Of a stretch of 64,000 nucleotides of DNA, positions 1-64,000 are shown in pieces. Positions within the stretch are counted from its first letter, which is position 1; the number at the start of each line of letters is the position of its first letter. The DNA comes from Deltaproteobacteria bacterium RIFCSPHIGHO2_02_FULL_44_16 (GTDB taxonomy: Bacteria > UBA10199 > 2-02-FULL-44-16), in NCBI GenBank assembly GCA_001798185.1, contig MGRM01000004.1, positions 56,264-120,263 of the forward strand. The letters are read 5' to 3'. The translations under genes were made by a program, and so were the position numbers. The notes beneath the pieces were generated by a model. That model was not told where the DNA came from, did no database searches, and saw only the letters and a program-made list of their open reading frames with translations.

Positions 1-629
1 AAGAAACCCTTCAGAAAACAGAGCAGATGCTCACAAGCATGATCTTTGTAGATCAAGTGAACATCAGCAATGAAAGTGATCAACATCATCTCTTTCTGCT
101 GGTGGGACCAATGGCAAAAAAAATTCTCAGCGAGCGTTGGAATGAAATTCCAACCGAACCATTTCGTTTGAAATATGCAACCGAAGAGATGACTTTTTTC
201 TGGTTTGAAGATCTCTATGATCAACCGATCTGGTATGTGATGACGACAACAAAGAGCGCTGACAATATTCGCGAATATTTTTTAAAGAAAGCGACACCGA
301 TATCCTCTCAGGCAATTGAGCTGGTGCGCATTGAAGCTGGCATTCCAAAATATGGTGTCGATATGACTGAAGAAAATATTCTTCTGGAGGGGAATCTCCA
401 ACACGCCTATGCTCGACAAAAGGGTTGTTATCCTGGCCAGGAAATCATCGAACGCCTCCACACTTATGCAGATGGCAAAACCCCGAAGGTCATCACGAAA
501 GTGGAAGTCAATGGCAACACCCCCATTGAGGGCGCAACCTCTTCCCTCTTTAATCCTCTTTCCGGAAAAACCGTTGGACTTGTAAAAATAAAAAGGGAAC
601 AGAAGAAAACTCCAGATTTCAACGAATAA
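1..629 (+). CDS. YgfZ/GcvT-like folate-binding protein, C-terminal part (5' end outside window)
   Basis: The frame stays open back to base 3. Contains the YgfZ-type signature KGCYPGQE and the GcvT-like IEAGIPKYG segment. Confidence 0.6.
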   Translation, partial: ETLQKTEQMLTSMIFVDQVNISNESDQHHLFLLVGPMAKKILSERWNEIPTEPFRLKYATEEMTFFWFEDLYDQPIWYVMTTTKSADNIREYFLKKATPISSQAIELVRIEAGIPKYGVDMTEENILLEGNLQHAYARQKGCYPGQEIIERLHTYADGKTPKVITKVEVNGNTPIEGATSSLFNPLSGKTVGLVKIKREQKKTPDFNE

Positions 630-1473
630 GCTCTCTCAACTTCGCAAGATTTTCGGCATCATACTTTTCTGGATCTCCTTCTTTTGGTGTTTCAAGGACC
701 ATGGGAAGTGCGAGGAACCTTCCGTCATTCATGAGATGACGAAAACCTTCAAGACCGATAAAACCTTTTCCAATGTGATCATGCCGATCGACACGAGTTC
801 CCACATCTTTTTTGGAATCATTCAGATGAATCGCACACAGTTTTGAAAGACCGATCGTTTCATTGAAATGCTTCCACATCTGTTCATAACCACTGATAGT
901 TCGAAAATCGTAACCTGCAGCAAAAGCATGTGCGGTATCAAAACAGACAACCGCTCTCTCTTTATTTTCAACACCATGAAGAATTTCTGCGAGATGTTCA
1001 AAACGATAACCCAAACAGGTTCCTTGTCCGGCAGTAATTTCAAAAGCGATTTTGACAGAAGAATCGCGAGTGTGATCAAAAAGGCGATTGGCCATCTCAC
1101 TTACAACTTTCAAACCCTGAGCTTCCCCTTTTCCCATATGAGCGCCAGGATGAAGCACCACAAAGGCGAGCTGAAGCTCCTCAGCACGCGTCAGCTCTTG
1201 AAGCATGGAAGCAAATGATTTTGAGGAGATCTCTTCATCGGGTGACGCAAGGTTAATGAGATAACCGGCATGTGAAAAGATACTTTGTAACCCGGAAGCG
1301 GCACGCCGCGCATGAAAAGTATCAATCTCCTTTACGGCAAGAGGTTTGGACATCCATTGATTATTATTTTTCGCAAAAATTTGCATTGCTCTTAACTGCA
1401 ATGTGTCGGCAATAAGAAACGACTGAGAAACACCACCTGCAGTTGAAACATGAGCACCAAGGAGTCTTTCCAT
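619..1473 (-). CDS. nfo: Endonuclease IV (AP endonuclease, TIM-barrel)
   Basis: Motifs LGAHVSTAGG, HPGAH, CFDTAHAFAAGYD and IHLNDSK..DRHDHIG. Start placed at Met50 of the 333-aa ORF (ATG at 1473), where the family similarity begins. Confidence 0.85.
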   Translation of the reverse strand: MERLLGAHVSTAGGVSQSFLIADTLQLRAMQIFAKNNNQWMSKPLAVKEIDTFHARRAASGLQSIFSHAGYLINLASPDEEISSKSFASMLQELTRAEELQLAFVVLHPGAHMGKGEAQGLKVVSEMANRLFDHTRDSSVKIAFEITAGQGTCLGYRFEHLAEILHGVENKERAVVCFDTAHAFAAGYDFRTISGYEQMWKHFNETIGLSKLCAIHLNDSKKDVGTRVDRHDHIGKGFIGLEGFRHLMNDGRFLALPMVLETPKEGDPEKYDAENLAKLRELIR

Positions 1474-1674
1474 GGCTTGGAGAAGAGCGGGAAACAATAA
1501 AATTGTCAATCTACACCGCGCGCCGAAGCATCCGCCTTCGTCGCCCATAATGTTTGGGGGACTACGGCGTGATACCCGCCCACATGACAAATTTTTGCGG
1601 AGGCGGGTAAAAGCCCTCATGACATGGTTGCAGTGAAATGCTAAAATACTGTAGGAATACTTTACAATAAAATT

Positions 1675-4600
1675 ATGAGCGACGATTCATTCTATCCTAC
1701 TGACGAAGAACTCAGCAAATCGAGCACTGGGCGCCGACGCCTTTCGGCAATCATGTTCACGGACATCAAAGGATTCACCACGATGATGGAACGTGATGAA
1801 TCGACCGCTGTTGGTCTTATTAAACTGTATCGCGACATCGTCCGCCGTCTGGTGCGTCTCCATGAAGGCGAAGAACGCGAAACGATTGGCGATGCCTTTC
1901 TCGTGATCTTTGAGAGCGCATTGCAAGCAGTCGAGTGTGCCGTTGCCCTTCAACAGGAGCTCGCTCGATTTAATAAAACTCGAGCTCCGGAAAAACAACT
2001 TTGGACACGTATTGGAATTCATGTTGGTGACATCATTGTCGAAGAAGGTTCTATTTTTGGAGAAGGAGTCAATCTCGCAGCGCGGGTTCAAACGCTTCCA
2101 CCTCCCGGCGGAATTACCATAACTCAACAAGTATGGGTTCAGATCAAAAACCGCGCTCGATTTCAAGTTCAAAAACTTGGTGTCCGAGAGTTAAAAAATA
2201 TCACGGACGTTCCCGATATCTATCGCGTTCTTTTTGACTCTGAAGCTCCTCCCATTCCCGAAACACGTCGTGAAAAAATCGAACGTCTTCTCAAATTCCC
2301 TCCCATTCGATGGGGAGTCCCCACCCTTACGATCCTTGTGAGCGCATGTTTTATCTACTCCTTCTTTTTCGCGACCCATATACTTCTCACCTCATCAGTG
2401 ACATTTTTATATCACGCTCCTCATCCCATTGATTCTTTATCAATCTCAGAGGCAGCAAAGCTGCAAAAATATATCAAGCTTATCAAGAAAGGTTCGAAAG
2501 TCATTCGGATGGAGATGGTCAATAAAAAAGGAATTCGTCCTGAAGACATCGAAGAATTTTGGTCTTTTCAGACAAAGAAGACTGCGCGCAGAGAATATCC
2601 CGTCATTGAATTTTCATATGCGAAAGGTCGCGTTTCTGAAAAACGAGTCTATGATGATTTCGGCATTCTTCAACATAAACTCCTTTTTAAAGAGCAGGGA
2701 CAAGTGGCCACGATTCATGATGCTTCAGGATTTGTTTCCACGTTGGAAAATCAAATTTCAAGTTTTGGATACCGCTTTGATGAACGTGGCTCGCCTATGC
2801 GTCAAGAAAACCGAAACGCCTTTGGAGCGCTTCGCAATGACGCTTTGGGCGTAGCGATTTATCTGTTCTCTTCTGATCAAAAGGGAAGAACTCTCAAACA
2901 AGAACATTATGACGCACTCGGAAATCTCATTGAAAACAAAGATGGCATTGCCACCATCACCTTTGAATATGATAATCATGGCTTTTTAAAAAAAGAAATT
3001 GCCACGGATCGTTATGGCACTCCAAAAGAAATGACCAAAGGTTATGCTCTTCTGGAAAGAATTTTCCACGTTTCGGGCAACATTAGTGAAGAACGTTATT
3101 TTGATCGCAATAGTTCTCCCATTGAAACCAACGATGGAATCTGCATCAAACGATTTCTTTTTTCCGAGGATGGGTTTCCGACAGAAGAAATTTCATTTAG
3201 TTGCGCAAATTCAGCAAAGACCAATCGTTTTGGTTGGGCTTCACGACGTTTTGTCTATGAAAACAAACAGCTTAAAGAACTTCTTTTCTTTGATGAAGAA
3301 AAAAATCCAACCGCCGATGCAACAGGCATTCATCTCATCCGCATCGAACATGATGCAAATGGTCGCATTGAAAGCCTTCATTATCATGACATCACCAATG
3401 CGCCGGCAGTGAATCATCAACAAATTCACGCCGTGCGCTATCGATATGATGACAAAGGACATCCAATCAGCAGAACCTCTTTAGGGAGAGATGAATCGCT
3501 GCTGATCAGCAGCGCCGGATACGCAGAAGTGCGATTAAAATATGACGATCGCGGAAACGTTACGGAGCAAGGTTATTTTGATACCGAAGGAAATTTCATC
3601 AACACCCATGAAGGTTATGCTCTCGTCAAAATTGAGAATGATTCTTTCGGAAATCAAATTTCTCGCAGTTATTATGGAAAAAAAGAAGAGCCTGCATCAT
3701 CTCGACGAGAGTTATGTCACGTCGTTTCATTTCAATATGATAAAAAAGGCGATGTCGCGCAAACTTCTTGCTTGGATGAAAAATTACAGCCAACACTGGG
3801 ACATAATGGCTGCGCTATTTCAAAAACAACGTATGATCAAGCAGGGAAATTGACTGTTTTTGAATGCTATGCGGCTGAAGGAAAACTCATCAATGACTCC
3901 ACCCGATTTTCTGTCCTCCACATCGATTATGACAAGCGTGGATATATGAGCGAGATTCAAGCATTTGACGCAGAGGGAAATCTTTCCGAACGTTATCAAG
4001 GAGCAGCAACCTGGCGTTTTAAATCGGATGCTTTTGGCAATCAAATTGAAATTGCTTTCTATAATAAAAGCAATGAATTGATGATGAATCCAAAATATCA
4101 TGCTGCCATTGTTCGCCGCGAATATGACGAACGCGGCAATGAAGCGCGAGCCGTGCTTCTGGATGAAAAAGAAAACCCGATCATCGGTATTTGGGGATAT
4201 GCAGAACAACGTTTAAAACATGATGAGCGTGGACATCGCATTTCGGAAGCGTATTTCGATGAAGCTGGGAATCCAGCGACCAATCGTATTGGGGTTCATG
4301 AATATCGCTGGACGTATGATGAACAGGGACGCGCGAGAGAACGGTACTATTACGGCAAAGATGGTCAACTCATTCTCAATAGTGAAGGTGTGGCAATGTA
4401 TCGATATGAGTTTGATGAATTTGGTCACATGAAACGCGTTCACTATTATGGAACACATCAAGAACTCGTGGTACATCGTCAGAAAAAAGCTGCCATCGAA
4501 GAGTTCAAAGTGGATGATCGTGGCAATACCATTCGCATTTCACGTTTTGATGAAGAAGGAATCTTTTGCCAAAGCAAAGAGTGTATCCCCATCACCGAAC

Positions 4601-5085
4601 AACAATTTGACACCAAGGGTCGTCTTCTGAAACGGAGTTTTCGCGATGCGCAATCCCAACCGATCGTCGATGAAAATAATGTTGGCGCTTATCTTTTTGA
4701 ATATGACACTCAAGGAAGAGTTGCTCTTGAAAAACTCTACAACGCTGCAGATGAACCGATGACTGACAAATTGAAGGTTCATCAATATCAGCTCCACTAT
4801 CGTCCTGATGCTGATGATGTCGTGTGGTATTCAACGTATGGCGACATGGAAGGAGCGCGCGCAACGGCAAAAGATGGTTCCTCAGTTCAAATTCATATGT
4901 ATGATGCTCTCTATCAACGAAAAAAAATAGCCACCGCAAATGTCACTTCATCTGGAGCCATTATGACTATTGATTGTTATGATGATCTCGATGTGAAAAT
5001 TTCGAAAAAAGATTGTGTGGTTCCATCTCAAATCTTGAACGAATTTGAAAAAATAAAACCTCAACTCTTAGTCGAGCGGAAGTGA
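1675..5085 (+). CDS. Class III adenylate/guanylate cyclase, one TM helix, ~880-aa YD-like repeat region
   Basis: N-terminal cyclase motifs (IMFTDIKGFT, ETIGDAFLVIF, GIHVGDI, GEGVNLAARV). Hydrophobic helix around aa 215-237. More than 20 copies of a [YF]-D-x-x-G core (YDDRGN, YDERGN, FDEFGH...). Confidence 0.8.
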   Translation: MSDDSFYPTDEELSKSSTGRRRLSAIMFTDIKGFTTMMERDESTAVGLIKLYRDIVRRLVRLHEGEERETIGDAFLVIFESALQAVECAVALQQELARFNKTRAPEKQLWTRIGIHVGDIIVEEGSIFGEGVNLAARVQTLPPPGGITITQQVWVQIKNRARFQVQKLGVRELKNITDVPDIYRVLFDSEAPPIPETRREKIERLLKFPPIRWGVPTLTILVSACFIYSFFFATHILLTSSVTFLYHAPHPIDSLSISEAAKLQKYIKLIKKGSKVIRMEMVNKKGIRPEDIEEFWSFQTKKTARREYPVIEFSYAKGRVSEKRVYDDFGILQHKLLFKEQGQVATIHDASGFVSTLENQISSFGYRFDERGSPMRQENRNAFGALRNDALGVAIYLFSSDQKGRTLKQEHYDALGNLIENKDGIATITFEYDNHGFLKKEIATDRYGTPKEMTKGYALLERIFHVSGNISEERYFDRNSSPIETNDGICIKRFLFSEDGFPTEEISFSCANSAKTNRFGWASRRFVYENKQLKELLFFDEEKNPTADATGIHLIRIEHDANGRIESLHYHDITNAPAVNHQQIHAVRYRYDDKGHPISRTSLGRDESLLISSAGYAEVRLKYDDRGNVTEQGYFDTEGNFINTHEGYALVKIENDSFGNQISRSYYGKKEEPASSRRELCHVVSFQYDKKGDVAQTSCLDEKLQPTLGHNGCAISKTTYDQAGKLTVFECYAAEGKLINDSTRFSVLHIDYDKRGYMSEIQAFDAEGNLSERYQGAATWRFKSDAFGNQIEIAFYNKSNELMMNPKYHAAIVRREYDERGNEARAVLLDEKENPIIGIWGYAEQRLKHDERGHRISEAYFDEAGNPATNRIGVHEYRWTYDEQGRARERYYYGKDGQLILNSEGVAMYRYEFDEFGHMKRVHYYGTHQELVVHRQKKAAIEEFKVDDRGNTIRISRFDEEGIFCQSKECIPITEQQFDTKGRLLKRSFRDAQSQPIVDENNVGAYLFEYDTQGRVALEKLYNAADEPMTDKLKVHQYQLHYRPDADDVVWYSTYGDMEGARATAKDGSSVQIHMYDALYQRKKIATANVTSSGAIMTIDCYDDLDVKISKKDCVVPSQILNEFEKIKPQLLVERK

Positions 5086-6153
5086 GACCGTCAAATCACT
5101 TCCTCCTTTTGTTTTCTTTAAAAGAACCTTTCCTCCATGAGCGCGAATAAGATGTTCAACAAGTGCAAGCCCAAAGCCTTCGGAAGAAGGCGATGGTTTT
5201 CCCTCTCCTTCATCGCGAAAGGTAATGGCCACCAAAGGCCGTTTCCCTTCATGCATCTGTTCAATCGACACTGACAACGTTCCTCCGTCCCGATTCTGTT
5301 TAATCCCACGATCCAAAAGATGAAAAAAAGCGCGCTCCATATGCGAACGATGCATTGGAATTTTTAACGATTTGGCTTTAGGATCAATCTCAATCATCAC
5401 ATGTTTTTTCTGCGCCTTTGATTGCAATGAAGTCGTTAACTTTTCAAAAATTGTCCCCACCGAAATAGACTCCTTCTTCACACTTGTCTCTTGCTGCTGC
5501 AGTTGAACAATTCTGGAAATATCATCCAACAGAGAAGCAAGATGATCGGTATGTTCACGAATACTTGCCAGAAATTTTTTCCGATGAATTTCATCCATCA
5601 GCACATCATCTAAGACTTGTGAAACACTATGAATGACTTCAACGGGAGAGCGCAATTCATCTGTAACCGTGCTCATAATTCCCGGAACAATCGTCTCAAT
5701 TTCGCCCTTTAATTTTTTACTCTCAATCGCAATTTTCTTAAAAATGTCGGAAACCGAACGAAGTCGTCCGGATAAATGCATGGCATAGTTCCGATAGATC
5801 ATCATTGCAGCGCGCGGGTTGTGCTGAAGAAATTGTTCCAATTTTTCCGAAGGGAGAACTAAAAGAACTGTTTGCTCGAGCGCAGTGACTCGCGCTGAAC
5901 GAAAAGAGCGATCCAGAAGCGCCATCTCACCAAAAAATTCTCCTGGTTCAAGCACACCTAAAATCTCTTCATCATCATGATGATCTTTTTTGCTGACCAT
6001 CACCTGTCCTGATTCGATAAGATAAAGCGCATCACCGCGATCGCCTTCATTAAAAACAAGATCGCTTCCACGATACTCACATCGCTGACAAAGCAAACGA
6101 AGTTCTTGAATGCGATCAACTTCCAGCCCAGAAAAAAGTTTCATTTGTTCCAT
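5068..6153 (-). CDS. cNMP-binding domain protein fused to a histidine-kinase-like module with a degenerate H-box
   Basis: CAP/cNMP motifs (GDRGDALYLIESG, FGEMALLD, RSARVTA). HisKA-like segment TDELRSPV has Asp where the phospho-His is expected. HATPase G1/G2 boxes present (DEGEG, GFGLAL). Confidence 0.75.
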   Translation of the reverse strand: MEQMKLFSGLEVDRIQELRLLCQRCEYRGSDLVFNEGDRGDALYLIESGQVMVSKKDHHDDEEILGVLEPGEFFGEMALLDRSFRSARVTALEQTVLLVLPSEKLEQFLQHNPRAAMMIYRNYAMHLSGRLRSVSDIFKKIAIESKKLKGEIETIVPGIMSTVTDELRSPVEVIHSVSQVLDDVLMDEIHRKKFLASIREHTDHLASLLDDISRIVQLQQQETSVKKESISVGTIFEKLTTSLQSKAQKKHVMIEIDPKAKSLKIPMHRSHMERAFFHLLDRGIKQNRDGGTLSVSIEQMHEGKRPLVAITFRDEGEGKPSPSSEGFGLALVEHLIRAHGGKVLLKKTKGGSDLTVSLPLD

Positions 6154-6375
6154 GAAAAATTCCTATCATATTGATATGACTGACATCGTATCAAAATTTT
6201 ATTTGCCTTTATACGAAAAAATAGTGTACCATTCATTAAAGCATGAAGGGTATGGATTGGGCTGTGAAATGTAGTCAAACAACGTAATAGTTACGGATGC
6301 CGCGAACTCCTGATGAGGAATCGCGGTTTTTTGTTTGATCTCTTCACACGTTCCAATCGCAGAAAGGAAATGACG

Positions 6376-6585
6376 ATGGCACGCGGTAAAGTAAAATGGT
6401 TTAACAACGCAAAAGGATATGGATTTATCGCTCCTGTTGACGGAGGAGAAGATGTGTTTGTTCACTTCTCTGCCATTGGCGGAGACGGATTCAAGACGCT
6501 CAAAGAAAACGATACCGTTGAATTCGAAATCACAGATGGACCAAAAGGAAAACAAGCAACGAATGTACAAATCGTCGCATCGTAA
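6376..6585 (+). CDS. Cold-shock protein (CspA family)
   Basis: [14 protein letters not shown] (RNP1) and DVFVHFS (RNP2). AGGAAA Shine-Dalgarno upstream of the ATG at 6376. Confidence 0.9.
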
Positions 6586-6607
6586 CTTCTCGTCCACTGA
6601 TTTCCGT

Positions 6608-6636
6608 AAAAGGGGCGTTTCTCACGCCCCTTTTTT
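6608..6636. terminator. Rho-independent, probably bidirectional terminator between csp and ldcA
   Basis: AAAA-GGGGCG-tttctca-CGCCCC-TTTTTT. Perfect 6-bp GC stem flanked by an A-run and a T-run. Confidence 0.8.
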
Positions 6637-6637
6637 C

Positions 6638-7555
6638 TTATCGAACTCCTGATTCTTCAAAAAGAAGACATTTCTTTCGAGAGCTCAGCAAAACACGAGC
6701 GCCAATAGGCATTGTAAAATTTTCCACACCATGTCCAGATGGAAAACCCCACAAGACAGGGAAAGAAACTCCATGAAAATATCGTTTTAAATATTCTCGC
6801 ACATTTCTTTTGGAATTATGCAAGCAGCCCACCATTTCGGAAAAAACAACTCCCTTCACCTGATCAAATTTCCCTGCGGCTTTTAATTGATGCAAGGCTC
6901 CATCAATGGCCATGTATCCTTCATCCACTTCTTCGAGAAAAAGAATTTTTCCTCGCGTATCAATTTCAAAGGGCGTTCCAAACGTAGAGAGAAGTCGCAT
7001 CATATTCCCTCCCACAATGCGACCTCGCGCTTCTCCTGGTCGAATAACGTCAAGAGCTTGATGCGTCATATCGCCGGGGCGCGCCGTCTGCGTCAGAATT
7101 TTTAAAAGCGATTCTTCTTTTCGAGGAGGCATGCCTTTATAAATTTCAGAAGCAAGCGTTGGTCCGTGAAACGTGATCCATCCATAGCGCATATGAAAAT
7201 AGAGTAAGAGAACGGTAATATCGCTAAAACCGACAAAAATTTTCGGATACGCCGAGAGATCGACTTGTTCCAGATGCTCGATAAGCGCAATAGAACCGTA
7301 ACCTCCTTCGGCGCAAAAAATCGCATGAATACTTGGATCTTGAAACATACGAATGATTTCGCGAGCTTTGTTGCGATAGCGAAGCGTTCGATTACGAGGT
7401 GGCGAAAAAATGCGCCGAGGATATACCGGTTCAAATCCCCACCATTTGAGCTTTTCCACGCCTCGCAAAAACCCGCGTTTGCGAAACGAAGAGGCAGGGG
7501 CCACGATTCCGATACGATCACCAGGAAGGAGCCGAAAAGGCTTGATCGTATTCAT
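6638..7555 (-). CDS. ldcA: LD-carboxypeptidase (peptidase S66, muramoyltetrapeptide carboxypeptidase)
   Basis: GDRIGIVAPAS N-terminus, GFSDITVLL nucleophile-Ser motif, and GFPSGHG His motif near the C-terminus. Confidence 0.8.
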   Translation of the reverse strand: MNTIKPFRLLPGDRIGIVAPASSFRKRGFLRGVEKLKWWGFEPVYPRRIFSPPRNRTLRYRNKAREIIRMFQDPSIHAIFCAEGGYGSIALIEHLEQVDLSAYPKIFVGFSDITVLLLYFHMRYGWITFHGPTLASEIYKGMPPRKEESLLKILTQTARPGDMTHQALDVIRPGEARGRIVGGNMMRLLSTFGTPFEIDTRGKILFLEEVDEGYMAIDGALHQLKAAGKFDQVKGVVFSEMVGCLHNSKRNVREYLKRYFHGVSFPVLWGFPSGHGVENFTMPIGARVLLSSRKKCLLFEESGVR

Positions 7556-7634
7556 GAGTTCTCATAAGGGTTATCTGTCGTTCGCATTTTGTGAATGATA
7601 CACCATTTTATGAATAAGAGGCAATGAGGAGAAT

Positions 7635-8840
7635 ATGAGCTTCATAAGCATCAGTTTCAGTATCTTTGCATTCAGTCTCTTTTGGAGCGCTTGCGGCGGA
7701 ACTTCCATAACAAGCCCAACCACTTCAATCGCGGTTCAAGTCGCAACGATCGATCAACTCCCTCGCGCTACCTCTCCTGTTGTCACAGCGTCTGGAAGTC
7801 TTGCAAAAAATGCTCCCCTGACCAAAGCAGCAACCACCGGTCTTTCGTTGAGGAGCATTGGAAGCAGTGCCTTTGATGTCAATAGTTCCATCGCCATGTG
7901 CCGAACTGCAAATGCGGTGAAACAGGCCATCAATGATGCGGCTCTCGGCGATATTCTTCTTTGTTTCGTTCAAACGATGGCATCCTCGGGTCTCTTTGGA
8001 CTTTCGGACGCACAATTTTATGATGGAGTTTTTCATACCTTTGCGCTCACTTCTGCAGCAGGTTTGATCGACCACTTTCGAGTAAAAGTTTTGCGAAATA
8101 CGTTAGGACAAATTACCGACTTTACGATGCAAACCTGCGCGAACGGAACACTTACGGGATTTCTTTCTCAAACAATTCAGAGCAATACCATGACCATGCA
8201 TAGCGAAGGATCAGTCGCTGCAGAGAATATCGCTGGAACTTATCAAATTGACGTCAGGGGAGAACTCAATACCAACCGTCTTTATACTTCAAAAACTGTT
8301 CTCACGGGTTCTGTCTTGAATTTTTTCGGAAACACCTATCGCGGTGAACAAGTTTTTGTCCAAGGAGCAAATACCTACACCCTGAGCGGTTACGAAGCAG
8401 GGGCCTATACGTTCAATGGCTTTTCGGGAAATTTTGAAAATCAACTCTACGCTTCAGGTCAACTGATTGATGGCAACGTCTCTCCTTCAGCAAGCACCTA
8501 TGATATTGGACTTCTTGCTCTTGGTGATGGAGCGGCAACTACGATTCTTTCAAATACCTTCGACACAGAACAGTTTACTTTTAATGATGTCCAATCTTGG
8601 AATGGCGATACCACAGCCATTGTCGCTTCGAATGAGCATACATCTGCTGCCCAAAGTGGAACGCCTCCCAACATTTCCATTCCAAATATCCAATTTACAG
8701 GAGATGAAGTCTACGACTGTTCCGCAATACCAGAGGCCACACTCACGCTTGACGTGACCGCGATTGAAAATGCGTGCGCGCATTTAACACTTGGGCATCA
8801 ATGGATCGACTGTTGGAATATTATTGAAAATGCGCCGTAG
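7635..8840 (+). CDS. Hypothetical lipoprotein
   Basis: Signal peptide with a lipobox-like LFWSAC-GG. No recognisable domain. Confidence 0.55.
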   Translation: MSFISISFSIFAFSLFWSACGGTSITSPTTSIAVQVATIDQLPRATSPVVTASGSLAKNAPLTKAATTGLSLRSIGSSAFDVNSSIAMCRTANAVKQAINDAALGDILLCFVQTMASSGLFGLSDAQFYDGVFHTFALTSAAGLIDHFRVKVLRNTLGQITDFTMQTCANGTLTGFLSQTIQSNTMTMHSEGSVAAENIAGTYQIDVRGELNTNRLYTSKTVLTGSVLNFFGNTYRGEQVFVQGANTYTLSGYEAGAYTFNGFSGNFENQLYASGQLIDGNVSPSASTYDIGLLALGDGAATTILSNTFDTEQFTFNDVQSWNGDTTAIVASNEHTSAAQSGTPPNISIPNIQFTGDEVYDCSAIPEATLTLDVTAIENACAHLTLGHQWIDCWNIIENAP

Positions 8841-8846
8841 TGGTTT

Positions 8847-8900
8847 GTCATCCCCGTGGAAACGGGGATCTCATGAGATTCCCGCTTTCGCGAGAATGAC
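8847..8900. terminator. Compound palindrome (two hairpins around a central CTCATGAG) between convergent genes
   Basis: ATCCCCG-tggaaa-CGGGGAT (8850-8869) and TTCCCGC-tttc-GCGAGAA (8879-8896), enclosed by GTCAT...ATGAC. No T-run follows. Confidence 0.3.
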
Positions 8901-8913
8901 ATAGTCCAAAATT

Positions 8914-9318
8914 TCATTCTGGTTCAACTGAACGTCGAAGAAGTTTTTTCTCGCCACGCTTTCTTTTTTCACCCAACATTTTCTCTTTCGCTTTACGTGA
9001 TCGTCTTCGTTTTTGACGTCGGATTTTTTCGATCTGCTGTTGTTTTGCGCTTTCTCGCCCTTTCTTCTGCGCTTCGATTTTTTCCATCAGCCATTGACGC
9101 GCATAGTAGCGATTGAGCGCTTGCATCCGCGTCTTCTGACATTTCACCTGAATCCCTGTCGGGAGATGATGAAGCATGACACAGGTAGAGGTCTTATTGA
9201 CCTTCTGACCTCCGCTCCCACCCGAGCGGACAAACTGCTCCTCAAGATCTTCCTCACGAATGCCAAGCTCTTCCATTCGTTGTTTGAGCGCTTGCTGTTT
9301 GTGAGATGAAACAACCAT
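8914..9318 (-). CDS. arfB: ArfB-like peptidyl-tRNA hydrolase (RF-1 domain, GGQ) with basic C-terminal tail
   Basis: GGSGGQKVNKTST motif, ~134 aa, Lys/Arg-rich tail (RRQKRRRSRKAKEK). Confidence 0.7.
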   Translation of the reverse strand: MVVSSHKQQALKQRMEELGIREEDLEEQFVRSGGSGGQKVNKTSTCVMLHHLPTGIQVKCQKTRMQALNRYYARQWLMEKIEAQKKGRESAKQQQIEKIRRQKRRRSRKAKEKMLGEKRKRGEKKLLRRSVEPE

Positions 9319-9321
9319 AAT

Positions 9322-11130
9322 TTATCGTCCAAAAATGTCTTTTATCTTTTCTTTGACGTCTGGAACATCTGGCTTTGTCTCTTCAGGAATACTTGAAGGA
9401 ATGCTGGGCATTATTTTTTCTTGAATGCGCTGTTGCACTTCTTGTTTCAGCGCCTTCTGCGCTGCTGTGGCCGCAAGCTCTTTCACATATCCCACATCAG
9501 GCAACACAAGCGGTTGCATGATTGTCCCCGTCAATTGGAGCGGAATCACAAACTTTCCCGACGCATCGACAAGAGAAGAACGAATCCGCTCGTTGGGAAG
9601 AAGTCGCGCTGAAAGTTCAGGGGGAAGCAAAAATCGTCCTTTGAGATCTAATGAACGATCAAACCCAACACTCCCTTGAAAAAGAGCTGCATAGTCTTGA
9701 TGTTCGAGTTGCATCTGATCCACAAGGAGTCGTCCTTTTTGAATCGTAAAAGGAAAACGAATCTCTCGAAATGGCGTCCCTTCCACTTGACGACCCGGTA
9801 GATCGACCGTTTGCGGCGTTCCTACAGATGCAAGCTTTAGAATATTGAGAAGCTCATCAGAAAGAATTTGTTGCACCAAATTCATACTTTGAATTTTCCC
9901 ATCGACGAGCCGCACCTCGCCCGCTCCATTCACATGCTCTACCTCTTTACCCACCACACGCTCTCCGTGAAGATGAAGTGAAACATCACCAGCACCGGTC
10001 ATAGCAGAAACAAGAGGTGTAATATTTATTTTTGTCAGTTGTGCGCGAACATCATAACGCGAGCCAGGGGCTAACCCCACGACACCTTCAGCATGACCAG
10101 TTCCTTCAAAAATTTCGAAATCTAAATGTGCAAGCTTGGCTTGTTCTGAAGTTGCGCTCCAAGATGCTTTGAGATTTTTTAACTCCCACACATCATATTT
10201 GACGTAAGCTGAAGACAACGAACCAGCAAATTGCGGTGCAGTTGCAGCTCCATGAATTTCCGCTTGAAGTTGCAGTTTTCCTGAAACAACCGGTTTCTCT
10301 TTGTTTGAGGTCAATGAAGCGAGCGCACCTAAATCCAGCTCAGATGCTTTTATCTCACCATCAAGGGATGGAGCTTCTGTCTGAAATCCTTTGACCATAA
10401 ATGCAAACGTCAGTTTTTCACTTGCAAGATGTAATGTCCCCTCCCCCACACGAACCGTATCTTCAGGTAGATTCAGCCATACCGGAGTGTTCATCTGAAG
10501 AGGAATGTTTTGATATCGAAGTGCGAGCTCAACTTCGATAGGTTTGCTGGGATCAGCAAGTTGAATATGTGAAAGCCGAAGATCAAGAGGCGCAATAATA
10601 TCTTCTTTTACGGGAGAAACCGTTTGATCGGTAGAATACAACGATGCTCCGGTCAGTTCAATTTCTTCAATCAGAATACGATTCATCCACTTCGGAAGCG
10701 TCGTCGGTGTTTGGGATAAAGTCTCATTTTCTTTGTGCAGAAGAAGGTCTGCAATATTCGTTCCCGATGCGTTTTTGATCAGACGCACCGAAGGTTCTTG
10801 CAGATGCAAGGATGCTATCACTTTTCCATGAAAAAGACTTTTCAGATGAACTTGAAAATCCATCTTCTCTTGGGTCAGGACCGTCGCTCCTGCAAAAGCG
10901 GACTGCGGCGCCGGAAGATGCTTGAGACTCAGTTGAGAGACACGAACTCCGAGATAAGGCCAGAAGGAGAGTTCAAGTCGTCCGATTTCAACATCAGCCC
11001 TGAGAGATTTTTCAGCCACCTTTTCAATGTCATCGCGATAATCATTGATGTCGACGATAAAAGGGAGAGCAATGACTGCCGCAAAAAGAAGCATAAAAAA
11101 TGCAGCGATGCCGATAAGAATCTTTTTCAT
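9322..11130 (-). CDS. AsmA-family outer-membrane assembly protein
   Basis: N-terminal anchor MKKILIGIAAFFMLLFAAVIALPFIVDINDYRD, then a long beta-rich body typical of AsmA. Confidence 0.65.
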   Translation of the reverse strand: MKKILIGIAAFFMLLFAAVIALPFIVDINDYRDDIEKVAEKSLRADVEIGRLELSFWPYLGVRVSQLSLKHLPAPQSAFAGATVLTQEKMDFQVHLKSLFHGKVIASLHLQEPSVRLIKNASGTNIADLLLHKENETLSQTPTTLPKWMNRILIEEIELTGASLYSTDQTVSPVKEDIIAPLDLRLSHIQLADPSKPIEVELALRYQNIPLQMNTPVWLNLPEDTVRVGEGTLHLASEKLTFAFMVKGFQTEAPSLDGEIKASELDLGALASLTSNKEKPVVSGKLQLQAEIHGAATAPQFAGSLSSAYVKYDVWELKNLKASWSATSEQAKLAHLDFEIFEGTGHAEGVVGLAPGSRYDVRAQLTKINITPLVSAMTGAGDVSLHLHGERVVGKEVEHVNGAGEVRLVDGKIQSMNLVQQILSDELLNILKLASVGTPQTVDLPGRQVEGTPFREIRFPFTIQKGRLLVDQMQLEHQDYAALFQGSVGFDRSLDLKGRFLLPPELSARLLPNERIRSSLVDASGKFVIPLQLTGTIMQPLVLPDVGYVKELAATAAQKALKQEVQQRIQEKIMPSIPSSIPEETKPDVPDVKEKIKDIFGR

Positions 11131-11146
11131 TTTTCCTCCTCTTCTC

Positions 11147-12079
11147 CTAATCTAAACGTTGATTCGCTTTTCGCTGATGGAGAGATTGATCAGCATACGC
11201 CACTTCTGCACCAACGAGCACTACGACCCATGAGTAATAAATCCACAATAAAAAAAGTGGAATGATTCCTAAGGATCCATAAATCTTGCTATAGACAACC
11301 ACTTTTGCGGCATAGGCCGTGTATCCATATTTCGCTACTTCCCAAAAAAGCGTTGCGACGAACCCGCCGATACAAGCGCTGCGGAGTTTTACTTTTGTAT
11401 TCGGCATGATCGTATACAGCGCGGAGAAAAGAAAAAACGTCATGATCCATGAAATTTTTCCGAGCAAAAATTTCTTCGTTCCACTCATATCTAAAACTTC
11501 GTTCACCATATTTGAACTCTGCAATGCAGCCGTGACACTCAAGGAGAGCGCCAAAAGAACAGGACCGATTGTAATAACAGTCCAATAAATCGGAAATCGT
11601 CGAAGAAAAGAACGTGGCTTTGGCACCTGCCAAATATGATTAAACGTCTTCTCGATATTTGAAAGCATGGCCACGACTGTTAAAATTAAAACAACAAAGC
11701 CGACGAGACCTATGGCAGTGCTGTTATAGCGCTCGATAAAAAGATCTAAATAGCGCGACGCTTCTTGGCCAGTGCCGGTCGTGAGATTTCGAAAAATAAA
11801 TGTTTGGAGCTGTTCCACAATTTGTTCCATATCGGCAAAAGCTTTGAAGAGAGATAATGAAACCGCGATGAGGGGAACGATCGAGAGAAGCGTCGTATAC
11901 GCAAGGGCGGTCGCGCGAAGCAAAATATTGTCTTTGTTTATTCCCACAACGAGCATGGTTCCAAGTCGTGTGAGGTAGAGAGCCAATCGTCGATGGACTC
12001 GATATGTTTTTTCATCGAGTGTCCAAATCGTATCGCGAAAAAAATGAACAACACACTGAGAGAGTGAAGTGAGATTCAT
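11147..12079 (-). CDS. YihY/BrkB-family inner-membrane protein
   Basis: LRATALAYTTLLSIVPLIAV signature and multiple TM helices. Start set at Met31 (12079) to avoid overlapping the upstream gene. Confidence 0.7.
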   Translation of the reverse strand: MNLTSLSQCVVHFFRDTIWTLDEKTYRVHRRLALYLTRLGTMLVVGINKDNILLRATALAYTTLLSIVPLIAVSLSLFKAFADMEQIVEQLQTFIFRNLTTGTGQEASRYLDLFIERYNSTAIGLVGFVVLILTVVAMLSNIEKTFNHIWQVPKPRSFLRRFPIYWTVITIGPVLLALSLSVTAALQSSNMVNEVLDMSGTKKFLLGKISWIMTFFLFSALYTIMPNTKVKLRSACIGGFVATLFWEVAKYGYTAYAAKVVVYSKIYGSLGIIPLFLLWIYYSWVVVLVGAEVAYADQSLHQRKANQRLD

Positions 12080-12099
12080 GATGAAGACATACCGCACTC

Positions 12100-12690
12100 T
12101 TAAAGGCGTTTCAATTGTCGATTGTGAATGCGCGAGAGAAGAAAAAGGGCAACGAAGGAACCGACCCACGCAAGAAACATATCAGATTGCGTATCCCATT
12201 CATACCCTTGCGTTCCGAGAAACGCTTTCGCCGCAATCCCCGAAAGAACAGCAACCCACCACTCCACAAGTTCATAGAACGCACTAAAAGCGAGACAGAC
12301 AGAGCTCACGATAAAGATGAGCCAACGAGGACCTGAAACCACACGATTTCTGATGAGCATTTCGCGCGTGAAAATAGCTGGAATAAATCCCTGCATAAAA
12401 TGTGCAAATTTATCGTAGTTATTGCGTTCCCATCCCAAATGACTCCCAATCCAGTCAAAGAGAGGAACTTTCGCATAGGTGTAATGTCCGCCAACCATTA
12501 AAATAATAAATTCAAAAAGCATGAGCCACAGCACAAGCGGCGTCCATTTATAACGATGATGGGTGTACCACAGAATAAAAAAACCGGTAAATGCGGGAAC
12601 GACTTCCAGAAACCAGGTATAGCGGTCAGCAGGTTTGATGGCGGACCAGGTAAAGACAATCGAAACAATAAGGATTCCGAGACGCGGCAT
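12100..12690 (-). CDS. DUF2238 (YjdF-like) membrane protein
   Basis: Polytopic membrane protein with the segments GGHYTYAKVP and RNNYDKFAHFMQGF. Confidence 0.6.
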   Translation of the reverse strand: MPRLGILIVSIVFTWSAIKPADRYTWFLEVVPAFTGFFILWYTHHRYKWTPLVLWLMLFEFIILMVGGHYTYAKVPLFDWIGSHLGWERNNYDKFAHFMQGFIPAIFTREMLIRNRVVSGPRWLIFIVSSVCLAFSAFYELVEWWVAVLSGIAAKAFLGTQGYEWDTQSDMFLAWVGSFVALFLLSRIHNRQLKRL

Positions 12691-12748
12691 ATCTCTTCAT
12701 TAGTTCAGATGTCACATTTCTGCAATAGGAGGGACGTAAACATTGAAA

Positions 12749-13255
12749 CTATTCTGGTTTACACATGGCCATCGAATCATCCCAAAGTACTTGAATCCCT
12801 TGTCTATAAAGTTCTATACGTTTTGGTTCTGGAAGAGAATAAGATTTTTCCCCATGATTTCGCACCTGATCGAGACGCTCTCGCATTTCTGTTCTTCGAT
12901 TCTCACTCCACTGTGAAAGATTACAAAGAGAAGGAGGTCCGTCCTTTTTCACACTGATCATCTTTTCATCAAGCTGCAATGTTTCCCCCTTTGCACATTT
13001 GGAGTCAGCTTCAGGGCGGCGCATCATATAATTCTCGAGTATTCTCTCTTTTGCGCCGTGAAGAGCAAGGGCATATGCATGATGATCAAACGTACATGCA
13101 CCCCGATGAACAATGGTCCGATCGCGATAGAGCTCCACATACTCATCATTCGTCATTTGAGCAGGTTTCCTTGGAACGGCCCGAGGTGAAGCAGATGGTG
13201 TGAGCAAAGAAGTTGGGACCATCATTTGTCGAATAGCGTTTCCTGCTGATTTCAT
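12749..13255 (-). CDS. Hypothetical protein
   Basis: 168-aa ORF codirectional with its neighbours. No motif recognised. Confidence 0.4.
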   Translation of the reverse strand: MKSAGNAIRQMMVPTSLLTPSASPRAVPRKPAQMTNDEYVELYRDRTIVHRGACTFDHHAYALALHGAKERILENYMMRRPEADSKCAKGETLQLDEKMISVKKDGPPSLCNLSQWSENRRTEMRERLDQVRNHGEKSYSLPEPKRIELYRQGIQVLWDDSMAMCKPE

Positions 13256-13294
13256 ATTTCCTCCTTCATCATGACTGACTTTTCGTTCAATCTT

Positions 13295-13612
13295 TCAAAA
13301 AGTTTCGTTGATTTTCATTAATCGTTGAACAGGGTGTCCGTCGATCAAATGCTGCTGAAAAATGTCATCGACATCGTTCATCGTCACCCCGTGATACCAA
13401 ATACCGTCGGGATAGATAACGATATTAACGCCAAGTTCGCATGGGCCAAGACATCCAGAAGATGTCACTTTGACTTCGGTATTTTTAAAGTGCACTTTCA
13501 CTTTTTTACGAAGTTCGTTCAAAATATTTTCCGATCCACGTTGCAAGCAACAAGCCTTCTCTGGCCCGCGATCATTTTGACAGACAAAGACGTGGCGTTT
13601 CGGTTTTGGCAT
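13295..13612 (-). CDS. Thioredoxin-like [2Fe-2S] ferredoxin-domain protein
   Basis: HVFVCQNDRGPEKACC ... SGCLGPCELGVNIVIYPDGIWY Cys pattern. Start placed at MPKPKRH, with GGGGAG 6 nt upstream. Confidence 0.65.
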   Translation of the reverse strand: MPKPKRHVFVCQNDRGPEKACCLQRGSENILNELRKKVKVHFKNTEVKVTSSGCLGPCELGVNIVIYPDGIWYHGVTMNDVDDIFQQHLIDGHPVQRLMKINETF

Positions 13613-13615
13613 TTT

Positions 13616-13678
13616 GCGCTCCCCACCTTGCAACGGTTGAACCCGAAAGTCGAACCGATTGTGGTGCCGGTGGAGATT
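13616..13678 (-). promoter_or_regulatory. 63-nt conserved leader element, copy 1 (abuts the ferredoxin-like start)
   Basis: 55/63 identical to 14104-14166. Central hairpin GGUUCGAC-uuucgg-GUUCAACC. Its 3' GGGGAG is the SD of the downstream gene, and a 5' CUCC is complementary to it. Confidence 0.5.
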
Positions 13679-13745
13679 AGCATTTTATGAGTCTACACCA
13701 TTCGAATGGCGAGGATTATCAGAGAAAATGAACTTAAAGAGACCG

Positions 13746-14066
13746 TTAGAAGGTCACAAGCCGATCCGATTCCCGGACGATGTGATAGAGATCCTGCATC
13801 GTGGAGAGGGGGCAGACCTCTGATCCTTCCGACCCGCGAATTTTGAGGCAGGTTCCGCAGGCAAAGATTTTTCCTCCGCCGGCGACGAACGTTCGGATCT
13901 GATCGGTCACCTGGAACTTCTCGGTATCCAGGGATTCGCATTCCACCCCCTTCGCCAACAGGAAAACATTCACTTCATCCCCCTGCTTCAGGGAGAAGGT
14001 TCCGAACCGAAAAACATTCCAGACGGTCTCCGCGTCGTTGGAAGAGAGAATAATTCCGAGTTTCAT
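13746..14066 (-). CDS. DsrE/DsrF-like sulfur-relay family protein
   Basis: 106 aa: MKLGIILSSND..., GGKIFACGTCLKIRG, typical DsrE fold length. Confidence 0.6.
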   Translation of the reverse strand: MKLGIILSSNDAETVWNVFRFGTFSLKQGDEVNVFLLAKGVECESLDTEKFQVTDQIRTFVAGGGKIFACGTCLKIRGSEGSEVCPLSTMQDLYHIVRESDRLVTF

Positions 14067-14103
14067 GACAAAGTCCTTTCATGTTGAAAACTGGCGGGGA
14101 CCA

Positions 14104-14166
14104 GCGCTCCCCTTCCTGCAACGGTTGAACCCGGAAGTCGAACCAATATTGGTGCCCGTGGAGATT
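14104..14166 (-). promoter_or_regulatory. 63-nt conserved leader element, copy 2 (upstream of the DsrE-like gene)
   Basis: Second copy of the element. The only change in the hairpin region falls in the loop. Followed by CUGG-ucccg-CCAG-UUUU before the DsrE SD. Confidence 0.5.
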
Positions 14167-14227
14167 GTTTTGAAAGATTGAAGAAAAACCTTGTTTACTA
14201 AACTAGAATTACATGTAAAATAAGTTC

Positions 14228-15376
14228 ATGATGCTTGAACGTCTCCAAACATTAAAAAACCTGAATCATTCCAGCTGCTTTCTCTGGGGCCCCCGGCAGG
14301 TCGGAAAGACCACGCTCCTCAATACTCTTTTCCCTAATACCCTCACCTTTAACCTCCTGGACCCAAGGCTCTATGAAGAATTCATCCTCAACCCCTCCCT
14401 TCTTGAGGAGCGGGTTTTGGCAACTCCCCAAAAAGGGCTTCCGGTCATCATCGATGAAGTTCAAAAAATCCCCAGACTCTTGGATGTCGTTCAAGACATG
14501 ATCACCAAACACGGTACCCAGTTTATCCTCAGCGGGTCGAGCGCTCGGAAACTCAAGCGAGGCGCCGGAAATCTTTTGGGAGGTCGCGCCATTCGCCATG
14601 AACTCTTTCCCCTCGTGTACAAGGAGGTGCCCGACTTTGATCTGCTTCGCGCTCTAAACCATGGCCTCCTCCCTCATCATTATCTGCATGATAGCCCGAG
14701 AGATCTGCTTCATGCCTATGTTGGCGATTACCTCAAAGAGGAAATTTTTGCTGAAGCCCTGACGCGTAATCTCCAGGCATTTTCAAAATTTCTCGAGGCA
14801 GCGGCCTTCAGCAATGGTGAACAGGTCAATTTCACGAATATCGCCAGCGAGTGTGGGGTCTACTCCAGTACGGTACGAAATTATTTTGAAATTTTGGAAG
14901 ATACGCTGATCGGTCACTTTCTTCCGGTCTTTCAAAAAAGACCAAAACGCCGTGTGGTAAAATCCCCAAAATTTTATTTCTTCGATGTTGGCATCGTCAA
15001 TTTTCTCCGCAAACGAGGAACGATTGAGTTTGGAAGCGAGACATTTGGAAATGCGTTTGAGCATTTCATCTATCAAGAAATCCTCGCGTATAGCCACTAT
15101 TCACGGCTTCATTACCCCATGGCCTTTTGGCGGACGAGCTCCCAGATCGAAATCGATTTTATTCTGGGCGATCATGAGGTGGCGATCGAGGTGAAGGGGA
15201 CCAAGCTCGCACAAAGCAAACACTTGAAAGGGCTCAAAGCCTTTCGCGATGAATATACAATTCGAAAATCAATTCTCGTCTCTCTCGATGATTCACCGCG
15301 GCTGACAGAAGGGATTCACGTGCTTCCTTGGAAAACTTTTCTGGAGCAGCTTTGGTCGGGGAAGATTATGGGGTGA
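14228..15376 (+). CDS. AAA+ ATPase with DUF4143 C-terminal domain
   Basis: Walker A GPRQVGKTT, Walker B VIIDEVQ, and a C-terminal EIDFIL...IEVK segment typical of AAA_14/DUF4143 proteins. Confidence 0.7.
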   Translation: MMLERLQTLKNLNHSSCFLWGPRQVGKTTLLNTLFPNTLTFNLLDPRLYEEFILNPSLLEERVLATPQKGLPVIIDEVQKIPRLLDVVQDMITKHGTQFILSGSSARKLKRGAGNLLGGRAIRHELFPLVYKEVPDFDLLRALNHGLLPHHYLHDSPRDLLHAYVGDYLKEEIFAEALTRNLQAFSKFLEAAAFSNGEQVNFTNIASECGVYSSTVRNYFEILEDTLIGHFLPVFQKRPKRRVVKSPKFYFFDVGIVNFLRKRGTIEFGSETFGNAFEHFIYQEILAYSHYSRLHYPMAFWRTSSQIEIDFILGDHEVAIEVKGTKLAQSKHLKGLKAFRDEYTIRKSILVSLDDSPRLTEGIHVLPWKTFLEQLWSGKIMG

Positions 15377-15457
15377 TAGAAATGTATGTTGCCAAGTTTG
15401 CCCAATTTAGAAAGTGGACAAATTGAATCACCAAGACAAACAAAGCATTTCCAAAAG

Positions 15458-16027
15458 ATGACTCAGAAACCCGAAATCTACGTAAGCACAGATGTTGAAG
15501 CCGATGGGCCGATCCCGGGGATGAACTCCATGTTGAGTTTTGGATCGGCGGCTTATCTCTCAGATAAAACGCTCATCGCCACATTCACGGCGAATCTTGA
15601 GACATTTCCGGGAGCAGTGGCAGATCCCAAAACCATGGAGTGGTGGCAGCGTCAACCGGAGGCGTGGAAAGCATGTCGAGAAAATCTTCAGGCTCCTGAA
15701 AAAGCTATGAAAGATTATCTTCTGTGGCTCAAAGAACTCCCGGGGATTCCGGTGTTTGTGGGATATCCCGCTGCCTATGATTTTCTCTTTGTCTATTGGT
15801 ACCTGATCCGCTTCACCGGCGAGAGTCCGTTTTCACATTCGGCACTCGACATCAAGACGCTGGCGATGGTGCTGATGAAATGCAGCTACCGAAAGGCGAT
15901 CAAAAAGAATATGCCGAAGGAATGGTTCGACCCGCTGCCTCATTCACATCGGGCACTTGATGATGCCATCGAACAGGGGGCGTTGTTTTGTAATATATTG
16001 GGGAGGTTAAAGGGGATACATGTTTAA
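15458..16027 (+). CDS. DEDDh-type 3'-5' exonuclease
   Basis: STDVEADGP (Exo I), a middle acidic motif, and HRALDDA (Exo III with His). Start set at MTQKPEIYV. Confidence 0.6.
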
Positions 16028-16082
16028 GCGAAAAGTCATCCTCATTCGTTCTCGTTCTTCGTTTAAAATTTGACTGGCGCCT

Positions 16083-16109
16083 GCCTGACGGCAGTCAGGC
16101 CAAATTTTT
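16083..16109. terminator. Hairpin plus T-run; terminator of the exonuclease gene and former terminator of the tRNA-Glu gene
   Basis: GCCTGAC-ggca-GTCAGGC followed by CAAATTTTT, immediately adjacent to the displaced tRNA 3' fragment. Confidence 0.45.
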
Positions 16110-16127
16110 GCGCTCCATACGGGAATC
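16110..16127. repeat. attL core: displaced 3' fragment of tRNA-Glu
   Basis: gcgctccatacgggaatc is identical to 58792-58809. The bases on either side of the repeat differ between the two copies. Confidence 0.8.
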
Positions 16128-16406
16128 TACTCTTCGGCTCTCGCCTTCGAGTACTTCCTCGACGGTCATCTTTCGAAAAACTCAAGATGACGCTCGCCTC
16201 GGTCGGAACGAGAAGCCTTGCGGCTTCGGTTCGCTTCCCTGAAAACTAAAAAAATGAGAAAGAGCAAGAAGCTCTCTCTCATTTTTTGCGCTCCCCGAGT
16301 ACAGGAGCAAGTACGTCTTTGCGAATCCCTTTGCAAACGCATAGTCCCGCCGCCTTCCACGAAGAAAAAAGTCAAAGAATCCAAAGACTAACGTGGAGGT
16401 GGCCCT

Positions 16407-16706
16407 GTGAGCACAATTTCAGGCAAGATTTCTGAAAGAGACATCATTCGAGATCAAGTCCTTGAGGGTTGGAAAGAGATCGGGCATTTCCTGGGCCGGT
16501 ATTCGGCCCGTCACGCCCGAAGGCTTTTCTACCCGCTCAAAGGCCAATTGAAGCTCAAGTATTGGTTAGGGCCACGACACCGGATAAAAATGCTCCATGA
16601 GGAAATCGAGGTATTCAAAGCTTTGATTGAAGAGGGTCGTTCTATTGGTGCGGGCTCGCAGCTTCCACAGGAAAGGATAAAATATGGAAAACTTAAGTAT
16701 AAATAG
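16407..16706 (+). CDS. Hypothetical small protein next to attL (possible DNA-binding or directionality factor)
   Basis: GTG-start 99-aa ORF with a basic segment (GWKEIGHFLGRYSARHARRL). The functional guess rests on position only. Confidence 0.3.
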   Translation: MSTISGKISERDIIRDQVLEGWKEIGHFLGRYSARHARRLFYPLKGQLKLKYWLGPRHRIKMLHEEIEVFKALIEEGRSIGAGSQLPQERIKYGKLKYK

Positions 16707-16988
16707 TCCGAAAGTGAGAAGCTATCAAACTGGTGAGCTTGTTTTGACAGAAGAAGAGTTTCAAGAGGTAGTAGACGTCTTTCGTATCCTTCTCAAATGG
16801 GATCGAGAGCTGAATCAATCTGGTGAAAAACAAGAAACTTAAATAAATAACCTGCTGCTGCCCCCACCAATAATTTTTTTCGATATTTTGTCCTCTCCTG
16901 TCCTTCTTTGACCTCCTTAACCGATTGTAACGACATAACGAAGTCTTCAAAATCAATCTCGCGTGGATTCATAATTAAGGAGGATTCC

Positions 16989-17198
16989 ATGCCCGCGAGT
17001 CGATTACCCCACACTCATTTTGTCGATGGCCGTCAGTTGATCAACATGGCGGCCAATAAGGTCGGTGACTTGAAACAACTCTCAGAGATCATTGGTTACG
17101 GTTACGAGTCACTTCTGGCCATTCGTAACAACGGCATGCTCAGCAGAAAACTCGAAAAGAAACTTCAAGAGTATCTCTCTGAGCAAGAGGCGGCCTAA
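16989..17198 (+). CDS. Hypothetical small phage protein
   Basis: ATG at 16989 preceded by AAGGAGG. 69 aa. Confidence 0.4.
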   Translation: MPASRLPHTHFVDGRQLINMAANKVGDLKQLSEIIGYGYESLLAIRNNGMLSRKLEKKLQEYLSEQEAA

Positions 17199-17200
17199 CG

Positions 17201-17794
17201 ATGACATTTAAAGTTGAAGCAAAGTTCAACACGGCTGACCTCAATCTCTGGCTCAATTCCACCAGTAAAAAAACACTTCAAAAAATTGTCGCCAGATCGA
17301 TTAACCGAATAGCCATTACTGTCAGGAAAGAAGCCCAACAAAAGATCCGCCAAAAGATCAGACTTCCAGCCAAAGAAATCAGGGATGCACTTCCGATCAG
17401 AAAGAAAGCAAATGTCTCCCAATCAATCGAGTCACAAGAAACAACGATTCACGCTAGCGCTCAAGGCATCTCGCTCAGCAAATTTGTTCCACGCCAAGTG
17501 ACACACGGTGCGAGCGTCAACATTACCGGCAAGCGACAAGTCATTCGTTCGGCTTTTATTGCCCGCATGCCTAATGCTTCTCATGCTTCCGTGTTTCGTC
17601 GTGTGAAAGTCAGGCTTCCCGGAACAGCTCTTCATAGAGGCAAGAAAGGCTCCGAGCTTCCCATTGAGAAACAATCTTACAAGAGCATTGCCAGTATCTT
17701 TTCCGCCATCACCGATCAGCTGACACCTATTGCTGAAACAAGATTCAATGAAGAGTTTGCGAGAAATTTTAAACATCTTGCGGGAAGTAGATAG
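17201..17794 (+). CDS. Lambda gpZ-like minor tail protein
   Basis: INRIAITVRKEAQQKIRQKIRLPAKEIRDAL and a later basic block resemble the gpZ family layout. Confidence 0.4.
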   Translation: MTFKVEAKFNTADLNLWLNSTSKKTLQKIVARSINRIAITVRKEAQQKIRQKIRLPAKEIRDALPIRKKANVSQSIESQETTIHASAQGISLSKFVPRQVTHGASVNITGKRQVIRSAFIARMPNASHASVFRRVKVRLPGTALHRGKKGSELPIEKQSYKSIASIFSAITDQLTPIAETRFNEEFARNFKHLAGSR

Positions 17795-17882
17795 GCGAAC
17801 CTTTACGGGTCCTCCCTCGCGCGATGAAGGTGCGGGTGGCGAAGCCGCAGAATTTCGCTAGCGACAGAGAGGAATCTGACTT

Positions 17883-19151
17883 GTGGAAAAATCAAATAAA
17901 TCGAAGCTTCAAGAGATCATCGCTTGCAAAAAGATCGAAGTCCTAGAGCTTGAAACACTTCGAATCAACGCACGAAATGCCCGTCTCCACGACGACCACC
18001 AGATTGCTCAGCTAATGAAGAGTATCGATAAATTCGGGTTCACGGTTCCGATCCTCATTGACGAAAATAAAATGGTGATCGCCGGGCACGGTCGTCTTGA
18101 AGCTTTGAAGAGGCTTGGCCACAAGCTGGCTCCGGTCATCCTCATCAATCACTTAACTGAGAATGAAAAACGCGCCTATATCTTGGCCGACAATCAGATC
18201 CCCATGCTTGCGGATTGGGACCTCACCCTCTTAAGGGAAGAGTTGGATTTCTTAGATCAAGAAGGCTTCGAACTTGAAGACATCGGATTCGGAGATGAAG
18301 AGATAGAAAATACTTTTGCTGCAGAACTGGAAGAATATTCGCAAGGTCTGACGGATGAAAATGAAATTCCATCTCCGCAAAAACAAAAAACTCAGCTGGG
18401 TGATATCTATCAATTAGGTTCTCACCGACTCATGTGTGGCGATGCGACTAAGGCTGACCACGTAGAAAAACTCCTAGGCGATGCCAAACCTTTATTGCTG
18501 GTAACCGATCCTCCTTATGGTGTGAGCTATGAACCCGAATGGCGAAACGAAGCGGCGGAAAAAGGAAAGATTGCTTACGCTGCACGTGCCTTGGGGAAAG
18601 TTGAAAACGATGACCGCTTTGACTGGACCGAAGCTATCCATCTCTTTGGCGGAGACGTTGTTTATGTCTGGCATGCCGGCGTTTATGCTGCCCAAGTCGC
18701 CGAGAGCCTTACCCAAGCCGGTTATGAAATACGCTCGCAGATCATTTGGGCAAAACAAGGTTTAGTCATTTCCCGAGGCCACTATCACTGGCAGCATGAA
18801 CCCTGTTGGTATGCGGTAAAGAAAGGAAAGACTGGCCATTGGTCGGGAGATAGAAAGCAAACAACTCTTTGGCAAATTCCGAATCGTAATCCACGCGGTG
18901 GTGAAATCGAAGATTCCAATACGGAACATAGCACCCAAAAGCCCGTTGAATGCATGCGCCGCCCAATCGTGAACAACACCAAGCGAGGAGATAGTGTTTA
19001 CGATGCTTTTCTGGGCAGTGGCACCACGTTGATTGCTGCCGAAAGTACGCAGCGAGTTTGTTACGGAATGGAAATTGATCCCCGCTACTGCGACATGGCC
19101 GTCAAACGCTGGGAAGATTTTACCGGCAAAGAGGCTCAACGCTTGAGGTAG
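17883..19151 (+). CDS. ParB-like nuclease domain fused to an N6/N4 DNA methyltransferase
   Basis: ParB box (VIAGHGRLEA), DPPYG catalytic motif, and AdoMet motif VYDAFLGSGTT. GTG start. Confidence 0.8.
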   Translation: MEKSNKSKLQEIIACKKIEVLELETLRINARNARLHDDHQIAQLMKSIDKFGFTVPILIDENKMVIAGHGRLEALKRLGHKLAPVILINHLTENEKRAYILADNQIPMLADWDLTLLREELDFLDQEGFELEDIGFGDEEIENTFAAELEEYSQGLTDENEIPSPQKQKTQLGDIYQLGSHRLMCGDATKADHVEKLLGDAKPLLLVTDPPYGVSYEPEWRNEAAEKGKIAYAARALGKVENDDRFDWTEAIHLFGGDVVYVWHAGVYAAQVAESLTQAGYEIRSQIIWAKQGLVISRGHYHWQHEPCWYAVKKGKTGHWSGDRKQTTLWQIPNRNPRGGEIEDSNTEHSTQKPVECMRRPIVNNTKRGDSVYDAFLGSGTTLIAAESTQRVCYGMEIDPRYCDMAVKRWEDFTGKEAQRLR

Positions 19152-19154
19152 GCT

Positions 19155-19649
19155 ATGCCTAAAAAATCTCCTGACGGGAAACTGATGTCGATGTCCTCGT
19201 ATGCAAAACATCGCAAGGTATCGCTTGCAGCAGTTCAAGATGCTTTGCAGCGCGGACGAATTCATTTCAAAGATGTGAGAGGAAAATGGATCGACCCTCT
19301 GCAGGCCGATAGAGATTGGGTTCAAAATACCGATATGGCGAAGACACGAAAGCATGAGCCCGAAACCAGCCAATCCAAAAATTATGCTGCCGCCCGAGCC
19401 GCACGTGAACATTATCAGGCCCGCCTGGCAAAACTCGAATACGAAGAAAAAAGCGGAAAGCTTATTGATGCTGAGAAAGTGAAAAAGGATGCTTTTGAAC
19501 TCGCGAGGCGGGTTCGGGATCACATTCTCAATATCCCCGACCGAATCAGTGCAGAATTGGTCGGCATCACGGACCAACCGACGATGCATAGCGTCCTTCT
19601 ACGAGAACTCAATACTGCCCTGCAGGAACTTTGTGATCATGAGTTGTGA
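19155..19649 (+). CDS. Terminase small subunit (Nu1-like)
   Basis: N-terminal HTH-like segment, position directly upstream of and overlapping gpA-type terminase, and a coiled C-terminal half. Confidence 0.6.
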   Translation: MPKKSPDGKLMSMSSYAKHRKVSLAAVQDALQRGRIHFKDVRGKWIDPLQADRDWVQNTDMAKTRKHEPETSQSKNYAAARAAREHYQARLAKLEYEEKSGKLIDAEKVKKDAFELARRVRDHILNIPDRISAELVGITDQPTMHSVLLRELNTALQELCDHEL

Positions 19650-21534
19650 CAACTGCTATCGAGGTGGGTTTCTCGATGGATTCAAACCCGATCCCATTCT
19701 CACAGTAAGCGAGTGGGCCGACCGCTATCGAATGCTCTCACAAAGAGCCAGCGCCGAACCCGGACCGTGGAGAACGGAACGAACCCCTTACCTCAAAGAA
19801 ATCATGGACTCGCTTTCTGCAACGAGCTCCGTTCAATCGGTCACCTTCATCAAAGGCGCCCAGCTGGGAGGGACGGAGGCCGGAAGTAATTGGATTGGCT
19901 ATCTCATCGATCATGCTCCAGGTCCGGTCCTCGCAGTGCAACCGACGGTCGAGATGGCCAAGAGAAATTCGAAACAGCGCATTGATCCTTTGATTCAAGA
20001 ATCACCGCGCCTACACGAAAAAGTAAAATCTCCACGTTCTCGTGATTCAGGAAATACCATCCTCACCAAAGAATTTCCCGGGGGCTTGCTGGTCATGACC
20101 GGTGCCAATTCTGCTGTGGGCCTGAGATCCCTTCCCGCCCGCTACCTCTTCCTCGATGAGATTGATGCCTATCCCGGCGATGTGGACGGCGAAGGTGATC
20201 CGGTATCGCTAGCAGAAGCACGTGCGAGAACATTTGCACGTCGAAAGATTTTTAAAGTCTCCACTCCCACCATCGAAGGTCGATCTCGCATCCAATCCTT
20301 TTACGATGAATCCGATCAACGAAAATATGAAGTGCCATGCCCCCGCTGTGGCCATTATCAAGAACTCCTTTGGGAACGCATTCGATGGGACAGAGGAAAC
20401 CCTCAAAGTGCTGTCTATGTTTGTGCCGGCTGTGAACAACCGATCCAGGAGCAGCATAAAACAAAAATGCTTCATACGGGACGATGGGTTGCTCAAAATC
20501 CAAGCTGCCGAAACAGGAAAAATATCGGATTTCATTTGAACAGTCTTTATTCGCCCGTCGGCTGGTTCAGCTGGGCAGATGCCGTCGAGCTTTTCGAGAA
20601 AGCCAAGGATAATCCCGATCGACTGCGAAGCTTCGTGAACACCGTTCTGGGTCAGACCTGGAAAGAAAAAGGCGATGCTCCGGAATGGCGTCGTCTCTTT
20701 GAAAGACGCGAGACCTACGAGTTCAATCAGGTACCACCCGGTGGAATATTTTTGACCGCCGGTGTGGACGTTCAAAAAGACCGTCTGGAATGCGAGATTG
20801 TCGCTTGGGGTGAAGATAAACAAAGCTGGTCCATCGATTATCGTGTCATCAATGGGGATACGAGCGAGGATCATCCTTGGACCGAAGCCTTCGGCTTCCT
20901 TAACGAACAATTTCCGTGTGAAGGTGGTGGCACGCTTTCGATCCGACTCATGGCCATCGATTCGGGTTACAATACCCAAGTTGTCTACAATCATGTGCGC
21001 AAGTATCCAATCAATCGGGTCATCGCCGTGAAAGGTTTTGATTCCCTGCAAACAATCATTGGTCCACCTTCAACGGTCGATGTTGATTCCAAGGGAAGAA
21101 AAATCCGCCGTGGGGTCAGGGTCTGGAAAGTGGGAACAAGCGTAGCAAAGACGGAACTCTATGGTTGGCTTCGCTTGGATAAACCTACAACAGAAGAAGA
21201 ATCTTATCCTGCGGGCTACTGCCATTTCCCCGAATATGATGAACATTATTTTAAGATGCTGACCGCTGAGCAGCTCATCCTGCGTGTCACACGTAACGGT
21301 GGACGGCGTTTTGAATGGGAGAAAATCCGTGAAAGAAACGAAGCCTTGGATTGTCGCACGTATGCTCGTGCGGCAGCTGCCATCGTGGGGCTTGATCGGT
21401 TGAATAAAGCGCAATGGGAACATCTGAAAAGACCGATTGAAACCGAAAAACAAATTCCTCAGGATGAACGACACACGGACGATCAGGCAAAACGACGTTC
21501 CCATTTTTGGAAAAGCGATTCGTCATTCTGGTGA
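19639..21534 (+). CDS. Terminase large subunit (lambda gpA family)
   Basis: VSEWADRYRMLS...GPWRTERTPYLKEIMD, Walker-like KGAQLGGTE, LFLDEID, and Zn-ribbon CPRCGH...CAGC. Start at ATG 19639, overlapping the terS stop. Confidence 0.85.
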   Translation: MSCDNCYRGGFLDGFKPDPILTVSEWADRYRMLSQRASAEPGPWRTERTPYLKEIMDSLSATSSVQSVTFIKGAQLGGTEAGSNWIGYLIDHAPGPVLAVQPTVEMAKRNSKQRIDPLIQESPRLHEKVKSPRSRDSGNTILTKEFPGGLLVMTGANSAVGLRSLPARYLFLDEIDAYPGDVDGEGDPVSLAEARARTFARRKIFKVSTPTIEGRSRIQSFYDESDQRKYEVPCPRCGHYQELLWERIRWDRGNPQSAVYVCAGCEQPIQEQHKTKMLHTGRWVAQNPSCRNRKNIGFHLNSLYSPVGWFSWADAVELFEKAKDNPDRLRSFVNTVLGQTWKEKGDAPEWRRLFERRETYEFNQVPPGGIFLTAGVDVQKDRLECEIVAWGEDKQSWSIDYRVINGDTSEDHPWTEAFGFLNEQFPCEGGGTLSIRLMAIDSGYNTQVVYNHVRKYPINRVIAVKGFDSLQTIIGPPSTVDVDSKGRKIRRGVRVWKVGTSVAKTELYGWLRLDKPTTEEESYPAGYCHFPEYDEHYFKMLTAEQLILRVTRNGGRRFEWEKIRERNEALDCRTYARAAAAIVGLDRLNKAQWEHLKRPIETEKQIPQDERHTDDQAKRRSHFWKSDSSFW

Positions 21535-21539
21535 CACTC

Positions 21540-21740
21540 ATGCCCTTTACCCAATCACAACTCAACGCGCTTCAAGCGGCGATCGCTCAGGGAACCACTC
21601 GGGTCAAATATCAGGATCGCGAAGTGGAATACCGTTCCCTCTTAGAAATGCTTCAGCTGCTCAATATGATGAGACAGGAACTTGGCCTTGCCTCGGGCAA
21701 GATCGTCGTTAAAAAGGCTGAATTTTCCAAAGGGCTTTAA
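21540..21740 (+). CDS. Head-tail joining protein gpW-like
   Basis: ~66 aa, LNALQAAIAQGTTRVKYQDREVEYRSL, located between terminase and portal as in lambda. Confidence 0.65.
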   Translation: MPFTQSQLNALQAAIAQGTTRVKYQDREVEYRSLLEMLQLLNMMRQELGLASGKIVVKKAEFSKGL

Positions 21741-21741
21741 C

Positions 21742-23235
21742 ATGTCGAAACCAACTACTTTGGATCGCATGATTTCTTATTTTAATCCCAAGGCAGGTGC
21801 CGATCGCGCTCGATACCGTCTTTTGGAAGCGAATCTCCGGTCAATGGAAAAGAGGCGCTATGAGGCTGCAAGCAATAGTCGACGGACCAGTGGATGGATT
21901 GCAAACGACACGAGCTCGAATGCTGAAATAGGAACAGCGCTCCATCGTCTTCGAGCACGATCACGGGATCTTGTCCGCAATAACCCTTATGCCAACCGGG
22001 CAGTTCAGGTGATTTCTTCCAACGTTGTCGGTGCTGGTATTATTCCTCAACCCAAAAACAAAAGAATGGATGAACTTTGGAGCGCATGGGGAGACACAAC
22101 ACTTTGCGATTCTTTAGGTCAGCATAATTTCTATGGGATCCAGGCTCTTGCGATGAGGGAAATCGTTGAATCCGGTGAAATTTTAATCCGCCGCAAAATA
22201 CTGAAGCCAAATACTGGGTCTCCTCTTCCACTTCAATTGCAAGTTTTGGAGGGAGATTTCATAAACGATACCCAAGACAGGCTTCTGGATAATGGTCATT
22301 TTATTCATCAAGGAATTGAGTTTGATCGAAGCGGCCTACGAGTTGCCTATTATCTCTATGTCCAACATCCCGGAGAAAGCCCTCTTTTAGGTACTGGTCT
22401 TGAGACCATCCGAGTTCCCGCAAGTGAAATTCTTCATATCTACCGCATTGATCGGGCTGGCCAGATTCGCGGAGTCCCGTGGGGAACTCCTACCCTTCTG
22501 AAACTGAAAGATTTTGATGAATATGAAGATGCCCAACTCATCCGGCAAAAGATTGCCGCTTGCTTTGCAGCCTTTGTGACGGAACCGGACCCGCCAAGCG
22601 ATCATCATCCCGACAAATCGGGTATTGATAAAAATGTTGAGCCTGGTCTGATTTATGAACTGGCACCGGGAAAACAAATCACCTTCGGCAATCCCCCAAC
22701 GATTGGCGCGGACTATGAGCCCTATGCGACCATCAATTTAAGAGCTGTCGCTACCGGATTCGGTGTCACCTACGAAGCACTCACCCAAGATTACTCCAAG
22801 GTAAATTTCTCCAGCGGTCGGATGGGACACATTGAATTCCATCGGAACATTGATCAATGGCGTTGGCTGATGTTGATCCCTGGCCTTTGCGAGGAAGTAT
22901 GGAACTGGTTTGTGGAAGCTGCAGAACTTGCCAATCTCATCAGCGCAAAACGAATCAAGAAAGCAACATGGACGCCGCCCCGGCGTGAGATGATTGATCC
23001 CGTGAAGGAAACCGAAGCTCAGATCAAGGCCATTCGTGGAGGACTGAAGACGCTCTCAGAAACTATTCGTGAACAAGGTAACGATCCCGAAAAACAATTT
23101 GAAGAAATGAAGCAAGATAATGAATTGCTCGATAAATACCGATTGCAACTGGACAGTGATGCCCGGAAAATGAGCGCCAATGGCATGCAGCTCGGACAAA
23201 ATGGAACACAGGATCAAAATGGAAATGTAGAATAA
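21742..23235 (+). CDS. Portal protein (lambda gpB family)
   Basis: ~497 aa directly after gpW, with RRYEAASNSRRTSGW and NNPYANRAV segments typical of lambda-type portals. Confidence 0.8.
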   Translation: MSKPTTLDRMISYFNPKAGADRARYRLLEANLRSMEKRRYEAASNSRRTSGWIANDTSSNAEIGTALHRLRARSRDLVRNNPYANRAVQVISSNVVGAGIIPQPKNKRMDELWSAWGDTTLCDSLGQHNFYGIQALAMREIVESGEILIRRKILKPNTGSPLPLQLQVLEGDFINDTQDRLLDNGHFIHQGIEFDRSGLRVAYYLYVQHPGESPLLGTGLETIRVPASEILHIYRIDRAGQIRGVPWGTPTLLKLKDFDEYEDAQLIRQKIAACFAAFVTEPDPPSDHHPDKSGIDKNVEPGLIYELAPGKQITFGNPPTIGADYEPYATINLRAVATGFGVTYEALTQDYSKVNFSSGRMGHIEFHRNIDQWRWLMLIPGLCEEVWNWFVEAAELANLISAKRIKKATWTPPRREMIDPVKETEAQIKAIRGGLKTLSETIREQGNDPEKQFEEMKQDNELLDKYRLQLDSDARKMSANGMQLGQNGTQDQNGNVE

Positions 23236-23472
23236 AAAACCCCACCGATCACGCTCATCTCGCTCATAGCGAAATTACGAGTGACCGATGGGGCAAAGCG
23301 CTCTTCGGTCTTCCACTTCTATAGTGGATGACCAGGGTGATTGATCTGGACTCCCTTCAAAGCACGCCTTGTACCTTGCGACACAAGACACTCTCCTGGT
23401 TTCCGTGAAAACCAGGACTCTGGCTTGAAGAACTTTTTACTCCACTTAAGGGAGTGCTGGGGGCGGAACCGA

Positions 23473-23578
23473 CCGCGCGCACCGAAACCCATCATTGTTG
23501 TTGCGGTTGTCAGGGTTGTCGTTGTTGCGATTAGCCGCGCGCGCATTCCTCGCATTATTGTTGAAGGAACCGCCGCCG
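23473..23578 (-). repeat. DGR template repeat (TR)
   Basis: 106-bp gap-free match to VR 25137-25242 (87/106). All 19 mismatches are at TR adenines (T on the + strand). Reads as AAC/AAT-rich codons. Confidence 0.9.
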
Positions 23579-23584
23579 GTGCGA

Positions 23585-24659
23585 TCAATCACCCTTTGGG
23601 ACTCTTTTAAATGCAATCTCAGGCAAAATCAACTCTCTTAATCGCATGGTATCGGCATGTTTTGCGTGGCCAATCCAGGATTGTATAGACTGATTGATCT
23701 GCTTCCACTCAATGGTGCTTTCTCCGTAAAGAAATTGAAATTTTTTTAATTGTCTTTTGAATCGGAGGACATTTTCCCGTTTCAGGCGGCGATGTTCTGA
23801 AGAAATAATCAATCCCAAAAATGGCATCCCTTTATCCGTCGAAAAAATACGACACTTTTTTTCATGAAGCTTTAGGTGAAGCATCGCAAGATACATTTGA
23901 ATGTGACATTTTATATCCCATAAAAATTGTTTGTCGTCGTGTAAAACAGAGAAGTCATCCATGTAACGCAGATAATATCGACACCCTAATTGCTCTTTCA
24001 TGAAATGGTCGAAGCCGTTCAAGTAAATATTGGCAAAAAACTGGGATGTTAAATTGCCTATAGGGATACCTGTTTTGATGGAGTGATGGAGTGATGGAGT
24101 GATGGAGTGATGCAAGGACAGTGCCGTCTCTACCATATTTCTGAGAAGAATCCAAAATCTTCCTGATCAGCCAAAGAGTATCCTTGCAAGCCACTTTCTT
24201 CTCAATCAGTTCGAGCAAGACATCATGATTGATACTGGGAAAATATTGTTGGATGTCGCATTTCAAGGCGTATCGACATTTCTTGGCAAAGCTTTGAAAA
24301 CGATTTATCGCAACATGGGTTCCTTTCCCTTTACGTGTTGCATAGGAATCGTAAATGAACGTGGGATCAAAAATCGGCTCAAGAATATTGTGAATGGCGT
24401 GATGTACCACCCGATCTCGATAGGGAGCAGCGCTGATGATACGCTTCTTGGGTTCAAAAATCTGGAAGTGATGGTACGTTCCAGGCTCATAGCTTTTGGT
24501 CGCTAATTGATGGTGGAGATCCCATAACTCATTCTCGAGAGAAAAATTGAATTTTGCCGTTGAATATTTGAAACGCTTATTCTTCTGCGCGAGCTGCGCA
24601 GCGCACAAGAGATTTTGAAAGGAAATAATTCTTTCATAAAGATGGTTGTGTCGTCTCAT
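23585..24659 (-). pseudogene. DGR-type reverse transcriptase, split into two frames inside an octanucleotide repeat
   Basis: ORF 24659->23955 carries RT motifs 1-3 (PYRDRVVHHAI, CDIQQYFPSI). ORF 24136->23585 carries IGNLTSQ, YMDDF and PFLGL. The frames differ by 1 nt at 24076-24112. Confidence 0.85.
24076..24112. repeat. Tandem octanucleotide repeat (gatggagt x4.5) inside the RT gene
   Basis: Read directly from the sequence: units at 24077-24084, 24085-24092, 24093-24100 and 24101-24108, plus a partial gatg. Confidence 0.95.
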
Positions 24660-24675
24660 GAACAGAGTGGGTTCT

Positions 24676-25017
24676 TTACGCTTTTCCTTGTTGTTTGATC
24701 CAGCCGCCTAATTGCATGCCAATCTCGTTGATCATTTTGGAAATGACCTCGTAGCGATGAAGGTTGATGAGTTTCAAATCTTTGCAAAGACGAACATAAT
24801 AGCGAATCTTTTCCAATTTTATATTGGCTTGTCGAAGAAGAGGAAGTTTAGCCTGTGAGTAACAGGCTTCGAGTAGAATTTCTAAGGTATCAAAGCTGGC
24901 CATTTCCAGACGTTCCCCCAACATATATCGTTGGGACTTGGGAAAGGTTGAAACAGCCGGCACCACATAAAGCAAAAAATCGTAGACCTTGGTAATAATG
25001 AGGGGAGTATTATTCAT
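24676..25017 (-). CDS. avd: Avd-like accessory variability determinant (four-helix-bundle family)
   Basis: 113 aa with YDFLLYVVPAVSTFPKSQRYMLGERL, sitting between the DGR target and the RT. Confidence 0.8.
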   Translation of the reverse strand: MNNTPLIITKVYDFLLYVVPAVSTFPKSQRYMLGERLEMASFDTLEILLEACYSQAKLPLLRQANIKLEKIRYYVRLCKDLKLINLHRYEVISKMINEIGMQLGGWIKQQGKA

Positions 25018-25133
25018 TCATGAGCACATCTCATGTTTTTTGAAAATTTTCAAAAAAATACCCCCGCTTCGCGGGGGCAAGGATAAAAGAGTAAAAGGAC
25101 AAAGAGTTATTATTTAGAGTCCTGGGGGGGCAA

Positions 25134-25979
25134 CTACCGCGCGCACCGAAACCCAACAACGCCGTAGCGGAGGTCAGGGGAGTCGTAGTAGCGAAAAGCC
25201 GCGCGCGCATCCCCCGCACTATCGTAGAAGGAACCGCCGCCGAGTTCTACAAATTGCTTATCAGGATCGGTCAATGGATTTTTTGGGTCTTTACTCGACA
25301 TACGATCATAAAAACGTTCCTCATAAGCATCGCTTGTAGTCTCCCAAACATTTCCTGCCAAATCAATAATTCCAAAACTATTCGCTCGTTCAGGATGTTT
25401 TCCACAAACAGGAGCCGTTGTTCTCGCACCATTATCCCAAATAATGGCCTTATTAATTGGTGTTCCATATTCATCGGTTCCATTTGGCCCCTTTGAAGCT
25501 CTTTGTCTTTCAGCTGCCGTCATCAAACGGGCTCCTAGAGACGCACAATAGTCCACCTTCTCAGAAAGAGTCAGACCAACAACTGGGAAATCTGGCCCTT
25601 TCCTATTTTCAGAAAAATCAGGAACGGATTTTTTAGATTCCGAATTTGTTTCAATTGTAGTGCATTGGCTATCCACAAAAATTTTAGCTGCACTCTTACG
25701 CAATTGATCTAATGTTTTTTCTTGAACTGTTTGAGTGGAAGAACCTCTACTGCAACCAGAGAGTACTGCAGTTAATTGAGATCCCGCTTTGTCTAAAAAT
25801 GCTTGATATTCCCCAACAGAAACTTCATGCTCTTGAAGCTGAAAAGCGGACACCGTGACAGTAACCGTCTTCCCCGTGTTTGTTGTTTCATCAGACTCAC
25901 CATTTGTGGAACCCATCTGAAAGGTTCCTTCAGGAATAGGACGAAACTCATTCGAACAGCTTTTCGCTTCTCCAGCCAT
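25134..25979 (-). CDS. DGR target protein, FGE/C-type-lectin-fold (SUMF1-like) with C-terminal variable region
   Basis: GTFQMGS...VTVSAFQLQEHEVSVGEYQAF, GNVWETTSD, and C-terminal GGGSF...GFRCAR. The last 35 codons are the VR. Confidence 0.85.
   Translation of the reverse strand: MAGEAKSCSNEFRPIPEGTFQMGSTNGESDETTNTGKTVTVTVSAFQLQEHEVSVGEYQAFLDKAGSQLTAVLSGCSRGSSTQTVQEKTLDQLRKSAAKIFVDSQCTTIETNSESKKSVPDFSENRKGPDFPVVGLTLSEKVDYCASLGARLMTAAERQRASKGPNGTDEYGTPINKAIIWDNGARTTAPVCGKHPERANSFGIIDLAGNVWETTSDAYEERFYDRMSSKDPKNPLTDPDKQFVELGGGSFYDSAGDARAAFRYYDSPDLRYGVVGFRCAR
25137..25242 (-). repeat. DGR variable repeat (VR)
   Basis: See TR. Followed 3' (25117-25136) by an IMH-like G/C-rich stretch that differs from the TR-flanking copy, including a 1-nt indel. 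Confidence 0.9.
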
Positions 25980-26251
25980 AAAATGCTCCTCTCTGAAATT
26001 TATCGATCATAAAAATTCCCTGGAATCATTCAACAGGGGTCTTAATACCTGATATATTATCGTCTGGATCTGGAAATTGTTGCTACCGCCAGCTCAAAAA
26101 TTTTGAAGCTTATCCACGCCATAGCAAATAACCCTACGAAATCAAAAGCAGTTTTTTAGGTTCATCCAAGTAAAATTTGTCATCATAATCTTCATTTTTT
26201 CCAAAAATACCGATTGGAACCCATCTTTCCTAGCCTCAATATAGCCAGAAA

Positions 26252-28186
26252 ATGGACACGATTGCCGAGACAATTCCAACAAATAAACTGAAAGCAAATG
26301 TGCCCATTCTCTCGTTTCGCGCAGCCTTTGAACCCTCCACAATCGATTCCGAAAAGAGAAGCGTTGTCGTCCGCTGGTCCACGGGAGCTAAAGTTTTGCG
26401 CGGTGGATTTTTTACCGAACCTTTTCATGAAGAACTCTCGCTCCACAACGAATCGGTTCGCATGGACCGTTTGCGAAGCGGTGCTCCTTTATTGAATTCT
26501 CATGCCAGTCAACATTTATCCGATCAAATCGGGGTGGTTGAAGACGCCTGGCTCCAAGATGGGGCTGGCTATGCCCGCGTGCGATTCAGCGGCAGGCAAG
26601 ATGCCGGTCCCATCTTCCAGGATGTCAAAGATGGCATCGTTCGGAATGTTTCAGTCGGGTATCGCGTCTATAAATATAAGGATGTGAGCCAGGAGGGAGA
26701 TCCCGTCAAAACACTCCGAGCTGTGGATTGGGAACCGATGGAAATTTCGCTCGTGCCTATCGGAGCCGACGCCGGTGCCAACATCAGATCCTTCGACAGG
26801 CTCAGGACGGAGTCTGAAAAAGAAAATGTGAACGAATGCGAAATTGAAGTTCGCGCTCAAACCAAAAGAATTGAGGAGAGTATGATGCACATCGATATCG
26901 AGACAATTAAAAAAGAGACGTTAGAAGCAGAGCGTAAAAGGATTTCTGAAATCACCACATTAGTCCGAAAATTTAATCTCGATGAGGCGTTTTCGGCATC
27001 GCTCATCGATCAAACTGTGTCTGTTGAAGAAGCCCGTTCCCAAATTTTAAATAAGCTGGCTGAGCGCACTGAAAAAGAGGGAAACATTCGAAACCATGTG
27101 GATGTTCATGTGACCCGTGATGAAGCGGATACCCGCCGTTCTGGCATGATCGAATCCTTACTTCATCGATATGATCCAAAAACGAATAAGATCAGCGAGA
27201 AAGGGACTCCTTACATTGGCATGAGCCTTCTTCGCTTAGCTGAAGAAGTCCTCGTACGAAATCATATTTCTATCCGTGGCTTGACCAAGTCCGATATTGC
27301 TCAGCGCGCTTTTCTCTCTACCAGTGATTTCCCAGCTGTTCTTGCGAATGTTGCAAATAAAACCTTGAGGCAGGCGTATGAGCTCGCACCTCAAACATTC
27401 CGTCCTTTTGTACGACAAGTCTTTCTTCCGGATTTCAAGGAAGTTTCTCGTATTCAATTAAGCGAAGCCCCCAAGTTGGAGAAAGTGAACCAGTCAGGAG
27501 AATTTAAATATGGGGTTTTGAGTGATGCGGCTGAGAAATACAGCCTAGGAACGTTTGGAAAAATCATCGCCATCAACCGCCAGGTGGTGATCAATGATGA
27601 CCTGGAAGCCTTCACCAGAATTCCCGCCCTGCACGGAAGAGCTGCCGCTGATCTTGAAAGTGATCTGGTCTATGCGGTCTTCATGGCGAATGCCGTATTG
27701 GCCGATGGTATTCCGCTTTTTCATGCCACGCATACGAACTTGGGAACTCCAGGTGCGATCAGTGAAGTGACGTTGGGTGAAGGCCGCAAGCTCATGAGAA
27801 GACAATCCGGCCTTCAAAGAGGAAGAGACAAACAACTCCTGAATATTCAAGCTCGCTACTTGATCGTTCCTGCAGCACTGGAAACGTTAGCTCAAAAACA
27901 ATTGGCAGCGATTATCCCGAACAGTTCTACGGAGGTAAATCCTTTTTCAGGACTCTATACCTTGATTGCGGAACCGAGACTCGATGATCACTCCGCTACC
28001 GCTTGGTATTTGGCTGCGGATCCTGCACAGATTGACACCATTGAGATCGCCTACCTGCAAGGACAAGCCGGTGTCTATACGGAAAACCGACAAGGTTTTG
28101 AAATTGACGGCCTTGAGATTAAAGCTCGTTTGGATTGCGCGGTGAAGGCGATCGACCATCGAGGTCTTTTGAAGAACGCAGGATAA
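26252..28186 (+). CDS. Prohead protease (S78/HK97-type) fused to major capsid protein
   Basis: N-terminal protease part (LLNSHAS, NVSVGYRV, EISLVPIGADAGA). C-terminal capsid part (SDFPAVLANVANKTLRQAY..., GKIIAINRQVVINDDLEAF). Confidence 0.75.
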   Translation: MDTIAETIPTNKLKANVPILSFRAAFEPSTIDSEKRSVVVRWSTGAKVLRGGFFTEPFHEELSLHNESVRMDRLRSGAPLLNSHASQHLSDQIGVVEDAWLQDGAGYARVRFSGRQDAGPIFQDVKDGIVRNVSVGYRVYKYKDVSQEGDPVKTLRAVDWEPMEISLVPIGADAGANIRSFDRLRTESEKENVNECEIEVRAQTKRIEESMMHIDIETIKKETLEAERKRISEITTLVRKFNLDEAFSASLIDQTVSVEEARSQILNKLAERTEKEGNIRNHVDVHVTRDEADTRRSGMIESLLHRYDPKTNKISEKGTPYIGMSLLRLAEEVLVRNHISIRGLTKSDIAQRAFLSTSDFPAVLANVANKTLRQAYELAPQTFRPFVRQVFLPDFKEVSRIQLSEAPKLEKVNQSGEFKYGVLSDAAEKYSLGTFGKIIAINRQVVINDDLEAFTRIPALHGRAAADLESDLVYAVFMANAVLADGIPLFHATHTNLGTPGAISEVTLGEGRKLMRRQSGLQRGRDKQLLNIQARYLIVPAALETLAQKQLAAIIPNSSTEVNPFSGLYTLIAEPRLDDHSATAWYLAADPAQIDTIEIAYLQGQAGVYTENRQGFEIDGLEIKARLDCAVKAIDHRGLLKNAG

Positions 28187-28204
28187 ACATAAGGAGAATT
28201 GATT

Positions 28205-28531
28205 ATGAAAAACTTTATTCAACCGGGGAATACCATCACCGTTGTTTCTCCCGCCATCATCTCGAGTGGCGACGGTGTGCTCATCCAGAACCTCTTTGGG
28301 GTAGCCGCCTATGATGCCATCAAGAAGGATCCTTTAGAGCTTGTGCTCGAAGGAGTCTTTTTCCTTCCCAAAGCCGGTATTCCTATTGCCCAAGGAGCAC
28401 GGGTGTATTGGGACAACAATCTCGCCCATGTCACTACCGTGGCCCAAGGCAACACGTTGATCGGCGTTGCAACGGCAGATACCCTTCTCGCAGAGACTAG
28501 CGTGGAGGTTCGGTTAAACGGAGCTTTCTAA
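28205..28531 (+). CDS. DUF2190 head decoration/cement-like protein
   Basis: FIQPGNTITVV...GARVYWD pattern. AAGGAG lies 8 nt upstream of ATG 28205. Confidence 0.6.
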   Translation: MKNFIQPGNTITVVSPAIISSGDGVLIQNLFGVAAYDAIKKDPLELVLEGVFFLPKAGIPIAQGARVYWDNNLAHVTTVAQGNTLIGVATADTLLAETSVEVRLNGAF

Positions 28532-28540
28532 GGAGAAGAA

Positions 28541-28855
28541 ATGACCTGGTTGGAAACAACCGGATTTGTGCTGGGACATTGTCTGACAACGTTCGGCGAG
28601 GATATAACGTATACCCCAAAGGGGGGCGCGCCCGTCGTCATGATCGGTATCTTTGATGATTTCTACGAGAGTGTTGATCCCAATACCGGTGCCATCATCA
28701 CTTCCCAGCAACCGATCGTGGGTATTCGAGATTTGGATTTAGGTCAGACGCCACGACAAGACGATCGGGTTTTCGTGAGAGGAATTTTGTATCGCGTGAA
28801 GGAAGTGCAAACAGACGGGCAAGGTGGAAGTAAGCTCTACCTCCACAAGGTGTAG
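28541..28855 (+). CDS. Head-tail attachment protein (gpFII-like)
   Basis: IGIFDDFYESVD...VGIRDLDL...DDRVFVRGILYRVKEVQTDGQGGSKLYL parallels the lambda FII layout. Confidence 0.55.
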   Translation: MTWLETTGFVLGHCLTTFGEDITYTPKGGAPVVMIGIFDDFYESVDPNTGAIITSQQPIVGIRDLDLGQTPRQDDRVFVRGILYRVKEVQTDGQGGSKLYLHKV

Positions 28856-28858
28856 CTC

Positions 28859-29392
28859 ATGCATCAGAGAAAACAAATTCGGGATAAAATTGTTTCACTG
28901 CTGATGGGAAAAACGGATGCAGGAAATAATATCTTTCCCTCAAGAGTGAGACCACTTGAAGAGCAGAGCCTTTCAAGCATTCAGGTGTATGCCAATTCAG
29001 AGAGTTCTGAAATCTGGCAGGAAGCGCCTCGGGAGTATGAACGAAAACTCTCCCTTTCGATTCAGATTACGGCAAAAGCGGATGAAGGCCTCGAGAACAC
29101 ACTGGATATCATTGCAGAACAGGTCGAAGACTTGTTGAGACAAGACCATACGCTGGGAGAATTATGTCGCGACGTTATTCTGACAGGAACCGAACTGACC
29201 ATTCACGAAAATGGTGATACTCTGATTGGCTCCTGCAACATCACCTACGATATTCTTTACTACACACTGGCTGTGGCCGATCGGATTCCTGAGAATGGAT
29301 ACAATGATCTCCATGAAATGGACATCACTTGGCATGGACCCCAAAGCCCGTCGGGACAAGAGGATGCCCGAGATGTGCTCGACTTAAGATAA
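28859..29392 (+). CDS. Neck/tail-terminator-like protein (Mu gp37-like)
   Basis: Call rests on its position between the head-completion and sheath genes and on its size. Weak sequence pattern only. Confidence 0.35.
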   Translation: MHQRKQIRDKIVSLLMGKTDAGNNIFPSRVRPLEEQSLSSIQVYANSESSEIWQEAPREYERKLSLSIQITAKADEGLENTLDIIAEQVEDLLRQDHTLGELCRDVILTGTELTIHENGDTLIGSCNITYDILYYTLAVADRIPENGYNDLHEMDITWHGPQSPSGQEDARDVLDLR

Positions 29393-29398
29393 GGAAAT

Positions 29399-29602
29399 AT
29401 GGAAACAAAAACTTTAAAACCGACTGGTGATGCAAAAATAAGGGACCCACAAACCAAAGAATATTTACCCGAAGAAGGGCGACTCGTTGAAATGACTTCC
29501 TATTGGAATCGGCGGATTCAGGATGGAACTGTCATGATCGTTCCTGATCAAAATGCCATCTTGAAGAGTGAAAAACCTCAGAAAAAAGGGAGTGACGCAT
29601 GA
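29399..29602 (+). CDS. DUF2635 small protein
   Basis: KIRDPQTKEYLPEEG...SYWNRRIQDGTV, typical of the small gene preceding Mu-type sheath genes. Confidence 0.55.
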   Translation: METKTLKPTGDAKIRDPQTKEYLPEEGRLVEMTSYWNRRIQDGTVMIVPDQNAILKSEKPQKKGSDA

Positions 29603-31065
29603 GCATTTCATTCAACCAAATTCCCAATGATCGTCGCGTTCCCTTTGTCTATATTGAGTTTGATAACAGTCGCGCTGTGACCGGACCTCAAACTCAACCT
29701 TACAAAATTCTGCACATCGGCCAAAGAATTGCTACCGGGACCAAACCGGCTTTAATTCCTGTCCAAGTGACAAGCCTCGACCAGGCCTCGAGCTATTTTG
29801 GCGCCGGTTCGGTGTTGCACAAGATGCTCCAAGGTCATTTTGAGAACAATACATCGACTGAGATCTGGGTCCTCCCCTTGGATGATGTTTCCGCTTCGGT
29901 AAAGGCTTCAGGACAATTCACTGTGGGAGGTATGGCAACAGAATCGGGTATTCTTTCGGTCTATATTGGAGGGCAAAGGATTCAATCTGCAGTGACGTTG
30001 GGCAACACCGCAGTACAAGTGGCTACCATCTTAAAAGCAGCACTTGATGCAGCAACAGATTCGTCTGTGACAGCAACGCTTGCAAACGCAACGGTCACCG
30101 TCACCGCAAAGAACGGCGGCGAAATCGGAAACTTTATCGACCTTCGGCACAGCTACTACGATGGTGAAAAAATCCCTGCGGGACTTACCTTGACGATGAC
30201 GCCGATGGCCTCCGGAGCAGGAAATCCGGATGTGAATCCAGCCTTCACGGCCATTGGTTCCGAACAATATAACGTAATCGTCGTCCCTTATACCGATCAA
30301 GCGAATCTCACGAAAATTGATACGGAACTTTCCCATCGCTGGGGACCGATCACTCAAGATGATGGGATTGCGATTGCTGTTTCAAATATTGCCTATGCGA
30401 ACCTGGTGAGCCTTGGAAATGCTCAAAACTCACCGCACCTTTCCATTGTTGAAGCTTTCAAACATCCCACGCTTCCGTGGCAGATTGCCGGAGCCGTCGG
30501 AGCCGTGGTTGCCTCTTATGGTTCCATTGATCCCGCCAGACCCTTCCAGACATTGCCCTTGAACGGGATTCTTTCTCCGCAAGTAGGTGAACGACTCACC
30601 CATGATGAAAGGAATCTCCTTCTCTATGATGGAATCTCCACTCTGTATGCGGACACGGGCGGCAAGGTCCGCATTGAACGGATGATTACCACCTACAAGA
30701 CTAACGCCTTCGGAGCTGCAGATAGCTCCTATCTGGATGTCAATACGATCCTGACGCTTTCGTATCTTCGCTATGATTTAAGGAACTATATTTTACGAAA
30801 ATATCCGCGCCATAAAATTGCAAACGACGGGACACGCTTTGGTCCAGGACAGGCAATCGTCACTCCAAAACTCATGAAGGCAGAAATCATTGCCAAATTC
30901 AGGGAATGGGAAGGCATCGGGCTCGTCGAAGATATCTCGCAATTCAAGAATGATCTCATTGTCGAAAGGCATGCATCCGATCCGAATCGTTTGGATGTCA
31001 TGATGCCGCCGAATTTAGTGAATCAATTAATCGTGACAGCAGCACAGATTGGATTTGTTTTATGA
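29599..31065 (+). CDS. Contractile tail sheath protein (Mu gpL-like)
   Basis: 488 aa. RVPFVYIEFDNS start, ILSPQ...ERNLLLYDGIST, followed by tube and chaperone genes. Confidence 0.8.
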   Translation: MSISFNQIPNDRRVPFVYIEFDNSRAVTGPQTQPYKILHIGQRIATGTKPALIPVQVTSLDQASSYFGAGSVLHKMLQGHFENNTSTEIWVLPLDDVSASVKASGQFTVGGMATESGILSVYIGGQRIQSAVTLGNTAVQVATILKAALDAATDSSVTATLANATVTVTAKNGGEIGNFIDLRHSYYDGEKIPAGLTLTMTPMASGAGNPDVNPAFTAIGSEQYNVIVVPYTDQANLTKIDTELSHRWGPITQDDGIAIAVSNIAYANLVSLGNAQNSPHLSIVEAFKHPTLPWQIAGAVGAVVASYGSIDPARPFQTLPLNGILSPQVGERLTHDERNLLLYDGISTLYADTGGKVRIERMITTYKTNAFGAADSSYLDVNTILTLSYLRYDLRNYILRKYPRHKIANDGTRFGPGQAIVTPKLMKAEIIAKFREWEGIGLVEDISQFKNDLIVERHASDPNRLDVMMPPNLVNQLIVTAAQIGFVL

Positions 31066-31100
31066 CCGAAGGAAATCCCCTTGTGGGATAGGAGACTTCA

Positions 31101-31469
31101 ATGGCTCAACGACGTGCAGGGATTATTTTTTTAAAAATTGATGGAGCGCAGTTCGACGCCAAAGGCAATTTCACCTACGGCATGGGAAAACCCATGCGCG
31201 AGTCGATCATGGGATCTGATGGGTTCCACGGCTATAAAGAGATGCCTCAAGCAGCCTTTATCGAAGGTGAGATTACCGACAGCAAGGATCTCGATATTGA
31301 TACGTTGGCTTCCGTCACCGATTCTACCATCACGCTAGAACTCGCGAACGGAAAAGTGGTCACGTTGCGGAATGCATTTATCACCAACAAAGACGGCCTT
31401 TCTGGTCAGACCGAAGAAGGAAATATTCCGGTCCGCTTCGAAGGCGCCAGTGCCGAGGAGGTCAAGTGA
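31101..31469 (+). CDS. Tail tube protein (Mu gpM-like)
   Basis: 122 aa, with AGIIFLKIDGAQFDAKGNFTY. Position after the sheath gene. Confidence 0.7.
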   Translation: MAQRRAGIIFLKIDGAQFDAKGNFTYGMGKPMRESIMGSDGFHGYKEMPQAAFIEGEITDSKDLDIDTLASVTDSTITLELANGKVVTLRNAFITNKDGLSGQTEEGNIPVRFEGASAEEVK

Positions 31470-31738
31470 AAGAGTCCATTCAGGAAATAAAACTTTCAGA
31501 ACCACTTCAGTTCGGAACGGAAAGAATCGAAACGCTTACCTTCCGAAAAGCCAAGGCAAAAGATTTTCGAGAGATGCCCATCACTCCAAATGTTGGTGAT
31601 CTTTTAAATGTAGCAGCCAAGCTGACTGCACAGCCTTACTCCGTCATCGATATGCTTTCTCCCAAAGATATGGCGGAGGTCATGAAAATCCTGGGGGAGC
31701 TTATGGGCGATGGCCCCGAGACTGGCGTCAAGCTCTAG
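31466..31738 (+). CDS. Tail assembly chaperone
   Basis: 90 aa immediately upstream of the tape measure gene, with LSEPLQFGTERIETLTFRKAKAKDFRE. Confidence 0.7.
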   Translation: MKESIQEIKLSEPLQFGTERIETLTFRKAKAKDFREMPITPNVGDLLNVAAKLTAQPYSVIDMLSPKDMAEVMKILGELMGDGPETGVKL

Positions 31739-31851
31739 GAGCCCTCGCGTATCATTTCCATTTTCAACCCTCGGAACTCTGGGAGATGGAGATCCAGGAA
31801 ATTACTTTCTGGATGCAACGACTCATGGAGATGAATGCGCGTGGCCACTGA
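31466..31851 (+). CDS. Tail assembly chaperone, -1 frameshift-extended form (predicted)
   Basis: The -1 frame is open from at least 31681 to TGA 31849-31851 (..ALGALAYHFHFQPSELWEMEIQEITFWMQRLMEMNARGH) and overlaps the tape measure start. A G5 run at 31693-31697 is the candidate slip site. Confidence 0.45.
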
Positions 31852-33643
31852 ATCTTTCAAATTAGCCCTCGTCATCAAAGCCTTTGATCAGGTCACCGCT
31901 CCGCTGAAAAAAATCAATGACTCCTTAGAGAAACTCCAAGTTCCTTTGCGGCGCATTCATAATTCATTCAGAGGGCTCACCCAAGCCGCTGGCTTTGAGA
32001 AATTAAGTTCGTCCTTTGGCAGAGTGGGACAAGCCATTGGAGATCTTGGTTCAAGTCTTTGGTCGGTGGGGAAAAAGTTCGCTCTCTTTGGTGGACTCAC
32101 GGGTGTTGCTCTGGGCAAACTTATCCATGACAATGTTGAGGCTGCAAGTAAGCTCCATGACCTTTCGATCACAACAGGTGTCGGTGTGGAGGCCCTTCAA
32201 ACCCTTGGCTATGCGTTTGAGCAATCAGGAGGAAGTGCTGAAGGGTTCCAAACCGCTCTCATCAAATTCGGAAAGAATTTCGGGAGTTTGAAACTCGGAA
32301 AAGGTCCGCTCGCGGAATTACTGAAAGCCACAAATCCTCAACTCCTTGGGTCTTTAAAGAACATGAAGAGCGTCGAAGAAGCTTTTAGGCTCATGATTCA
32401 GGCCGCAGGCCATGCAAAGAGCGACGCAACGAGGATCTCTCTTGCCGCTACTCTCTTCGGGAAAGACACGGAGTCTGTCACGGCCTTCACCAATCTTGCC
32501 AAAGCGGGAATTGAGGAACTTACAAAGCTGGAGCAAGAAACCCCTGGTGTTGTTTCGAGTGAACAGATTGATCGTGCCGAGAGCTTTGGTGACCTGCTGC
32601 GCAGGCTTTCATTACAGTTCAACGCAATGGTGAAGCCGATTGTCATGTCTGTGATCCCCGCATTGGATCAGTTGGGACGGAGATTCGCGGATTTTCTCCA
32701 GGGGAAAGAAAACGATGTCCGTAAATGGGCGGAAGACTTCGGAGAAAAATTGCCGGCCCGTCTTCAGGTCCTTTCAGAAGCTCTCAGCGGCTTTTGGAAA
32801 GCCTTACAGCCGGTGAGAAGTTTTCTAAAATTTATTGCCGAAGATTCAACACGCCTCGAAATTGCTCTTGGTGTTCTCGCAGCCATTATTTTGGGGCCAG
32901 TGATTGCATCGATCTACTCATTGGGAACTGCGTTGGTGGGTTTGGGTATTGCCCTCGTGACGACACCGATCGGTCTCTTTGCACTCGCCTTAACAGCGAT
33001 TATTGCCGTCGGCTGGCTGGTGGTAAAAAATTGGGAAAGGATCAAAGAGTTTTTCGTAACGCTGTGGAATTCGCCTGCTGGCGCTGTTTTTAAATTGGTC
33101 TCACCTCTTGGCTGGCTGATTCAAGCAGGAATTTCTTTGGTGCAACACTGGCAAGAAGTAAAAATATTTTTCCTCAAACTCTGGAACTCCCCTGCAAAAG
33201 CCGTGTTGGTCATGATGTCTCCGATTTTAATGCTCATCGATCTGGCAAAACTCTTGGTCGAACACTGGGAAAAGGTGAAGAAGACTATTGCTGAAACGGT
33301 AAACCTTCTCTTTGGATTCAAAGGCTTAAAAAGCTGGAAGCATTTTTTCGGGTTTGGCGAGCAAGAGCCGGTAAAAGGTTTTAAGGGATTTTTTGCTGAG
33401 GAATCGAAACAGCCACAAAATCCTTTTGCTTTTCTCAATGTCCCGGAAAATGTGGAACCACTGATACCGCAAACATCACCACTTCAAACTTTGAGCGGTG
33501 AACAGCATCCGCAAGTGACAACACAAAATGCACACGTAACCGTCAAATTTGAGAATCTTCCCAAAGGAACTCGAGTTGCAACGGAGAAAAACCAAAACCT
33601 CCCGCTCAACTTGAACTTGGGCTATTCAATGGTGGGGGATTAA
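31835..33643 (+). CDS. Tail tape measure protein
   Basis: 602 aa, helical, with hydrophobic segments (GVLAAIILGPVIASIY...) and repeated W-x-K/E blocks. Canonical position. Confidence 0.8.
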   Translation: MRVATESFKLALVIKAFDQVTAPLKKINDSLEKLQVPLRRIHNSFRGLTQAAGFEKLSSSFGRVGQAIGDLGSSLWSVGKKFALFGGLTGVALGKLIHDNVEAASKLHDLSITTGVGVEALQTLGYAFEQSGGSAEGFQTALIKFGKNFGSLKLGKGPLAELLKATNPQLLGSLKNMKSVEEAFRLMIQAAGHAKSDATRISLAATLFGKDTESVTAFTNLAKAGIEELTKLEQETPGVVSSEQIDRAESFGDLLRRLSLQFNAMVKPIVMSVIPALDQLGRRFADFLQGKENDVRKWAEDFGEKLPARLQVLSEALSGFWKALQPVRSFLKFIAEDSTRLEIALGVLAAIILGPVIASIYSLGTALVGLGIALVTTPIGLFALALTAIIAVGWLVVKNWERIKEFFVTLWNSPAGAVFKLVSPLGWLIQAGISLVQHWQEVKIFFLKLWNSPAKAVLVMMSPILMLIDLAKLLVEHWEKVKKTIAETVNLLFGFKGLKSWKHFFGFGEQEPVKGFKGFFAEESKQPQNPFAFLNVPENVEPLIPQTSPLQTLSGEQHPQVTTQNAHVTVKFENLPKGTRVATEKNQNLPLNLNLGYSMVGD

Positions 33644-34852
33644 ATGGGATGGAAAGAACAACTTCGGAAAGCTTCTTTCAGGGGGATTCCCTTCTTCGTG
33701 GATGCCTCATCATCCGATTTTGGCCGGAGAAATATCCTGCATGAATACCCCTTACGAGACACACCATATTCGGAAGACCTTGGTCGTAAAGCCCGGCAAT
33801 TCATGGTTGAAGCCTATGTCCTGGGCGATGATTATCTCGGAAAACGGGACGCCTTGATTGCTGTTTGTGAAAGACCTGGCCAAGGTCAGTTGATTCATCC
33901 TTATTACGGACAAAAACTTGTCGCCGTCATCGCATGCCGGGTGGAAGAAAGAGTCCTAGAAGGAAGGCTTGCCCGATTTTCCATGACCTTTGCGGAAGCT
34001 GGTGAACGAATTTTTCCGGCGTCCAGGAAGGACGCTTTTTCGCGCCTTATTTCTGCCAAAGACAATCTGCTCTCCAAAGCACAAGTGGGATTCGAAAGAA
34101 GTTATCAAACACTTGGGTTTCCTCAATTCGTTCTCAATACGATGAAGGATACCGTGAGAGTGTTTTCCAACACCTTGATTGGTATCAAAGGGTCTCTCGA
34201 AGGAGGGTTTGCCGAGTTTTATTATGCCGCAAGGCAAATTGCAGAGGACATCGACAGACTTACACCTGATGCTACAAAACTCGCTCCGGCAATTGTGAGC
34301 AGCATCGAAAGGACCAATCATATCTCCGATGATCCCAAAGAAGTCATCACTGCCTACACCGTGTTGATGAATGTTCAACGACAAATACCGGTGATTCCTG
34401 CCACGATGACAACATTTGGATCAACACCGAGTCGCATGCAGGAAAGGAATAACGTGGAAGCGTTTGTCAATCTGGTCAAGCGTATAGCAGTTGCACAAGC
34501 AGCGCCTGTTGTTGCGGAAAATGCATACTCCACCTTGCAAGATGCACTTTCTGCGAGAGATAAAATTCTTACGGTGGTTGATCAACAGATGGGAGTTGCC
34601 GCTAATGATGATGACACCTACCAAGCATTGCATGATCTCCGTAAAACATTAAGCGAGGCTCTTCCGCCTCCGGATAAAGACCTGCCAAGCATTGTGCGGT
34701 ACGAAAATAGTCAGACAAGACCCTCGCTTGTTCTTGCCTATGATCTTTACGAAAAACTGGGATTGGAGACCGACATCATTCAAAGAAATCAAATCGAACA
34801 TCCTGGCTTTGTTCCGGGTGGTGTCGCTTTGGAGGTAATCCGTGACTCCTGA
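33644..34852 (+). CDS. Mu-like DNA circulation protein (gpN/gp43-like)
   Basis: ASFRGIPFFVD...RRNILHEYPLRDTPYSEDLGRKARQF N-terminal domain. Confidence 0.75.
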   Translation: MGWKEQLRKASFRGIPFFVDASSSDFGRRNILHEYPLRDTPYSEDLGRKARQFMVEAYVLGDDYLGKRDALIAVCERPGQGQLIHPYYGQKLVAVIACRVEERVLEGRLARFSMTFAEAGERIFPASRKDAFSRLISAKDNLLSKAQVGFERSYQTLGFPQFVLNTMKDTVRVFSNTLIGIKGSLEGGFAEFYYAARQIAEDIDRLTPDATKLAPAIVSSIERTNHISDDPKEVITAYTVLMNVQRQIPVIPATMTTFGSTPSRMQERNNVEAFVNLVKRIAVAQAAPVVAENAYSTLQDALSARDKILTVVDQQMGVAANDDDTYQALHDLRKTLSEALPPPDKDLPSIVRYENSQTRPSLVLAYDLYEKLGLETDIIQRNQIEHPGFVPGGVALEVIRDS

Positions 34853-35912
34853 TGTTGCTCTTTTTGTGAATGGGCAGAAGTACGAAGGATGGACAGAGGC
34901 CTCGATCAAGCGTTCGGTGAAAGCCATCTCAGGTGAGTTTACCCTCTCTATCACCGATAACTGGAATGGATCAGGGTCGGTCTTTTTTATCCGTATCGGC
35001 GATGAAGCGCAGGTCAAAATTGGAGATGAAGTCCTCGTCACCGGATTTGTGGAGGAGATTCAAAACTCCATCGACGCAAAGAGCCACACGATCACTGTTT
35101 CCGGACGCGATAAGACCGGAGACCTGGTTGATTGTTCCGCGATCTATAAGAGTGGCGAAATCAAAAATGCGGACCTGGTAAAAATCGCTCAACTTTTAAT
35201 CGAACCTTTTGGCTTGGCTGTTCATGCGGAAACCGATGTGGGAGCAGCATTTTCAAGTTTTGTCGTCAAAACGGGTGAGACCGTCTTCGAATCTTTGGAG
35301 CGAGCCGCAAGGCTTCGTGGTGTCATCCTCTCCAGTGATGGTTTTGGCAATCTACTCATGACAAAGATCGGGAAAAATCGAGCGCAGACTTCTCTTATCG
35401 AAGGGCAGAATATCAAACAGGCAAGCATCACCCTCGACACGAAAGAAAGATATTCGAAATACGTTATCAAATCCCAGATGAAGGGAACCGATACCGTTCA
35501 TGGGAAACATGTCTCTCAAGTAAAAGCGAATGGTGATGATCCTGTCATCAAGCGATACCGACCTTTGATTGTGATTGCAGAACAGCAGGCGAATACCGCT
35601 GAAACGAGGATCAGGGCTCAATGGGAAGCGGCTGTTCGGGCTGCAAACTCCTCAAAGATAAGCGTGACGGTCCAAGGTTTTGAACAAAGAGAGGGCGCAG
35701 CCCTTTGGCATGTGAATGATCTGGTTTATTTTGAATCTCAAACCTTGGGCCTTAGCCAAGAATTTTTGATCGCGGATATAGAGATGAAGATATCAGCATC
35801 TGCCGGTCGTGAAACAACCATGACCTTGCAAAAGCCAGATGCCTTCATCCCGAAGCCCGAAGTAGAGAAAAACCATGATCCCGTAAGTCACTATACGGAT
35901 TTTGAGCTATGA
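34842..35912 (+). CDS. Baseplate hub / tail protein gpP-like (Mu gp44, late control D-like)
   Basis: VNGQKYEGWTEASIKRS...SGEFTLSI and ITVSGRDKTGDLVDC segments. Confidence 0.7.
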   Translation: MTPDVALFVNGQKYEGWTEASIKRSVKAISGEFTLSITDNWNGSGSVFFIRIGDEAQVKIGDEVLVTGFVEEIQNSIDAKSHTITVSGRDKTGDLVDCSAIYKSGEIKNADLVKIAQLLIEPFGLAVHAETDVGAAFSSFVVKTGETVFESLERAARLRGVILSSDGFGNLLMTKIGKNRAQTSLIEGQNIKQASITLDTKERYSKYVIKSQMKGTDTVHGKHVSQVKANGDDPVIKRYRPLIVIAEQQANTAETRIRAQWEAAVRAANSSKISVTVQGFEQREGAALWHVNDLVYFESQTLGLSQEFLIADIEMKISASAGRETTMTLQKPDAFIPKPEVEKNHDPVSHYTDFEL

Positions 35913-36508
35913 AAGAGATTCGCAAATTTCTTGATCCCTTGAAACGCCGTATTCTTCTCTCTATCTCAAGAGCAGTGGTTGAAACCATCAAGGACGATGA
36001 AGGGATCCAAAAGATTCAGGCCAGTTTGCTTGCCGATGAAGTGCAGGACAACATGGAACGATTTCAGAATTATGGATTTACCTCTCACCCTCCAAAAGAT
36101 TCTGAGGGAGTTGCTGTCTTTCCCGGAGGCGATCGTTCTCATGGACTCTTGATCGCTGTCGATAACCGTAAATACAGGCTTAAAGGGCTTCAAGGTGGCG
36201 AAGTCGCTGTGTATACGGATGAGGGCGATTCCATCATCCTCAAGCGAAACCATCACATCGAAGTGAATACTCAGCGGCTTACCATTCATGCAACAAATGC
36301 CGTTCAGATCAACACCCCACTGGTTACCTTCAACACGAGTGTTCAGATTGATGGGATGTTAACCGTGAATGGGAATATCATGAGTAGCGTGCACATCTCT
36401 GACAGCATCGGAACAATGGGCGCCATAAGAAATATCTTCAATCAGCATCAACATCAGGAACACGGTGACGGTGGAGGCATCACGGATCCGCCGAATCCGC
36501 AAATGTAG
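35909..36508 (+). CDS. Baseplate assembly protein V / spike (Mu gp45-like)
   Basis: QNYGFTSHPP..GVAVFPGGDRSHG...GGEVAVYTDEGD motif series. Confidence 0.75.
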   Translation: MKEIRKFLDPLKRRILLSISRAVVETIKDDEGIQKIQASLLADEVQDNMERFQNYGFTSHPPKDSEGVAVFPGGDRSHGLLIAVDNRKYRLKGLQGGEVAVYTDEGDSIILKRNHHIEVNTQRLTIHATNAVQINTPLVTFNTSVQIDGMLTVNGNIMSSVHISDSIGTMGAIRNIFNQHQHQEHGDGGGITDPPNPQM

Positions 36509-36519
36509 AGGTAACAGCA

Positions 36520-36972
36520 ATGTCCGACATCAGACTCGAACCTAGCGAAGGACTCTCCTTTGATCTTGCGATGGAGAAGAATGATCTTGCCTTGGATGAC
36601 ACCTTGAAAACGGCAGTGGTCATCAGTCTGTTCACGGATCGTCGTGTGAGCCTTGATGAATTACCTGAAGGCGACCGAGACCGTCGAGGCTGGTGGGCTG
36701 ATGCCCTGAATGAAGATGATGATCACATCGGCTCTAAACTTTGGACTTTGAAACGTGAGAAAATTACTCCAGAAATACTGGATCGTTTTAAACATTTCTG
36801 TGAAGAAGCCCTCCAATGGCTGATCAACGATCGCATTGCTGAGAGCGTCGTCGTGTTCGTCGAAAGATCAGGCCTGGCACAAATATCGATTGGAATAGAG
36901 ATCAAACGTCCCCAAAATGATCGCATAAAATATCGTTACAGTCTCATCTGGGGAAAGCATGGGATTCAATAG
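36520..36972 (+). CDS. GP46-family baseplate protein
   Basis: LKTAVVISLFTDRR...RRGWWAD signature. Confidence 0.7.
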   Translation: MSDIRLEPSEGLSFDLAMEKNDLALDDTLKTAVVISLFTDRRVSLDELPEGDRDRRGWWADALNEDDDHIGSKLWTLKREKITPEILDRFKHFCEEALQWLINDRIAESVVVFVERSGLAQISIGIEIKRPQNDRIKYRYSLIWGKHGIQ

Positions 36973-38011
36973 ACCAACGCTACAGGATATCAATGATCGG
37001 ATTCAAACCGATTTTCAAACAAGACTGTCCACGGCAGGTGCTTTTTTAAGACGCTCGGTTATTCTTGTTCTTGGACGTGTATTGGCCGGCGCTTCTCACT
37101 TACTTCACGGCCACTTGGATTTCATTTCAAATCAAGTCCTCCCGGATACTGCCGTAAAATCTTATCTCGAACGATGGGCTTCCATCTGGGGGATTCGGAA
37201 AAAACCCGCCACCTTTGCACGTGGAGGAATGACCCTTACCGGCACGAATGGCAGCCTCATCCCAGCGAGAACTCTTTTTGTTCGGAATGATGGCGCCGAA
37301 TATGAATCCCAAGCCGATGCAACGATTGCGAATGGGTCCGTCACTATCGCTATTCAGGCACTTCAACCCGGATCCAATGGCGAAGCAGCTTTTGGCGTGG
37401 AACTGACACTTCTTTCTCCGATTGCGGGAGTCAACTCTACGGGACTGGTGAATATGGGAGGTTTGAGTGGAGGAAATGATGAAGAAACCCCAGAAGAATT
37501 AAGAAATCGACTCCTGGAACGTATTCAACAACCGCCGCTCGGAGGCGCTGATCAGGATTACCGATTCTGGGCCAAAAGTGTTCCGGGTGTGACTCGTGTC
37601 TGGGTCTACGAAGAATATTTAGGACCAGGAACTGTGGGAATTACCTTCGTCAGAGATAATGACAATCCTATCATCCCTGATGCCACAGAAGTTCAGGAAG
37701 TTGCCGATTACATCGAAACGGTTCGTCCCGTGACAGCCCATGTCACCGTCTTTGCGCCCATTCCGGATCCCATCCATTTCACGATTTCGATATTTCCCGA
37801 TACCCCGGAAATTCGAAGGGATGTCACTGCAGAATTGGCGGACATGATTTACCGAGAAGCACAGCCGGGAGGCACCGTCATTTTAAGTCACATGAACGAA
37901 GCCATCTCCATTGCCAAAGGAGAAGTGGATCATACGTTACATTTTCCCGTCGCTGACGTTGTAAGTTCCATCGGCCATCTTCCACAAATGGGGACCATCA
38001 CATGGGTTTAG
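36959..38011 (+). CDS. Baseplate J-like protein (Mu gp47)
   Basis: 350 aa in canonical order. EELRNRLLERIQQPPLGG and YRFWAKSVPGVTRV segments. Confidence 0.75.
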   Translation: MGFNRPTLQDINDRIQTDFQTRLSTAGAFLRRSVILVLGRVLAGASHLLHGHLDFISNQVLPDTAVKSYLERWASIWGIRKKPATFARGGMTLTGTNGSLIPARTLFVRNDGAEYESQADATIANGSVTIAIQALQPGSNGEAAFGVELTLLSPIAGVNSTGLVNMGGLSGGNDEETPEELRNRLLERIQQPPLGGADQDYRFWAKSVPGVTRVWVYEEYLGPGTVGITFVRDNDNPIIPDATEVQEVADYIETVRPVTAHVTVFAPIPDPIHFTISIFPDTPEIRRDVTAELADMIYREAQPGGTVILSHMNEAISIAKGEVDHTLHFPVADVVSSIGHLPQMGTITWV

Positions 38012-38586
38012 AGCTTCAAGATTATCGAAATGAACTGGTTCACCTTCTCCCAAAAGGATTGGCTTGGGATTTTGGTAAAGACGCCGTTTTCGATAAACTG
38101 CTCACGGCCATTGCCAATGAGTTTTTGCGAATTGGGAATCGTTCTCAAGACCTTTTGAATGAAGCCGATCCGCGCACAACTTACGAAATGCTGGAAGATT
38201 GGGAAAGAATGGCAGGACTTCCGGATCAATGCACTGGGCTCGCAAGCACACTTCAAGAAAGACGCGATCGGCTCGTCTCAAAACTTGTTCAACGGGGAAA
38301 CCAGAGCCTCCAGTTCTTCAGGAATCTGGGCCTGCTCTTAGGCTATAACCTCCAAATCGAGGAATATGATCAGTTTCATGTTGGAGATCCCGTGGGAGGC
38401 CCGCTGTACGGGGTAGAATGGATGCATGCCTTTGGCATGATTGCTCCGCTGCAGACGATCAGACCCTTTCGCGTGAACAGCCATACGGTGGGCGAAAGAT
38501 TGGTGGAATTCGGAGACGATGTTTTGGAATGCGTGATCAACAAAGCAAAGCCATCCCATTCAGTGGCGCTGTTTCTTTATCACTGA
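38002..38586 (+). CDS. YmfQ/DUF2313 tail protein (Mu gp48-like)
   Basis: LLPKGLAWD, LLNEADPRTT and LEDWERMAGLP motifs. Confidence 0.7.
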   Translation: MGLELQDYRNELVHLLPKGLAWDFGKDAVFDKLLTAIANEFLRIGNRSQDLLNEADPRTTYEMLEDWERMAGLPDQCTGLASTLQERRDRLVSKLVQRGNQSLQFFRNLGLLLGYNLQIEEYDQFHVGDPVGGPLYGVEWMHAFGMIAPLQTIRPFRVNSHTVGERLVEFGDDVLECVINKAKPSHSVALFLYH

Positions 38587-38595
38587 GGAGAACAA

Positions 38596-39657
38596 ATGTT
38601 TCGGATTGATTCACAAGGAGCTGTTCCTTCTCTTCCTGGACCCGAGCCGGCTGGCTCAACAGCAGGCTATTTTTTCAAGGGAAATCCGGCCGTCGGTCAG
38701 AAGGCGACGGTTGTCTCTGCGGATTGGGCCAATGCCATCCAGGAAGAGATTTGCTATCTGATTGAGCAGGCAGGCCTCCAACTCAACCAGCAAACAAAAA
38801 TCGATCATACGCAATTACGACAAGCGGTTGCGGCAATGATCGGAGCCATAACTCCGGCGTTTCATACGCATGACACCGGCGATATTGTCAGTGGTACGTT
38901 TGCGGATGCACGCATTGCTGCCTCGAACATTCTTCAATATCAAGCGCTCCTCATGTTGGATGCGTTGCAAATTGTCTCAGGGCAATTTGCCGATGCACGG
39001 GTTTCGCAAAGCAGTGTGATTCAACATCAGGGAGCCATTGATCACCATCAGATCGGCAACCGTGGAAGCTATACGCATCCGCAAATCGATGTCCATATCA
39101 ATGATCGCAGCAACCCTCACGGAGTCACCCTTGGTCAAATTGGAGGAACAACCGACCACGGCTCGCTGGGAGGGTTAGGAGACGACGATCATCCTCAATA
39201 TGTCCATCTCAATAAATCCGGACAAATGTTACGGCAGAATCTGACGGTGGCACCTGGCATCAGAATCGACAACGTAGATCTCAGTATCCACACGCATCCT
39301 CTTTCGCTGAATAGCAGCACCATTCATAACGGCAGGCAAACGCGCAACATTTCCATTACCGATGTGAGAACGATTGGTGGTTTTACCTCATCCGATCACG
39401 CTACCTGTGCCATCGTCATGATTGACATGACCCAAGGAGGTGGCGGCTTTGATGGTGATAATCGTGCCTTCATCGGCGGCACGTCAGATGTTTCTTTTGG
39501 TGGAAGGCCGTTTCGCTCCCCAGGCCAGCCACGTTTCAACAACGGTACGAATAATTGGGAGTTCAAGATTGAGCAGTCCGCGGGAAATGAAGATGTGGTC
39601 TGTGGTTACCAATATGCCGTCATGGAATGCACTGATAACACAGGAGGACCGAACTAA
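38596..39657 (+). CDS. Tail fibre protein
   Basis: N-terminus (GYFFKGNPAVGQKATVVSADWANAIQEE) typical of fibre shoulders. Repeated FADARI/V segments. Position after the baseplate genes. Confidence 0.65.
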   Translation: MFRIDSQGAVPSLPGPEPAGSTAGYFFKGNPAVGQKATVVSADWANAIQEEICYLIEQAGLQLNQQTKIDHTQLRQAVAAMIGAITPAFHTHDTGDIVSGTFADARIAASNILQYQALLMLDALQIVSGQFADARVSQSSVIQHQGAIDHHQIGNRGSYTHPQIDVHINDRSNPHGVTLGQIGGTTDHGSLGGLGDDDHPQYVHLNKSGQMLRQNLTVAPGIRIDNVDLSIHTHPLSLNSSTIHNGRQTRNISITDVRTIGGFTSSDHATCAIVMIDMTQGGGGFDGDNRAFIGGTSDVSFGGRPFRSPGQPRFNNGTNNWEFKIEQSAGNEDVVCGYQYAVMECTDNTGGPN

Positions 39658-40319
39658 TGGCAAAGTACATCTATTTTTATGACAAGGTCACCCAACACAT
39701 CATCGGGATGAATTCACACGCGGAAAAAGATCCCAAGAGTTCAGGAGGTATGAAAGAGGCTGATGCGGATATCACCTCTGTGTGGGAGGATATTCGTACA
39801 GGCAGGATGTGGCCGTTTCTTTTGGAAAAAATCACCGACAAAAATCCAGATAATTTTGGATTTATTCAGGCTGATGAAACACCCAAGGCTTACAATGAAT
39901 ATGAACCCCACCATCTGTCTGGATCTTTGTATCTCAAACGCCGCCCTTATCTCTGTCTCAAAATGAAGCCGAGTCCTAAGATCATGAAGGAAATCGAGCA
40001 TGACGACTCCTGCTTCTACGAGGTCAACACCGATGGAGGCGTGATATTGGATATGGAAGTCTGCGTGAAGCATACACATCAGCATGTTGAAAAGCATGCT
40101 GAAGACAAAAATATAAAAGGAATCAATGGCAGCCTTCTTGCCGAAGTCACTTTAGGACGCATGAATCCTCGCGATGGGAACATCGAAATGAAAAACAGCA
40201 AAGCACAGTTCCAATGGATCCTCCCAGACATCACCAGCAAAGAACCGGCCCGGTGTTATGTGAAAGATCCTCAGGGGAAAATCCTCATCTCCAAAAGTCT
40301 TCGTGTGAAGTGTTGTTAA
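39657..40319 (+). CDS. Hypothetical protein (possible fibre assembly/accessory)
   Basis: ATGA-type overlap with the fibre gene stop. No motif recognised. Confidence 0.4.
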   Translation: MAKYIYFYDKVTQHIIGMNSHAEKDPKSSGGMKEADADITSVWEDIRTGRMWPFLLEKITDKNPDNFGFIQADETPKAYNEYEPHHLSGSLYLKRRPYLCLKMKPSPKIMKEIEHDDSCFYEVNTDGGVILDMEVCVKHTHQHVEKHAEDKNIKGINGSLLAEVTLGRMNPRDGNIEMKNSKAQFQWILPDITSKEPARCYVKDPQGKILISKSLRVKCC

Positions 40320-40320
40320 T

Positions 40321-40500
40321 ATGAAAAGCAGCGATTGGAAATTCTGGTTTGCGATTATAGGTGCGCTGCTCACCGCCTCCGGGATGTTTTGGAATCTTAA
40401 GGTGGATCTCACACGCACCCAAGTGGAAGTGGAGCACATCAAGCAGGATGTGGCTTACATAAAAAACCTCATGGAGAGACGCTACGCTTTTGAAAATTAA
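40321..40500 (+). CDS. Small single-TM protein (holin-like candidate); below the 60-aa ORF-track cutoff
   Basis: ATG 40321 lies 1 nt after the previous stop. 59 aa: MKSSDWKFWFAIIGALLTASGMFWNLK..., with TAA at 40498-40500. Confidence 0.4.
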   Translation: MKSSDWKFWFAIIGALLTASGMFWNLKVDLTRTQVEVEHIKQDVAYIKNLMERRYAFEN

Positions 40501-40514
40501 CGAAAGGAATATTC

Positions 40515-40715
40515 ATGGATCAAAGCATGCTGGAGCGCTGCACCAATTACTTCGTGCACGGCGGACCTACCGAATGGATTGGGGGTGGGCTGACAGTTGC
40601 TTTCTTGCTTCTAACCACCTTCACCAAAATAAATATCCCCGGCCTTCTTTGGGCTATTGCGCGTCAAATCATGGGACTAAAATCGCAAAGGAACGGTCGT
40701 TTGCGCAGGTTATAA
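40515..40715 (+). CDS. Small membrane protein
   Basis: 66 aa with a hydrophobic core GGGLTVAFLLLTTF. Its 3' end is duplicated at 42121-42161. Confidence 0.35.
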   Translation: MDQSMLERCTNYFVHGGPTEWIGGGLTVAFLLLTTFTKINIPGLLWAIARQIMGLKSQRNGRLRRL

Positions 40716-40779
40716 GAGAAGTGGATTTCTGCATGTTTTCAAGCTAGGCTGGCCACCCCGTTAAATTAAAAGGATACGC

Positions 40780-41523
40780 ATGGCCCTAGCAAAGCGGAAA
40801 CGAAACATTTTTGATCCAAAATCCAAAGAGCCCTATAAACTCAGTCGTTCTCGTTTGGAGAATTTCTTACGCTGCCCGCGCTGTTTCTATCTCGATCGTC
40901 GTTTAGGAATAGACAAGCCCTCCTCACCACCGTTCAATCTCAATATTGCCGTGGATGCTCTTTTGAAAAAAGAATTTGATGTTTACCGCACCAATGGGGA
41001 ACCACATCCTTTGATGAAACAAAACGGTGTGGATGCCGTTCCATTCCAGCACAAGGATCTCGATATCTGGCGCGAGAATTTCAAGGGCCTCGGACACCAC
41101 CATAAGCCGACCAATTTCATTATCACCGGAGCCATCGACGATCTCTGGGTCAATCCCGCCGGTCAATTGATCGTCGTCGATTACAAGGCTACCAGCAAGG
41201 ATGGCGAAATCAGTCTCGATGACGAATGGAAAGACGGTTACAAGCGGCAAATGGAGATCTATCAGTGGATTCTTCGGGGAATGGGATACGACGTGCTGGA
41301 CACGGGATATTTCGTTTACGCGAATGGTCGAAAAGATTTGGATGGGTTTAACGCCACGCTTTGTTTTCATATCCAGTTGATCAGCTATAAAGGGAATTGC
41401 CAATGGGTGGAGAAGGCGGTGCAGGATGCGTGGGCGTGTCTTTCATCCGACATGATGCCGTCGTGTCAGGATGAATGCGAGTTTTGTACCTATCGGAAAC
41501 TGATGCGCGATGTCGAAAATTAG
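40780..41523 (+). CDS. Cas4/RecB-like PD-(D/E)XK nuclease with Cys cluster
   Basis: CPRC near the N-terminus, GAIDDL...VVDYKAT (D...DxK), QMEIYQW (QxxxY), and C-terminal C..C..C (SCQDECEFC). Confidence 0.65.
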   Translation: MALAKRKRNIFDPKSKEPYKLSRSRLENFLRCPRCFYLDRRLGIDKPSSPPFNLNIAVDALLKKEFDVYRTNGEPHPLMKQNGVDAVPFQHKDLDIWRENFKGLGHHHKPTNFIITGAIDDLWVNPAGQLIVVDYKATSKDGEISLDDEWKDGYKRQMEIYQWILRGMGYDVLDTGYFVYANGRKDLDGFNATLCFHIQLISYKGNCQWVEKAVQDAWACLSSDMMPSCQDECEFCTYRKLMRDVEN

Positions 41524-42031
41524 ATTTCTCATTCTGGCAATTGCTTCTCTCTGGTGCCTCAGTCTTCATGCCGAAGACGGAAAACCTTCATTCGTTTACA
41601 AAGCGGTATCGGTGCTGGATGGCGATACTTTCATCGGGACCGAGGGCAACGTGACATTCCGCGTTCGGATCGCCGCTATGGACGCTCCCGAAAAAGGCCA
41701 GCCGTATTCCAAAATGGCCACCTCCCGTTTGAAACAGATCCTCATGTCCGGAAGCGTGATCATTAAGCCCGTAGGCAAAGGCTATGACCGATACGGGAGA
41801 GTTTTGGGAGCGGTTTTCGTCGGGAAAGAGGATGTCGCACTCACGATGATTCAGGAAGGCTTGGCAACTTACTATAGACCGTTTTGTCGGGATTATCCGG
41901 AAAACAAAAACAAATACAATTACGATCCCACAATTTACCTGAAGGTGGAAAAACAATCCCGAGAGATCGGACAGAATATCTGGTCGCTTCCTGATATGGA
42001 ATTGCCGTGCAAATTTAGGCACAAAAAATGA
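41510..42031 (+). CDS. Secreted staphylococcal-nuclease (SNase/thermonuclease) homologue
   Basis: Signal peptide MSKIRFLILAIASLWCLSLHA. DGDTF..RVRIAAMDAPE and YDRYGRVLG motifs. Overlaps the upstream gene by 14 nt. Confidence 0.7.
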   Translation: MSKIRFLILAIASLWCLSLHAEDGKPSFVYKAVSVLDGDTFIGTEGNVTFRVRIAAMDAPEKGQPYSKMATSRLKQILMSGSVIIKPVGKGYDRYGRVLGAVFVGKEDVALTMIQEGLATYYRPFCRDYPENKNKYNYDPTIYLKVEKQSREIGQNIWSLPDMELPCKFRHKK

Positions 42032-42203
42032 CTAATTTTTTATTTTTTCTATCTAGTGGCCACGGTTCTCCAGACTCTAAAGCAGTATGACGTGGTTCAC
42101 CAGCTGGCTTTCCTATTGTTTGGGCTATCGTCCGTCAAATCATAGAACTAAAGTCGCAAAAAAATCGCCAAATTTCTCGATGATCTTAAAACTTTTACCT
42201 TTC

Positions 42204-42243
42204 TTGACATTAACCACATTAAATAATACGCTAATATGCGTAT
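42204..42243 (+). promoter_or_regulatory. Promoter plus palindromic operator of the XRE/ImmA pair
   Basis: TTGACA (42204-42209), 17 nt, then TACGCT. ATACGC-taatat-GCGTAT inverted repeat at 42226-42243. Confidence 0.5.
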
Positions 42244-42258
42244 CTAGGAGGAGCCAAC

Positions 42259-42570
42259 ATGTCTTTTGGAAAAGTTATTGCAGAAGCTAGAAAGAAAAAA
42301 ATGCTAAGCCAAAAGGAGTTGGCCTTAAAAATCACCAAGGCTGAAGATGGCAAACCCATATCTGCTCAGTATCTTAACGATATTGAGCATGAGCGACGTA
42401 ACCCTGATTCAGATCATCTGATTGAACAATTTGCTAGAGTTCTCAATATAGATGCGGATGTTCTCTATTTCCATGCAAGAAAAATTCCACACGACATGCT
42501 CAAGACAATAGCATCTGAAAAAGATGTAAAAGCCGCATTTCAAGCTTTCAGAAAAAAAATCAAAGGATAA
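42259..42570 (+). CDS. capH: XRE-family HTH regulator (CapH-like)
   Basis: KKMLSQKELALKI...SAQYLNDIEHERRNP HTH_3 pattern. Paired with an ImmA/IrrE peptidase upstream of a CBASS operon. Confidence 0.55.
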   Translation: MSFGKVIAEARKKKMLSQKELALKITKAEDGKPISAQYLNDIEHERRNPDSDHLIEQFARVLNIDADVLYFHARKIPHDMLKTIASEKDVKAAFQAFRKKIKG

Positions 42571-42573
42571 TGA

Positions 42574-43290
42574 ATGGTGCGATATATCAAGGATAAGACA
42601 GGGCGCTTTGATACAAGACCCTATTATGAACCAGAAGAGCTCGATTCGGAATGCGAAAAAATTATTACCGATCTGATGACCGCAAAATTTGGTGGAATGA
42701 AGTTGCCTATCCCTACTGATGCTCTGACAGTGCTTATTGAACAAGATGTAGAAAACTTGGATATTTATGCAGACTTATCTTCTCTTGGAGATTCAGTAGA
42801 AGGGGTAACTGACTTCTTTTCTGGTAAAAAACCCAAGGTTCGAATCAGTGATAGTCTTTCTGGGGCTAGCAATCTTGAAAACAGATTCAGGACCACCCTT
42901 ACACATGAATACGGCCATGTAAAATTTCACAATTATCTATTCAGTATGGAAAAATCATTTAGTCTTTTCCCCGATGCCAATGAACAAAAAACTCACCATT
43001 GTAAACGCGATACAATTGTTAATGCCAGCCGTGCAGACTGGATGGAGTGGCAAGCTGGATATGTTTGCGGGTCTATTTTGATGCCTCATACGCGAATCAA
43101 GAATGCAGTCATTGATTTTAGAAGCCAACGCTCATCATCTTTGGATCTTGCTCTGGGGGAAACTAACACGCATACTCTCATCAACCAAATTGCCAGCACC
43201 TTTAGAGTTTCAGAGGAAGCAGCTAAGATTCGCCTGCTGAAACTCACCTATATCACTGATCAGAAAGATTCAGTTCCCCTGCTTAAATAA
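42574..43290 (+). CDS. capP: ImmA/IrrE-family Zn metallopeptidase (CapP-like)
   Basis: HEYGHVKFH (HExxH) and the DUF955-type layout, 4 nt after the XRE gene. Confidence 0.6.
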   Translation: MVRYIKDKTGRFDTRPYYEPEELDSECEKIITDLMTAKFGGMKLPIPTDALTVLIEQDVENLDIYADLSSLGDSVEGVTDFFSGKKPKVRISDSLSGASNLENRFRTTLTHEYGHVKFHNYLFSMEKSFSLFPDANEQKTHHCKRDTIVNASRADWMEWQAGYVCGSILMPHTRIKNAVIDFRSQRSSSLDLALGETNTHTLINQIASTFRVSEEAAKIRLLKLTYITDQKDSVPLLK

Positions 43291-43293
43291 TTC

Positions 43294-43333
43294 TTGACAC
43301 TCGGCCTCCCCTTTAATACGCTAATAAGCATAT
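43294..43333 (+). promoter_or_regulatory. Second copy of the same promoter/operator
   Basis: ttcTTGACA, 17 nt, TACGCT. taatacgctaata is shared with 42223-42235. Half-degenerate palindrome ATACGC-taataa-GCATAT. Confidence 0.45.
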
Positions 43334-43377
43334 CAGCGGATATGTTATTCGCTTGCAACGCTAGACGGGAGTACAAA

Positions 43378-43584
43378 ATGTCAAAAAAACCACAAAACCA
43401 CGGGAAGGGATGGGCTCCAAAACAGGAGCAACAATTGAAGCAACTCGCAAGGCAAAATACCCCAACGCGGGTCATCGGACTTAAACTTGGACGGACGCCG
43501 GAATCAATTTACGCAAAGGCCAGTGAGAAGGATATTTCGCTGAAACCAACAAACCAGTCACCTTACAATCGCCGAAAAAAATAA
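43378..43584 (+). CDS. Small basic HTH-like protein
   Basis: 68 aa: GWAPKQEQQLKQLARQNTPTRVIGLKLGRTPESIYAKA (Myb/SANT-like spacing). GGGAG SD upstream. Confidence 0.45.
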   Translation: MSKKPQNHGKGWAPKQEQQLKQLARQNTPTRVIGLKLGRTPESIYAKASEKDISLKPTNQSPYNRRKK

Positions 43585-43848
43585 CGGCCAGTTTAGTTCG
43601 ATATGGCGCTAAAATTTGGTGAGGTTTAGTTGTCGTGAAACACGGGTGGTGGATTTTTATATGGCTTTCAGTTAGTTCATCCATCAGAAGGGAAGTATAA
43701 AGTGCTTGTAAGACTGACACGAAATATTTTTGATCCAAAGTTCAAGATCCTGACTCATTCAAGGGCACCCCTTCAGTGTCGCCAATGGCTCCAAACTAAT
43801 AAGAAAGAAAGATTTCTCTCAACTGTCGCTTACACTTGAAGGACACAC

Positions 43849-44796
43849 ATGAGCTCAGAACTACCAACCTCGATGCCTACTCCTTCTTGTCGAATCCTTT
43901 CACTAGATGGGGGAGGAGCCAAGGGATTCTACACCTTAGGAGTGTTGAAAGAAATCGAGGCGATGGTCGGTCGACCACTTTGTGAGAGTTTTGATCTCAT
44001 CTTCGGTACGAGCACAGGAGCCATCATCGCTGCGCTTTTAGCATTGGGTCATAAAGTAGATGATATTCACACTCTCTATAAAGAACACGTGCCGGCCATA
44101 ATGCGTCGTCGCACTCCGCGAGGAAGGTCCAAAGCCTTATCTCATCTCGCAAAAATAGTTTTTGGTAATCGCAGCTTTGCCGACGTCAAAACCGGTGTGG
44201 GAATCGTGGCAACACGATGGGCATTTGAAAAACCGATGATTTTCAAAGCCAGCGTGGCACAAGCTCATGGTCGGCATAGCACTTTCGTCCCGGGCTTTGG
44301 TTGTACGATTGCGGATGCAGTGAGGGCTTCCTGTTCGGCATATCCATTTTTTAAGAGACCAATTATCACAACTAGCAAAGGAGAAGAGATTGAATTGATC
44401 GATGGCGGTTATTGCGCGAACAATCCAACCCTTTATGCCATTGCCGATGCAGTTATTGCGCTCGAAAAGCCTCGTTCCGATCTGCGCGTTGTCAGCATTG
44501 GTGTAGGAGTATATCCGGAGCCAAAGCGCTGGGGTTTGTCTTGGCTGATCAAACGCTTCGTAAGCGTGCAACTTCTCCAAAAAACCCTAAACGTTAATAC
44601 ATTCTCAATGGAACAATTGCGGACGATTCTCTTCAAAGATATTCGGACCGTTCGCATTAACGATACGTTCGAGCGTCCTGAGATGGCGACTGATCTGATG
44701 GAATCTGATCTTAGAAAACTGGGCATGCTTTACCAGCGTGGCAGCGAGTCGTTTGCGAAACACGAAGCGGAACTGAAGGAAATGTTGGTGCAATAG
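43849..44796 (+). CDS. capV: Patatin-like phospholipase (CBASS CapV-like effector)
   Basis: LSLDGGGAKG oxyanion box, GTSTGA nucleophile elbow, and DGGYCANNP catalytic Asp motif. Confidence 0.75.
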   Translation: MSSELPTSMPTPSCRILSLDGGGAKGFYTLGVLKEIEAMVGRPLCESFDLIFGTSTGAIIAALLALGHKVDDIHTLYKEHVPAIMRRRTPRGRSKALSHLAKIVFGNRSFADVKTGVGIVATRWAFEKPMIFKASVAQAHGRHSTFVPGFGCTIADAVRASCSAYPFFKRPIITTSKGEEIELIDGGYCANNPTLYAIADAVIALEKPRSDLRVVSIGVGVYPEPKRWGLSWLIKRFVSVQLLQKTLNVNTFSMEQLRTILFKDIRTVRINDTFERPEMATDLMESDLRKLGMLYQRGSESFAKHEAELKEMLVQ

Positions 44797-44828
44797 GAAT
44801 GTAGGAATTTAACTCCGGAGATAATTGA

Positions 44829-45719
44829 GTGGCTATTCCCGAATCACAGCTTGAAATCTGGGCGCATCAAGGTTCGATCACGCAGTCGAGCAATACATAC
44901 ACGACGATAAAACGAGCGCTCGAAGCATCCGATACCAAGTATGCCGACAAAACCTACGAGGTATTCCTGCAAGGCTCGTACGGCAACGACACCAATATCT
45001 ACGCGGAAAGCGATGTGGATGTCGTCATTCGTCTCGATTCTGTCTACTACTATGACATTACAGCTCTGACAGCCGGCGAACAAGCGCGATTCAACGCGGC
45101 GCTTATTCCAGGAACCTATTCATACGCGACCTACAAAGCTGACGTGATCGCTGCCCTGCTCAAGAGTTTTGGCACGGTGGACGTGAAGCCCGACAAAAAA
45201 GCGGTCAAGATCAAATCCAGTGGAAGCAGGCGTAACGCCGATGTTGTAGTCGCCGCTGAATTTCGGCGTTACTTTTCGGGACTCTTAGGTCCACAATACG
45301 AGCCCGGGATTTGCTTCTTCAACTCCAGCGGCGACCGAATAGCCAACTATCCGAAACAACATTCGGCAAACTGCACGGCGAAGCATCAGGCGACGCATGG
45401 GTGGTTTAAACCGATGGTGAGAATCCTTAAAAATATGCGTAGCAGGCTCGTCGATGACGGTTCGATTGAACAGGGAAGCGCCCCGTCGTACTTTCTCGAA
45501 GGCCTGCTCTACAATGTTCCCAACGACAAGTTTGGAGGAAGCTACAACGATACGTTCGTGGCGGCCGTAAACTGGATACTTCAGGCCGAACGCAATAATT
45601 TAGAATGTGCGAACAAGCAGCACTACCTTGTGAGGGATTTTGATGCAACGTGCTGGCCCTACGGTAACTGCGATCGTTTTCTTAATGCGCTCACACAACT
45701 CTGGAATGAGTGGTCGTAA
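44829..45719 (+). CDS. SMODS/CD-NTase-type nucleotidyltransferase
   Basis: FLQGSYGNDTNIYAESDVDVVI (GS...DxD) and a later NADVVVA acidic motif. GTG start 9 nt after GGAG. Directly downstream of patatin. Confidence 0.6.
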   Translation: MAIPESQLEIWAHQGSITQSSNTYTTIKRALEASDTKYADKTYEVFLQGSYGNDTNIYAESDVDVVIRLDSVYYYDITALTAGEQARFNAALIPGTYSYATYKADVIAALLKSFGTVDVKPDKKAVKIKSSGSRRNADVVVAAEFRRYFSGLLGPQYEPGICFFNSSGDRIANYPKQHSANCTAKHQATHGWFKPMVRILKNMRSRLVDDGSIEQGSAPSYFLEGLLYNVPNDKFGGSYNDTFVAAVNWILQAERNNLECANKQHYLVRDFDATCWPYGNCDRFLNALTQLWNEWS

Positions 45720-45791
45720 TACTAAACGACAATCCCTCAATCAGCTTCAAATCTCTATCCGCTCTACCTCCGATTAAAGTGCCCCGCATCT

Positions 45792-48401
45792 TCATATTTC
45801 AAAAACCTTTAACACTTCGTCGCCGTAATGGTTGATGACCTTCACAGCAATCTTGCCCGTCTCAGGTTTGACGAACGGTTGGCTTACTGTGCTGTAGAGG
45901 TTACTCCAGGCTACTTCGTCGATGTCGGTCCGTAGCGCTCGCTTGAGTTTGTCATATGGTTCTTCAGCTCCGGTGAAGTAGGCGTGGCGCACAAAGAAAC
46001 TCTCGCCATTATAGTTGGTATCGATGAACCAGCAAGCGATATCATCGGTGGAGGAACTACGAATCTGTCCCGTAGTCGGGTCGTACACATCCACGCCCTT
46101 GATCTCGGCAATGATCTGTCCATTCTTCTGTTTCTTGATCTCCACATCCGGTTCACCAAATACCATAAATAAATTGCCTGCACCGGTCTTCTTCAGCAAT
46201 TCATCGCCCATCGCTAGGTCGGGATTCATCTTGGCCGGCAGTACGGTCAGTTTACCATATCGCTTAACTTCTTCAGCCACATGTGGATCGAAGGCAAAGC
46301 CACAGACAATAAGCATATCGAAGCCCACACCTTGCACCGCTTCTTTGGCGGCTTCTTTTACTTGCTGAGGACCAACGGTACCATGCTCAGGGCCAATAGA
46401 GACAGCCACCCGTCTGTTTTTTCCATCGGCATCGATATATTCACCGGCTGCATGCAGCCAGGCTCCGGCGTAAGGATCAAGTCGAGAAAATGTGAGCCTC
46501 TCACTCTTGCGAGTGTTTTGCACACCTGCTTTCTTCAGATTATCCAGGATCATTGTAGTGAAATCCTGCTGCTTATGAGCTTCCTGCTCTGTTACCGTGC
46601 CGTTCTGATTCTCATCTGCGGTAGATAGTACACGATGAGGTGATAAACTCTCCACGGAGAACGGGCCACATACTCGCACGCGTTTGTTGTCTTCGTAAGG
46701 TTGATCATACAACGTTTCGGCCTCGGTGTGGCGGGCAATGGCGATATCTATCTGCTCACGCGTCATCCCTTCCTTGATGTCAGGATTGTGGGCGATAGAT
46801 TTGAGCGTGACATGTGGTACTCGTTTGTAAACGAAACCTTTGCGAATGTCGTTTTCAGTTTTATATTCTGGTGGCATCTTTCCGGTTAACTCCATTTCCT
46901 TTTTGAGGCCTTCGGAGGAGTCAGCCAGTAAGTAGTAGGGATACTTAGCAGACATCAATCGTGTACGCGCTAGAGCTAGAGCGACGCGGCTGGTATCACA
47001 GGTAATCCATCGTCGACCCCACTGTTCAGCAACGAAAGCAGTGGTGCCACTGCCACAGGTAGGATCTAGTACTAAATCTCCGGGATCAGTGGAAGCAATC
47101 AAGCATCGTTCAATTGCTGTAGTTGTTGTCTGAACAACGTACTGTTTATCCGAAGCACCCCCGGTATCAGCCCACAATGAAGTAAAACGCGAAACAGGAT
47201 AATCATCTTGAAGTAGGATCTGTTGCAAACCGTTTCCTGATGCTTGTAAACGATTCGCTTCTGCCATTTTTTTCATCCCATCCCGATCGGTTTTCCAACA
47301 TGATCCTTTCGGTGGCGGATATTTTTTCCCTTCAAACTCAAATATAAAATCTTGATTCTGTCGGTACTGCGCGGGAAGCATTGAAACGAGTCGATAAACT
47401 CTTGCACCCTTTGGAAGTAGTCGGTGATTATTAATCTCTTCACTGGTTAGTTTCCTGCGTGAACCATCTGGCATTTGTGCCCAAGACCACAAAGAATCGC
47501 CTTCTACAGACATATCTCGATATAGTGGACGAGATTTAACCTGTTCATTTTTTTTGGCGTACCAGAGTATGTAATCAGAGACCTGTTCGAAATAATCTGA
47601 ACCAAGAGGCATGGTCTTTTTTCTAAAAGTGATAAGTGAACAAAAGTTCTCACTACCAAACACCTCATCCATCACACACCGTACCAAGTGTACATTTTCA
47701 TCCCCGATTTGCACAAACATGCTGCCGGTTTCTGTCAAAAGTTCTCGAGCTACAACTAGCCGATCACGCAAGTAAGCCAAATAGGAGTGAACCCCCAACT
47801 TCCAGGTATCTCGAAAGGCACGCACCTGCTCTGGCTGGCGGGTGGTGTCTTCAGCCTTACCATCTTTCACATCGTACTTGCGGGTGCTAACTTGCCAGTT
47901 GGAGCCGAATTTGATGCCATAGGGTGGATCAAGATAGATAGTTTGAATTTTTCCCTTGAGTCCTTCCTTCTCGGCCAATGAGGTCATCACCAGCAAAGAA
48001 TCCCCAAGAATCAGTCGATTTGTCCAATTTTGTTCGTGATGGTAAAATTCAACTTTCTGTTCAAAATTATGTGGGCCACCATTGAAGTCAGCGAATAGGT
48101 TCGTCTGATTGTCGTCAGGCTGTGCAATACGAGGTAGCGCATCGATAATGGCCTGGGGATGAATTTTTTCCTGAATGTAAACAGGCACAACAGGAACAGC
48201 AAGACTTTCACGGTCTTGCTCATCTTTACCCTTCCAAACTAATTGTGGATCGAGTGATGGATCGCGTGGATAAAGCATCGTCTTTGGAGCAAGTTCATCA
48301 TCAGCCACAAAGTCGCGCAGTTCTTCAGTGGGTATATTAGTGCGTTTATCCTTGTGGCGAATGGAAGCAATTTTCGTTGGAGTTGATTTCTTTTTAGCCA
48401 T
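45792..48401 (-). CDS. mod: Type III-like DNA methyltransferase (Mod)
   Basis: IYLDPPYGIKFGSNW catalytic motif, DPTCGSGTTAFVAEQWGRRWI AdoMet motif, 869 aa. Confidence 0.8.
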   Translation of the reverse strand: MAKKKSTPTKIASIRHKDKRTNIPTEELRDFVADDELAPKTMLYPRDPSLDPQLVWKGKDEQDRESLAVPVVPVYIQEKIHPQAIIDALPRIAQPDDNQTNLFADFNGGPHNFEQKVEFYHHEQNWTNRLILGDSLLVMTSLAEKEGLKGKIQTIYLDPPYGIKFGSNWQVSTRKYDVKDGKAEDTTRQPEQVRAFRDTWKLGVHSYLAYLRDRLVVARELLTETGSMFVQIGDENVHLVRCVMDEVFGSENFCSLITFRKKTMPLGSDYFEQVSDYILWYAKKNEQVKSRPLYRDMSVEGDSLWSWAQMPDGSRRKLTSEEINNHRLLPKGARVYRLVSMLPAQYRQNQDFIFEFEGKKYPPPKGSCWKTDRDGMKKMAEANRLQASGNGLQQILLQDDYPVSRFTSLWADTGGASDKQYVVQTTTTAIERCLIASTDPGDLVLDPTCGSGTTAFVAEQWGRRWITCDTSRVALALARTRLMSAKYPYYLLADSSEGLKKEMELTGKMPPEYKTENDIRKGFVYKRVPHVTLKSIAHNPDIKEGMTREQIDIAIARHTEAETLYDQPYEDNKRVRVCGPFSVESLSPHRVLSTADENQNGTVTEQEAHKQQDFTTMILDNLKKAGVQNTRKSERLTFSRLDPYAGAWLHAAGEYIDADGKNRRVAVSIGPEHGTVGPQQVKEAAKEAVQGVGFDMLIVCGFAFDPHVAEEVKRYGKLTVLPAKMNPDLAMGDELLKKTGAGNLFMVFGEPDVEIKKQKNGQIIAEIKGVDVYDPTTGQIRSSSTDDIACWFIDTNYNGESFFVRHAYFTGAEEPYDKLKRALRTDIDEVAWSNLYSTVSQPFVKPETGKIAVKVINHYGDEVLKVFEI

Positions 48402-51399
48402 GAGCGATTTCCTTTTTTGTTTCCGCTTTTGCCTTTTTTAGGAAGTCGCGGATAAAATTTTGTGCATCCCACGGGTCGGTAACTTCGATGAATGCCCAGC
48501 GCCCAAAACCGCTGTGGTTATTGATGGCCGGCACCCACAACGTACATGCCGTGGAGACCTTGGCAGCCTTGTCTTTCTTTTTTTCGCCAGTTACCTCAAC
48601 GATCAAATTTAAGAGATCATCCGGGCCATTCCCATCGTCAATGTAGGAGATAAAGTCGGGAATGTAGTTTTTTCCCTCACCGTTCAAAGTATACGGGATA
48701 GTAAAACTAAGGTTGTGGTTCTTCACATAGCGGATGACCTCTGGCATATCTTCCAGCACTTCAGCCATCTTCTGTTCCCATGAGCCAGTATCAGCAACAA
48801 CATGTGAGATGTGACACTTGTCTTTGCTGGTTGCGAAAACGGACCGGGTAGTATCGAAATCGACGTAACGTGTGGATCCAAGGACATCATATGGCCGCAG
48901 GATGGGCTTAAGGGCTGCTGTACCATCAGTTGAAGCAACGATGGATTTATAGATCCGGTCGGCGGCGTCATGCGCAAATTCAATCAATAAAAGTAACTGT
49001 GGAAAAGTGTTGTCCTTGAGCGTGACGCATTCGGCAAGCCAACGTTTAGCAATGTTGAGCAGTTGCGGAAAGAGCCAGGGTTTGTCATTGCCATCGTCGT
49101 CACGGAAGTATTTTTCGAGCGTAAGCTTTGCCAATAAGAAGGCGACCTCGTTGAGCCTGTGGCGTTTGAGATCATCTAAAGTGTGAATGCTGGATTCACC
49201 AACGATGGGAGCGTTCTCGGTCTTCGTGGGAATATCCACGGTCGAAAGAACGAGTTTGGATTCATCGCTAAAGGTGGCTATGAGCCGCTCTCCAGCCACA
49301 TCGTAACGATAGCCGAGTAAACGTGGAAATGTAATCTCGTGGGCGACACGGCTTTCGAGGGCGCGAACACGTGTAGGTAAAGGTCCAGGCTTGGGGTCTG
49401 TGGTTGCACCACTACAAGGAATAAATGAAAATGGAACACCGTAGACTTCAGCGTATTCGGGATCGAAATGACCAGTCTTATTGGCGGCATAACTCATGCG
49501 ACGCAAGGCACGACCAACCACTTGTTCGCATAGTAATTGCGTACCAAATGCGCGCACACCAAGAACGTGAGTGACAGTATTGGCATCCCAGCCCTCTGTG
49601 AGCATAGAGACGCTAATCACGCACTTGACGTGTTCTCCAAGCTTGCCGGCCTTACCCACTGTATTCATAACTTCGCGTAGTAGGTCTTCATCGGTAAGGC
49701 TATCAGCATCACGACCTGGAAAACGGATTCGGGATTCGGCTTTGAACTCATCAATTTCACGAGCAGCTATCTTTTTGAAATCATCGCTCATTGATTCGCC
49801 CGATTCGAGTTGCTGGCTATCTACTAGGATAGTATTCGGGCGGTGCATCCAAGAACCGTTTCCGTCATCGTTGCGGAAGATAGGCAATTGCCCGGCTTGA
49901 ACAATGGTCTGTTCACCAATTTGCTTTTCCCAGCCGGCGATAAAGTCGAACACTAATTTAGAGACGTTGGTATTGTTGCAAACTACGATGAAGACAGGTG
50001 GTGTGTTACCACGGGCACGTGCTTCTGTATTTTGCTCCCACAAGCGATAATACTTCTCGTAGTTGCCGTAGAGGCTATGTAGGGCTCCTTGCAATTCGAC
50101 GGGCAGTTTCGGTTCACCCCCAACCTCATCCGTTTTACGGCCTTTTCTTGGTAGTTGTTCGCGAATGCGTATCCACAAATCGCGGTAAGTAGGTTGTTCA
50201 CCTGTCATTGAATCGTCGGCAATAGGAACGCGGGGCACCTTGACGATACCTGCTTCGATGGCGTCAATGAGAGAGAAATCAGAGACAACCCACGGAAAAA
50301 GGGTGCCTTCCGGGTAGCCTGAACCACGCAAAAAGAATGGTGTGGCCGAAAGATCATAGATTGCTTTCACGCCGATCTTGGCTTTCACTGTCTCAATGCC
50401 AGAAATCCAAATGCGGGCTTCTTCCTCGCGGCTCTTAGCTTCTATGCGATCATCACCTGTAAGCGGTTCGTCATCGCTGTCGGGTTTACGGCGATAGCAA
50501 TGATGGGCTTCGTCGTTGAGAACGATAATGTTTTTTTTGGTGCTCAACTCACGACAGACGCGTCGCACCATCTGATCTGGAGTTTCGGTAAATGGGCTTG
50601 GTTTTCCATCAGCGAGAATCGATTTTGTGATCTTGCCTGCCGCAATTTTTTCGCGAAGTTGGAAAGCATGAAAATTGGTGATAAGAATTTTGGCTTGGCC
50701 GAGCTGGTCTTGTAAATGAGCCGGAACAATATCGCGTTGGCGGTAGTAGTTCTCCGGATCGTTTGGCAATAGAACACGTAGCCGATCGCGAATAGTAATA
50801 CCAGGCGTGACGATCAGAAAAGTGTCAGAGAAACGAGCATCCTGCGGATTGGCGCGTTTATTAAGTGTATGCCAGGCAATGAGCATCCCCATGACGACAG
50901 TTTTGCCGGAACCAGTAGCCATTTTAAACGTAGTGCGTGGCAAGCCGGGGTTTGAGGTGTCGTTCCCTTCTTGTATCTTGTTCTCAATCCAGGCATCACC
51001 ATATTTCTTAGCGACTTCGGCAATATAGATGGCAGTTTCAAGAGCCTCGATTTGGCAGAAGAAAAGTTTCTTCTCACGATTGGGATCGGTCCAGTAAGCA
51101 ATTAAACGTGCAGTCGTCGGCGTAACACCGACATGGCCACCCTGACGCCACATGGAAACGCGGCGGCGGATGTCATTGACGAGCTTGTTCTCTTCAATAC
51201 GATCTTGTGTCCACTCTGTTTCGAATTGGAGTTGGTTGGCTCCTTTTTTCTTCGATTTAGCGATGGGCACAAAGTACGAACTAGTTCGACGCGCTTCGAT
51301 AATTTCGTCAGTGATCCCGTCATCATTAAAACGAAAGTGCTTTGTAGGCTCCTCGAAAGGAGAATTGATAATCGGGTTTTCGATAATGACTTGTTTCAT
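48394..51399 (-). CDS. res: Type III-like restriction subunit (Res; SF2 helicase plus C-terminal nuclease)
   Basis: MATGSGKT (motif I), LNDEAHH (II), SATP (III), LTEGWDA/QVVGRALR (V/VI). C-terminal IPDF...IVEVTGEKK nuclease-like motif. Confidence 0.8.
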   Translation of the reverse strand: MKQVIIENPIINSPFEEPTKHFRFNDDGITDEIIEARRTSSYFVPIAKSKKKGANQLQFETEWTQDRIEENKLVNDIRRRVSMWRQGGHVGVTPTTARLIAYWTDPNREKKLFFCQIEALETAIYIAEVAKKYGDAWIENKIQEGNDTSNPGLPRTTFKMATGSGKTVVMGMLIAWHTLNKRANPQDARFSDTFLIVTPGITIRDRLRVLLPNDPENYYRQRDIVPAHLQDQLGQAKILITNFHAFQLREKIAAGKITKSILADGKPSPFTETPDQMVRRVCRELSTKKNIIVLNDEAHHCYRRKPDSDDEPLTGDDRIEAKSREEEARIWISGIETVKAKIGVKAIYDLSATPFFLRGSGYPEGTLFPWVVSDFSLIDAIEAGIVKVPRVPIADDSMTGEQPTYRDLWIRIREQLPRKGRKTDEVGGEPKLPVELQGALHSLYGNYEKYYRLWEQNTEARARGNTPPVFIVVCNNTNVSKLVFDFIAGWEKQIGEQTIVQAGQLPIFRNDDGNGSWMHRPNTILVDSQQLESGESMSDDFKKIAAREIDEFKAESRIRFPGRDADSLTDEDLLREVMNTVGKAGKLGEHVKCVISVSMLTEGWDANTVTHVLGVRAFGTQLLCEQVVGRALRRMSYAANKTGHFDPEYAEVYGVPFSFIPCSGATTDPKPGPLPTRVRALESRVAHEITFPRLLGYRYDVAGERLIATFSDESKLVLSTVDIPTKTENAPIVGESSIHTLDDLKRHRLNEVAFLLAKLTLEKYFRDDDGNDKPWLFPQLLNIAKRWLAECVTLKDNTFPQLLLLIEFAHDAADRIYKSIVASTDGTAALKPILRPYDVLGSTRYVDFDTTRSVFATSKDKCHISHVVADTGSWEQKMAEVLEDMPEVIRYVKNHNLSFTIPYTLNGEGKNYIPDFISYIDDGNGPDDLLNLIVEVTGEKKKDKAAKVSTACTLWVPAINNHSGFGRWAFIEVTDPWDAQNFIRDFLKKAKAETKKEIAHG

Positions 51400-51872
51400 G
51401 CATCACTCTCTGTTGATTTCTTGTCTAGCAACCTCGGCATCCGCTCATGCTTGGTCAATTTTTTATACTCCGACGTGGCAGCTTCCGTGATCATATAAAC
51501 CCGTTCCATCCCATCTTTCTGAACAAGAACCGCTTTTATGTCTTTATCCAAATCAAACCACACTTTCTTTTCGCATCCTCGCTTGGCCGGGATGAGCACT
51601 ACCTTGGGCTTTAGCTTGTCCCACTTTTTGGCAAGCAGTGATTCAAGTCGTGCCCAGCCAGTTTTAGGGAGGGAAAGTTTTTCATCCCGATTACCCCAAT
51701 CGATAAAACAAATCTCCTTACCCTTGCGGATAGGGAGCATCGGTCGTTTATCCCAGTATGCAAAAACAATTTCACCATTTCGTTCAAAGTTCTGAATCTC
51801 GTTTTCAGAAAAAAACTTTGCCAGTTCTTTTTTAAAGGCAGGATCATACTGAATCGAAACGGCACCGCACAT
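51396..51872 (-). CDS. Compact, divergent SRAP (YedK/HMCES)-like protein
   Basis: Starts MCG (Cys2). WARLES ~ NARVET, VWFDL ~ GWFEW, HERMPRLL ~ HDRRPLVL of YedK. Its stop overlaps the res start (ATGA). Confidence 0.4.
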   Translation of the reverse strand: MCGAVSIQYDPAFKKELAKFFSENEIQNFERNGEIVFAYWDKRPMLPIRKGKEICFIDWGNRDEKLSLPKTGWARLESLLAKKWDKLKPKVVLIPAKRGCEKKVWFDLDKDIKAVLVQKDGMERVYMITEAATSEYKKLTKHERMPRLLDKKSTESDA

Positions 51873-51879
51873 TTGAACC

Positions 51880-53013
51880 TTATCCTTTCAAGAGCCGCTT
51901 TTCCTGTTCAATCACCTCACGTTCGTGCTCGAGTTCTTTTTTCAATTCCTCTTCGGTCGGCAGATAGAGTTTGTATTTCGAAGCAAAGATGCGCTTACCA
52001 TCGTTCAAAACAGAATATTTCACGACGGCTTCTTCTTTCTCGGAACAGAGCACAATTCCAATAGTGGGATTGTCTTCTTTGCCACGTAGCTTGTCCTCAA
52101 AAAAGCGAACATAAAAATCCATCTGCCCAATATCTTGATGGGTGAGCTCACCCATCTTCAGATCAATGAGAATAAAACACTTAAGCACGTAATTGTAGAA
52201 AACGAGATCGATGTAGAAATGCTTGGTGCCCGCTGAAATCCTGTGTTGTCTCCCCACGAAAGAAAAACCCCGTCCAAGCTCCAAAAGAAAATCCTGCAGT
52301 TTGTTGATAAGAAGAGTTTCAAGTTCCTTTTCTTGCAAAACAGCGTCGCGCTTGACGTTCAAAAATTCTAAAACAAAAGGATCTTTGATGAGATCTGCAG
52401 CGGTGGCGGGAGGTTCTAACTTGTTGGTTGTCTTTTTGAGAAGACTTCTTTTCCTGCTCATCAACAAACGTTCATAATAAAAGGAGTTGATCTGGCGCTC
52501 CAACTGGCGTGTGCTCCAATTGCCAGCGACGGCCTCTTCCAGATAATATTGTCGGGCCGTTTCTTTCTCCACCTTGAGAAGCAGCCTATAGTGGGTCCAG
52601 CTTAATTCTGGCCTCAATCCAAACGGAACCAATTGGTCACGCAGTGCGTGACTTTTTTGCCTCGACTCACTTTGGCCACGCACTGCGTGACCTTTCTGGA
52701 AGGCCAAATAAAACTGACGAAAATATTTCAAGTTTGTTAATGAATAGCCTTCCCCGAACTCCCGGGTCAGCTTTTCGGCCAAAGATAAAATGAGATGCTC
52801 ACCGTAATCTGCCCGTTTTTTGCCTTTTTGCTCTTCCTCTACAATCAGACGTCCCACGTTCCAGTAGGCTTCTACCATGATGAAATTGACAGAACGATAG
52901 GCGTTACCCCGAGCCTGAAGGATAATATCCTTCACCTGGGAATAAAAATTCTGTCGGAGAATTTTCCCGTCTTTTCTAACGACTAAAGAGGTGTTCTTTT
53001 TTGAACTCTTCAT
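51880..53013 (-). CDS. DUF1016 (YhcG-like) PD-(D/E)XK nuclease
   Basis: WTHYRLLLKV, GRGFSFVGRQHRI and YIDLVFYN...LIDLKMGELTHQDIGQMDFYV motifs. Confidence 0.75.
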   Translation of the reverse strand: MKSSKKNTSLVVRKDGKILRQNFYSQVKDIILQARGNAYRSVNFIMVEAYWNVGRLIVEEEQKGKKRADYGEHLILSLAEKLTREFGEGYSLTNLKYFRQFYLAFQKGHAVRGQSESRQKSHALRDQLVPFGLRPELSWTHYRLLLKVEKETARQYYLEEAVAGNWSTRQLERQINSFYYERLLMSRKRSLLKKTTNKLEPPATAADLIKDPFVLEFLNVKRDAVLQEKELETLLINKLQDFLLELGRGFSFVGRQHRISAGTKHFYIDLVFYNYVLKCFILIDLKMGELTHQDIGQMDFYVRFFEDKLRGKEDNPTIGIVLCSEKEEAVVKYSVLNDGKRIFASKYKLYLPTEEELKKELEHEREVIEQEKRLLKG

Positions 53014-53023
53014 AAAAATTTTC

Positions 53024-53674
53024 TCACTTCGGTTTAATCAAACACACCTTATGGATGAATCTGAATCCATCCGGCACCAGAACCAAAGGTTCATAAGACG
53101 GATTAATCGATTGCAAAATTAACATCCCATCTTGTTTACGAAGTTTTTTGATCATGACTTCATCTGTGTTGAGCCCCACCACCACGAGATCTCCGTTCTC
53201 ATAACCGTGATTCGGGCATACGTAAACGATCCAGCCTTTCTCGAGCATGGGCGACATCGAGTCGCCTTCTACGAACAACGCATAAGCATTGGGATCTTTT
53301 ACATCGATCGGTCGGTGAACTTTCCGAAACCCTTCGCCACGCGGAAATCCTTGTTCATCATAGAATCCCCCGCGACCAGCTTTCGTGAGTCCGATGACGG
53401 GAATATCATTTGGAATATAGTTGGGTGCATCAAAGGCGTTCTGAGGTCTGTCCGCGGTTTCCTTTGGATAAAGGATTTCCTCCGGTTTTATTCCTAACGC
53501 ATTCGCCAGTTTTTGAATGGTGACGTAGCGAGGATTTCGAGAATCATCCCGTTCAATACGACCAATATGACCTGCTGTGAGTCCGCAGAGCTCGGAGAGC
53601 TGATCAATGGTTAAGTCCTTTGATTCCCTGATTTTTCTTAAGCGTTCACCAATAGAATCTAACATATATGTCAT
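53024..53674 (-). CDS. cI: CI-type repressor (XRE HTH plus S24 LexA-like peptidase)
   Basis: HTH (LTIDQLSELCGLTAGHIGRIER) and FVEGDSMSPML ... VMIKKL Ser/Lys dyad. The ORF track starts at TTG 53686; ATG 53674 is preferred. Confidence 0.8.
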   Translation of the reverse strand: MTYMLDSIGERLRKIRESKDLTIDQLSELCGLTAGHIGRIERDDSRNPRYVTIQKLANALGIKPEEILYPKETADRPQNAFDAPNYIPNDIPVIGLTKAGRGGFYDEQGFPRGEGFRKVHRPIDVKDPNAYALFVEGDSMSPMLEKGWIVYVCPNHGYENGDLVVVGLNTDEVMIKKLRKQDGMLILQSINPSYEPLVLVPDGFRFIHKVCLIKPK

Positions 53675-53760
53675 ATCTATGGACAAAATAAGAAAAAGGC
53701 AAGTGAATTTATATGTAATAAATTATTTGACAGGTCTTAAGAAGAGAGCATATATGTAAT
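53666..53760. promoter_or_regulatory. Immunity switch: three ATATGT(A/C)AT operator-like repeats and a PR-like promoter
   Basis: 9-mers at 53666, 53711 and 53752. TTGACA at 53727-53732, then 17-18 nt, then ATATAT/TATATG overlapping the third repeat, upstream of cro. Confidence 0.5.
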
Positions 53761-53763
53761 CTC

Positions 53764-53997
53764 ATGAAGGGCCGAAAACTCGCTGTACATATCAAAAAAA
53801 TCAGGAGCGAAAAGGGCTTTACCCAAGAGAAATTGGCTCAGTTGGCGGGTCTTTCCGTTGGGCATGTGATTCGCTTAGAAAGTCGTCGAAAAACCAACCC
53901 TACGATGGAAACCCTGAAGAAAATCTCCAAAGCCTTGGGGATTTCATTCGAGGTGTTCGTGGGTTCAGAACAGGAGCAAACATGTCTGAAGCAATGA
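53764..53997 (+). CDS. cro: Cro-like XRE HTH regulator
   Basis: 77 aa, divergent from cI, with GFTQEKLAQLAGLSVGHVIRLE. Confidence 0.7.
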   Translation: MKGRKLAVHIKKIRSEKGFTQEKLAQLAGLSVGHVIRLESRRKTNPTMETLKKISKALGISFEVFVGSEQEQTCLKQ

Positions 53998-54833
53998 AAG
54001 CAATCCAGGAGGAAACTCCTAAAGTGACGGAACTCGTCCCCATGCATTCTGCTTATCAAAAAATGTCGATTGTTCGGCCGCGTAATATCGATGAGCTTTT
54101 GAAAATCGCACAAATTTTTTCACGCTCTGATTTGGTGCCGAGGGAATACAAGGGGAAGCCTGAAAATGTAGTCCTCGCCATTCAGATGGGATCGGAGCTT
54201 GGACTTGCGCCTCTTCAGGCACTCCAAAATATTGCTGTCATCAATGGCCGTCCCTGCTTGTGGGGCGATGCCATGTTGGCCTTGGTACAGGCAAGCGGCA
54301 AGCTGGAATATATCCGGGAGTGGACAGAAGAAAAATCAGCTCACTGTGTGATCAAACGCAAAGGCTATCCGGAAGAATACGAAAAAATATTTTCCGATGA
54401 AGATGCACAACGTGCAGGGCTTTTACAGAAGCCGGGCCCTTGGCAGGAGTATCGAGATCGTCAGCGTCAGATGCGTGCCCGCTCCTTCGCATTGAGAGAC
54501 CAGTTTGCTGATGTGTTACGAGGATTATCTTCCATCGAAGAAGTTCAAGACTCTCCGGATCCCGAGATGCAAAATGTTTCTCGGCAATTTAAAAAAATGA
54601 CCGGAAAAACATTGATTCCTTCAACCAAATCAGAAAACGATTTAATTACCGAGGAAGAACGTCATCGCTTGGATCAATTGCGTGAAGCCGAAGGCATCAG
54701 CATTGAAGCCATCAAAGCTTACCTTAAAGACACTTACAACATCACGCATTCCCGACAGATTAAAAAAAGTGACTACTCCAGCATCTGTGATTGGCTCTTG
54801 ATGCAAAACCATCAGGTGGGAAACGTAAAATGA
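53982..54833 (+). CDS. recT: RecT-family single-strand annealing recombinase
   Basis: GKPENVVLAIQMGSELGLAPLQALQNIAVINGRPCLWGDAMLAL block. Confidence 0.7.
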   Translation: MSEAMKAIQEETPKVTELVPMHSAYQKMSIVRPRNIDELLKIAQIFSRSDLVPREYKGKPENVVLAIQMGSELGLAPLQALQNIAVINGRPCLWGDAMLALVQASGKLEYIREWTEEKSAHCVIKRKGYPEEYEKIFSDEDAQRAGLLQKPGPWQEYRDRQRQMRARSFALRDQFADVLRGLSSIEEVQDSPDPEMQNVSRQFKKMTGKTLIPSTKSENDLITEEERHRLDQLREAEGISIEAIKAYLKDTYNITHSRQIKKSDYSSICDWLLMQNHQVGNVK

Positions 54834-55156
54834 CGGAGCATGAAGAAAAAGTCTGGCAGTTTTTGAAGCTGCATGTGGGAAAGCAGAATGCGATTTCTTA
54901 CAAGCACATTGCTGAGGCCACTGATCTTGGAGAGCGCCTGGTCCGAGAAATTATCCGTACCCTTAAACTCCAGCATCATAAATTGATTGGCTTATCGCTC
55001 GTACAACCATCGGGCTACTTTGTGCTCTCGGATCTTGAGGAAATCAAAGCCTGTTCACGTATTTCCTTCGCCTATGAACAGAGCAACCGGGAGAACCGTC
55101 TCTATTATGAGCAAGTGGAAAAAGAAATTGTAGATCAACAGATGTCGCTTCTTTAG
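54830..55156 (+). CDS. Hypothetical winged-helix-like early protein
   Basis: ATG 54830 overlaps the recT stop (ATGA). 108 aa. Confidence 0.4.
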   Translation: MTEHEEKVWQFLKLHVGKQNAISYKHIAEATDLGERLVREIIRTLKLQHHKLIGLSLVQPSGYFVLSDLEEIKACSRISFAYEQSNRENRLYYEQVEKEIVDQQMSLL

Positions 55157-55165
55157 GAGAAGAGC

Positions 55166-56026
55166 TTGGTAAAATCACCCGCATTTCAATTTTATCCCTC
55201 CGACTGGATTTCCAGTCGTGCGGTCCGCATGATGGATGCGGAACAGCGCGGCTGGTATATCCAGCTTCTGGCGGAGGCTTGGGAATCCGATGTGCAAGGA
55301 AGCTTGCCCGATGATGAGGATCTCTTGAAACGATTGGCGGGCGTGAACATGTGTTCGACGGATGTTGAACAGCGTTGGAGGTTTGTTAAAAATCAGTTCC
55401 GCATCGTTGATGGAACACTCATTCAAGATCGTCTGTTAGAAGAAATTGCGAAGCAGGAAGAAAATCGAAAAAAGAAATCACGCGCTGGTCAAAAAAGTGG
55501 GCAGGTCCGTCGAAAAAAGAGAGAACACTATAAGAAACAGCATCTTCATAAACTTAACACCTGTTCAACAGATGTTGAGCAAAGCACGAACACAAGGCCA
55601 ACAGAATCGAACCCTTCATCTTCTCTTTCTTCTTCACCTCCACTTTCACCTTCACATAAGAAAATAAATATATACTCGCCCGACGCGGAAGAAATGCGAC
55701 TCAGTCAACTTTTGTTTGGCTTGATTCAGGAAAGAAATCCCAAACACAAACAACCTCACTTTCAGCAATGGGCCAGAGAGATTGATCTCATGATCCGAAA
55801 GGACAATCGGGCACCAGGAGAAATCGAAAAAGTCATCCGCTGGTCCCAAGCGGATTCTTTCTGGCAGAACAACATCCTCTCGACCTCAAAGCTTCGAGAA
55901 AAGTTTGATCAAATGTGGCTCAAAATAAACAGCAAACCTCAAGAGAAAGGAAACAGCTATGATCCAACAAAATTCCATATTGGAACCGATTTCGCAGACA
56001 AAGACTATCGACAAGGTATTTTCTAA
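55166..56026 (+). CDS. DUF1376 (YdaU-like) replication-associated protein
   Basis: FQFYPSDWISS...MDAEQRGWYIQLL N-terminal domain. TTG start after AGGAGA. Confidence 0.65.
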   Translation: MVKSPAFQFYPSDWISSRAVRMMDAEQRGWYIQLLAEAWESDVQGSLPDDEDLLKRLAGVNMCSTDVEQRWRFVKNQFRIVDGTLIQDRLLEEIAKQEENRKKKSRAGQKSGQVRRKKREHYKKQHLHKLNTCSTDVEQSTNTRPTESNPSSSLSSSPPLSPSHKKINIYSPDAEEMRLSQLLFGLIQERNPKHKQPHFQQWAREIDLMIRKDNRAPGEIEKVIRWSQADSFWQNNILSTSKLREKFDQMWLKINSKPQEKGNSYDPTKFHIGTDFADKDYRQGIF

Positions 56027-56729
56027 CCGCTGCCCGAAGCACAATCTGTCTTTGGAGACGACGTGTTATGGCGAAGGAGAATATAAACGCCAAGTTCGCT
56101 TTTGTCCCGAATGTAAAAAGACAGAACGACATTCTTTTGAGTTTGAGAAGAGGCAGCAAGAAATCCGGGATTATCTCCAGCGAGCCAATATCTCTCCGCG
56201 ATTTACAGAAAAGTCTCTCGGTAATTTCAAAATCGAAAATAAAAACCAGGAGCAAGTGATCAATGGTGTCTATCAATTTCTGGCGCAGTTTGAATCCTCC
56301 ACGGGCATGATCTTCATGGGCAAGCCCGGAACTGGAAAAAGTCATTTGGCCACAGCCATCGCCAAAGAAGTAATCTGCAAAAAAGGCAAATCGGCCATGA
56401 TGACTACCGCCATGAAGATGCTGCGACAGATTAAATCTTCCTGGAAAGATGAGAGTATCAGCGAAGAAACGGCTCTTAGAAAATTTATCCAACCTGATGT
56501 GTTGATCATTGATGAAATCGGGGTTCAGTTCGGATCAGACACCGAGCGTTTGTATCTCACCGAGATTATCAACGATCGTTACGAGTGGATGAAGCAAACA
56601 ATTGTTCTCACCAATCTCACAATGGAAGAGCTCAACGTTGTTCTCGGAGAGAGGATTCTCGATCGTTTCCGGGAAGGTGGACAAGTATTGGTGTTTGACT
56701 GGAAATCATACCGTGGACGAAAGGTTTAA
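55959..56729 (+). CDS. DnaC/IstB-like AAA+ helicase loader
   Basis: Walker A GKPGTGKSHLA, Walker B LIIDEIG, and N-terminal Cys4 (CPKH...CPEC). Confidence 0.7.
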   Translation: MIQQNSILEPISQTKTIDKVFSNRCPKHNLSLETTCYGEGEYKRQVRFCPECKKTERHSFEFEKRQQEIRDYLQRANISPRFTEKSLGNFKIENKNQEQVINGVYQFLAQFESSTGMIFMGKPGTGKSHLATAIAKEVICKKGKSAMMTTAMKMLRQIKSSWKDESISEETALRKFIQPDVLIIDEIGVQFGSDTERLYLTEIINDRYEWMKQTIVLTNLTMEELNVVLGERILDRFREGGQVLVFDWKSYRGRKV

Positions 56730-56769
56730 ATTCAAAGGATACGGCGACACTATCGAGTGGATTCAAAAT

Positions 56770-56997
56770 ATGACGAATGGTAAGTCTCATCCCTGTGAAG
56801 TTCATCAAACCTTCGACAGGGTTATGAAGCAGGTACTGGATCTGGGGCAAAGCAGTCTGCCGGAAAAGCAATTTCTGGCATTCCGTAAGATGATTATGGA
56901 CTTCTTTGCCGATGGGAAACGAAGTCTTTATGACTTCAAGGGCCGGTGCGGTTCAAGCAAAACAATGGCGAAGGGGGCGGTGGACATGGATGGATGA
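56770..56997 (+). CDS. Hypothetical early protein
   Basis: Open frame with an alternative GTG start at 56713. No motif recognised. Confidence 0.3.
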   Translation: MTNGKSHPCEVHQTFDRVMKQVLDLGQSSLPEKQFLAFRKMIMDFFADGKRSLYDFKGRCGSSKTMAKGAVDMDG

Positions 56998-57080
56998 AAA
57001 AAGATTTTCCCGATCGTTTGAGCAATTCATCGATTTTTTGAGTGAGCAGATGGTTACTTACTACATGAGGGGAGGATTTT

Positions 57081-58853
57081 TTGATGGAAAACAATATAAA
57101 GAAAATTCTCCAGGATCTTTTTCCGGAGAAGAGTGCCCGAAGCTTGGCCCCGGGCAGTGCGATCAAGGCAGGAGTCTACCTCCGCCAGAGCACGATCGAT
57201 GGACAGAATCATGAAAGCATCGAAGAACAATTAGAATTCATCCGGCATCGCCTGAATTCTTGCCAGGTGCGATCTGCGATCTATCCTCACGGAAAGATCG
57301 AAATCAGCGAGGAGTTCATCTATCTCGACCGGGGCAAGACCGGACGTGTCGGGAGGGACAACTACGACGCCTTCAAACACTCGATCCAAATGGGTCAATT
57401 CAGGCTCGGTCTGGTTTACGATCTATCCCGCCTAACACGTGAACTGGGCAGTCTCCTTGATATTTATAACATCGCGCACGCCTACGACGTGGAATTGATC
57501 TCCGTCTCGGAATTGATCAGTTCTCACACGGAGGGCGCACGGATTCATTTCATTGCCAAAGGGATGGCGAATGAAATGCAGTCCGAATCGATTTCCAGGC
57601 AGACTCGTCGCGGGCTCGAATTACGTGCCCTCTCAGGCAAGTCCACAGGCCATAACCCTTACGGCTATGTGAGCATATCTCAAAATCCGGACAAGCCACG
57701 TGACTCTCATGATCCTGCCAATAAAACTGTGGTGGTTCACGAAGAAAATGCCATCGTCGTCCGAAAAATCTTTGAACTCTACGACGCTTCAGCCCAAGGC
57801 GTGGATAGTATCGCCAAATTGCTCAATGAAGAACAGATCCCGTCACCGAGCGGGAAACAATGGATCGGTCGCACGGTCTATGGGATTCTCAAACAACCCA
57901 AATACATCGGTGTGTGGGTTTACGGGCGCACCTGCATCAAGCGTGACTCGACACGGGACAAGCTCATTCAAGTCAACCGACCACAAAATGAGTGGGTCGT
58001 TCAAACCTACGAGCGCCTACGGATTATTCCCCAGGATCTCTGGGATCGCGTGCAATCAAAACTGAAGACTGTAGAAGAAACGCGCAGGTTAGCACGCAAC
58101 AAATCCGACTCCATCTGGGGGCGCAACCGGGGACTTCCGAATCATTTTTTCACCGGTGCTTTGGTATGCGGCGAGTGCGGCAGCAACTTCCTGACGATCT
58201 CCGGAAAGGGAGGTGGTTACATGGGTTGCCGGAATGCCCATCGTCTAAATAGTTGTGACAATAAGCGTATTGTCCTGATTCGCTGGGTGGAATACACATT
58301 GCTCACGGAACTCAGATCATGGATCAACAATCCGGAGACGCTGGATCGCATCTGTAAGCAGATCAATGGGAGTATCGCCGACCGGATGTCGGTCATCCCG
58401 GCCAAGATTCAAGAACTAGAAAAGGAACTCGCCAAGGTCCAGAAGAGCATCGATAATTTTGTGAAATTCATCGCCGAGGGAAATGCCTCGGAGACAGTGG
58501 CCTCTGCCCTGAAAAAGGCCGAGGAAAAGAAAGGTGCTCTGGAAGCACAGCTCTTTAATCTGCGTGGCCGGGAACAGAAGCAGATTTATCTGACTCCGTA
58601 TGCAATTCGTGGTGCTCTTTGTGACATGGACGAAATCCTGGGGCAGGACATTCCCCGGGCAAACGCTTACATCAAAAGTTTATTCGTGGATGCGATTCGA
58701 ATGGTTCCGAAGAAGGAAGACGGTGGATATTATGAGGCGCAAGGACAAGTAAACCTCACCAATCTCGTGAGGTTCACTTTCCCTGTTAATGGCGCTCCAT
58801 ACGGGAATCGAACCCGTATTTCAGCCTTGAGAGGGCCGCGTCCTAACCGTTAG
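57081..58853 (+). CDS. Large serine recombinase (phage integrase)
   Basis: Catalytic AGVYLRQSTIDGQ, recombinase domain, Zn ribbon CGECGSNF...C, and a coiled coil. The 3' end runs through attR into the tRNA gene. Confidence 0.85.
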   Translation: MMENNIKKILQDLFPEKSARSLAPGSAIKAGVYLRQSTIDGQNHESIEEQLEFIRHRLNSCQVRSAIYPHGKIEISEEFIYLDRGKTGRVGRDNYDAFKHSIQMGQFRLGLVYDLSRLTRELGSLLDIYNIAHAYDVELISVSELISSHTEGARIHFIAKGMANEMQSESISRQTRRGLELRALSGKSTGHNPYGYVSISQNPDKPRDSHDPANKTVVVHEENAIVVRKIFELYDASAQGVDSIAKLLNEEQIPSPSGKQWIGRTVYGILKQPKYIGVWVYGRTCIKRDSTRDKLIQVNRPQNEWVVQTYERLRIIPQDLWDRVQSKLKTVEETRRLARNKSDSIWGRNRGLPNHFFTGALVCGECGSNFLTISGKGGGYMGCRNAHRLNSCDNKRIVLIRWVEYTLLTELRSWINNPETLDRICKQINGSIADRMSVIPAKIQELEKELAKVQKSIDNFVKFIAEGNASETVASALKKAEEKKGALEAQLFNLRGREQKQIYLTPYAIRGALCDMDEILGQDIPRANAYIKSLFVDAIRMVPKKEDGGYYEAQGQVNLTNLVRFTFPVNGAPYGNRTRISALRGPRPNR

Positions 58854-58864
58854 ACGAATAGAGC
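58790..58864 (-). tRNA. tRNA-Glu (anticodon CUC)
   Basis: 75-nt cloverleaf folded by hand. Acceptor GCUCUAU/AUGGAGC, D arm GUCU-AACGGUUA-GGAC, anticodon arm CGGCC-CUCUCAA-GGCUG, T arm ACGGG-UUCGAUU-CCCGU, then GCCA. Confidence 0.85.
58792..58809. repeat. attR core within tRNA-Glu
   Basis: Identical 18 bp to 16110-16127. Confidence 0.8.
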
Positions 58865-58919
58865 ATTGTTGGCGCACTATCAGATCCACTTCCGAGCGGC
58901 AAGGTGGAAAAAAGAGAGC

Positions 58920-59261
58920 TTAAGAAAGCTTTTGACGAAGATATTTTTTGAGTGGCTCAAGTCCTTCCGTAATCGTCTTCCACACAACCTCAACATCCAC
59001 ACCGAAATAATCGTGGATCAGTTTGTGACGCATGCCGATTATTTTCTCCCAAGGAACAGGACTATCTGAAACGATATTTTTCGGAATTCTTCCGGCTGCC
59101 TCCCCCACAATTTCAAGTTGGCGAATGACAGCACTGATCGTTTTAGAATCGCGAATGAATTGTTGATGAGAGTAACCGTCAACATAACTTTCGATTTCCT
59201 CAATCGCTAAAAGCATATGTTCAAAATATTTTTCAGGCTGCTTGTTCATAAACGATTTCAA
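58920..59261 (-). CDS. hepT: HepT (DUF86) toxin
   Basis: RHKLIHDYFGVD (RxxxH motif) and IVGEAA segment. Overlaps the upstream MNT gene. Confidence 0.75.
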   Translation of the reverse strand: MKSFMNKQPEKYFEHMLLAIEEIESYVDGYSHQQFIRDSKTISAVIRQLEIVGEAAGRIPKNIVSDSPVPWEKIIGMRHKLIHDYFGVDVEVVWKTITEGLEPLKKYLRQKLS

Positions 59262-59757
59262 GTTGACTCAGAATCTCATCCGCAAGAACTGGAGAGAGAG
59301 ATGGAAGCGTTACCAAATGTAGAGCATGCGAAGATTTCAGAAGTTTTTGCAGCTCCACTTCAACATTAGCAAGCTCAAAAAAAGTGAGAGGTTTCTCAAA
59401 ATCAACGAGCACATCGATGTCACTCTCTTTGCGAAAATCATCGCGTAACACAGAACCAAAAAAAGCTAGAGAACGAATAGAATATTTCTGACAAAACTTT
59501 TTGATTTTATTCCGATCCACATCAAGATGTTTTTGCAATTGTTGTCTTGCTTTTTTCTGTGCGAGATCATTGAGAGAAAGAAGCGTAAGCTTCATTCCAA
59601 GAGCTGAAATAAGTTTGTCGAGATTATCGAGATGAAGATTTCCACCATCAAAAAAAGTACTGATACTTTGCCTGCGAACACCACTTTCCAGGGAAAGTTG
59701 GCGCAAAGAAATCCCTTGTTGCGCCATTTGTAATTTTAATCGTTCCCGAAGATGCAT
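59233..59757 (-). CDS. mntA: MntA-type nucleotidyltransferase antitoxin with N-terminal XRE HTH
   Basis: N-terminal HTH (GISLRQLSLESGVRRQSISTF) and C-terminal FFGSVLRDDFRKESDIDVLV (GS...DxD). Confidence 0.7.
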   Translation of the reverse strand: MHLRERLKLQMAQQGISLRQLSLESGVRRQSISTFFDGGNLHLDNLDKLISALGMKLTLLSLNDLAQKKARQQLQKHLDVDRNKIKKFCQKYSIRSLAFFGSVLRDDFRKESDIDVLVDFEKPLTFFELANVEVELQKLLKSSHALHLVTLPSLSPVLADEILSQLEIVYEQAA

Positions 59758-59765
59758 AACGATAT

Positions 59766-59783
59766 GGTACTATTAATAGTACC
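59766..59783. promoter_or_regulatory. Perfect 18-bp palindrome upstream of the mntA-hepT operon (candidate operator)
   Basis: GGTACTATTAATAGTACC begins 9 nt upstream of the mntA start. Confidence 0.45.
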
Positions 59784-60035
59784 AAAATGTCAATATTGGA
59801 TCTATTTTCTCTTCTTCTTCGTTTCAGTAATATCTGCGTAGTGTGGTTGAGGTACCGGCGCAAAACAAATCTAAGATACTAAGTGCAACAAGAAACATAA
59901 ATTCCCCCTTAATGTGTCTGCTCTAAAGACACGAAATCTAAAAGCTTGAAAATCAGGGGTGAGCTGTATTTTTGATAGGAAAATCCCCTAGGCGAAACTT
60001 TTCATGATAAATACCGATAAGATGCTGGGAGATAA

Positions 60036-62345
60036 ATGATGTCAGTGAAAAGACTCACCACAGCCCAGGATTTCTTTGTCAAATATGGTTTAGACCAAGA
60101 AAATGGTCGCATTGATAAAGATCGCGCTACTCCTGGTATTCAAAGTGATCAAAACGGCTCTGCATTAGTTTCTGACTATCAATCACTACCGCCCGCGTAT
60201 CGTTATGTTGTTTTTTCCCAACTTCAAAAACGTCGCGAAACAGAAGTTCTTGAAAACGCGGTGAACGCTCAATACCCTCAACCCTGGGCACAAAAAATTC
60301 TGCAACTCAATTCATGCACTGAAACCTTAAAAAATTCTTTTCTTTCTGGACAATACACATCCGATGTCTGGAGCGGACGACTTGCCCTTCTCGAAGGAAT
60401 ATTTCTTGCCTCACAACTCATGACACAGTTGGAAGAGATATCAGGAAACGGAAATATTCCTATCACAAGACTTGGACCAGTTCGAAGATCACTTTTTGAA
60501 AATCTTTCCGAACTCTATCTTCTCTCTGGAAGAACATATTGGGATACAGATGGCGACTTTCATTACTATGATTTTGAAACTGAACCGAGTGATCGTTATT
60601 TCGACGACAAAGATTCACATCCCCTCGATCCACTCTCTTCATACGATCCTGATGGAGATCTTGTCGATGAACACGATCCCGACTCTTTCAATTCTGCGCT
60701 CTGGAATCGCGTACCGCGAGGAGGAAAAATTGAAGGTGCCCTGTGCGATGTGATGCATCATGAAGATGATAGTTATACAATTCTTCTGAAGATCAACTTA
60801 CGACCCGCATCTGACGCGCGAGACAAGACACAGATTGAAAATGCAATCACACCCGATGAAAGAGAAAAACTCGCAAAAACCTACGAGCACTTTTATGAAA
60901 CTCATCGAGAAGAGAGAGCAAAAGATATCGCGCTGGACATCCAATTTATAGATAACCCACGAGAAGCTCATGCTGTTGTGGAAATCACGGATGATAAAGC
61001 ATGGCGGTCGAACATGAAAAAATGGGCTCTTGCTGATCTTCAAAACCCGGCCATTATCGTACATGAAAACTTACACATACCTGGCCTTCCAGATCTCTAT
61101 AATGAAGAATATGTTCATGGAAACATTCGCGATCACACGTTTTCTCCGGGATACATTCTTCTGGATCCTCAGAACATTATGGTTCGTCATGGTCCAACAT
61201 CAATCATTCGAGCGTGGCAAATGAGAAGTATCATTGCAAAAGCAACACCCGGAACAAAACTCTTTTGGAAAGAAGCATCACATCATGAAACGCTGAATGT
61301 TGGAATTTCCTGGGAGCATATTGCAAGAGCTAGAAGCGACATGCAGCACGATCAACCAAACGAAGAACTTTCGATTGTTGGTCCCAGACATCCCTGGATG
61401 AATCCATTCATTACGTCAGCAGAAGATCACTTACGAAGGGGCGAAGTCGCTCGCGGATTGGAATTGATGCATATGGCGTGGAGTTCAGGTCTCTCCAGAC
61501 ATGATCGCCGTCAACTGGCAGATCTTTTCTGGGCATATGGCTACCGGAAAGAAACGTTTTTTCTATTGCAAGAAGGACTCGAAAAAAATCCTCGTGACTC
61601 CTCTCTTCTTGAAAGCATGGCAGCCTTTTCCCTTCTTTCGAAGGAACCACAAGCGGCTCATGATTATGCAGAACAGGCGGTTCAACAATGCGATCAGTGT
61701 CTTTACAGCAATCTTTATCTGATCCTCTCTCTATTTGAATTGGGACAAATCAAAGAGGCAAAGGAAACGTATACACGAGCAACAGAAAAAATTCACTCCG
61801 CACGGCAGAAAGAACTCAGAGAAGAAACCACGAGATATCTCATCAGAAAAGGAAACATCGCTGAGGCAGAAGAAATATATATGGATGAAAGCTGGCACGA
61901 TGATGGAACCAAATGGAGATTTTTTAACCTCCTTGTCGCGGAAGGTCGATATCATGAAGCAAAAAAATATTACGAGCAGGCTTTTTTACAACGCGGAAGC
62001 GACCTTGAAACAGAGCTTGATTGGACAACGTATATAGCATTGCTTCATCGACTAGGAGAGAATGATCTGGCCGTGACCCATTTGACGAACATGGTCATAC
62101 GAGATCCTTATTCTCTTGAAAAACGGTTTTCCCTCGCACAGTTCTTTGTGCGCACCAAAAAATACAAGAAAGCCATGCAACAATTTGCTGAGATTGCAGC
62201 GATAGGCCGCCTTATGAACAATACCCACAAGTTACGCATTGATCGGGACGCTCTCAAAGAAGCTATTCTCACCTCTCTCCCTCAGAACGATGAAACAGAA
62301 ATTCTTCGAGAAGATATCGAAGATCTTTTCAAAATATCTTCTTGA
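60036..62345 (+). CDS. Large protein with HExxH motif and C-terminal TPR-like repeats
   Basis: IVHENLHIPG (HExxH). The C-terminal ~330 aa is helical-repeat rich (AWSSGL..., LLESMAAF..., YYEQAF...). Confidence 0.5.
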   Translation: MMSVKRLTTAQDFFVKYGLDQENGRIDKDRATPGIQSDQNGSALVSDYQSLPPAYRYVVFSQLQKRRETEVLENAVNAQYPQPWAQKILQLNSCTETLKNSFLSGQYTSDVWSGRLALLEGIFLASQLMTQLEEISGNGNIPITRLGPVRRSLFENLSELYLLSGRTYWDTDGDFHYYDFETEPSDRYFDDKDSHPLDPLSSYDPDGDLVDEHDPDSFNSALWNRVPRGGKIEGALCDVMHHEDDSYTILLKINLRPASDARDKTQIENAITPDEREKLAKTYEHFYETHREERAKDIALDIQFIDNPREAHAVVEITDDKAWRSNMKKWALADLQNPAIIVHENLHIPGLPDLYNEEYVHGNIRDHTFSPGYILLDPQNIMVRHGPTSIIRAWQMRSIIAKATPGTKLFWKEASHHETLNVGISWEHIARARSDMQHDQPNEELSIVGPRHPWMNPFITSAEDHLRRGEVARGLELMHMAWSSGLSRHDRRQLADLFWAYGYRKETFFLLQEGLEKNPRDSSLLESMAAFSLLSKEPQAAHDYAEQAVQQCDQCLYSNLYLILSLFELGQIKEAKETYTRATEKIHSARQKELREETTRYLIRKGNIAEAEEIYMDESWHDDGTKWRFFNLLVAEGRYHEAKKYYEQAFLQRGSDLETELDWTTYIALLHRLGENDLAVTHLTNMVIRDPYSLEKRFSLAQFFVRTKKYKKAMQQFAEIAAIGRLMNNTHKLRIDRDALKEAILTSLPQNDETEILREDIEDLFKISS

Positions 62346-62504
62346 AAAATCTCTCGGAGACATCGTCTCCCGCAGACTTTTCATAAAGCCATCTGATTCT
62401 GAATCCACTGCATGGCATAATATAAAAGTTCCGTGCTGTTTTTAAGATGCAACATGGATCACCTGGGGAGCTCTCGGATTTTTGGGAATCGAGTGTGTTT
62501 CTTT

Positions 62505-62524
62505 TGTTTCACAAATGTTACAAT
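62505..62524 (+). promoter_or_regulatory. Candidate Pho box upstream of the phosphate porin
   Basis: TGTTTCAC-aaa-TGTTACAA direct repeats at 11-bp spacing, ~60 nt upstream of the porin ATG. A third TGTTTC lies at 62496. Confidence 0.3.
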
Positions 62525-62580
62525 TCCATCTTTTTTCTGCCACAAAAATTTTATAGGAATGGTCTGCTGAAGGAGGCAAC

Positions 62581-63753
62581 ATGAAAATGTTCAGACTGAT
62601 CATTCTTTTTCTTCTTGTTTTTGCCGTATCCCCTCTCCTTTTCGCTCAAACAGCGACAACTGCACAAGAGGGTCCCATCGTCGGCTATAAAGAAGGGCTT
62701 TTTATTGAATCCCCTGATGGGAACAATCGAGTGCAGATTCAGGGAAGACTGCAAGCACGCTTTACCTATAACTCTTTAGAAAAAACGACAGACACCAATA
62801 CCTTTGTCATTCAACGCGGAAAAATCAAACTCGATGGGAACGTCTTTTCAAAAGCGCTGCTCTACGTCTTTGAAATGAGTTTTGGGACACGAGCTGCGGC
62901 AACGACAAGCGCTGCTTGCGCCAATGCTGCCTGCACCTCAACCGTGAATGCTGTGACGGCAGAAAGCACTACAGGCCTCCCCGCACTTGAAGATTATTAT
63001 GTCGATTGGACCAAATATGATCTCGCGCAAATTCGAACGGGGCAATTCAAAGTCCCCTTCTTGCGACAAGAGCTCACTTCTGATGGCAAACAACAATTTG
63101 TTGATCGCGCTTCTTCCACAGACTTTTTTAATTTTTCACGCGATCTCGGTGTCACTCTTCATGGCTATCTCTTCAATTACTGGATGAACTATTATCTCTT
63201 TGCCATGAATGGCGAAGGCCAAAATAATGTAAACCGAAATCGTAATCTCCTTACAGGACTTCGTCTCGAATTTCCTTTGCTCGGAAATTACAAATATTCT
63301 GAATCCGACGTCGATTATAGTGCCCTTCCTACACTTGGTTTTGGCGCCGCAACTGTTTACAATGAACGGGCAAGCTCTTTTAGCAATGGTACAATTCCTG
63401 CCACCACGAAAGCACAACATGGCACCGTCGATGTCGATTTTAAATATCACGGTCTCTCATGGCTTGCTGCGGGCATGGTCAACCATACGTTAGAAGGAGC
63501 TTCGGTCACGAACTGGGGCTACAACAGTCAATTGGGATATTTTCTTCTTCCGCAACGTTTTGAAGTTGCTGCTCGAGCTGCAGGAACCATTTTTAAAACG
63601 CTGATCAACCAATATGAATATGCTTTTGCATTGAATACTTTTTTCAATAAGCATTCATTGAAACTTCAAACAGATTATGCGTTCTTAATAAATAATCGAG
63701 GTCAGAATTTAAACGATCATCGCATCCGCACCCAACTTCAAGTTGTCTTTTAA
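62581..63753 (+). CDS. Phosphate-selective porin O/P family
   Basis: Signal peptide, QIQGRLQARFTY, FVIQRGKIKLDG, and a C-terminal F; adjacent to pstS. Confidence 0.7.
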   Translation: MKMFRLIILFLLVFAVSPLLFAQTATTAQEGPIVGYKEGLFIESPDGNNRVQIQGRLQARFTYNSLEKTTDTNTFVIQRGKIKLDGNVFSKALLYVFEMSFGTRAAATTSAACANAACTSTVNAVTAESTTGLPALEDYYVDWTKYDLAQIRTGQFKVPFLRQELTSDGKQQFVDRASSTDFFNFSRDLGVTLHGYLFNYWMNYYLFAMNGEGQNNVNRNRNLLTGLRLEFPLLGNYKYSESDVDYSALPTLGFGAATVYNERASSFSNGTIPATTKAQHGTVDVDFKYHGLSWLAAGMVNHTLEGASVTNWGYNSQLGYFLLPQRFEVAARAAGTIFKTLINQYEYAFALNTFFNKHSLKLQTDYAFLINNRGQNLNDHRIRTQLQVVF

Positions 63754-63766
63754 AAAAGGAGCACTC

Positions 63767-64000
63767 ATGAAAAATAGTTTCAAAAAACTTTTTACTTCAC
63801 TCTTCACGCTTGCTTTCATTATCACCACACCTTTTGCATGGGGCGCTGATACCCTTCTGATGAACGGTGCAGGAGCGACATTTCCTTATCCTCTTTATTC
63901 AAAATGGTTTTATGAATATCAAAAAAAGAATCCCAACGTAAAATTCAATTATCAATCAATCGGCAGCGGTGGAGGCATTCAACAGATTCTTTCCAAAACA
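63767..64000 (+). CDS. pstS: Phosphate ABC transporter substrate-binding protein PstS (3' end outside window)
   Basis: Signal peptide, then GAGATFPYPLYSKWF...YQSIGSGGGI. Confidence 0.8.
   Translation, partial: MKNSFKKLFTSLFTLAFIITTPFAWGADTLLMNGAGATFPYPLYSKWFYEYQKKNPNVKFNYQSIGSGGGIQQILSKT

Follow-up and report, generated by a model that had tools for sequence, protein, structure and literature searches.

The 64-kb stretch of DNA analysed here (the window) carries a genuine diversity-generating retroelement (DGR) that now looks switched off; it was probably inactivated very recently and incidentally by strand slippage, and not by an evolved switch. The DGR is in the head module of a prophage, and its reverse transcriptase (RT) gene is broken by a perfect 8-nt repeat that varies in copy number. 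Among natural systems of protein diversification DGRs are the most extreme, and how and when they are turned off is, to our knowledge, poorly understood. About 30,000 DGRs have been catalogued, and most, the phage-borne ones especially, are apparently active (PMC8144416). This locus would be a clean natural case of a DGR caught just after silencing, with the repeat as its sole lesion.

Anatomy of the cassette

The order target, avd, RT, TR, antisense between the portal and protease-capsid genes, is as the sequence-only reading had it. To judge from its sequence, the cassette is a self-contained 3-kb module inserted at that point. Its closest counterpart is a chromosomal cassette, L093, to which several features are compared. 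Apart from the RT gene and the RNA elements, which are listed further below, the parts of the cassette and its flanks are the following.

21682–23235 (+): phage portal gene, flank (PF05136; phrog_21, 2.4e-104)
23452–23472 (−): IMH*-like sequence 3′ of TR, TCGGTTCCGCCCCCAGCACTC; conserved in L093
23473–23578 (−): TR, with 28 adenines and 13 AAY codons
24676–25017 (−): avd, 113 aa, intact; NCBIfam NF033474 (DivGenRetAVD)
25050–25079 (−): hairpin after VR, nine pairs with a GAA loop and then a T-run; GC-rich, terminator-like
25116–25136 (−): IMH-like sequence 3′ of VR, TAGTTGCCCCCCCAGGACTCT; related to the TR side with a 1-nt indel
25134–25979 (−): target gene, 281 aa; a single FGE-sulfatase/C-type-lectin-like domain without a signal peptide
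25137–25242 (−): VR, comprising the final 35 codons of the target gene
25980–26251 (−): intergenic region at the 5′ end of the cassette, divergent from the capsid gene; Shine-Dalgarno sequence GAGAGGAG
26252–28186 (+): prohead protease/major capsid fusion, flank (NF045541, 723 bits against a cut-off of 525; phrog_4523)

The adenine-specific relationship of TR and VR was reproduced on realignment. The two are colinear without a gap over 106 nt and identical at 87 of the 106 positions, and all 19 mismatches fall on TR adenines, which are replaced in VR by T (ten times), G (seven) or C (two). By simple arithmetic, the chance of 19 out of 19 adenine-only mismatches is about (28/106)^19, or ~1e-11. 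The translations originally given for TR and VR are both correct, and VR is indeed the C-terminus of the 281-aa target ORF. No other pair of sequences in the 64 kb has differences confined to adenines, and no second or remote VR was found within the window. In an alignment of target relatives, hypervariability falls at the same codons as VR. The 19 differences would be the footprint of past copying from TR to VR. The roughly 20 nt that follow the shared GC-rich end of VR and TR match at ~15 of 20 positions by eye with a 1-nt indel, which bears out the earlier description of them as related; a CCCCAG motif on the VR side is found in L093 as well. If the BPP-1 paradigm applies, 25116–25136 would act as the IMH in homing. 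The hairpin at 25050–25079 lies ~35 nt after the IMH-like sequence, a CCCGCGAAGCGGG hairpin with a T-run takes the equivalent place in L093, and it is possible that this is the DGR target-site hairpin.

The target matches Pfam PF03781 at 3.7e-34 over residues 15–281, with an insertion of ~55 aa at about residues 64–118 of the target. Its best PDB match by sequence is human FGE (9e-15), and the top Foldseek matches of its AF2 model (pLDDT 69) are also FGE (1.8e-8, TM ~0.5, probability 1.0). The earlier description of a stand-alone protein of FGE/CLec type that lacks a signal peptide holds. It had been left undecided whether it decorates the virion or serves the lysogen. No viral structure in BFVD resembles the target model at E ≤ 1e-3, and the nearest target and cassette relatives are in chromosomal or mobile-element contexts, outside phage structural modules. 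This evidence, which is negative in kind, leans away from a virion role and towards a non-virion, cell-type protein. The head-module position, with such a non-tail target, is unusual for a DGR. The Avd call was put to the HMM check proposed for it, and it scored 113.7 bits against a cut-off of 80 for the equivalog model NF033474, with further matches to Pfam bAvd (3.6e-20) and to the PHROG 'Avd protein of DGR' (7e-25). Upstream of the target, 25980–26251 is presumably the promoter region of the cassette; a site at 26033–26006, ~27 nt before the target ATG, resembles a promoter by its match to consensus (TTGAAT-16-TATGAT).

The element had been ended at 23452, which is too early, since conserved RNA elements and a terminator continue to 23234.

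23234–23293 (−): intrinsic terminator that ends the DGR transcript, with U6 after a long GC-rich hairpin; z = −5.0; conserved in L093
23334–23346 (−): downstream strand of a 13-bp duplex bracketing TR; a perfect 13-nt inverted match to 23583–23595
23388–23424 (−): conserved hairpin with flanks CCAGAGU ... AGAGUG; belongs to the structured RNA 3′ of TR
23583–23595 (−): upstream strand of the 13-bp duplex; overlaps the RT stop codon

In DGR RNAs a stem-loop follows TR immediately on its 3′ side and TR is bracketed by a distal duplex, and the 13-bp duplex is in the same position as the latter (bioRxiv 10.1101/2023.10.23.563531). The RNA around TR is structured, in that the duplex covaries in four relatives, where pairing is kept with different sequences (L093, L071, L083 and L013). 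The hairpin at 23388–23424 covaries in L093, L071 and L022, and the region folds with z = −4.47. This hairpin matches the first hairpin of Rfam RF03028 (RT-7), model positions 1–38, at E = 2e-4; however, 38 of 191 model positions match, with 26–28 bits against a gathering score of 116.8, so that it is not a member by the Rfam criterion. The U-run of the terminator abuts or overlaps the portal stop codon.

The prototype of such elements, the DGR of Bordetella phage BPP-1 (mtd-avd-TR-brt), has the same adenine-specific TR-to-VR differences, and there too VR forms the C-terminus of a protein with a C-type-lectin fold. Also shared are Avd, an IMH-like sequence and GC-rich hairpin 3′ of VR, structured RNA 3′ of TR with a distal duplex around TR, and an RT with (I/L)GxxxSQ and YMDD. 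In contrast to BPP-1, TR here comes after the RT gene (target-avd-RT-TR), the target is a stand-alone FGE-type domain and not a tail-fibre tip, the cassette is antisense in the head module, and the RT loop before GIPIGNLTSQ, which carries the frameshifting repeat, is longer by 17 residues.

The divided reverse transcriptase gene and its repeat alleles

The RT had been taken as one gene running from 24659 to 23585, and the DGR had been called complete. Neither description survives. The span of 1075 nt is not divisible by 3 and is not a CDS; it consists of two overlapping ORFs in different frames, one of 234 aa at 23955–24659 and one of 183 aa at 23585–24136. The gene is split because of an 8-nt tandem repeat.

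23585–24075 (−): RT 3′ segment (IGNLTSQ, YMDD, thumb), shifted +1 against the 5′ segment; RVT_1 profile positions 113–205
24076–24112 (−): 8-nt tandem repeat with coding-strand sequence CACTCCAT; 4.6 copies according to TRF, with 4 full units
24113–24659 (−): RT 5′ segment (fingers, motifs 1–2a), in the frame of the ATG at 24659; RVT_1 profile positions 8–107

With 100% matches and a TRF score of 74, this is both the only perfect and the best-scoring repeat in the 64 kb. It sits in a variable RT loop just before GIPIGNLTSQ, a 17-residue insertion with respect to the solved RT. The frame is kept only by 2, 5 or 8 units; 3 and 4 units are out of frame. When the RT is joined with 2 units, the 352-aa product matches phrog_1423 at 1.3e-121 and has PDB 8ub7_A, at 5e-50, as its best PDB match; the depositors' name for the latter is 'Reverse transcriptase', and we take it to be bRT. 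The repaired RT keeps 88 of 88 columns that are invariant in 15 relatives, with no private losses. The IGNLTSQ and YMDD motifs were correctly reported. The DGR clade of RTs is recognized by an SQ dipeptide in motif 4, (I/V/L)GxxxSQ, plus YxDD (PMC3521204), and this RT has both. Pfam and NCBIfam hold no dedicated DGR-RT HMM, and the NCBIfam matches of the RT are all below their cut-offs.

By examining other assemblies, it is possible to observe two alleles of the repeat. Six metagenome contigs have 3 units and at least ten have 4, and the contigs are otherwise identical. Contigs with different alleles are 99.9–100% identical over up to 20 kb, differing only by one 8-nt unit, and there are 0 mismatches over 20 kb between 3- and 4-unit contigs. 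The RT is out of frame in the window and in all ~16 contigs. Each of two accession batches includes both alleles, which hints at ongoing slippage. In a collection of 15 billion proteins, the RT is found only in its 197-aa (3-unit) and 234-aa (4-unit) forms; in-frame RTs of 352, 360 and 368 aa are absent, and the best full-length match is 71–73% identical. An exact-pattern scan of JGI metagenome contigs gave one further 4-unit copy, with VR unchanged. No match came from IMG/VR viral contigs when scanned for exact patterns of 2–5-unit alleles, and the cassette found none by blastn in 50,697 phage records.

All contigs have the same VR, as do the 3 members of the 90% cluster of the target, and TR does not differ between any of the contigs that contain it. 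Because VR is identical in all assemblies, there is no sign of current diversification at the level of assemblies, which are consensus sequences in which minority in-frame alleles or VR variants would not show. Five contig breaks in TR or VR were considered as possible VR heterogeneity, but all five adjoin a shared (GC)n run, and a drop in coverage explains them more simply. In one Logan contig the end falls within the 8-nt repeat, near the point of allele divergence.

Explanations for the frameshift

A history that accommodates these observations would begin with entry of the cassette into the prophage as an oppositely oriented 3-kb module comprising promoter, target with VR, IMH, hairpin, avd, RT, TR, 3′ RNA and terminator. 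On the BPP-1 paradigm, an RT-Avd complex in the working element would have copied TR RNA to cDNA with misincorporation opposite adenines, and the cDNA would then have replaced VR, guided by the IMH. Strand slippage in the length-tolerant RT loop may later have expanded an 8-nt proto-repeat, in frame with its 2 units, to 3 units and to 4. Either allele would truncate the RT before its catalytic motifs, and a working RT protein would presumably be lacking. The inactivation could be the beginning of decay, or it could have frozen a useful VR; it is reversible in principle, in that a single slippage from 3 units down to 2, or from 4 up to 5, could restore the frame.

RT-inactivated DGRs with intact TR and VR are a known state, described in the DiGReF survey (Schillinger et al. 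2012, PMC3521204). In those cases, as here, the RT is frameshifted while the TR/VR adenine pattern is still clean, and the authors inferred very recent inactivation (PMC3521204). The present case differs from theirs in that the lesion is a perfect 8-nt repeat, polymorphic in copy number (3 or 4) and in principle reversible, and in that population data show a fixed VR.

The repeat might instead be a slipped-strand phase-variation tract, with the RT on at 2, 5 or 8 units and off at 3, 4, 6 or 7, which we consider possible but doubtful. It is comparably doubtful that there are short bursts of hypermutation after which a successful VR is frozen, with the assemblies showing the dominant off phase. 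A switch of this kind is favoured by a perfect repeat whose unit is not a multiple of 3, by its being the sole difference between otherwise identical 20-kb sequences, and by the recurrence of both alleles within batches. Every off allele observed is one step from an on allele, and the loop varies in length and sequence among relatives, so the RT should accommodate in-frame lengths. Outside the repeat, neither the RT nor the cassette shows decay, and the Logan contig that ends inside the repeat does so beside the allele divergence point. However, no on allele was found in ~16 contigs or in the protein collection, VR is invariant in all assemblies, and the tract is short, at 3–4 units. Typical contingency tracts are longer than this. 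The 8-nt repeat is conserved in none of 82 RT relatives, and a literature search found no precedent, whether as repeat-mediated phase variation, slipped-strand or frameshift switching of a DGR RT. Simple-sequence-repeat contingency loci, such as phase-variable type III mod genes (PMC3498834), share with this locus an intragenic, perfect, non-triplet repeat (here 8 nt × 4.6, 100%) and a polymorphic copy number that toggles the frame. They differ from it in tract length, in that no on allele was observed here (no full-length match above 73% identity), in that the repeat is not kept in related lineages, and in that the affected gene here is a mutator enzyme and not a surface or restriction-modification gene. 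If the contingency tract were real, targeted hypermutation would occur in rare bursts under stochastic on/off control. Should reads show in-frame alleles coupled to VR variation, this would be a new regulatory layer, a mutable switch over a mutator.

It seems very improbable that the frameshifted gene still yields RT, whether through recoding (ribosomal or transcriptional) or in the form of a two-piece enzyme, so as to give the DGR low-level activity. With 3 units, slippage of tRNA-Lys by −1 on UCA_AAA_C right after the repeat would restore ...SK-TGIPIGN..., but the A-run is 4 nt only and no stimulatory structure was identified there. Programmed frameshifting as a general solution is rejected because the shift required is −1 with 3 units but +1 with 4, and no single signal fits both. 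In the 4-unit allele, an ATG at 24136 opens an ORF spanning all the catalytic motifs, which would suit a two-piece RT; this ATG is without a Shine-Dalgarno sequence. The two-piece enzyme is rejected because, with 3 units, no start codon precedes IGNLTSQ in the C-terminal frame. The lack of variation in VR also speaks against residual activity. That the DGR is intact and the frameshift and repeat-length difference are artefacts of sequencing or assembly is extremely improbable. All other parts are intact, and tandem repeats can in principle be miscalled, but the tract of 29–37 nt is shorter than the reads and than the k = 141 used in several assemblies. Independent assemblies from different pipelines (MEGAHIT k141, scaffolded 'METAG', JGI and Logan) agree on these two alleles, and an in-frame length occurs in no assembly.

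Besides the recurrence of both alleles within batches, two observations may be set against incidental loss. Under neutral drift, alleles of 2 or 5 units would be expected as well, yet none are seen, with the sample maybe representing one or two mutational events in one clone. In addition, avd, TR, the RNA elements, the target ORF and the conserved RT residues are all intact, a state that fits a selected, periodically re-activated switch equally well.

Relatives of the cassette and its insertion in the phage

The gap between the portal and capsid genes is 3017 nt here. Among 73 related phages, it ranges from −22 to 251 nt, apart from three at ~700 nt, and none has an RT, Avd or target. The closest cassette, L093/L094, is on a groundwater metagenome contig and has the same gene order, an RT (P0001) that is 71% identical, and 70% DNA identity over 1970 nt from the 3′ end of VR to the terminator. 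This homology ends at 23236, exactly at the portal stop. The TR and VR of L093 have 20 of 21 mismatches at adenines, and L093 shares both the post-VR hairpin and the RT-7-like hairpin, with compensatory changes. It differs in lying outside a phage, between a toxin-antitoxin pair and tig-clpP-clpX-lon, in having an intact RT of 346 aa, and in having a target of 233 aa whose body is not homologous and has no Pfam match. The cassette appears to have moved as a module between chromosome and phage. On the host side, the named relatives of endonuclease IV reach only ~55% identity and come from 'Deltaproteobacteria bacterium' MAGs.

A profile search of genome contigs with the RT alignment gave 80 relatives at 42–55% identity. 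In the RT clade, 59 of 82 relatives have TR/VR pairs in which at least 80% of the mismatches are adenine specific, mostly with the same gene order. None of the 82 has a split RT. Short proto-repeats, all in frame, are found in the RT loop of some, including L093 (7 nt × 2.4) and L085 (8 nt × 2.2). The loop would be a slippage hot spot, which is relevant to annotating or engineering DGR RTs. Five truncated RT relatives (P0020, P0024, P0029, P0044 and P0047) were considered as loop-split, but they are cut at contig ends and not in the loop. Another relative of this cassette, L177, is visibly decayed.

The template and variable repeats and the frameshifted reverse transcriptase

On computational re-alignment, the template repeat (TR, 23473-23578, minus strand) and the variable region (VR, 25137-25242, minus strand) pair over 106 nt without a gap and with 19 mismatches. 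All 19 fall on adenines in TR, as the sequence-only reading had reported. TR contains 28 adenines, and at the mismatched ones VR has T ten times, G seven times and C twice. From the composition of TR, the chance of all 19 landing on adenines is ~(28/106)^19, or ~1e-11. The 281-aa target ORF (25134-25979, minus strand) ends in VR, which makes up its last 35 codons. The earlier translations of TR and VR were both right, and the flanks 3' of the two repeats resemble each other with a 1-nt indel, again as first described. No further TR-like copy was found within the 64-kb window.

A single FGE-sulfatase domain makes up the target (PF03781, 3.7e-34, residues 15-281), and its closest solved relative is human FGE (9e-15). 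A target AlphaFold model from 16 relatives (pLDDT 69, pTM 0.68) matched FGE structures in Foldseek (1.8e-8, TM ~0.5), which bears out the FGE/C-type-lectin fold first proposed. The Avd call also held, at 113.7 bits against a cut-off of 80 in the NCBI equivalog model for DGR Avd. The cassette does lie between portal and protease-capsid genes, identified as a lambda-type portal on one side and a prohead protease/major-capsid fusion on the other. The reverse transcriptase (RT) clade comprises thousands of proteins; in 59 of 82 fetched loci, at least 80% of the mismatches in a repeat pair are adenine-specific, and the order is mostly target-avd-RT-TR.

The RT was first read as one CDS (24659 to 23585). 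That interval is 1075 nt, which is not divisible by 3, and holds two overlapping ORFs in different frames, with a tandem repeat at their junction:

23955-24659, minus strand: RT 5' ORF, matching RVT_1 profile positions 8-107
23585-24136, minus strand: RT 3' ORF, RVT_1 positions 113-205, with the previously noticed IGNLTSQ and YMDD motifs; overlaps the 5' ORF in another frame
24076-24112, minus strand: 8-nt tandem repeat CACTCCAT (coding strand), 4.6 copies at 100% identity

This is the top-scoring tandem repeat of the window and its sole perfect one. When the RT gene was rebuilt in silico with one to eight repeat units, the frame was open only with 2, 5 or 8 units, giving 352, 360 and 368 aa; with 1, 3, 4, 6 or 7 units the product stops ahead of the catalytic motifs. 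The RT rejoined with two units gives a 5e-50 match to PDB 8ub7_A 'Reverse transcriptase'.

Alignment with 15 relatives places the repeat in a loop directly ahead of GIPIGNLTSQ that is variable in length and sequence, and the two-unit RT has a loop of normal length. In comparison with the solved RT, this loop is an insertion of 17 residues. Frameshift aside, the RT shows no decay: it keeps all 88 columns invariant in the 15 relatives and has no private losses (relatives have 0-10). None of the 82 RT relatives has the 8-nt repeat or a split RT. The same loop in other clade members does carry tandem repeats of 7-8 nt in 2-7 copies, in frame or degenerate, as in the closest relative's locus L093 (10530-10546, 7 nt x 2.4), in L085 (8 nt x 2.2) and in L064. 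Since several relatives have short in-frame repeats there, the loop is slippage-prone, and it may evolve largely by slippage.

Repeat alleles across metagenome assemblies

At least 23 public metagenome contigs encode the Avd protein. Over stretches of up to 20 kb, those fetched match the window at 99.9-100% identity. For three of them (L001, L003 and L006), the sole difference from the window is one 8-nt gap, a single repeat unit; L001 has no mismatches in 20,350 nt. The three-unit allele is found in ERZ4903137, ERZ4903072 and ERZ27254842, on six contigs in total. The four-unit allele is found in the window, four ERZ2856xxxx assemblies, ERZ27254763, ERZ27254846, ERZ4903185 and two JGI samples, 3300025311 and 3300002529. 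Both occur inside each of two accession batches. An assembly artefact as the source of the frameshift is ruled out by the recurrence of the same alleles across pipelines.

Exact look-up in a collection of 15 billion proteins found the truncated RT products of 197 aa (three units) and 234 aa (four units); the in-frame 352-, 360- and 368-aa RTs were absent from it, as were the products of 1, 6 and 7 units. The top full-length RT match in a search of 5.8 billion clusters was only 71-73% identical. VR is identical in all contigs containing it, and clustering of the target at 90% gives only three members, with one and the same VR. Given only alleles of three and four units and an identical VR, every assembled copy therefore has its RT off and its VR fixed, and the description of this DGR as complete does not stand.

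The contig L005 (Logan SRR2090155) ends within the repeat at ~24083, one base beyond the point where the two alleles diverge, which hints that both coexist in that run. Contig ends of five independent assemblies (L004, L006, L008, L009 and L010) also fall in VR or TR, at window 25181-25204 and 23556-23574, each at most ~25 nt from the ATGCGCGCGCGGCT run common to both. Because no exact word common to TR and VR is longer than 19 nt, assembly-graph tangling at these breaks is unlikely. The simplest reading is that coverage falls at the (GC)n run, although the breaks may reflect minority VR variants.

Extent and origin of the cassette and nature of its target

Among 73 related phages found via the capsid fusion protein, the portal-capsid gap is -22 to 251 nt (~700 nt in three), and none has a homologue of the RT, Avd or target; the gap in the window is 3017 nt. 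The closest RT, P0001 (71% identical), is encoded by L093, a chromosomal cassette adjoining tig-clpP-clpX-lon. By blastn, the two cassettes are 70% identical over 1970 nt, spanning the 3' end of VR (25164), avd, RT, TR and a further ~240 nt of non-coding DNA. This similarity breaks off at 23236, a single base past the portal stop, and therefore the 3' boundary is at ~23234, not at 23452 as initially set. The RNA elements are as follows:

3' region beyond TR, minus strand: RT-7-like hairpin, Rfam RT-7 positions 1-38, E=2e-4, far under the gathering score
23583-23595 (upstream of TR) with 23334-23346, minus strand: TR-bracketing duplex, 13 bp, perfect; recurs in four relatives with different sequences
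23293-23234, minus strand: strong intrinsic terminator, z=-5.0
25079-25050, minus strand: GC-rich hairpin and T-run, ~35 nt past the IMH-like sequence; conserved in L093

The RT-7-like hairpin covaries in L093, L071 and L022. The first three elements listed match in kind features of Avd-type DGRs, 207 of 278 of which are reported to have stem-loops 3' of TR and a distal bracketing duplex (bioRxiv 10.1101/2023.10.23.563531).

Target relatives at 40-51% identity number only ~20, all stand-alone FGE domains. Hypervariability in them coincides exactly with the VR codons of the window, which makes them DGR targets as well. They lie in chromosomal or mobile-element contexts and not in phage structural modules. 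One locus has an integrase and a Tn3 transposase ahead of target and avd, another relative stands alone next to a Y1 transposase, and a third belongs to a decayed DGR, L177. BFVD holds no viral structures resembling the target model, and inspection of the N-terminal MAGEAKSCSNEFRPIPEG found no signal peptide, in keeping with the sequence-only reading. On this negative evidence, we lean toward a cell-type factor that the lysogen expresses and away from a component of the virion.

Many of the closest relatives in the target alignment (P0127, P0128, P0130-P0135, P0138 and P0140) have an additional ~100-aa Asp-rich N-terminal extension, MKIxYG...DGILD..., with no Pfam match or signal peptide. The window target lacks it and has instead a 55-aa insertion with two cysteines, common to P0129 and P0143-P0145. 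More remote relatives have TIR domains fused to the FGE domain.

Silencing of the element and the rest of the prophage

This is a genuine DGR, now off, which in the past diversified its target. The explanation we consider most likely, with fair though not high confidence, is that very recent, incidental slippage in the 8-nt repeat would have inactivated the RT. DGRs with an inactivated RT yet intact TR/VR are known (PMC3521204), and a decayed relative exists in a 'Deltaproteobacteria' MAG (L177, 8001-9700). There, the target is frameshifted near VR, only 21 of the 27 TR/VR mismatches fall on adenines, and Avd residues 1-18 run straight into RT residues 187-345, which places the end of the deletion at the loop that bears the repeat in the window RT. 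Incidental inactivation is also favoured because the repeat is lineage-specific and short and neither an in-frame allele nor a VR variant was seen. Those same observations make it rather unlikely that the repeat is an evolved contingency switch toggling the RT on and off, for which it speaks that the repeat is perfect and polymorphic, that it sits in a length-tolerant loop, that each off allele is a single step from an on allele, and that the rest of the cassette is undecayed. It is very improbable that RT is made by recoding, as the two alleles would require opposite shifts, or as a two-piece enzyme, as the three-unit allele has no start codon ahead of IGNLTSQ.

DGRs are abundant: catalogues list ~30,000 of them, and those carried by phages have tail proteins as their usual targets and appear active (PMC8144416). 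Three features are uncommon here: the antisense insertion in the head module, the cellular-type target and the RT silenced by a polymorphic repeat. In the literature searched, no account was found of a DGR RT being phase-varied through a repeat, and the contingency-switch reading would become notable with support from read-level data.

At its far end the prophage carries a defence island (43849-53013), followed by a recombinase that probably marks the prophage end. These genes, and those at the left edge and in the host flank, are:

1675-5085: host gene, 1136 aa, adenylate/guanylate cyclase domain and RHS repeats
5068-6153: cNMP-binding histidine kinase, adjoining the cyclase/RHS gene
14228-15376: AAA_14/DUF4143 ATPase, left edge of the prophage (PADLOC candidate PDC-S01, 7e-54)
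17883-19151: ParB-N/N6_N4 methyltransferase fusion, directly upstream of terminase
43849-44796: patatin phospholipase effector, partner of the CBASS cyclase (7.5e-163)
44829-45719: CBASS oligonucleotide cyclase (PADLOC, 2.7e-125)
45792-48401: type III methyltransferase (1.4e-268)
48394-51399: ResIII helicase/REase, paired with the type III methyltransferase
51880-53013: PDC-S02/YhcG nuclease
57081-58853: large serine recombinase

Follow-up and report, generated by a model that had tools for sequence, protein, structure and literature searches.

The DGR in the stretch of DNA analysed here (the window; 64,000 nucleotides) encodes a reverse transcriptase (RT) whose gene is divided into two open reading frames at a perfect octanucleotide repeat, and the number of repeat units differs between contigs which are otherwise identical. 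We consider it very probable that this tract is a hypermutable repeat which decides whether or not the RT is produced. Slipped-strand phase variation of the RT gene, serving as a functional and reversible switch, is in our view the best reading of the data and a probable one; what we infer is that slippage is the mechanism, that it is reversible, that it affects retrohoming and that switching is under selection. The features of the element are listed in Table 1.

Table 1. Features of the DGR in the window (positions are those of the whole stretch)
Feature	Positions	Strand	Match or remark
DGR RT gene, whole (in frame at 2, 5 or 8 units)	23585..24659	minus	Pfam RVT_1, PDB 8ub7_A
RT N-terminal ORF, 234 aa	23955..24659	minus	Fingers and motifs 1-3; reads across the repeat and on to a stop in the wrong frame
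RT C-terminal ORF, 183 aa	23585..24136	minus	+1 frame relative to the first; repeat-encoded SLHHSITPSLHHSI, GIPIGNLTSQ, YMDD, thumb
SSR; coding strand (CATCACTC)x4.6, plus strand TGATGGAG	24076..24112	minus	TRF
TR, 107 nt	23472..23578	minus	Directly after the RT stop codon; Asn-rich (AAC) peptide frame
bAvd accessory protein, 113 aa	24676..25017	minus	Pfam PF22296 bAvd, E 4e-20
DGR target, 281 aa, FGE-sulfatase / C-type-lectin fold type	25134..25979	minus	PF03781, E 4e-34; VR at the C-terminus
VR, 107 nt	25136..25242	minus	19 mismatches to TR

Rejoined across the break, the RT matches Pfam RVT_1 (E 1e-24) and, as its best match in the PDB, 8ub7_A (E 4e-69), which we take to be the bRT encoded by Bordetella phage BPP-1. 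The rejoined ORF has the GIPIGNLTSQ motif 4 and the YMDD of the DGR clade of RTs, the gene being frame-broken at present. In an alignment with 24 full-length relatives (25 clade members in all) it retains 81 of the 81 invariant columns, and the frame break is thus the sole lesion of the RT in the window. A preliminary description of this DNA had placed motifs 1-3 in the first ORF and IGNLTSQ, YMDD and the thumb in the second, with an octanucleotide repeat splitting an RT that was otherwise intact and free of further stops. The ORFs, the TRF analysis and the 81 retained residues bear out this account; the same two ORFs were found and neither half contains any further stop.

TRF reports the tract as a period-8 array of 4.6 copies with 100% matches, the top-scoring of all tandem repeats in the window. 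It is perfect over its 37 nt; the maximum reached in 200 shuffles of the window was 20 nt (periods 4, 5, 7 and 8), and the runner-up among the perfect tandem repeats of period 2-9 in the window itself has 18 nt. The loop that contains the (CATCACTC) tract is just upstream of motif 4 of the RT, and the tract stops 5 nt short of the GIPIGN codons. Its unit is located within an ORF and has a length, 8 nt, that cannot be divided by 3, so that the RT frame shifts with each gain or loss of a unit. When alleles of 0-9 units were modelled, a single ORF resulted from 2, 5 and 8 units (352, 360 and 368 aa, respectively), while the 4-unit allele reached a stop at aa 234 and the 3-unit allele at aa 197. 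These in silico alleles agree with all three of the hand translations made earlier, in which 5.5 and 2.5 copies restored the frame and 4.5 copies led to a +1 shift and a truncated product.

The RT belongs to a cassette, ordered target, bAvd, RT and TR on the minus strand, which lies between the portal and the protease/capsid genes of a myovirus-like prophage. The Nfo protein of the host has no more than about 55-60% identity to any named sequence, its best named relatives being uncultured 'Deltaproteobacteria' of the Rifle aquifer. All 19 mismatches between TR and VR fall at TR adenines, 19 of the 28 TR adenines being substituted, and the changes convert AAC codons to codons for Tyr, Asp, Ser, Gly, Phe, Leu or Val. 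VR makes up the last 35 codons of the target gene and lies some 1.1 kb from the repeat tract. With adenine-specific TR/VR differences, a target that carries VR at its 3' end and an Avd protein, the DGR is genuine, and it was active in the past, since all of the TR/VR differences are at TR adenines. VR is the same in every assembled contig that covers it, whether that contig has 3 or 4 units, so that the diversity in the population expected of ongoing retrohoming was not seen in the contigs covering VR. An invariant VR is in keeping with an RT in the off state. Within VR there are also contig ends and a scaffold gap, which we rejected as a sign of VR heterogeneity because the ends fall in a GCGCGCGCGG block and not beside the adenine sites.

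Fifteen contigs, assembled independently and from several samples, carry this element, six of them with 3 units and nine with 4. With the rejoined RT as query, a search of protein sequences gave a 197-residue protein (P0026) that is the predicted product of the 3-unit allele and is encoded on six contigs, of which three were fetched (L001-L003; ENA ERZ4903137, ERZ27254842 and ERZ4903072). The exact products of the 4-unit allele were each found on five contigs (P0121, N-terminal, 234 aa; P0123, C-terminal, 183 aa), with one contig retrieved under both, giving nine distinct contigs: three from ENA (ERZ27254846, ERZ4903185 and ERZ27254763), three ANAN16-1 scaffolds (ERZ28563641, ERZ28563625 and ERZ28563660) and three from JGI (3300025311, 3300002529 and 3300025317). 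The 4-unit loci are labelled L004-L013. An identical Avd is encoded on 15 contigs, matching the 6 + 9 contigs with a broken RT.

Compared with the window, the 3-unit contigs L001 (20,594 nt), L002 (14,251 nt) and L003 (11,137 nt) have no mismatches and a single 8-nt gap, which lies in the tract, and a 4-unit contig (L009; 16,277 nt) is the same as the window throughout. No site other than the tract therefore varies in over 20 kb, and flanks of up to 20.6 kb have zero mismatches. Both alleles occur within one accession series in two cases: ERZ27254842 (3 units) with ERZ27254846 and ERZ27254763 (4 units), and ERZ4903137 and ERZ4903072 (3 units) with ERZ4903185 (4 units). A copy number that differs among otherwise identical genomes, as in SSR contingency loci, was found for this element and also for a homologue described below.

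When the predicted products of alleles with 0-9 units were looked up as exact matches in a collection of 15 billion proteins, only those of 3 and 4 units were found; the in-frame 2-, 5- and 8-unit products of this element gave no exact match there. The 25-mers which flank the tract had no match in the genome or viral contig collections, and a search of the JGI metagenomes with them gave one contig that was already known. As 3 and 4 units are both out of frame, any in-frame ancestor requires at least two slippage events, within a period in which not one substitution arose in 20 kb. The preliminary description had proposed looking for mixed alleles in one population. Polymorphic lengths were indeed found, as 3 and 4 units across contigs, but no in-frame allele of this element was among them. 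The outcome that it had named as decisive against a switch, namely one fixed copy number everywhere accompanied by further lesions, was not seen in the contigs and OFF alleles examined: the lengths vary and these OFF alleles are undamaged.

Perfect non-triplet repeats recur at the same position in related RTs. Among the closest full-length relatives (60-73% identity), length differs almost solely in the loop before GIPIGNLTSQ, and many of these loops encode peptides with a four-residue period (ASQPASQ, HPSIHPSIHP, PTDRPTDR, QPASQPASQ). In RTs of 60-77% identity, perfect repeats ending 0-6 nt before the GIPIGNLTSQ codons were verified in DNA, with (CATC)n, (CAGC)n, (AACTC)n, (CCAATCA)n and (CATCACTC)n as units. 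In-frame examples are L014, with (CATC)6.5, L018, with (CAGC)4.8, and L015, with (CAATCAG)2.4; the tract is OFF in L173, with (CATC)8.2, in L017, with (CAGC)9.8, in L175, with (CCAATCA)6.4 and from a sample shared with L003, and in L176, with (AACTC)~5. The ON allele L018 and the OFF allele L017 match at every aligned base over 1750 nt, their one difference being a 20-nt indel that amounts to five (CAGC) units. This is the one strict pair: an all-against-all BLAST of the sampled RTs gave no further close ON/OFF pairs, and among the cluster members of ten repeat-bearing homologues, whose clusters are tiny, only the P0009/P0131 pair was informative. Thus, the element in the window was seen only OFF (3 and 4 units), the homologue L018/L017 was seen both ON and OFF, and the clade as a whole occupies all three frames.

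The OFF alleles L173, L175 and L017 retain 80-81 of the 81 invariant residues, and their C-terminal halves are uninterrupted. Adenine-specific TR/VR mismatches are found both beside an OFF allele (10 of 11 in L173) and beside an ON allele (20 of 21 in L015). When the N-terminal 183 residues served as query, about 45 N-terminal fragments of 60-77% identity were found; in these the periodic peptide is followed by motif-4 DNA read in one of the two wrong frames, with tails of 'RYPYRQFNIPVFC...' or '...VSLSAI'. Several of the contigs that encode them are long (128 kb, 61 kb, 27 kb and 2.7 Mb). A census of 90%-identity clusters, drawn from two differently biased searches so that its counts are not frequencies, contains 29 clusters in frame, 15 by pattern (about 21 by eye) in the first wrong frame ('YPYRQ' tail), 10 in the other wrong frame (tail 'VSL/SAI') and about 11 which end within the loop. 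All three frames are thus populated, and at least 25 clusters are frame-shifted exactly at the loop. The preliminary description proposed that slippage toggles the RT frame; the polymorphism of the tract, the repeats of the clade in three frames and the ON/OFF pair of the homologue support this view.

The loop peptides repeat every 4, 5, 7 or 8 aa, periods of 1-2 aa being absent, which means that harmless triplet or hexamer repeats do not occur in the loop. Compared with PDB 8ub7_A, the loop adds 13 residues immediately ahead of motif 4, and variation in its length should be tolerated; among in-frame clade members it ranges from about 10 to 27 residues. RTs of 56% identity or less have a longer, conserved and non-repetitive loop (..YFPGDDLFTP..R.GIPIGN), and a search of the genome and viral collections with the clade alignment returned only RTs of 55% identity or less, all from this non-repeat clade. 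Since the units resemble one another, independent origins of the repeats are fewer than the cluster counts suggest, and to judge from their sequences many of the repeat types may share ancestry.

Repeats may be mis-assembled, and an assembly error had been put forward in the preliminary description as one explanation of the broken frame. However, several assemblies made independently with different pipelines (ENA k141 contigs, ANAN16-1 scaffolds and JGI) give each allele in identical form, and the tract, at 29-37 nt, is shorter than both typical Illumina reads and the k of 'k141' assemblies. The reproduction of both lengths across assemblers rules out an assembly artefact, and we give practically no weight to an error of assembly or sequencing. 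The two ORFs might instead be translated separately, with the N-terminal (fingers) and C-terminal (palm and thumb) products reassembling into an active RT, and the C-terminal ORF of the 4-unit allele does have its own ATG upstream of motif 4. The starts of the C-terminal ORFs differ between alleles. The downstream ORF called in the 3-unit allele has 138 aa and, being 45 residues shorter than the 183-aa ORF, starts downstream of motif 4; the C-terminal ORF of L017 starts within motif 4, at the M of GIPIGNLMSQ; and there is no consistent split architecture over the clade. A split enzyme is thus scarcely credible. Full-length RT could also be obtained from these alleles by ribosomal frameshifting or transcriptional slippage in or near the repeat, in which case they would not truly be OFF. 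The CAAAAC that follows the 3-unit tract could, judging by its sequence, let tRNA-Lys slip by -1 on A-AAA into the correct frame. We nevertheless regard recoding as very improbable: the 3- and 4-unit alleles require shifts in opposite directions, in-frame alleles are common, which would be unexpected for a dedicated recoding signal, and the homologues occur in all three frames with differing repeat units. The conserved slippery heptamer and the fixed two-frame layout of a programmed frameshift are lacking across these homologues.

Neutral decay calls for closer consideration. The loop may be slippage-prone and tolerant of insertions, with the frame-shifted alleles as early pseudogenes and the repeat as a liability and not a selected switch; DGRs are often dispensable, so that such alleles could be en route to loss. 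The element in the window is OFF in all 15 contigs, both OFF frames are common in the clade, as would be the case under free drift, and some OFF alleles (P0139, P0155 and P0182) have very short residual repeats which would revert rarely. Truncated or frame-shifted DGR RTs have also been taken as inactivation before (PMC3521204). However, the multiple lesions and lost conserved residues of a decayed pseudogene were found neither in the window RT nor in the three other OFF alleles checked in DNA. A perfect non-triplet repeat occupies one site in lineages whose proteins have diverged by 25-40% and whose unit sequences differ, triplet and hexamer repeats are absent even though they are the kind that mutation and purifying selection would tolerate, and the more distant DGR RTs have no repeats at the loop. 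The most consistent interpretation of these observations is, in our view, the switch, and neutral decay is possible but rather unlikely. The 'recently decayed RT' of the preliminary description fares in the same way, as the OFF alleles examined have no secondary damage, but for this particular copy it is possible.

As a phase-variable switch, the tract would operate as follows. Slipped-strand mispairing during DNA replication would add or remove whole 8-nt units within a dispensable surface loop just before motif 4, and each slip would move motifs 4-7 and the thumb, including the catalytic YMDD of the palm, into or out of frame. At the two copy numbers found here, 3 and 4 units, the product would be no more than a fingers fragment, no cDNA would be made and the VR of the target would be frozen; with 2, 5 or 8 units mutagenic retrohoming could resume. 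In this way lineages could fix a VR variant that serves them well, and the occasional revertant would preserve the ability to diversify. With an 8-nt unit at 3-5 copies, the tract may slip more slowly than classical tetranucleotide tracts. The recurrence of a perfect repeat of 4, 5, 7 or 8 nt at the same loop indicates that the tract behaves like a contingency locus which gates a targeted hypermutator. On balance, we lean towards the broader proposal that the whole RT clade evolved and maintained a slippery pre-motif-4 repeat as a heritable, reversible switch, in which repeat slippage, a stochastic first-tier mutator, would toggle the programmed adenine mutagenesis of a receptor-binding protein as the second tier.

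Phase variation by SSRs is well known from tetranucleotide tracts in the lic, lgt and Type III mod genes (phasevarions) of Haemophilus and Neisseria. The tract described here resembles these contingency loci in having a perfect non-triplet repeat within an ORF, in that copy number is the sole difference between genomes, in the existence of ON and OFF frames (here in the homologue and the clade) and in its location at a site that tolerates changes in length. The mod genes of phasevarions, which are global modifiers, offer the closest analogy to the gating of a mutator. The loci differ in what they control, as SSRs gate surface or modification enzymes whereas an RT driving targeted hypermutation is concerned here, with an 8-nt unit. 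They also differ in their hosts, which are host-adapted pathogens in the known cases and here uncultured groundwater bacteria and a prophage.

The DGR of BPP-1 (bRT-Avd-TR-VR/Mtd) shares with that in the window the GIPIGxLTSQ motif 4, the YMDD, a bAvd, TR/VR differences at adenines only, a target of the C-type-lectin/FGE-sulfatase type with a C-terminal VR, and its location in a phage genome. The RT of PDB 8ub7 lacks the loop insertion, which appears as a 13-residue gap in the alignment, and no repeat gating has been described for it. In contrast to BPP-1, the DGR in the window has its TR downstream of the RT, and its target is encoded between portal and capsid genes and not among tail-fibre genes. 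Slippage-prone repeats in phages have been proposed as a form of bet-hedging for the homopolymer tracts of T2 and T4 (bioRxiv 2025, PMC12633550); these contingency loci of T-even phages are homopolymer runs and involve no RT or DGR. The DiGReF survey recorded DGRs whose RT gene was broken although their TR/VR was intact, and attributed them to sporadic inactivation or sequencing errors (PMC3521204). Unlike here, the survey mentions neither a repeat tract nor a shared site nor polymorphism for those RTs.

We found no prior description of a repeat-based or phase-variable switch of a DGR RT in the searchable full-text literature, in keeping with the preliminary description, whose author was likewise aware of no such gating. 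The variable tract and the repeats of the related RTs point to a heritable contingency-locus switch on the DGR RT, apparently clade-wide, that has not been described previously.

To our knowledge, the control of DGR activity is largely unknown. Most new VR variants are presumably worse than the one that has been selected, and unrestrained mutagenesis should therefore be costly. A frame switch in the RT would be a simple, heritable and reversible control of DGR mutagenesis, and it would join two classic systems of evolvability, contingency loci and DGRs. Split RT genes in metagenomes should not be dismissed as pseudogenes or assembly errors, and the length of the repeat could mark whether the DGR of a population is active. 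If the proposal is correct, the switch would be the first genetic mechanism known to regulate the activity of DGRs, and populations would be mixtures of 'explorer' and 'locked' lineages.

The portal gene and the protease/major-capsid fusion gene of a myovirus-like prophage flank the DGR cassette (window 21682–28186), which is on the minus strand and is not surrounded by tail-fibre genes. Its target is a stand-alone FGE-sulfatase/CLec protein of 281 aa. The genes for tRNA-Glu(ctc) and the large serine recombinase overlap on opposite strands (window 57081–58864), and this overlap probably represents the prophage end and attachment site. In the type III mod gene, TRF reported no long tandem repeat, only two arrays of about two copies with periods of 9 and 12.

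Features in and around the prophage (window coordinates)
Feature	Coordinates	Remarks
Large host ORF, 1136 aa	1675–5085	Adenylate/guanylate cyclase catalytic domain and RHS repeats
Portal gene	21682–23235	One flank of the DGR cassette
Protease/major-capsid fusion	26252–28186	Other flank of the DGR cassette
Patatin-like phospholipase	43849–44796	In or adjoining the prophage
Type III restriction-modification mod	45792–48401	In or adjoining the prophage
Type III restriction-modification res	48394–51399	In or adjoining the prophage
Large serine recombinase	57081–58853	
tRNA-Glu(ctc) gene	58790–58864	Strand opposite to the large serine recombinase

Among the metagenome sequences L003, L010, L012 and L013, which bear the same element, three are contigs, each from a different assembly, that break off at 25202, 25181 and 25204; in the fourth, a scaffold, an N gap stands in place of 25204–25310. 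These ends and the gap (25181–25310) fall within or adjoining the VR. We considered VR heterogeneity as their meaning, but they provide no valid evidence for it, because the ends at 25202 and 25204 are located in the GCGCGCGCGG block and not in the neighbourhood of the adenine sites. In one ENA contig the target stop codon TAG (window 25134–25136) is changed to CAG, which adds eight residues to the end of the protein (..FRCARQLPPQDSK); this variant, P0129, is otherwise identical to the target protein, VR included. In L005/L008, seven clustered differences downstream of the TR, at window 23314–23324 and near one contig end, are probably assembly-end noise.

The sample of ENA ERZ4903072 contains a 3-unit copy of the prophage together with a second, different DGR (L175), the RT frame of which is broken by a heptanucleotide repeat, (CCAATCA)6.4, in the same loop as the repeat of the window RT. 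We also note a homologous RT in L014 (42–1284), adjoined by a DUF559 endonuclease-like gene, which has a (CATC)6.5 tract in frame and is missing its first ~70 residues. The element may be truncated, or the Logan contig may be a chimera.

Immediately following the repeat in the window RT gene is a CAAAAC run (window 24071–24076). As judged from the sequence, tRNA-Lys would be able to slip by −1 on the A-AAA within this run. Such a slip in the 3-unit allele would put the RT back in frame and could give leaky expression.
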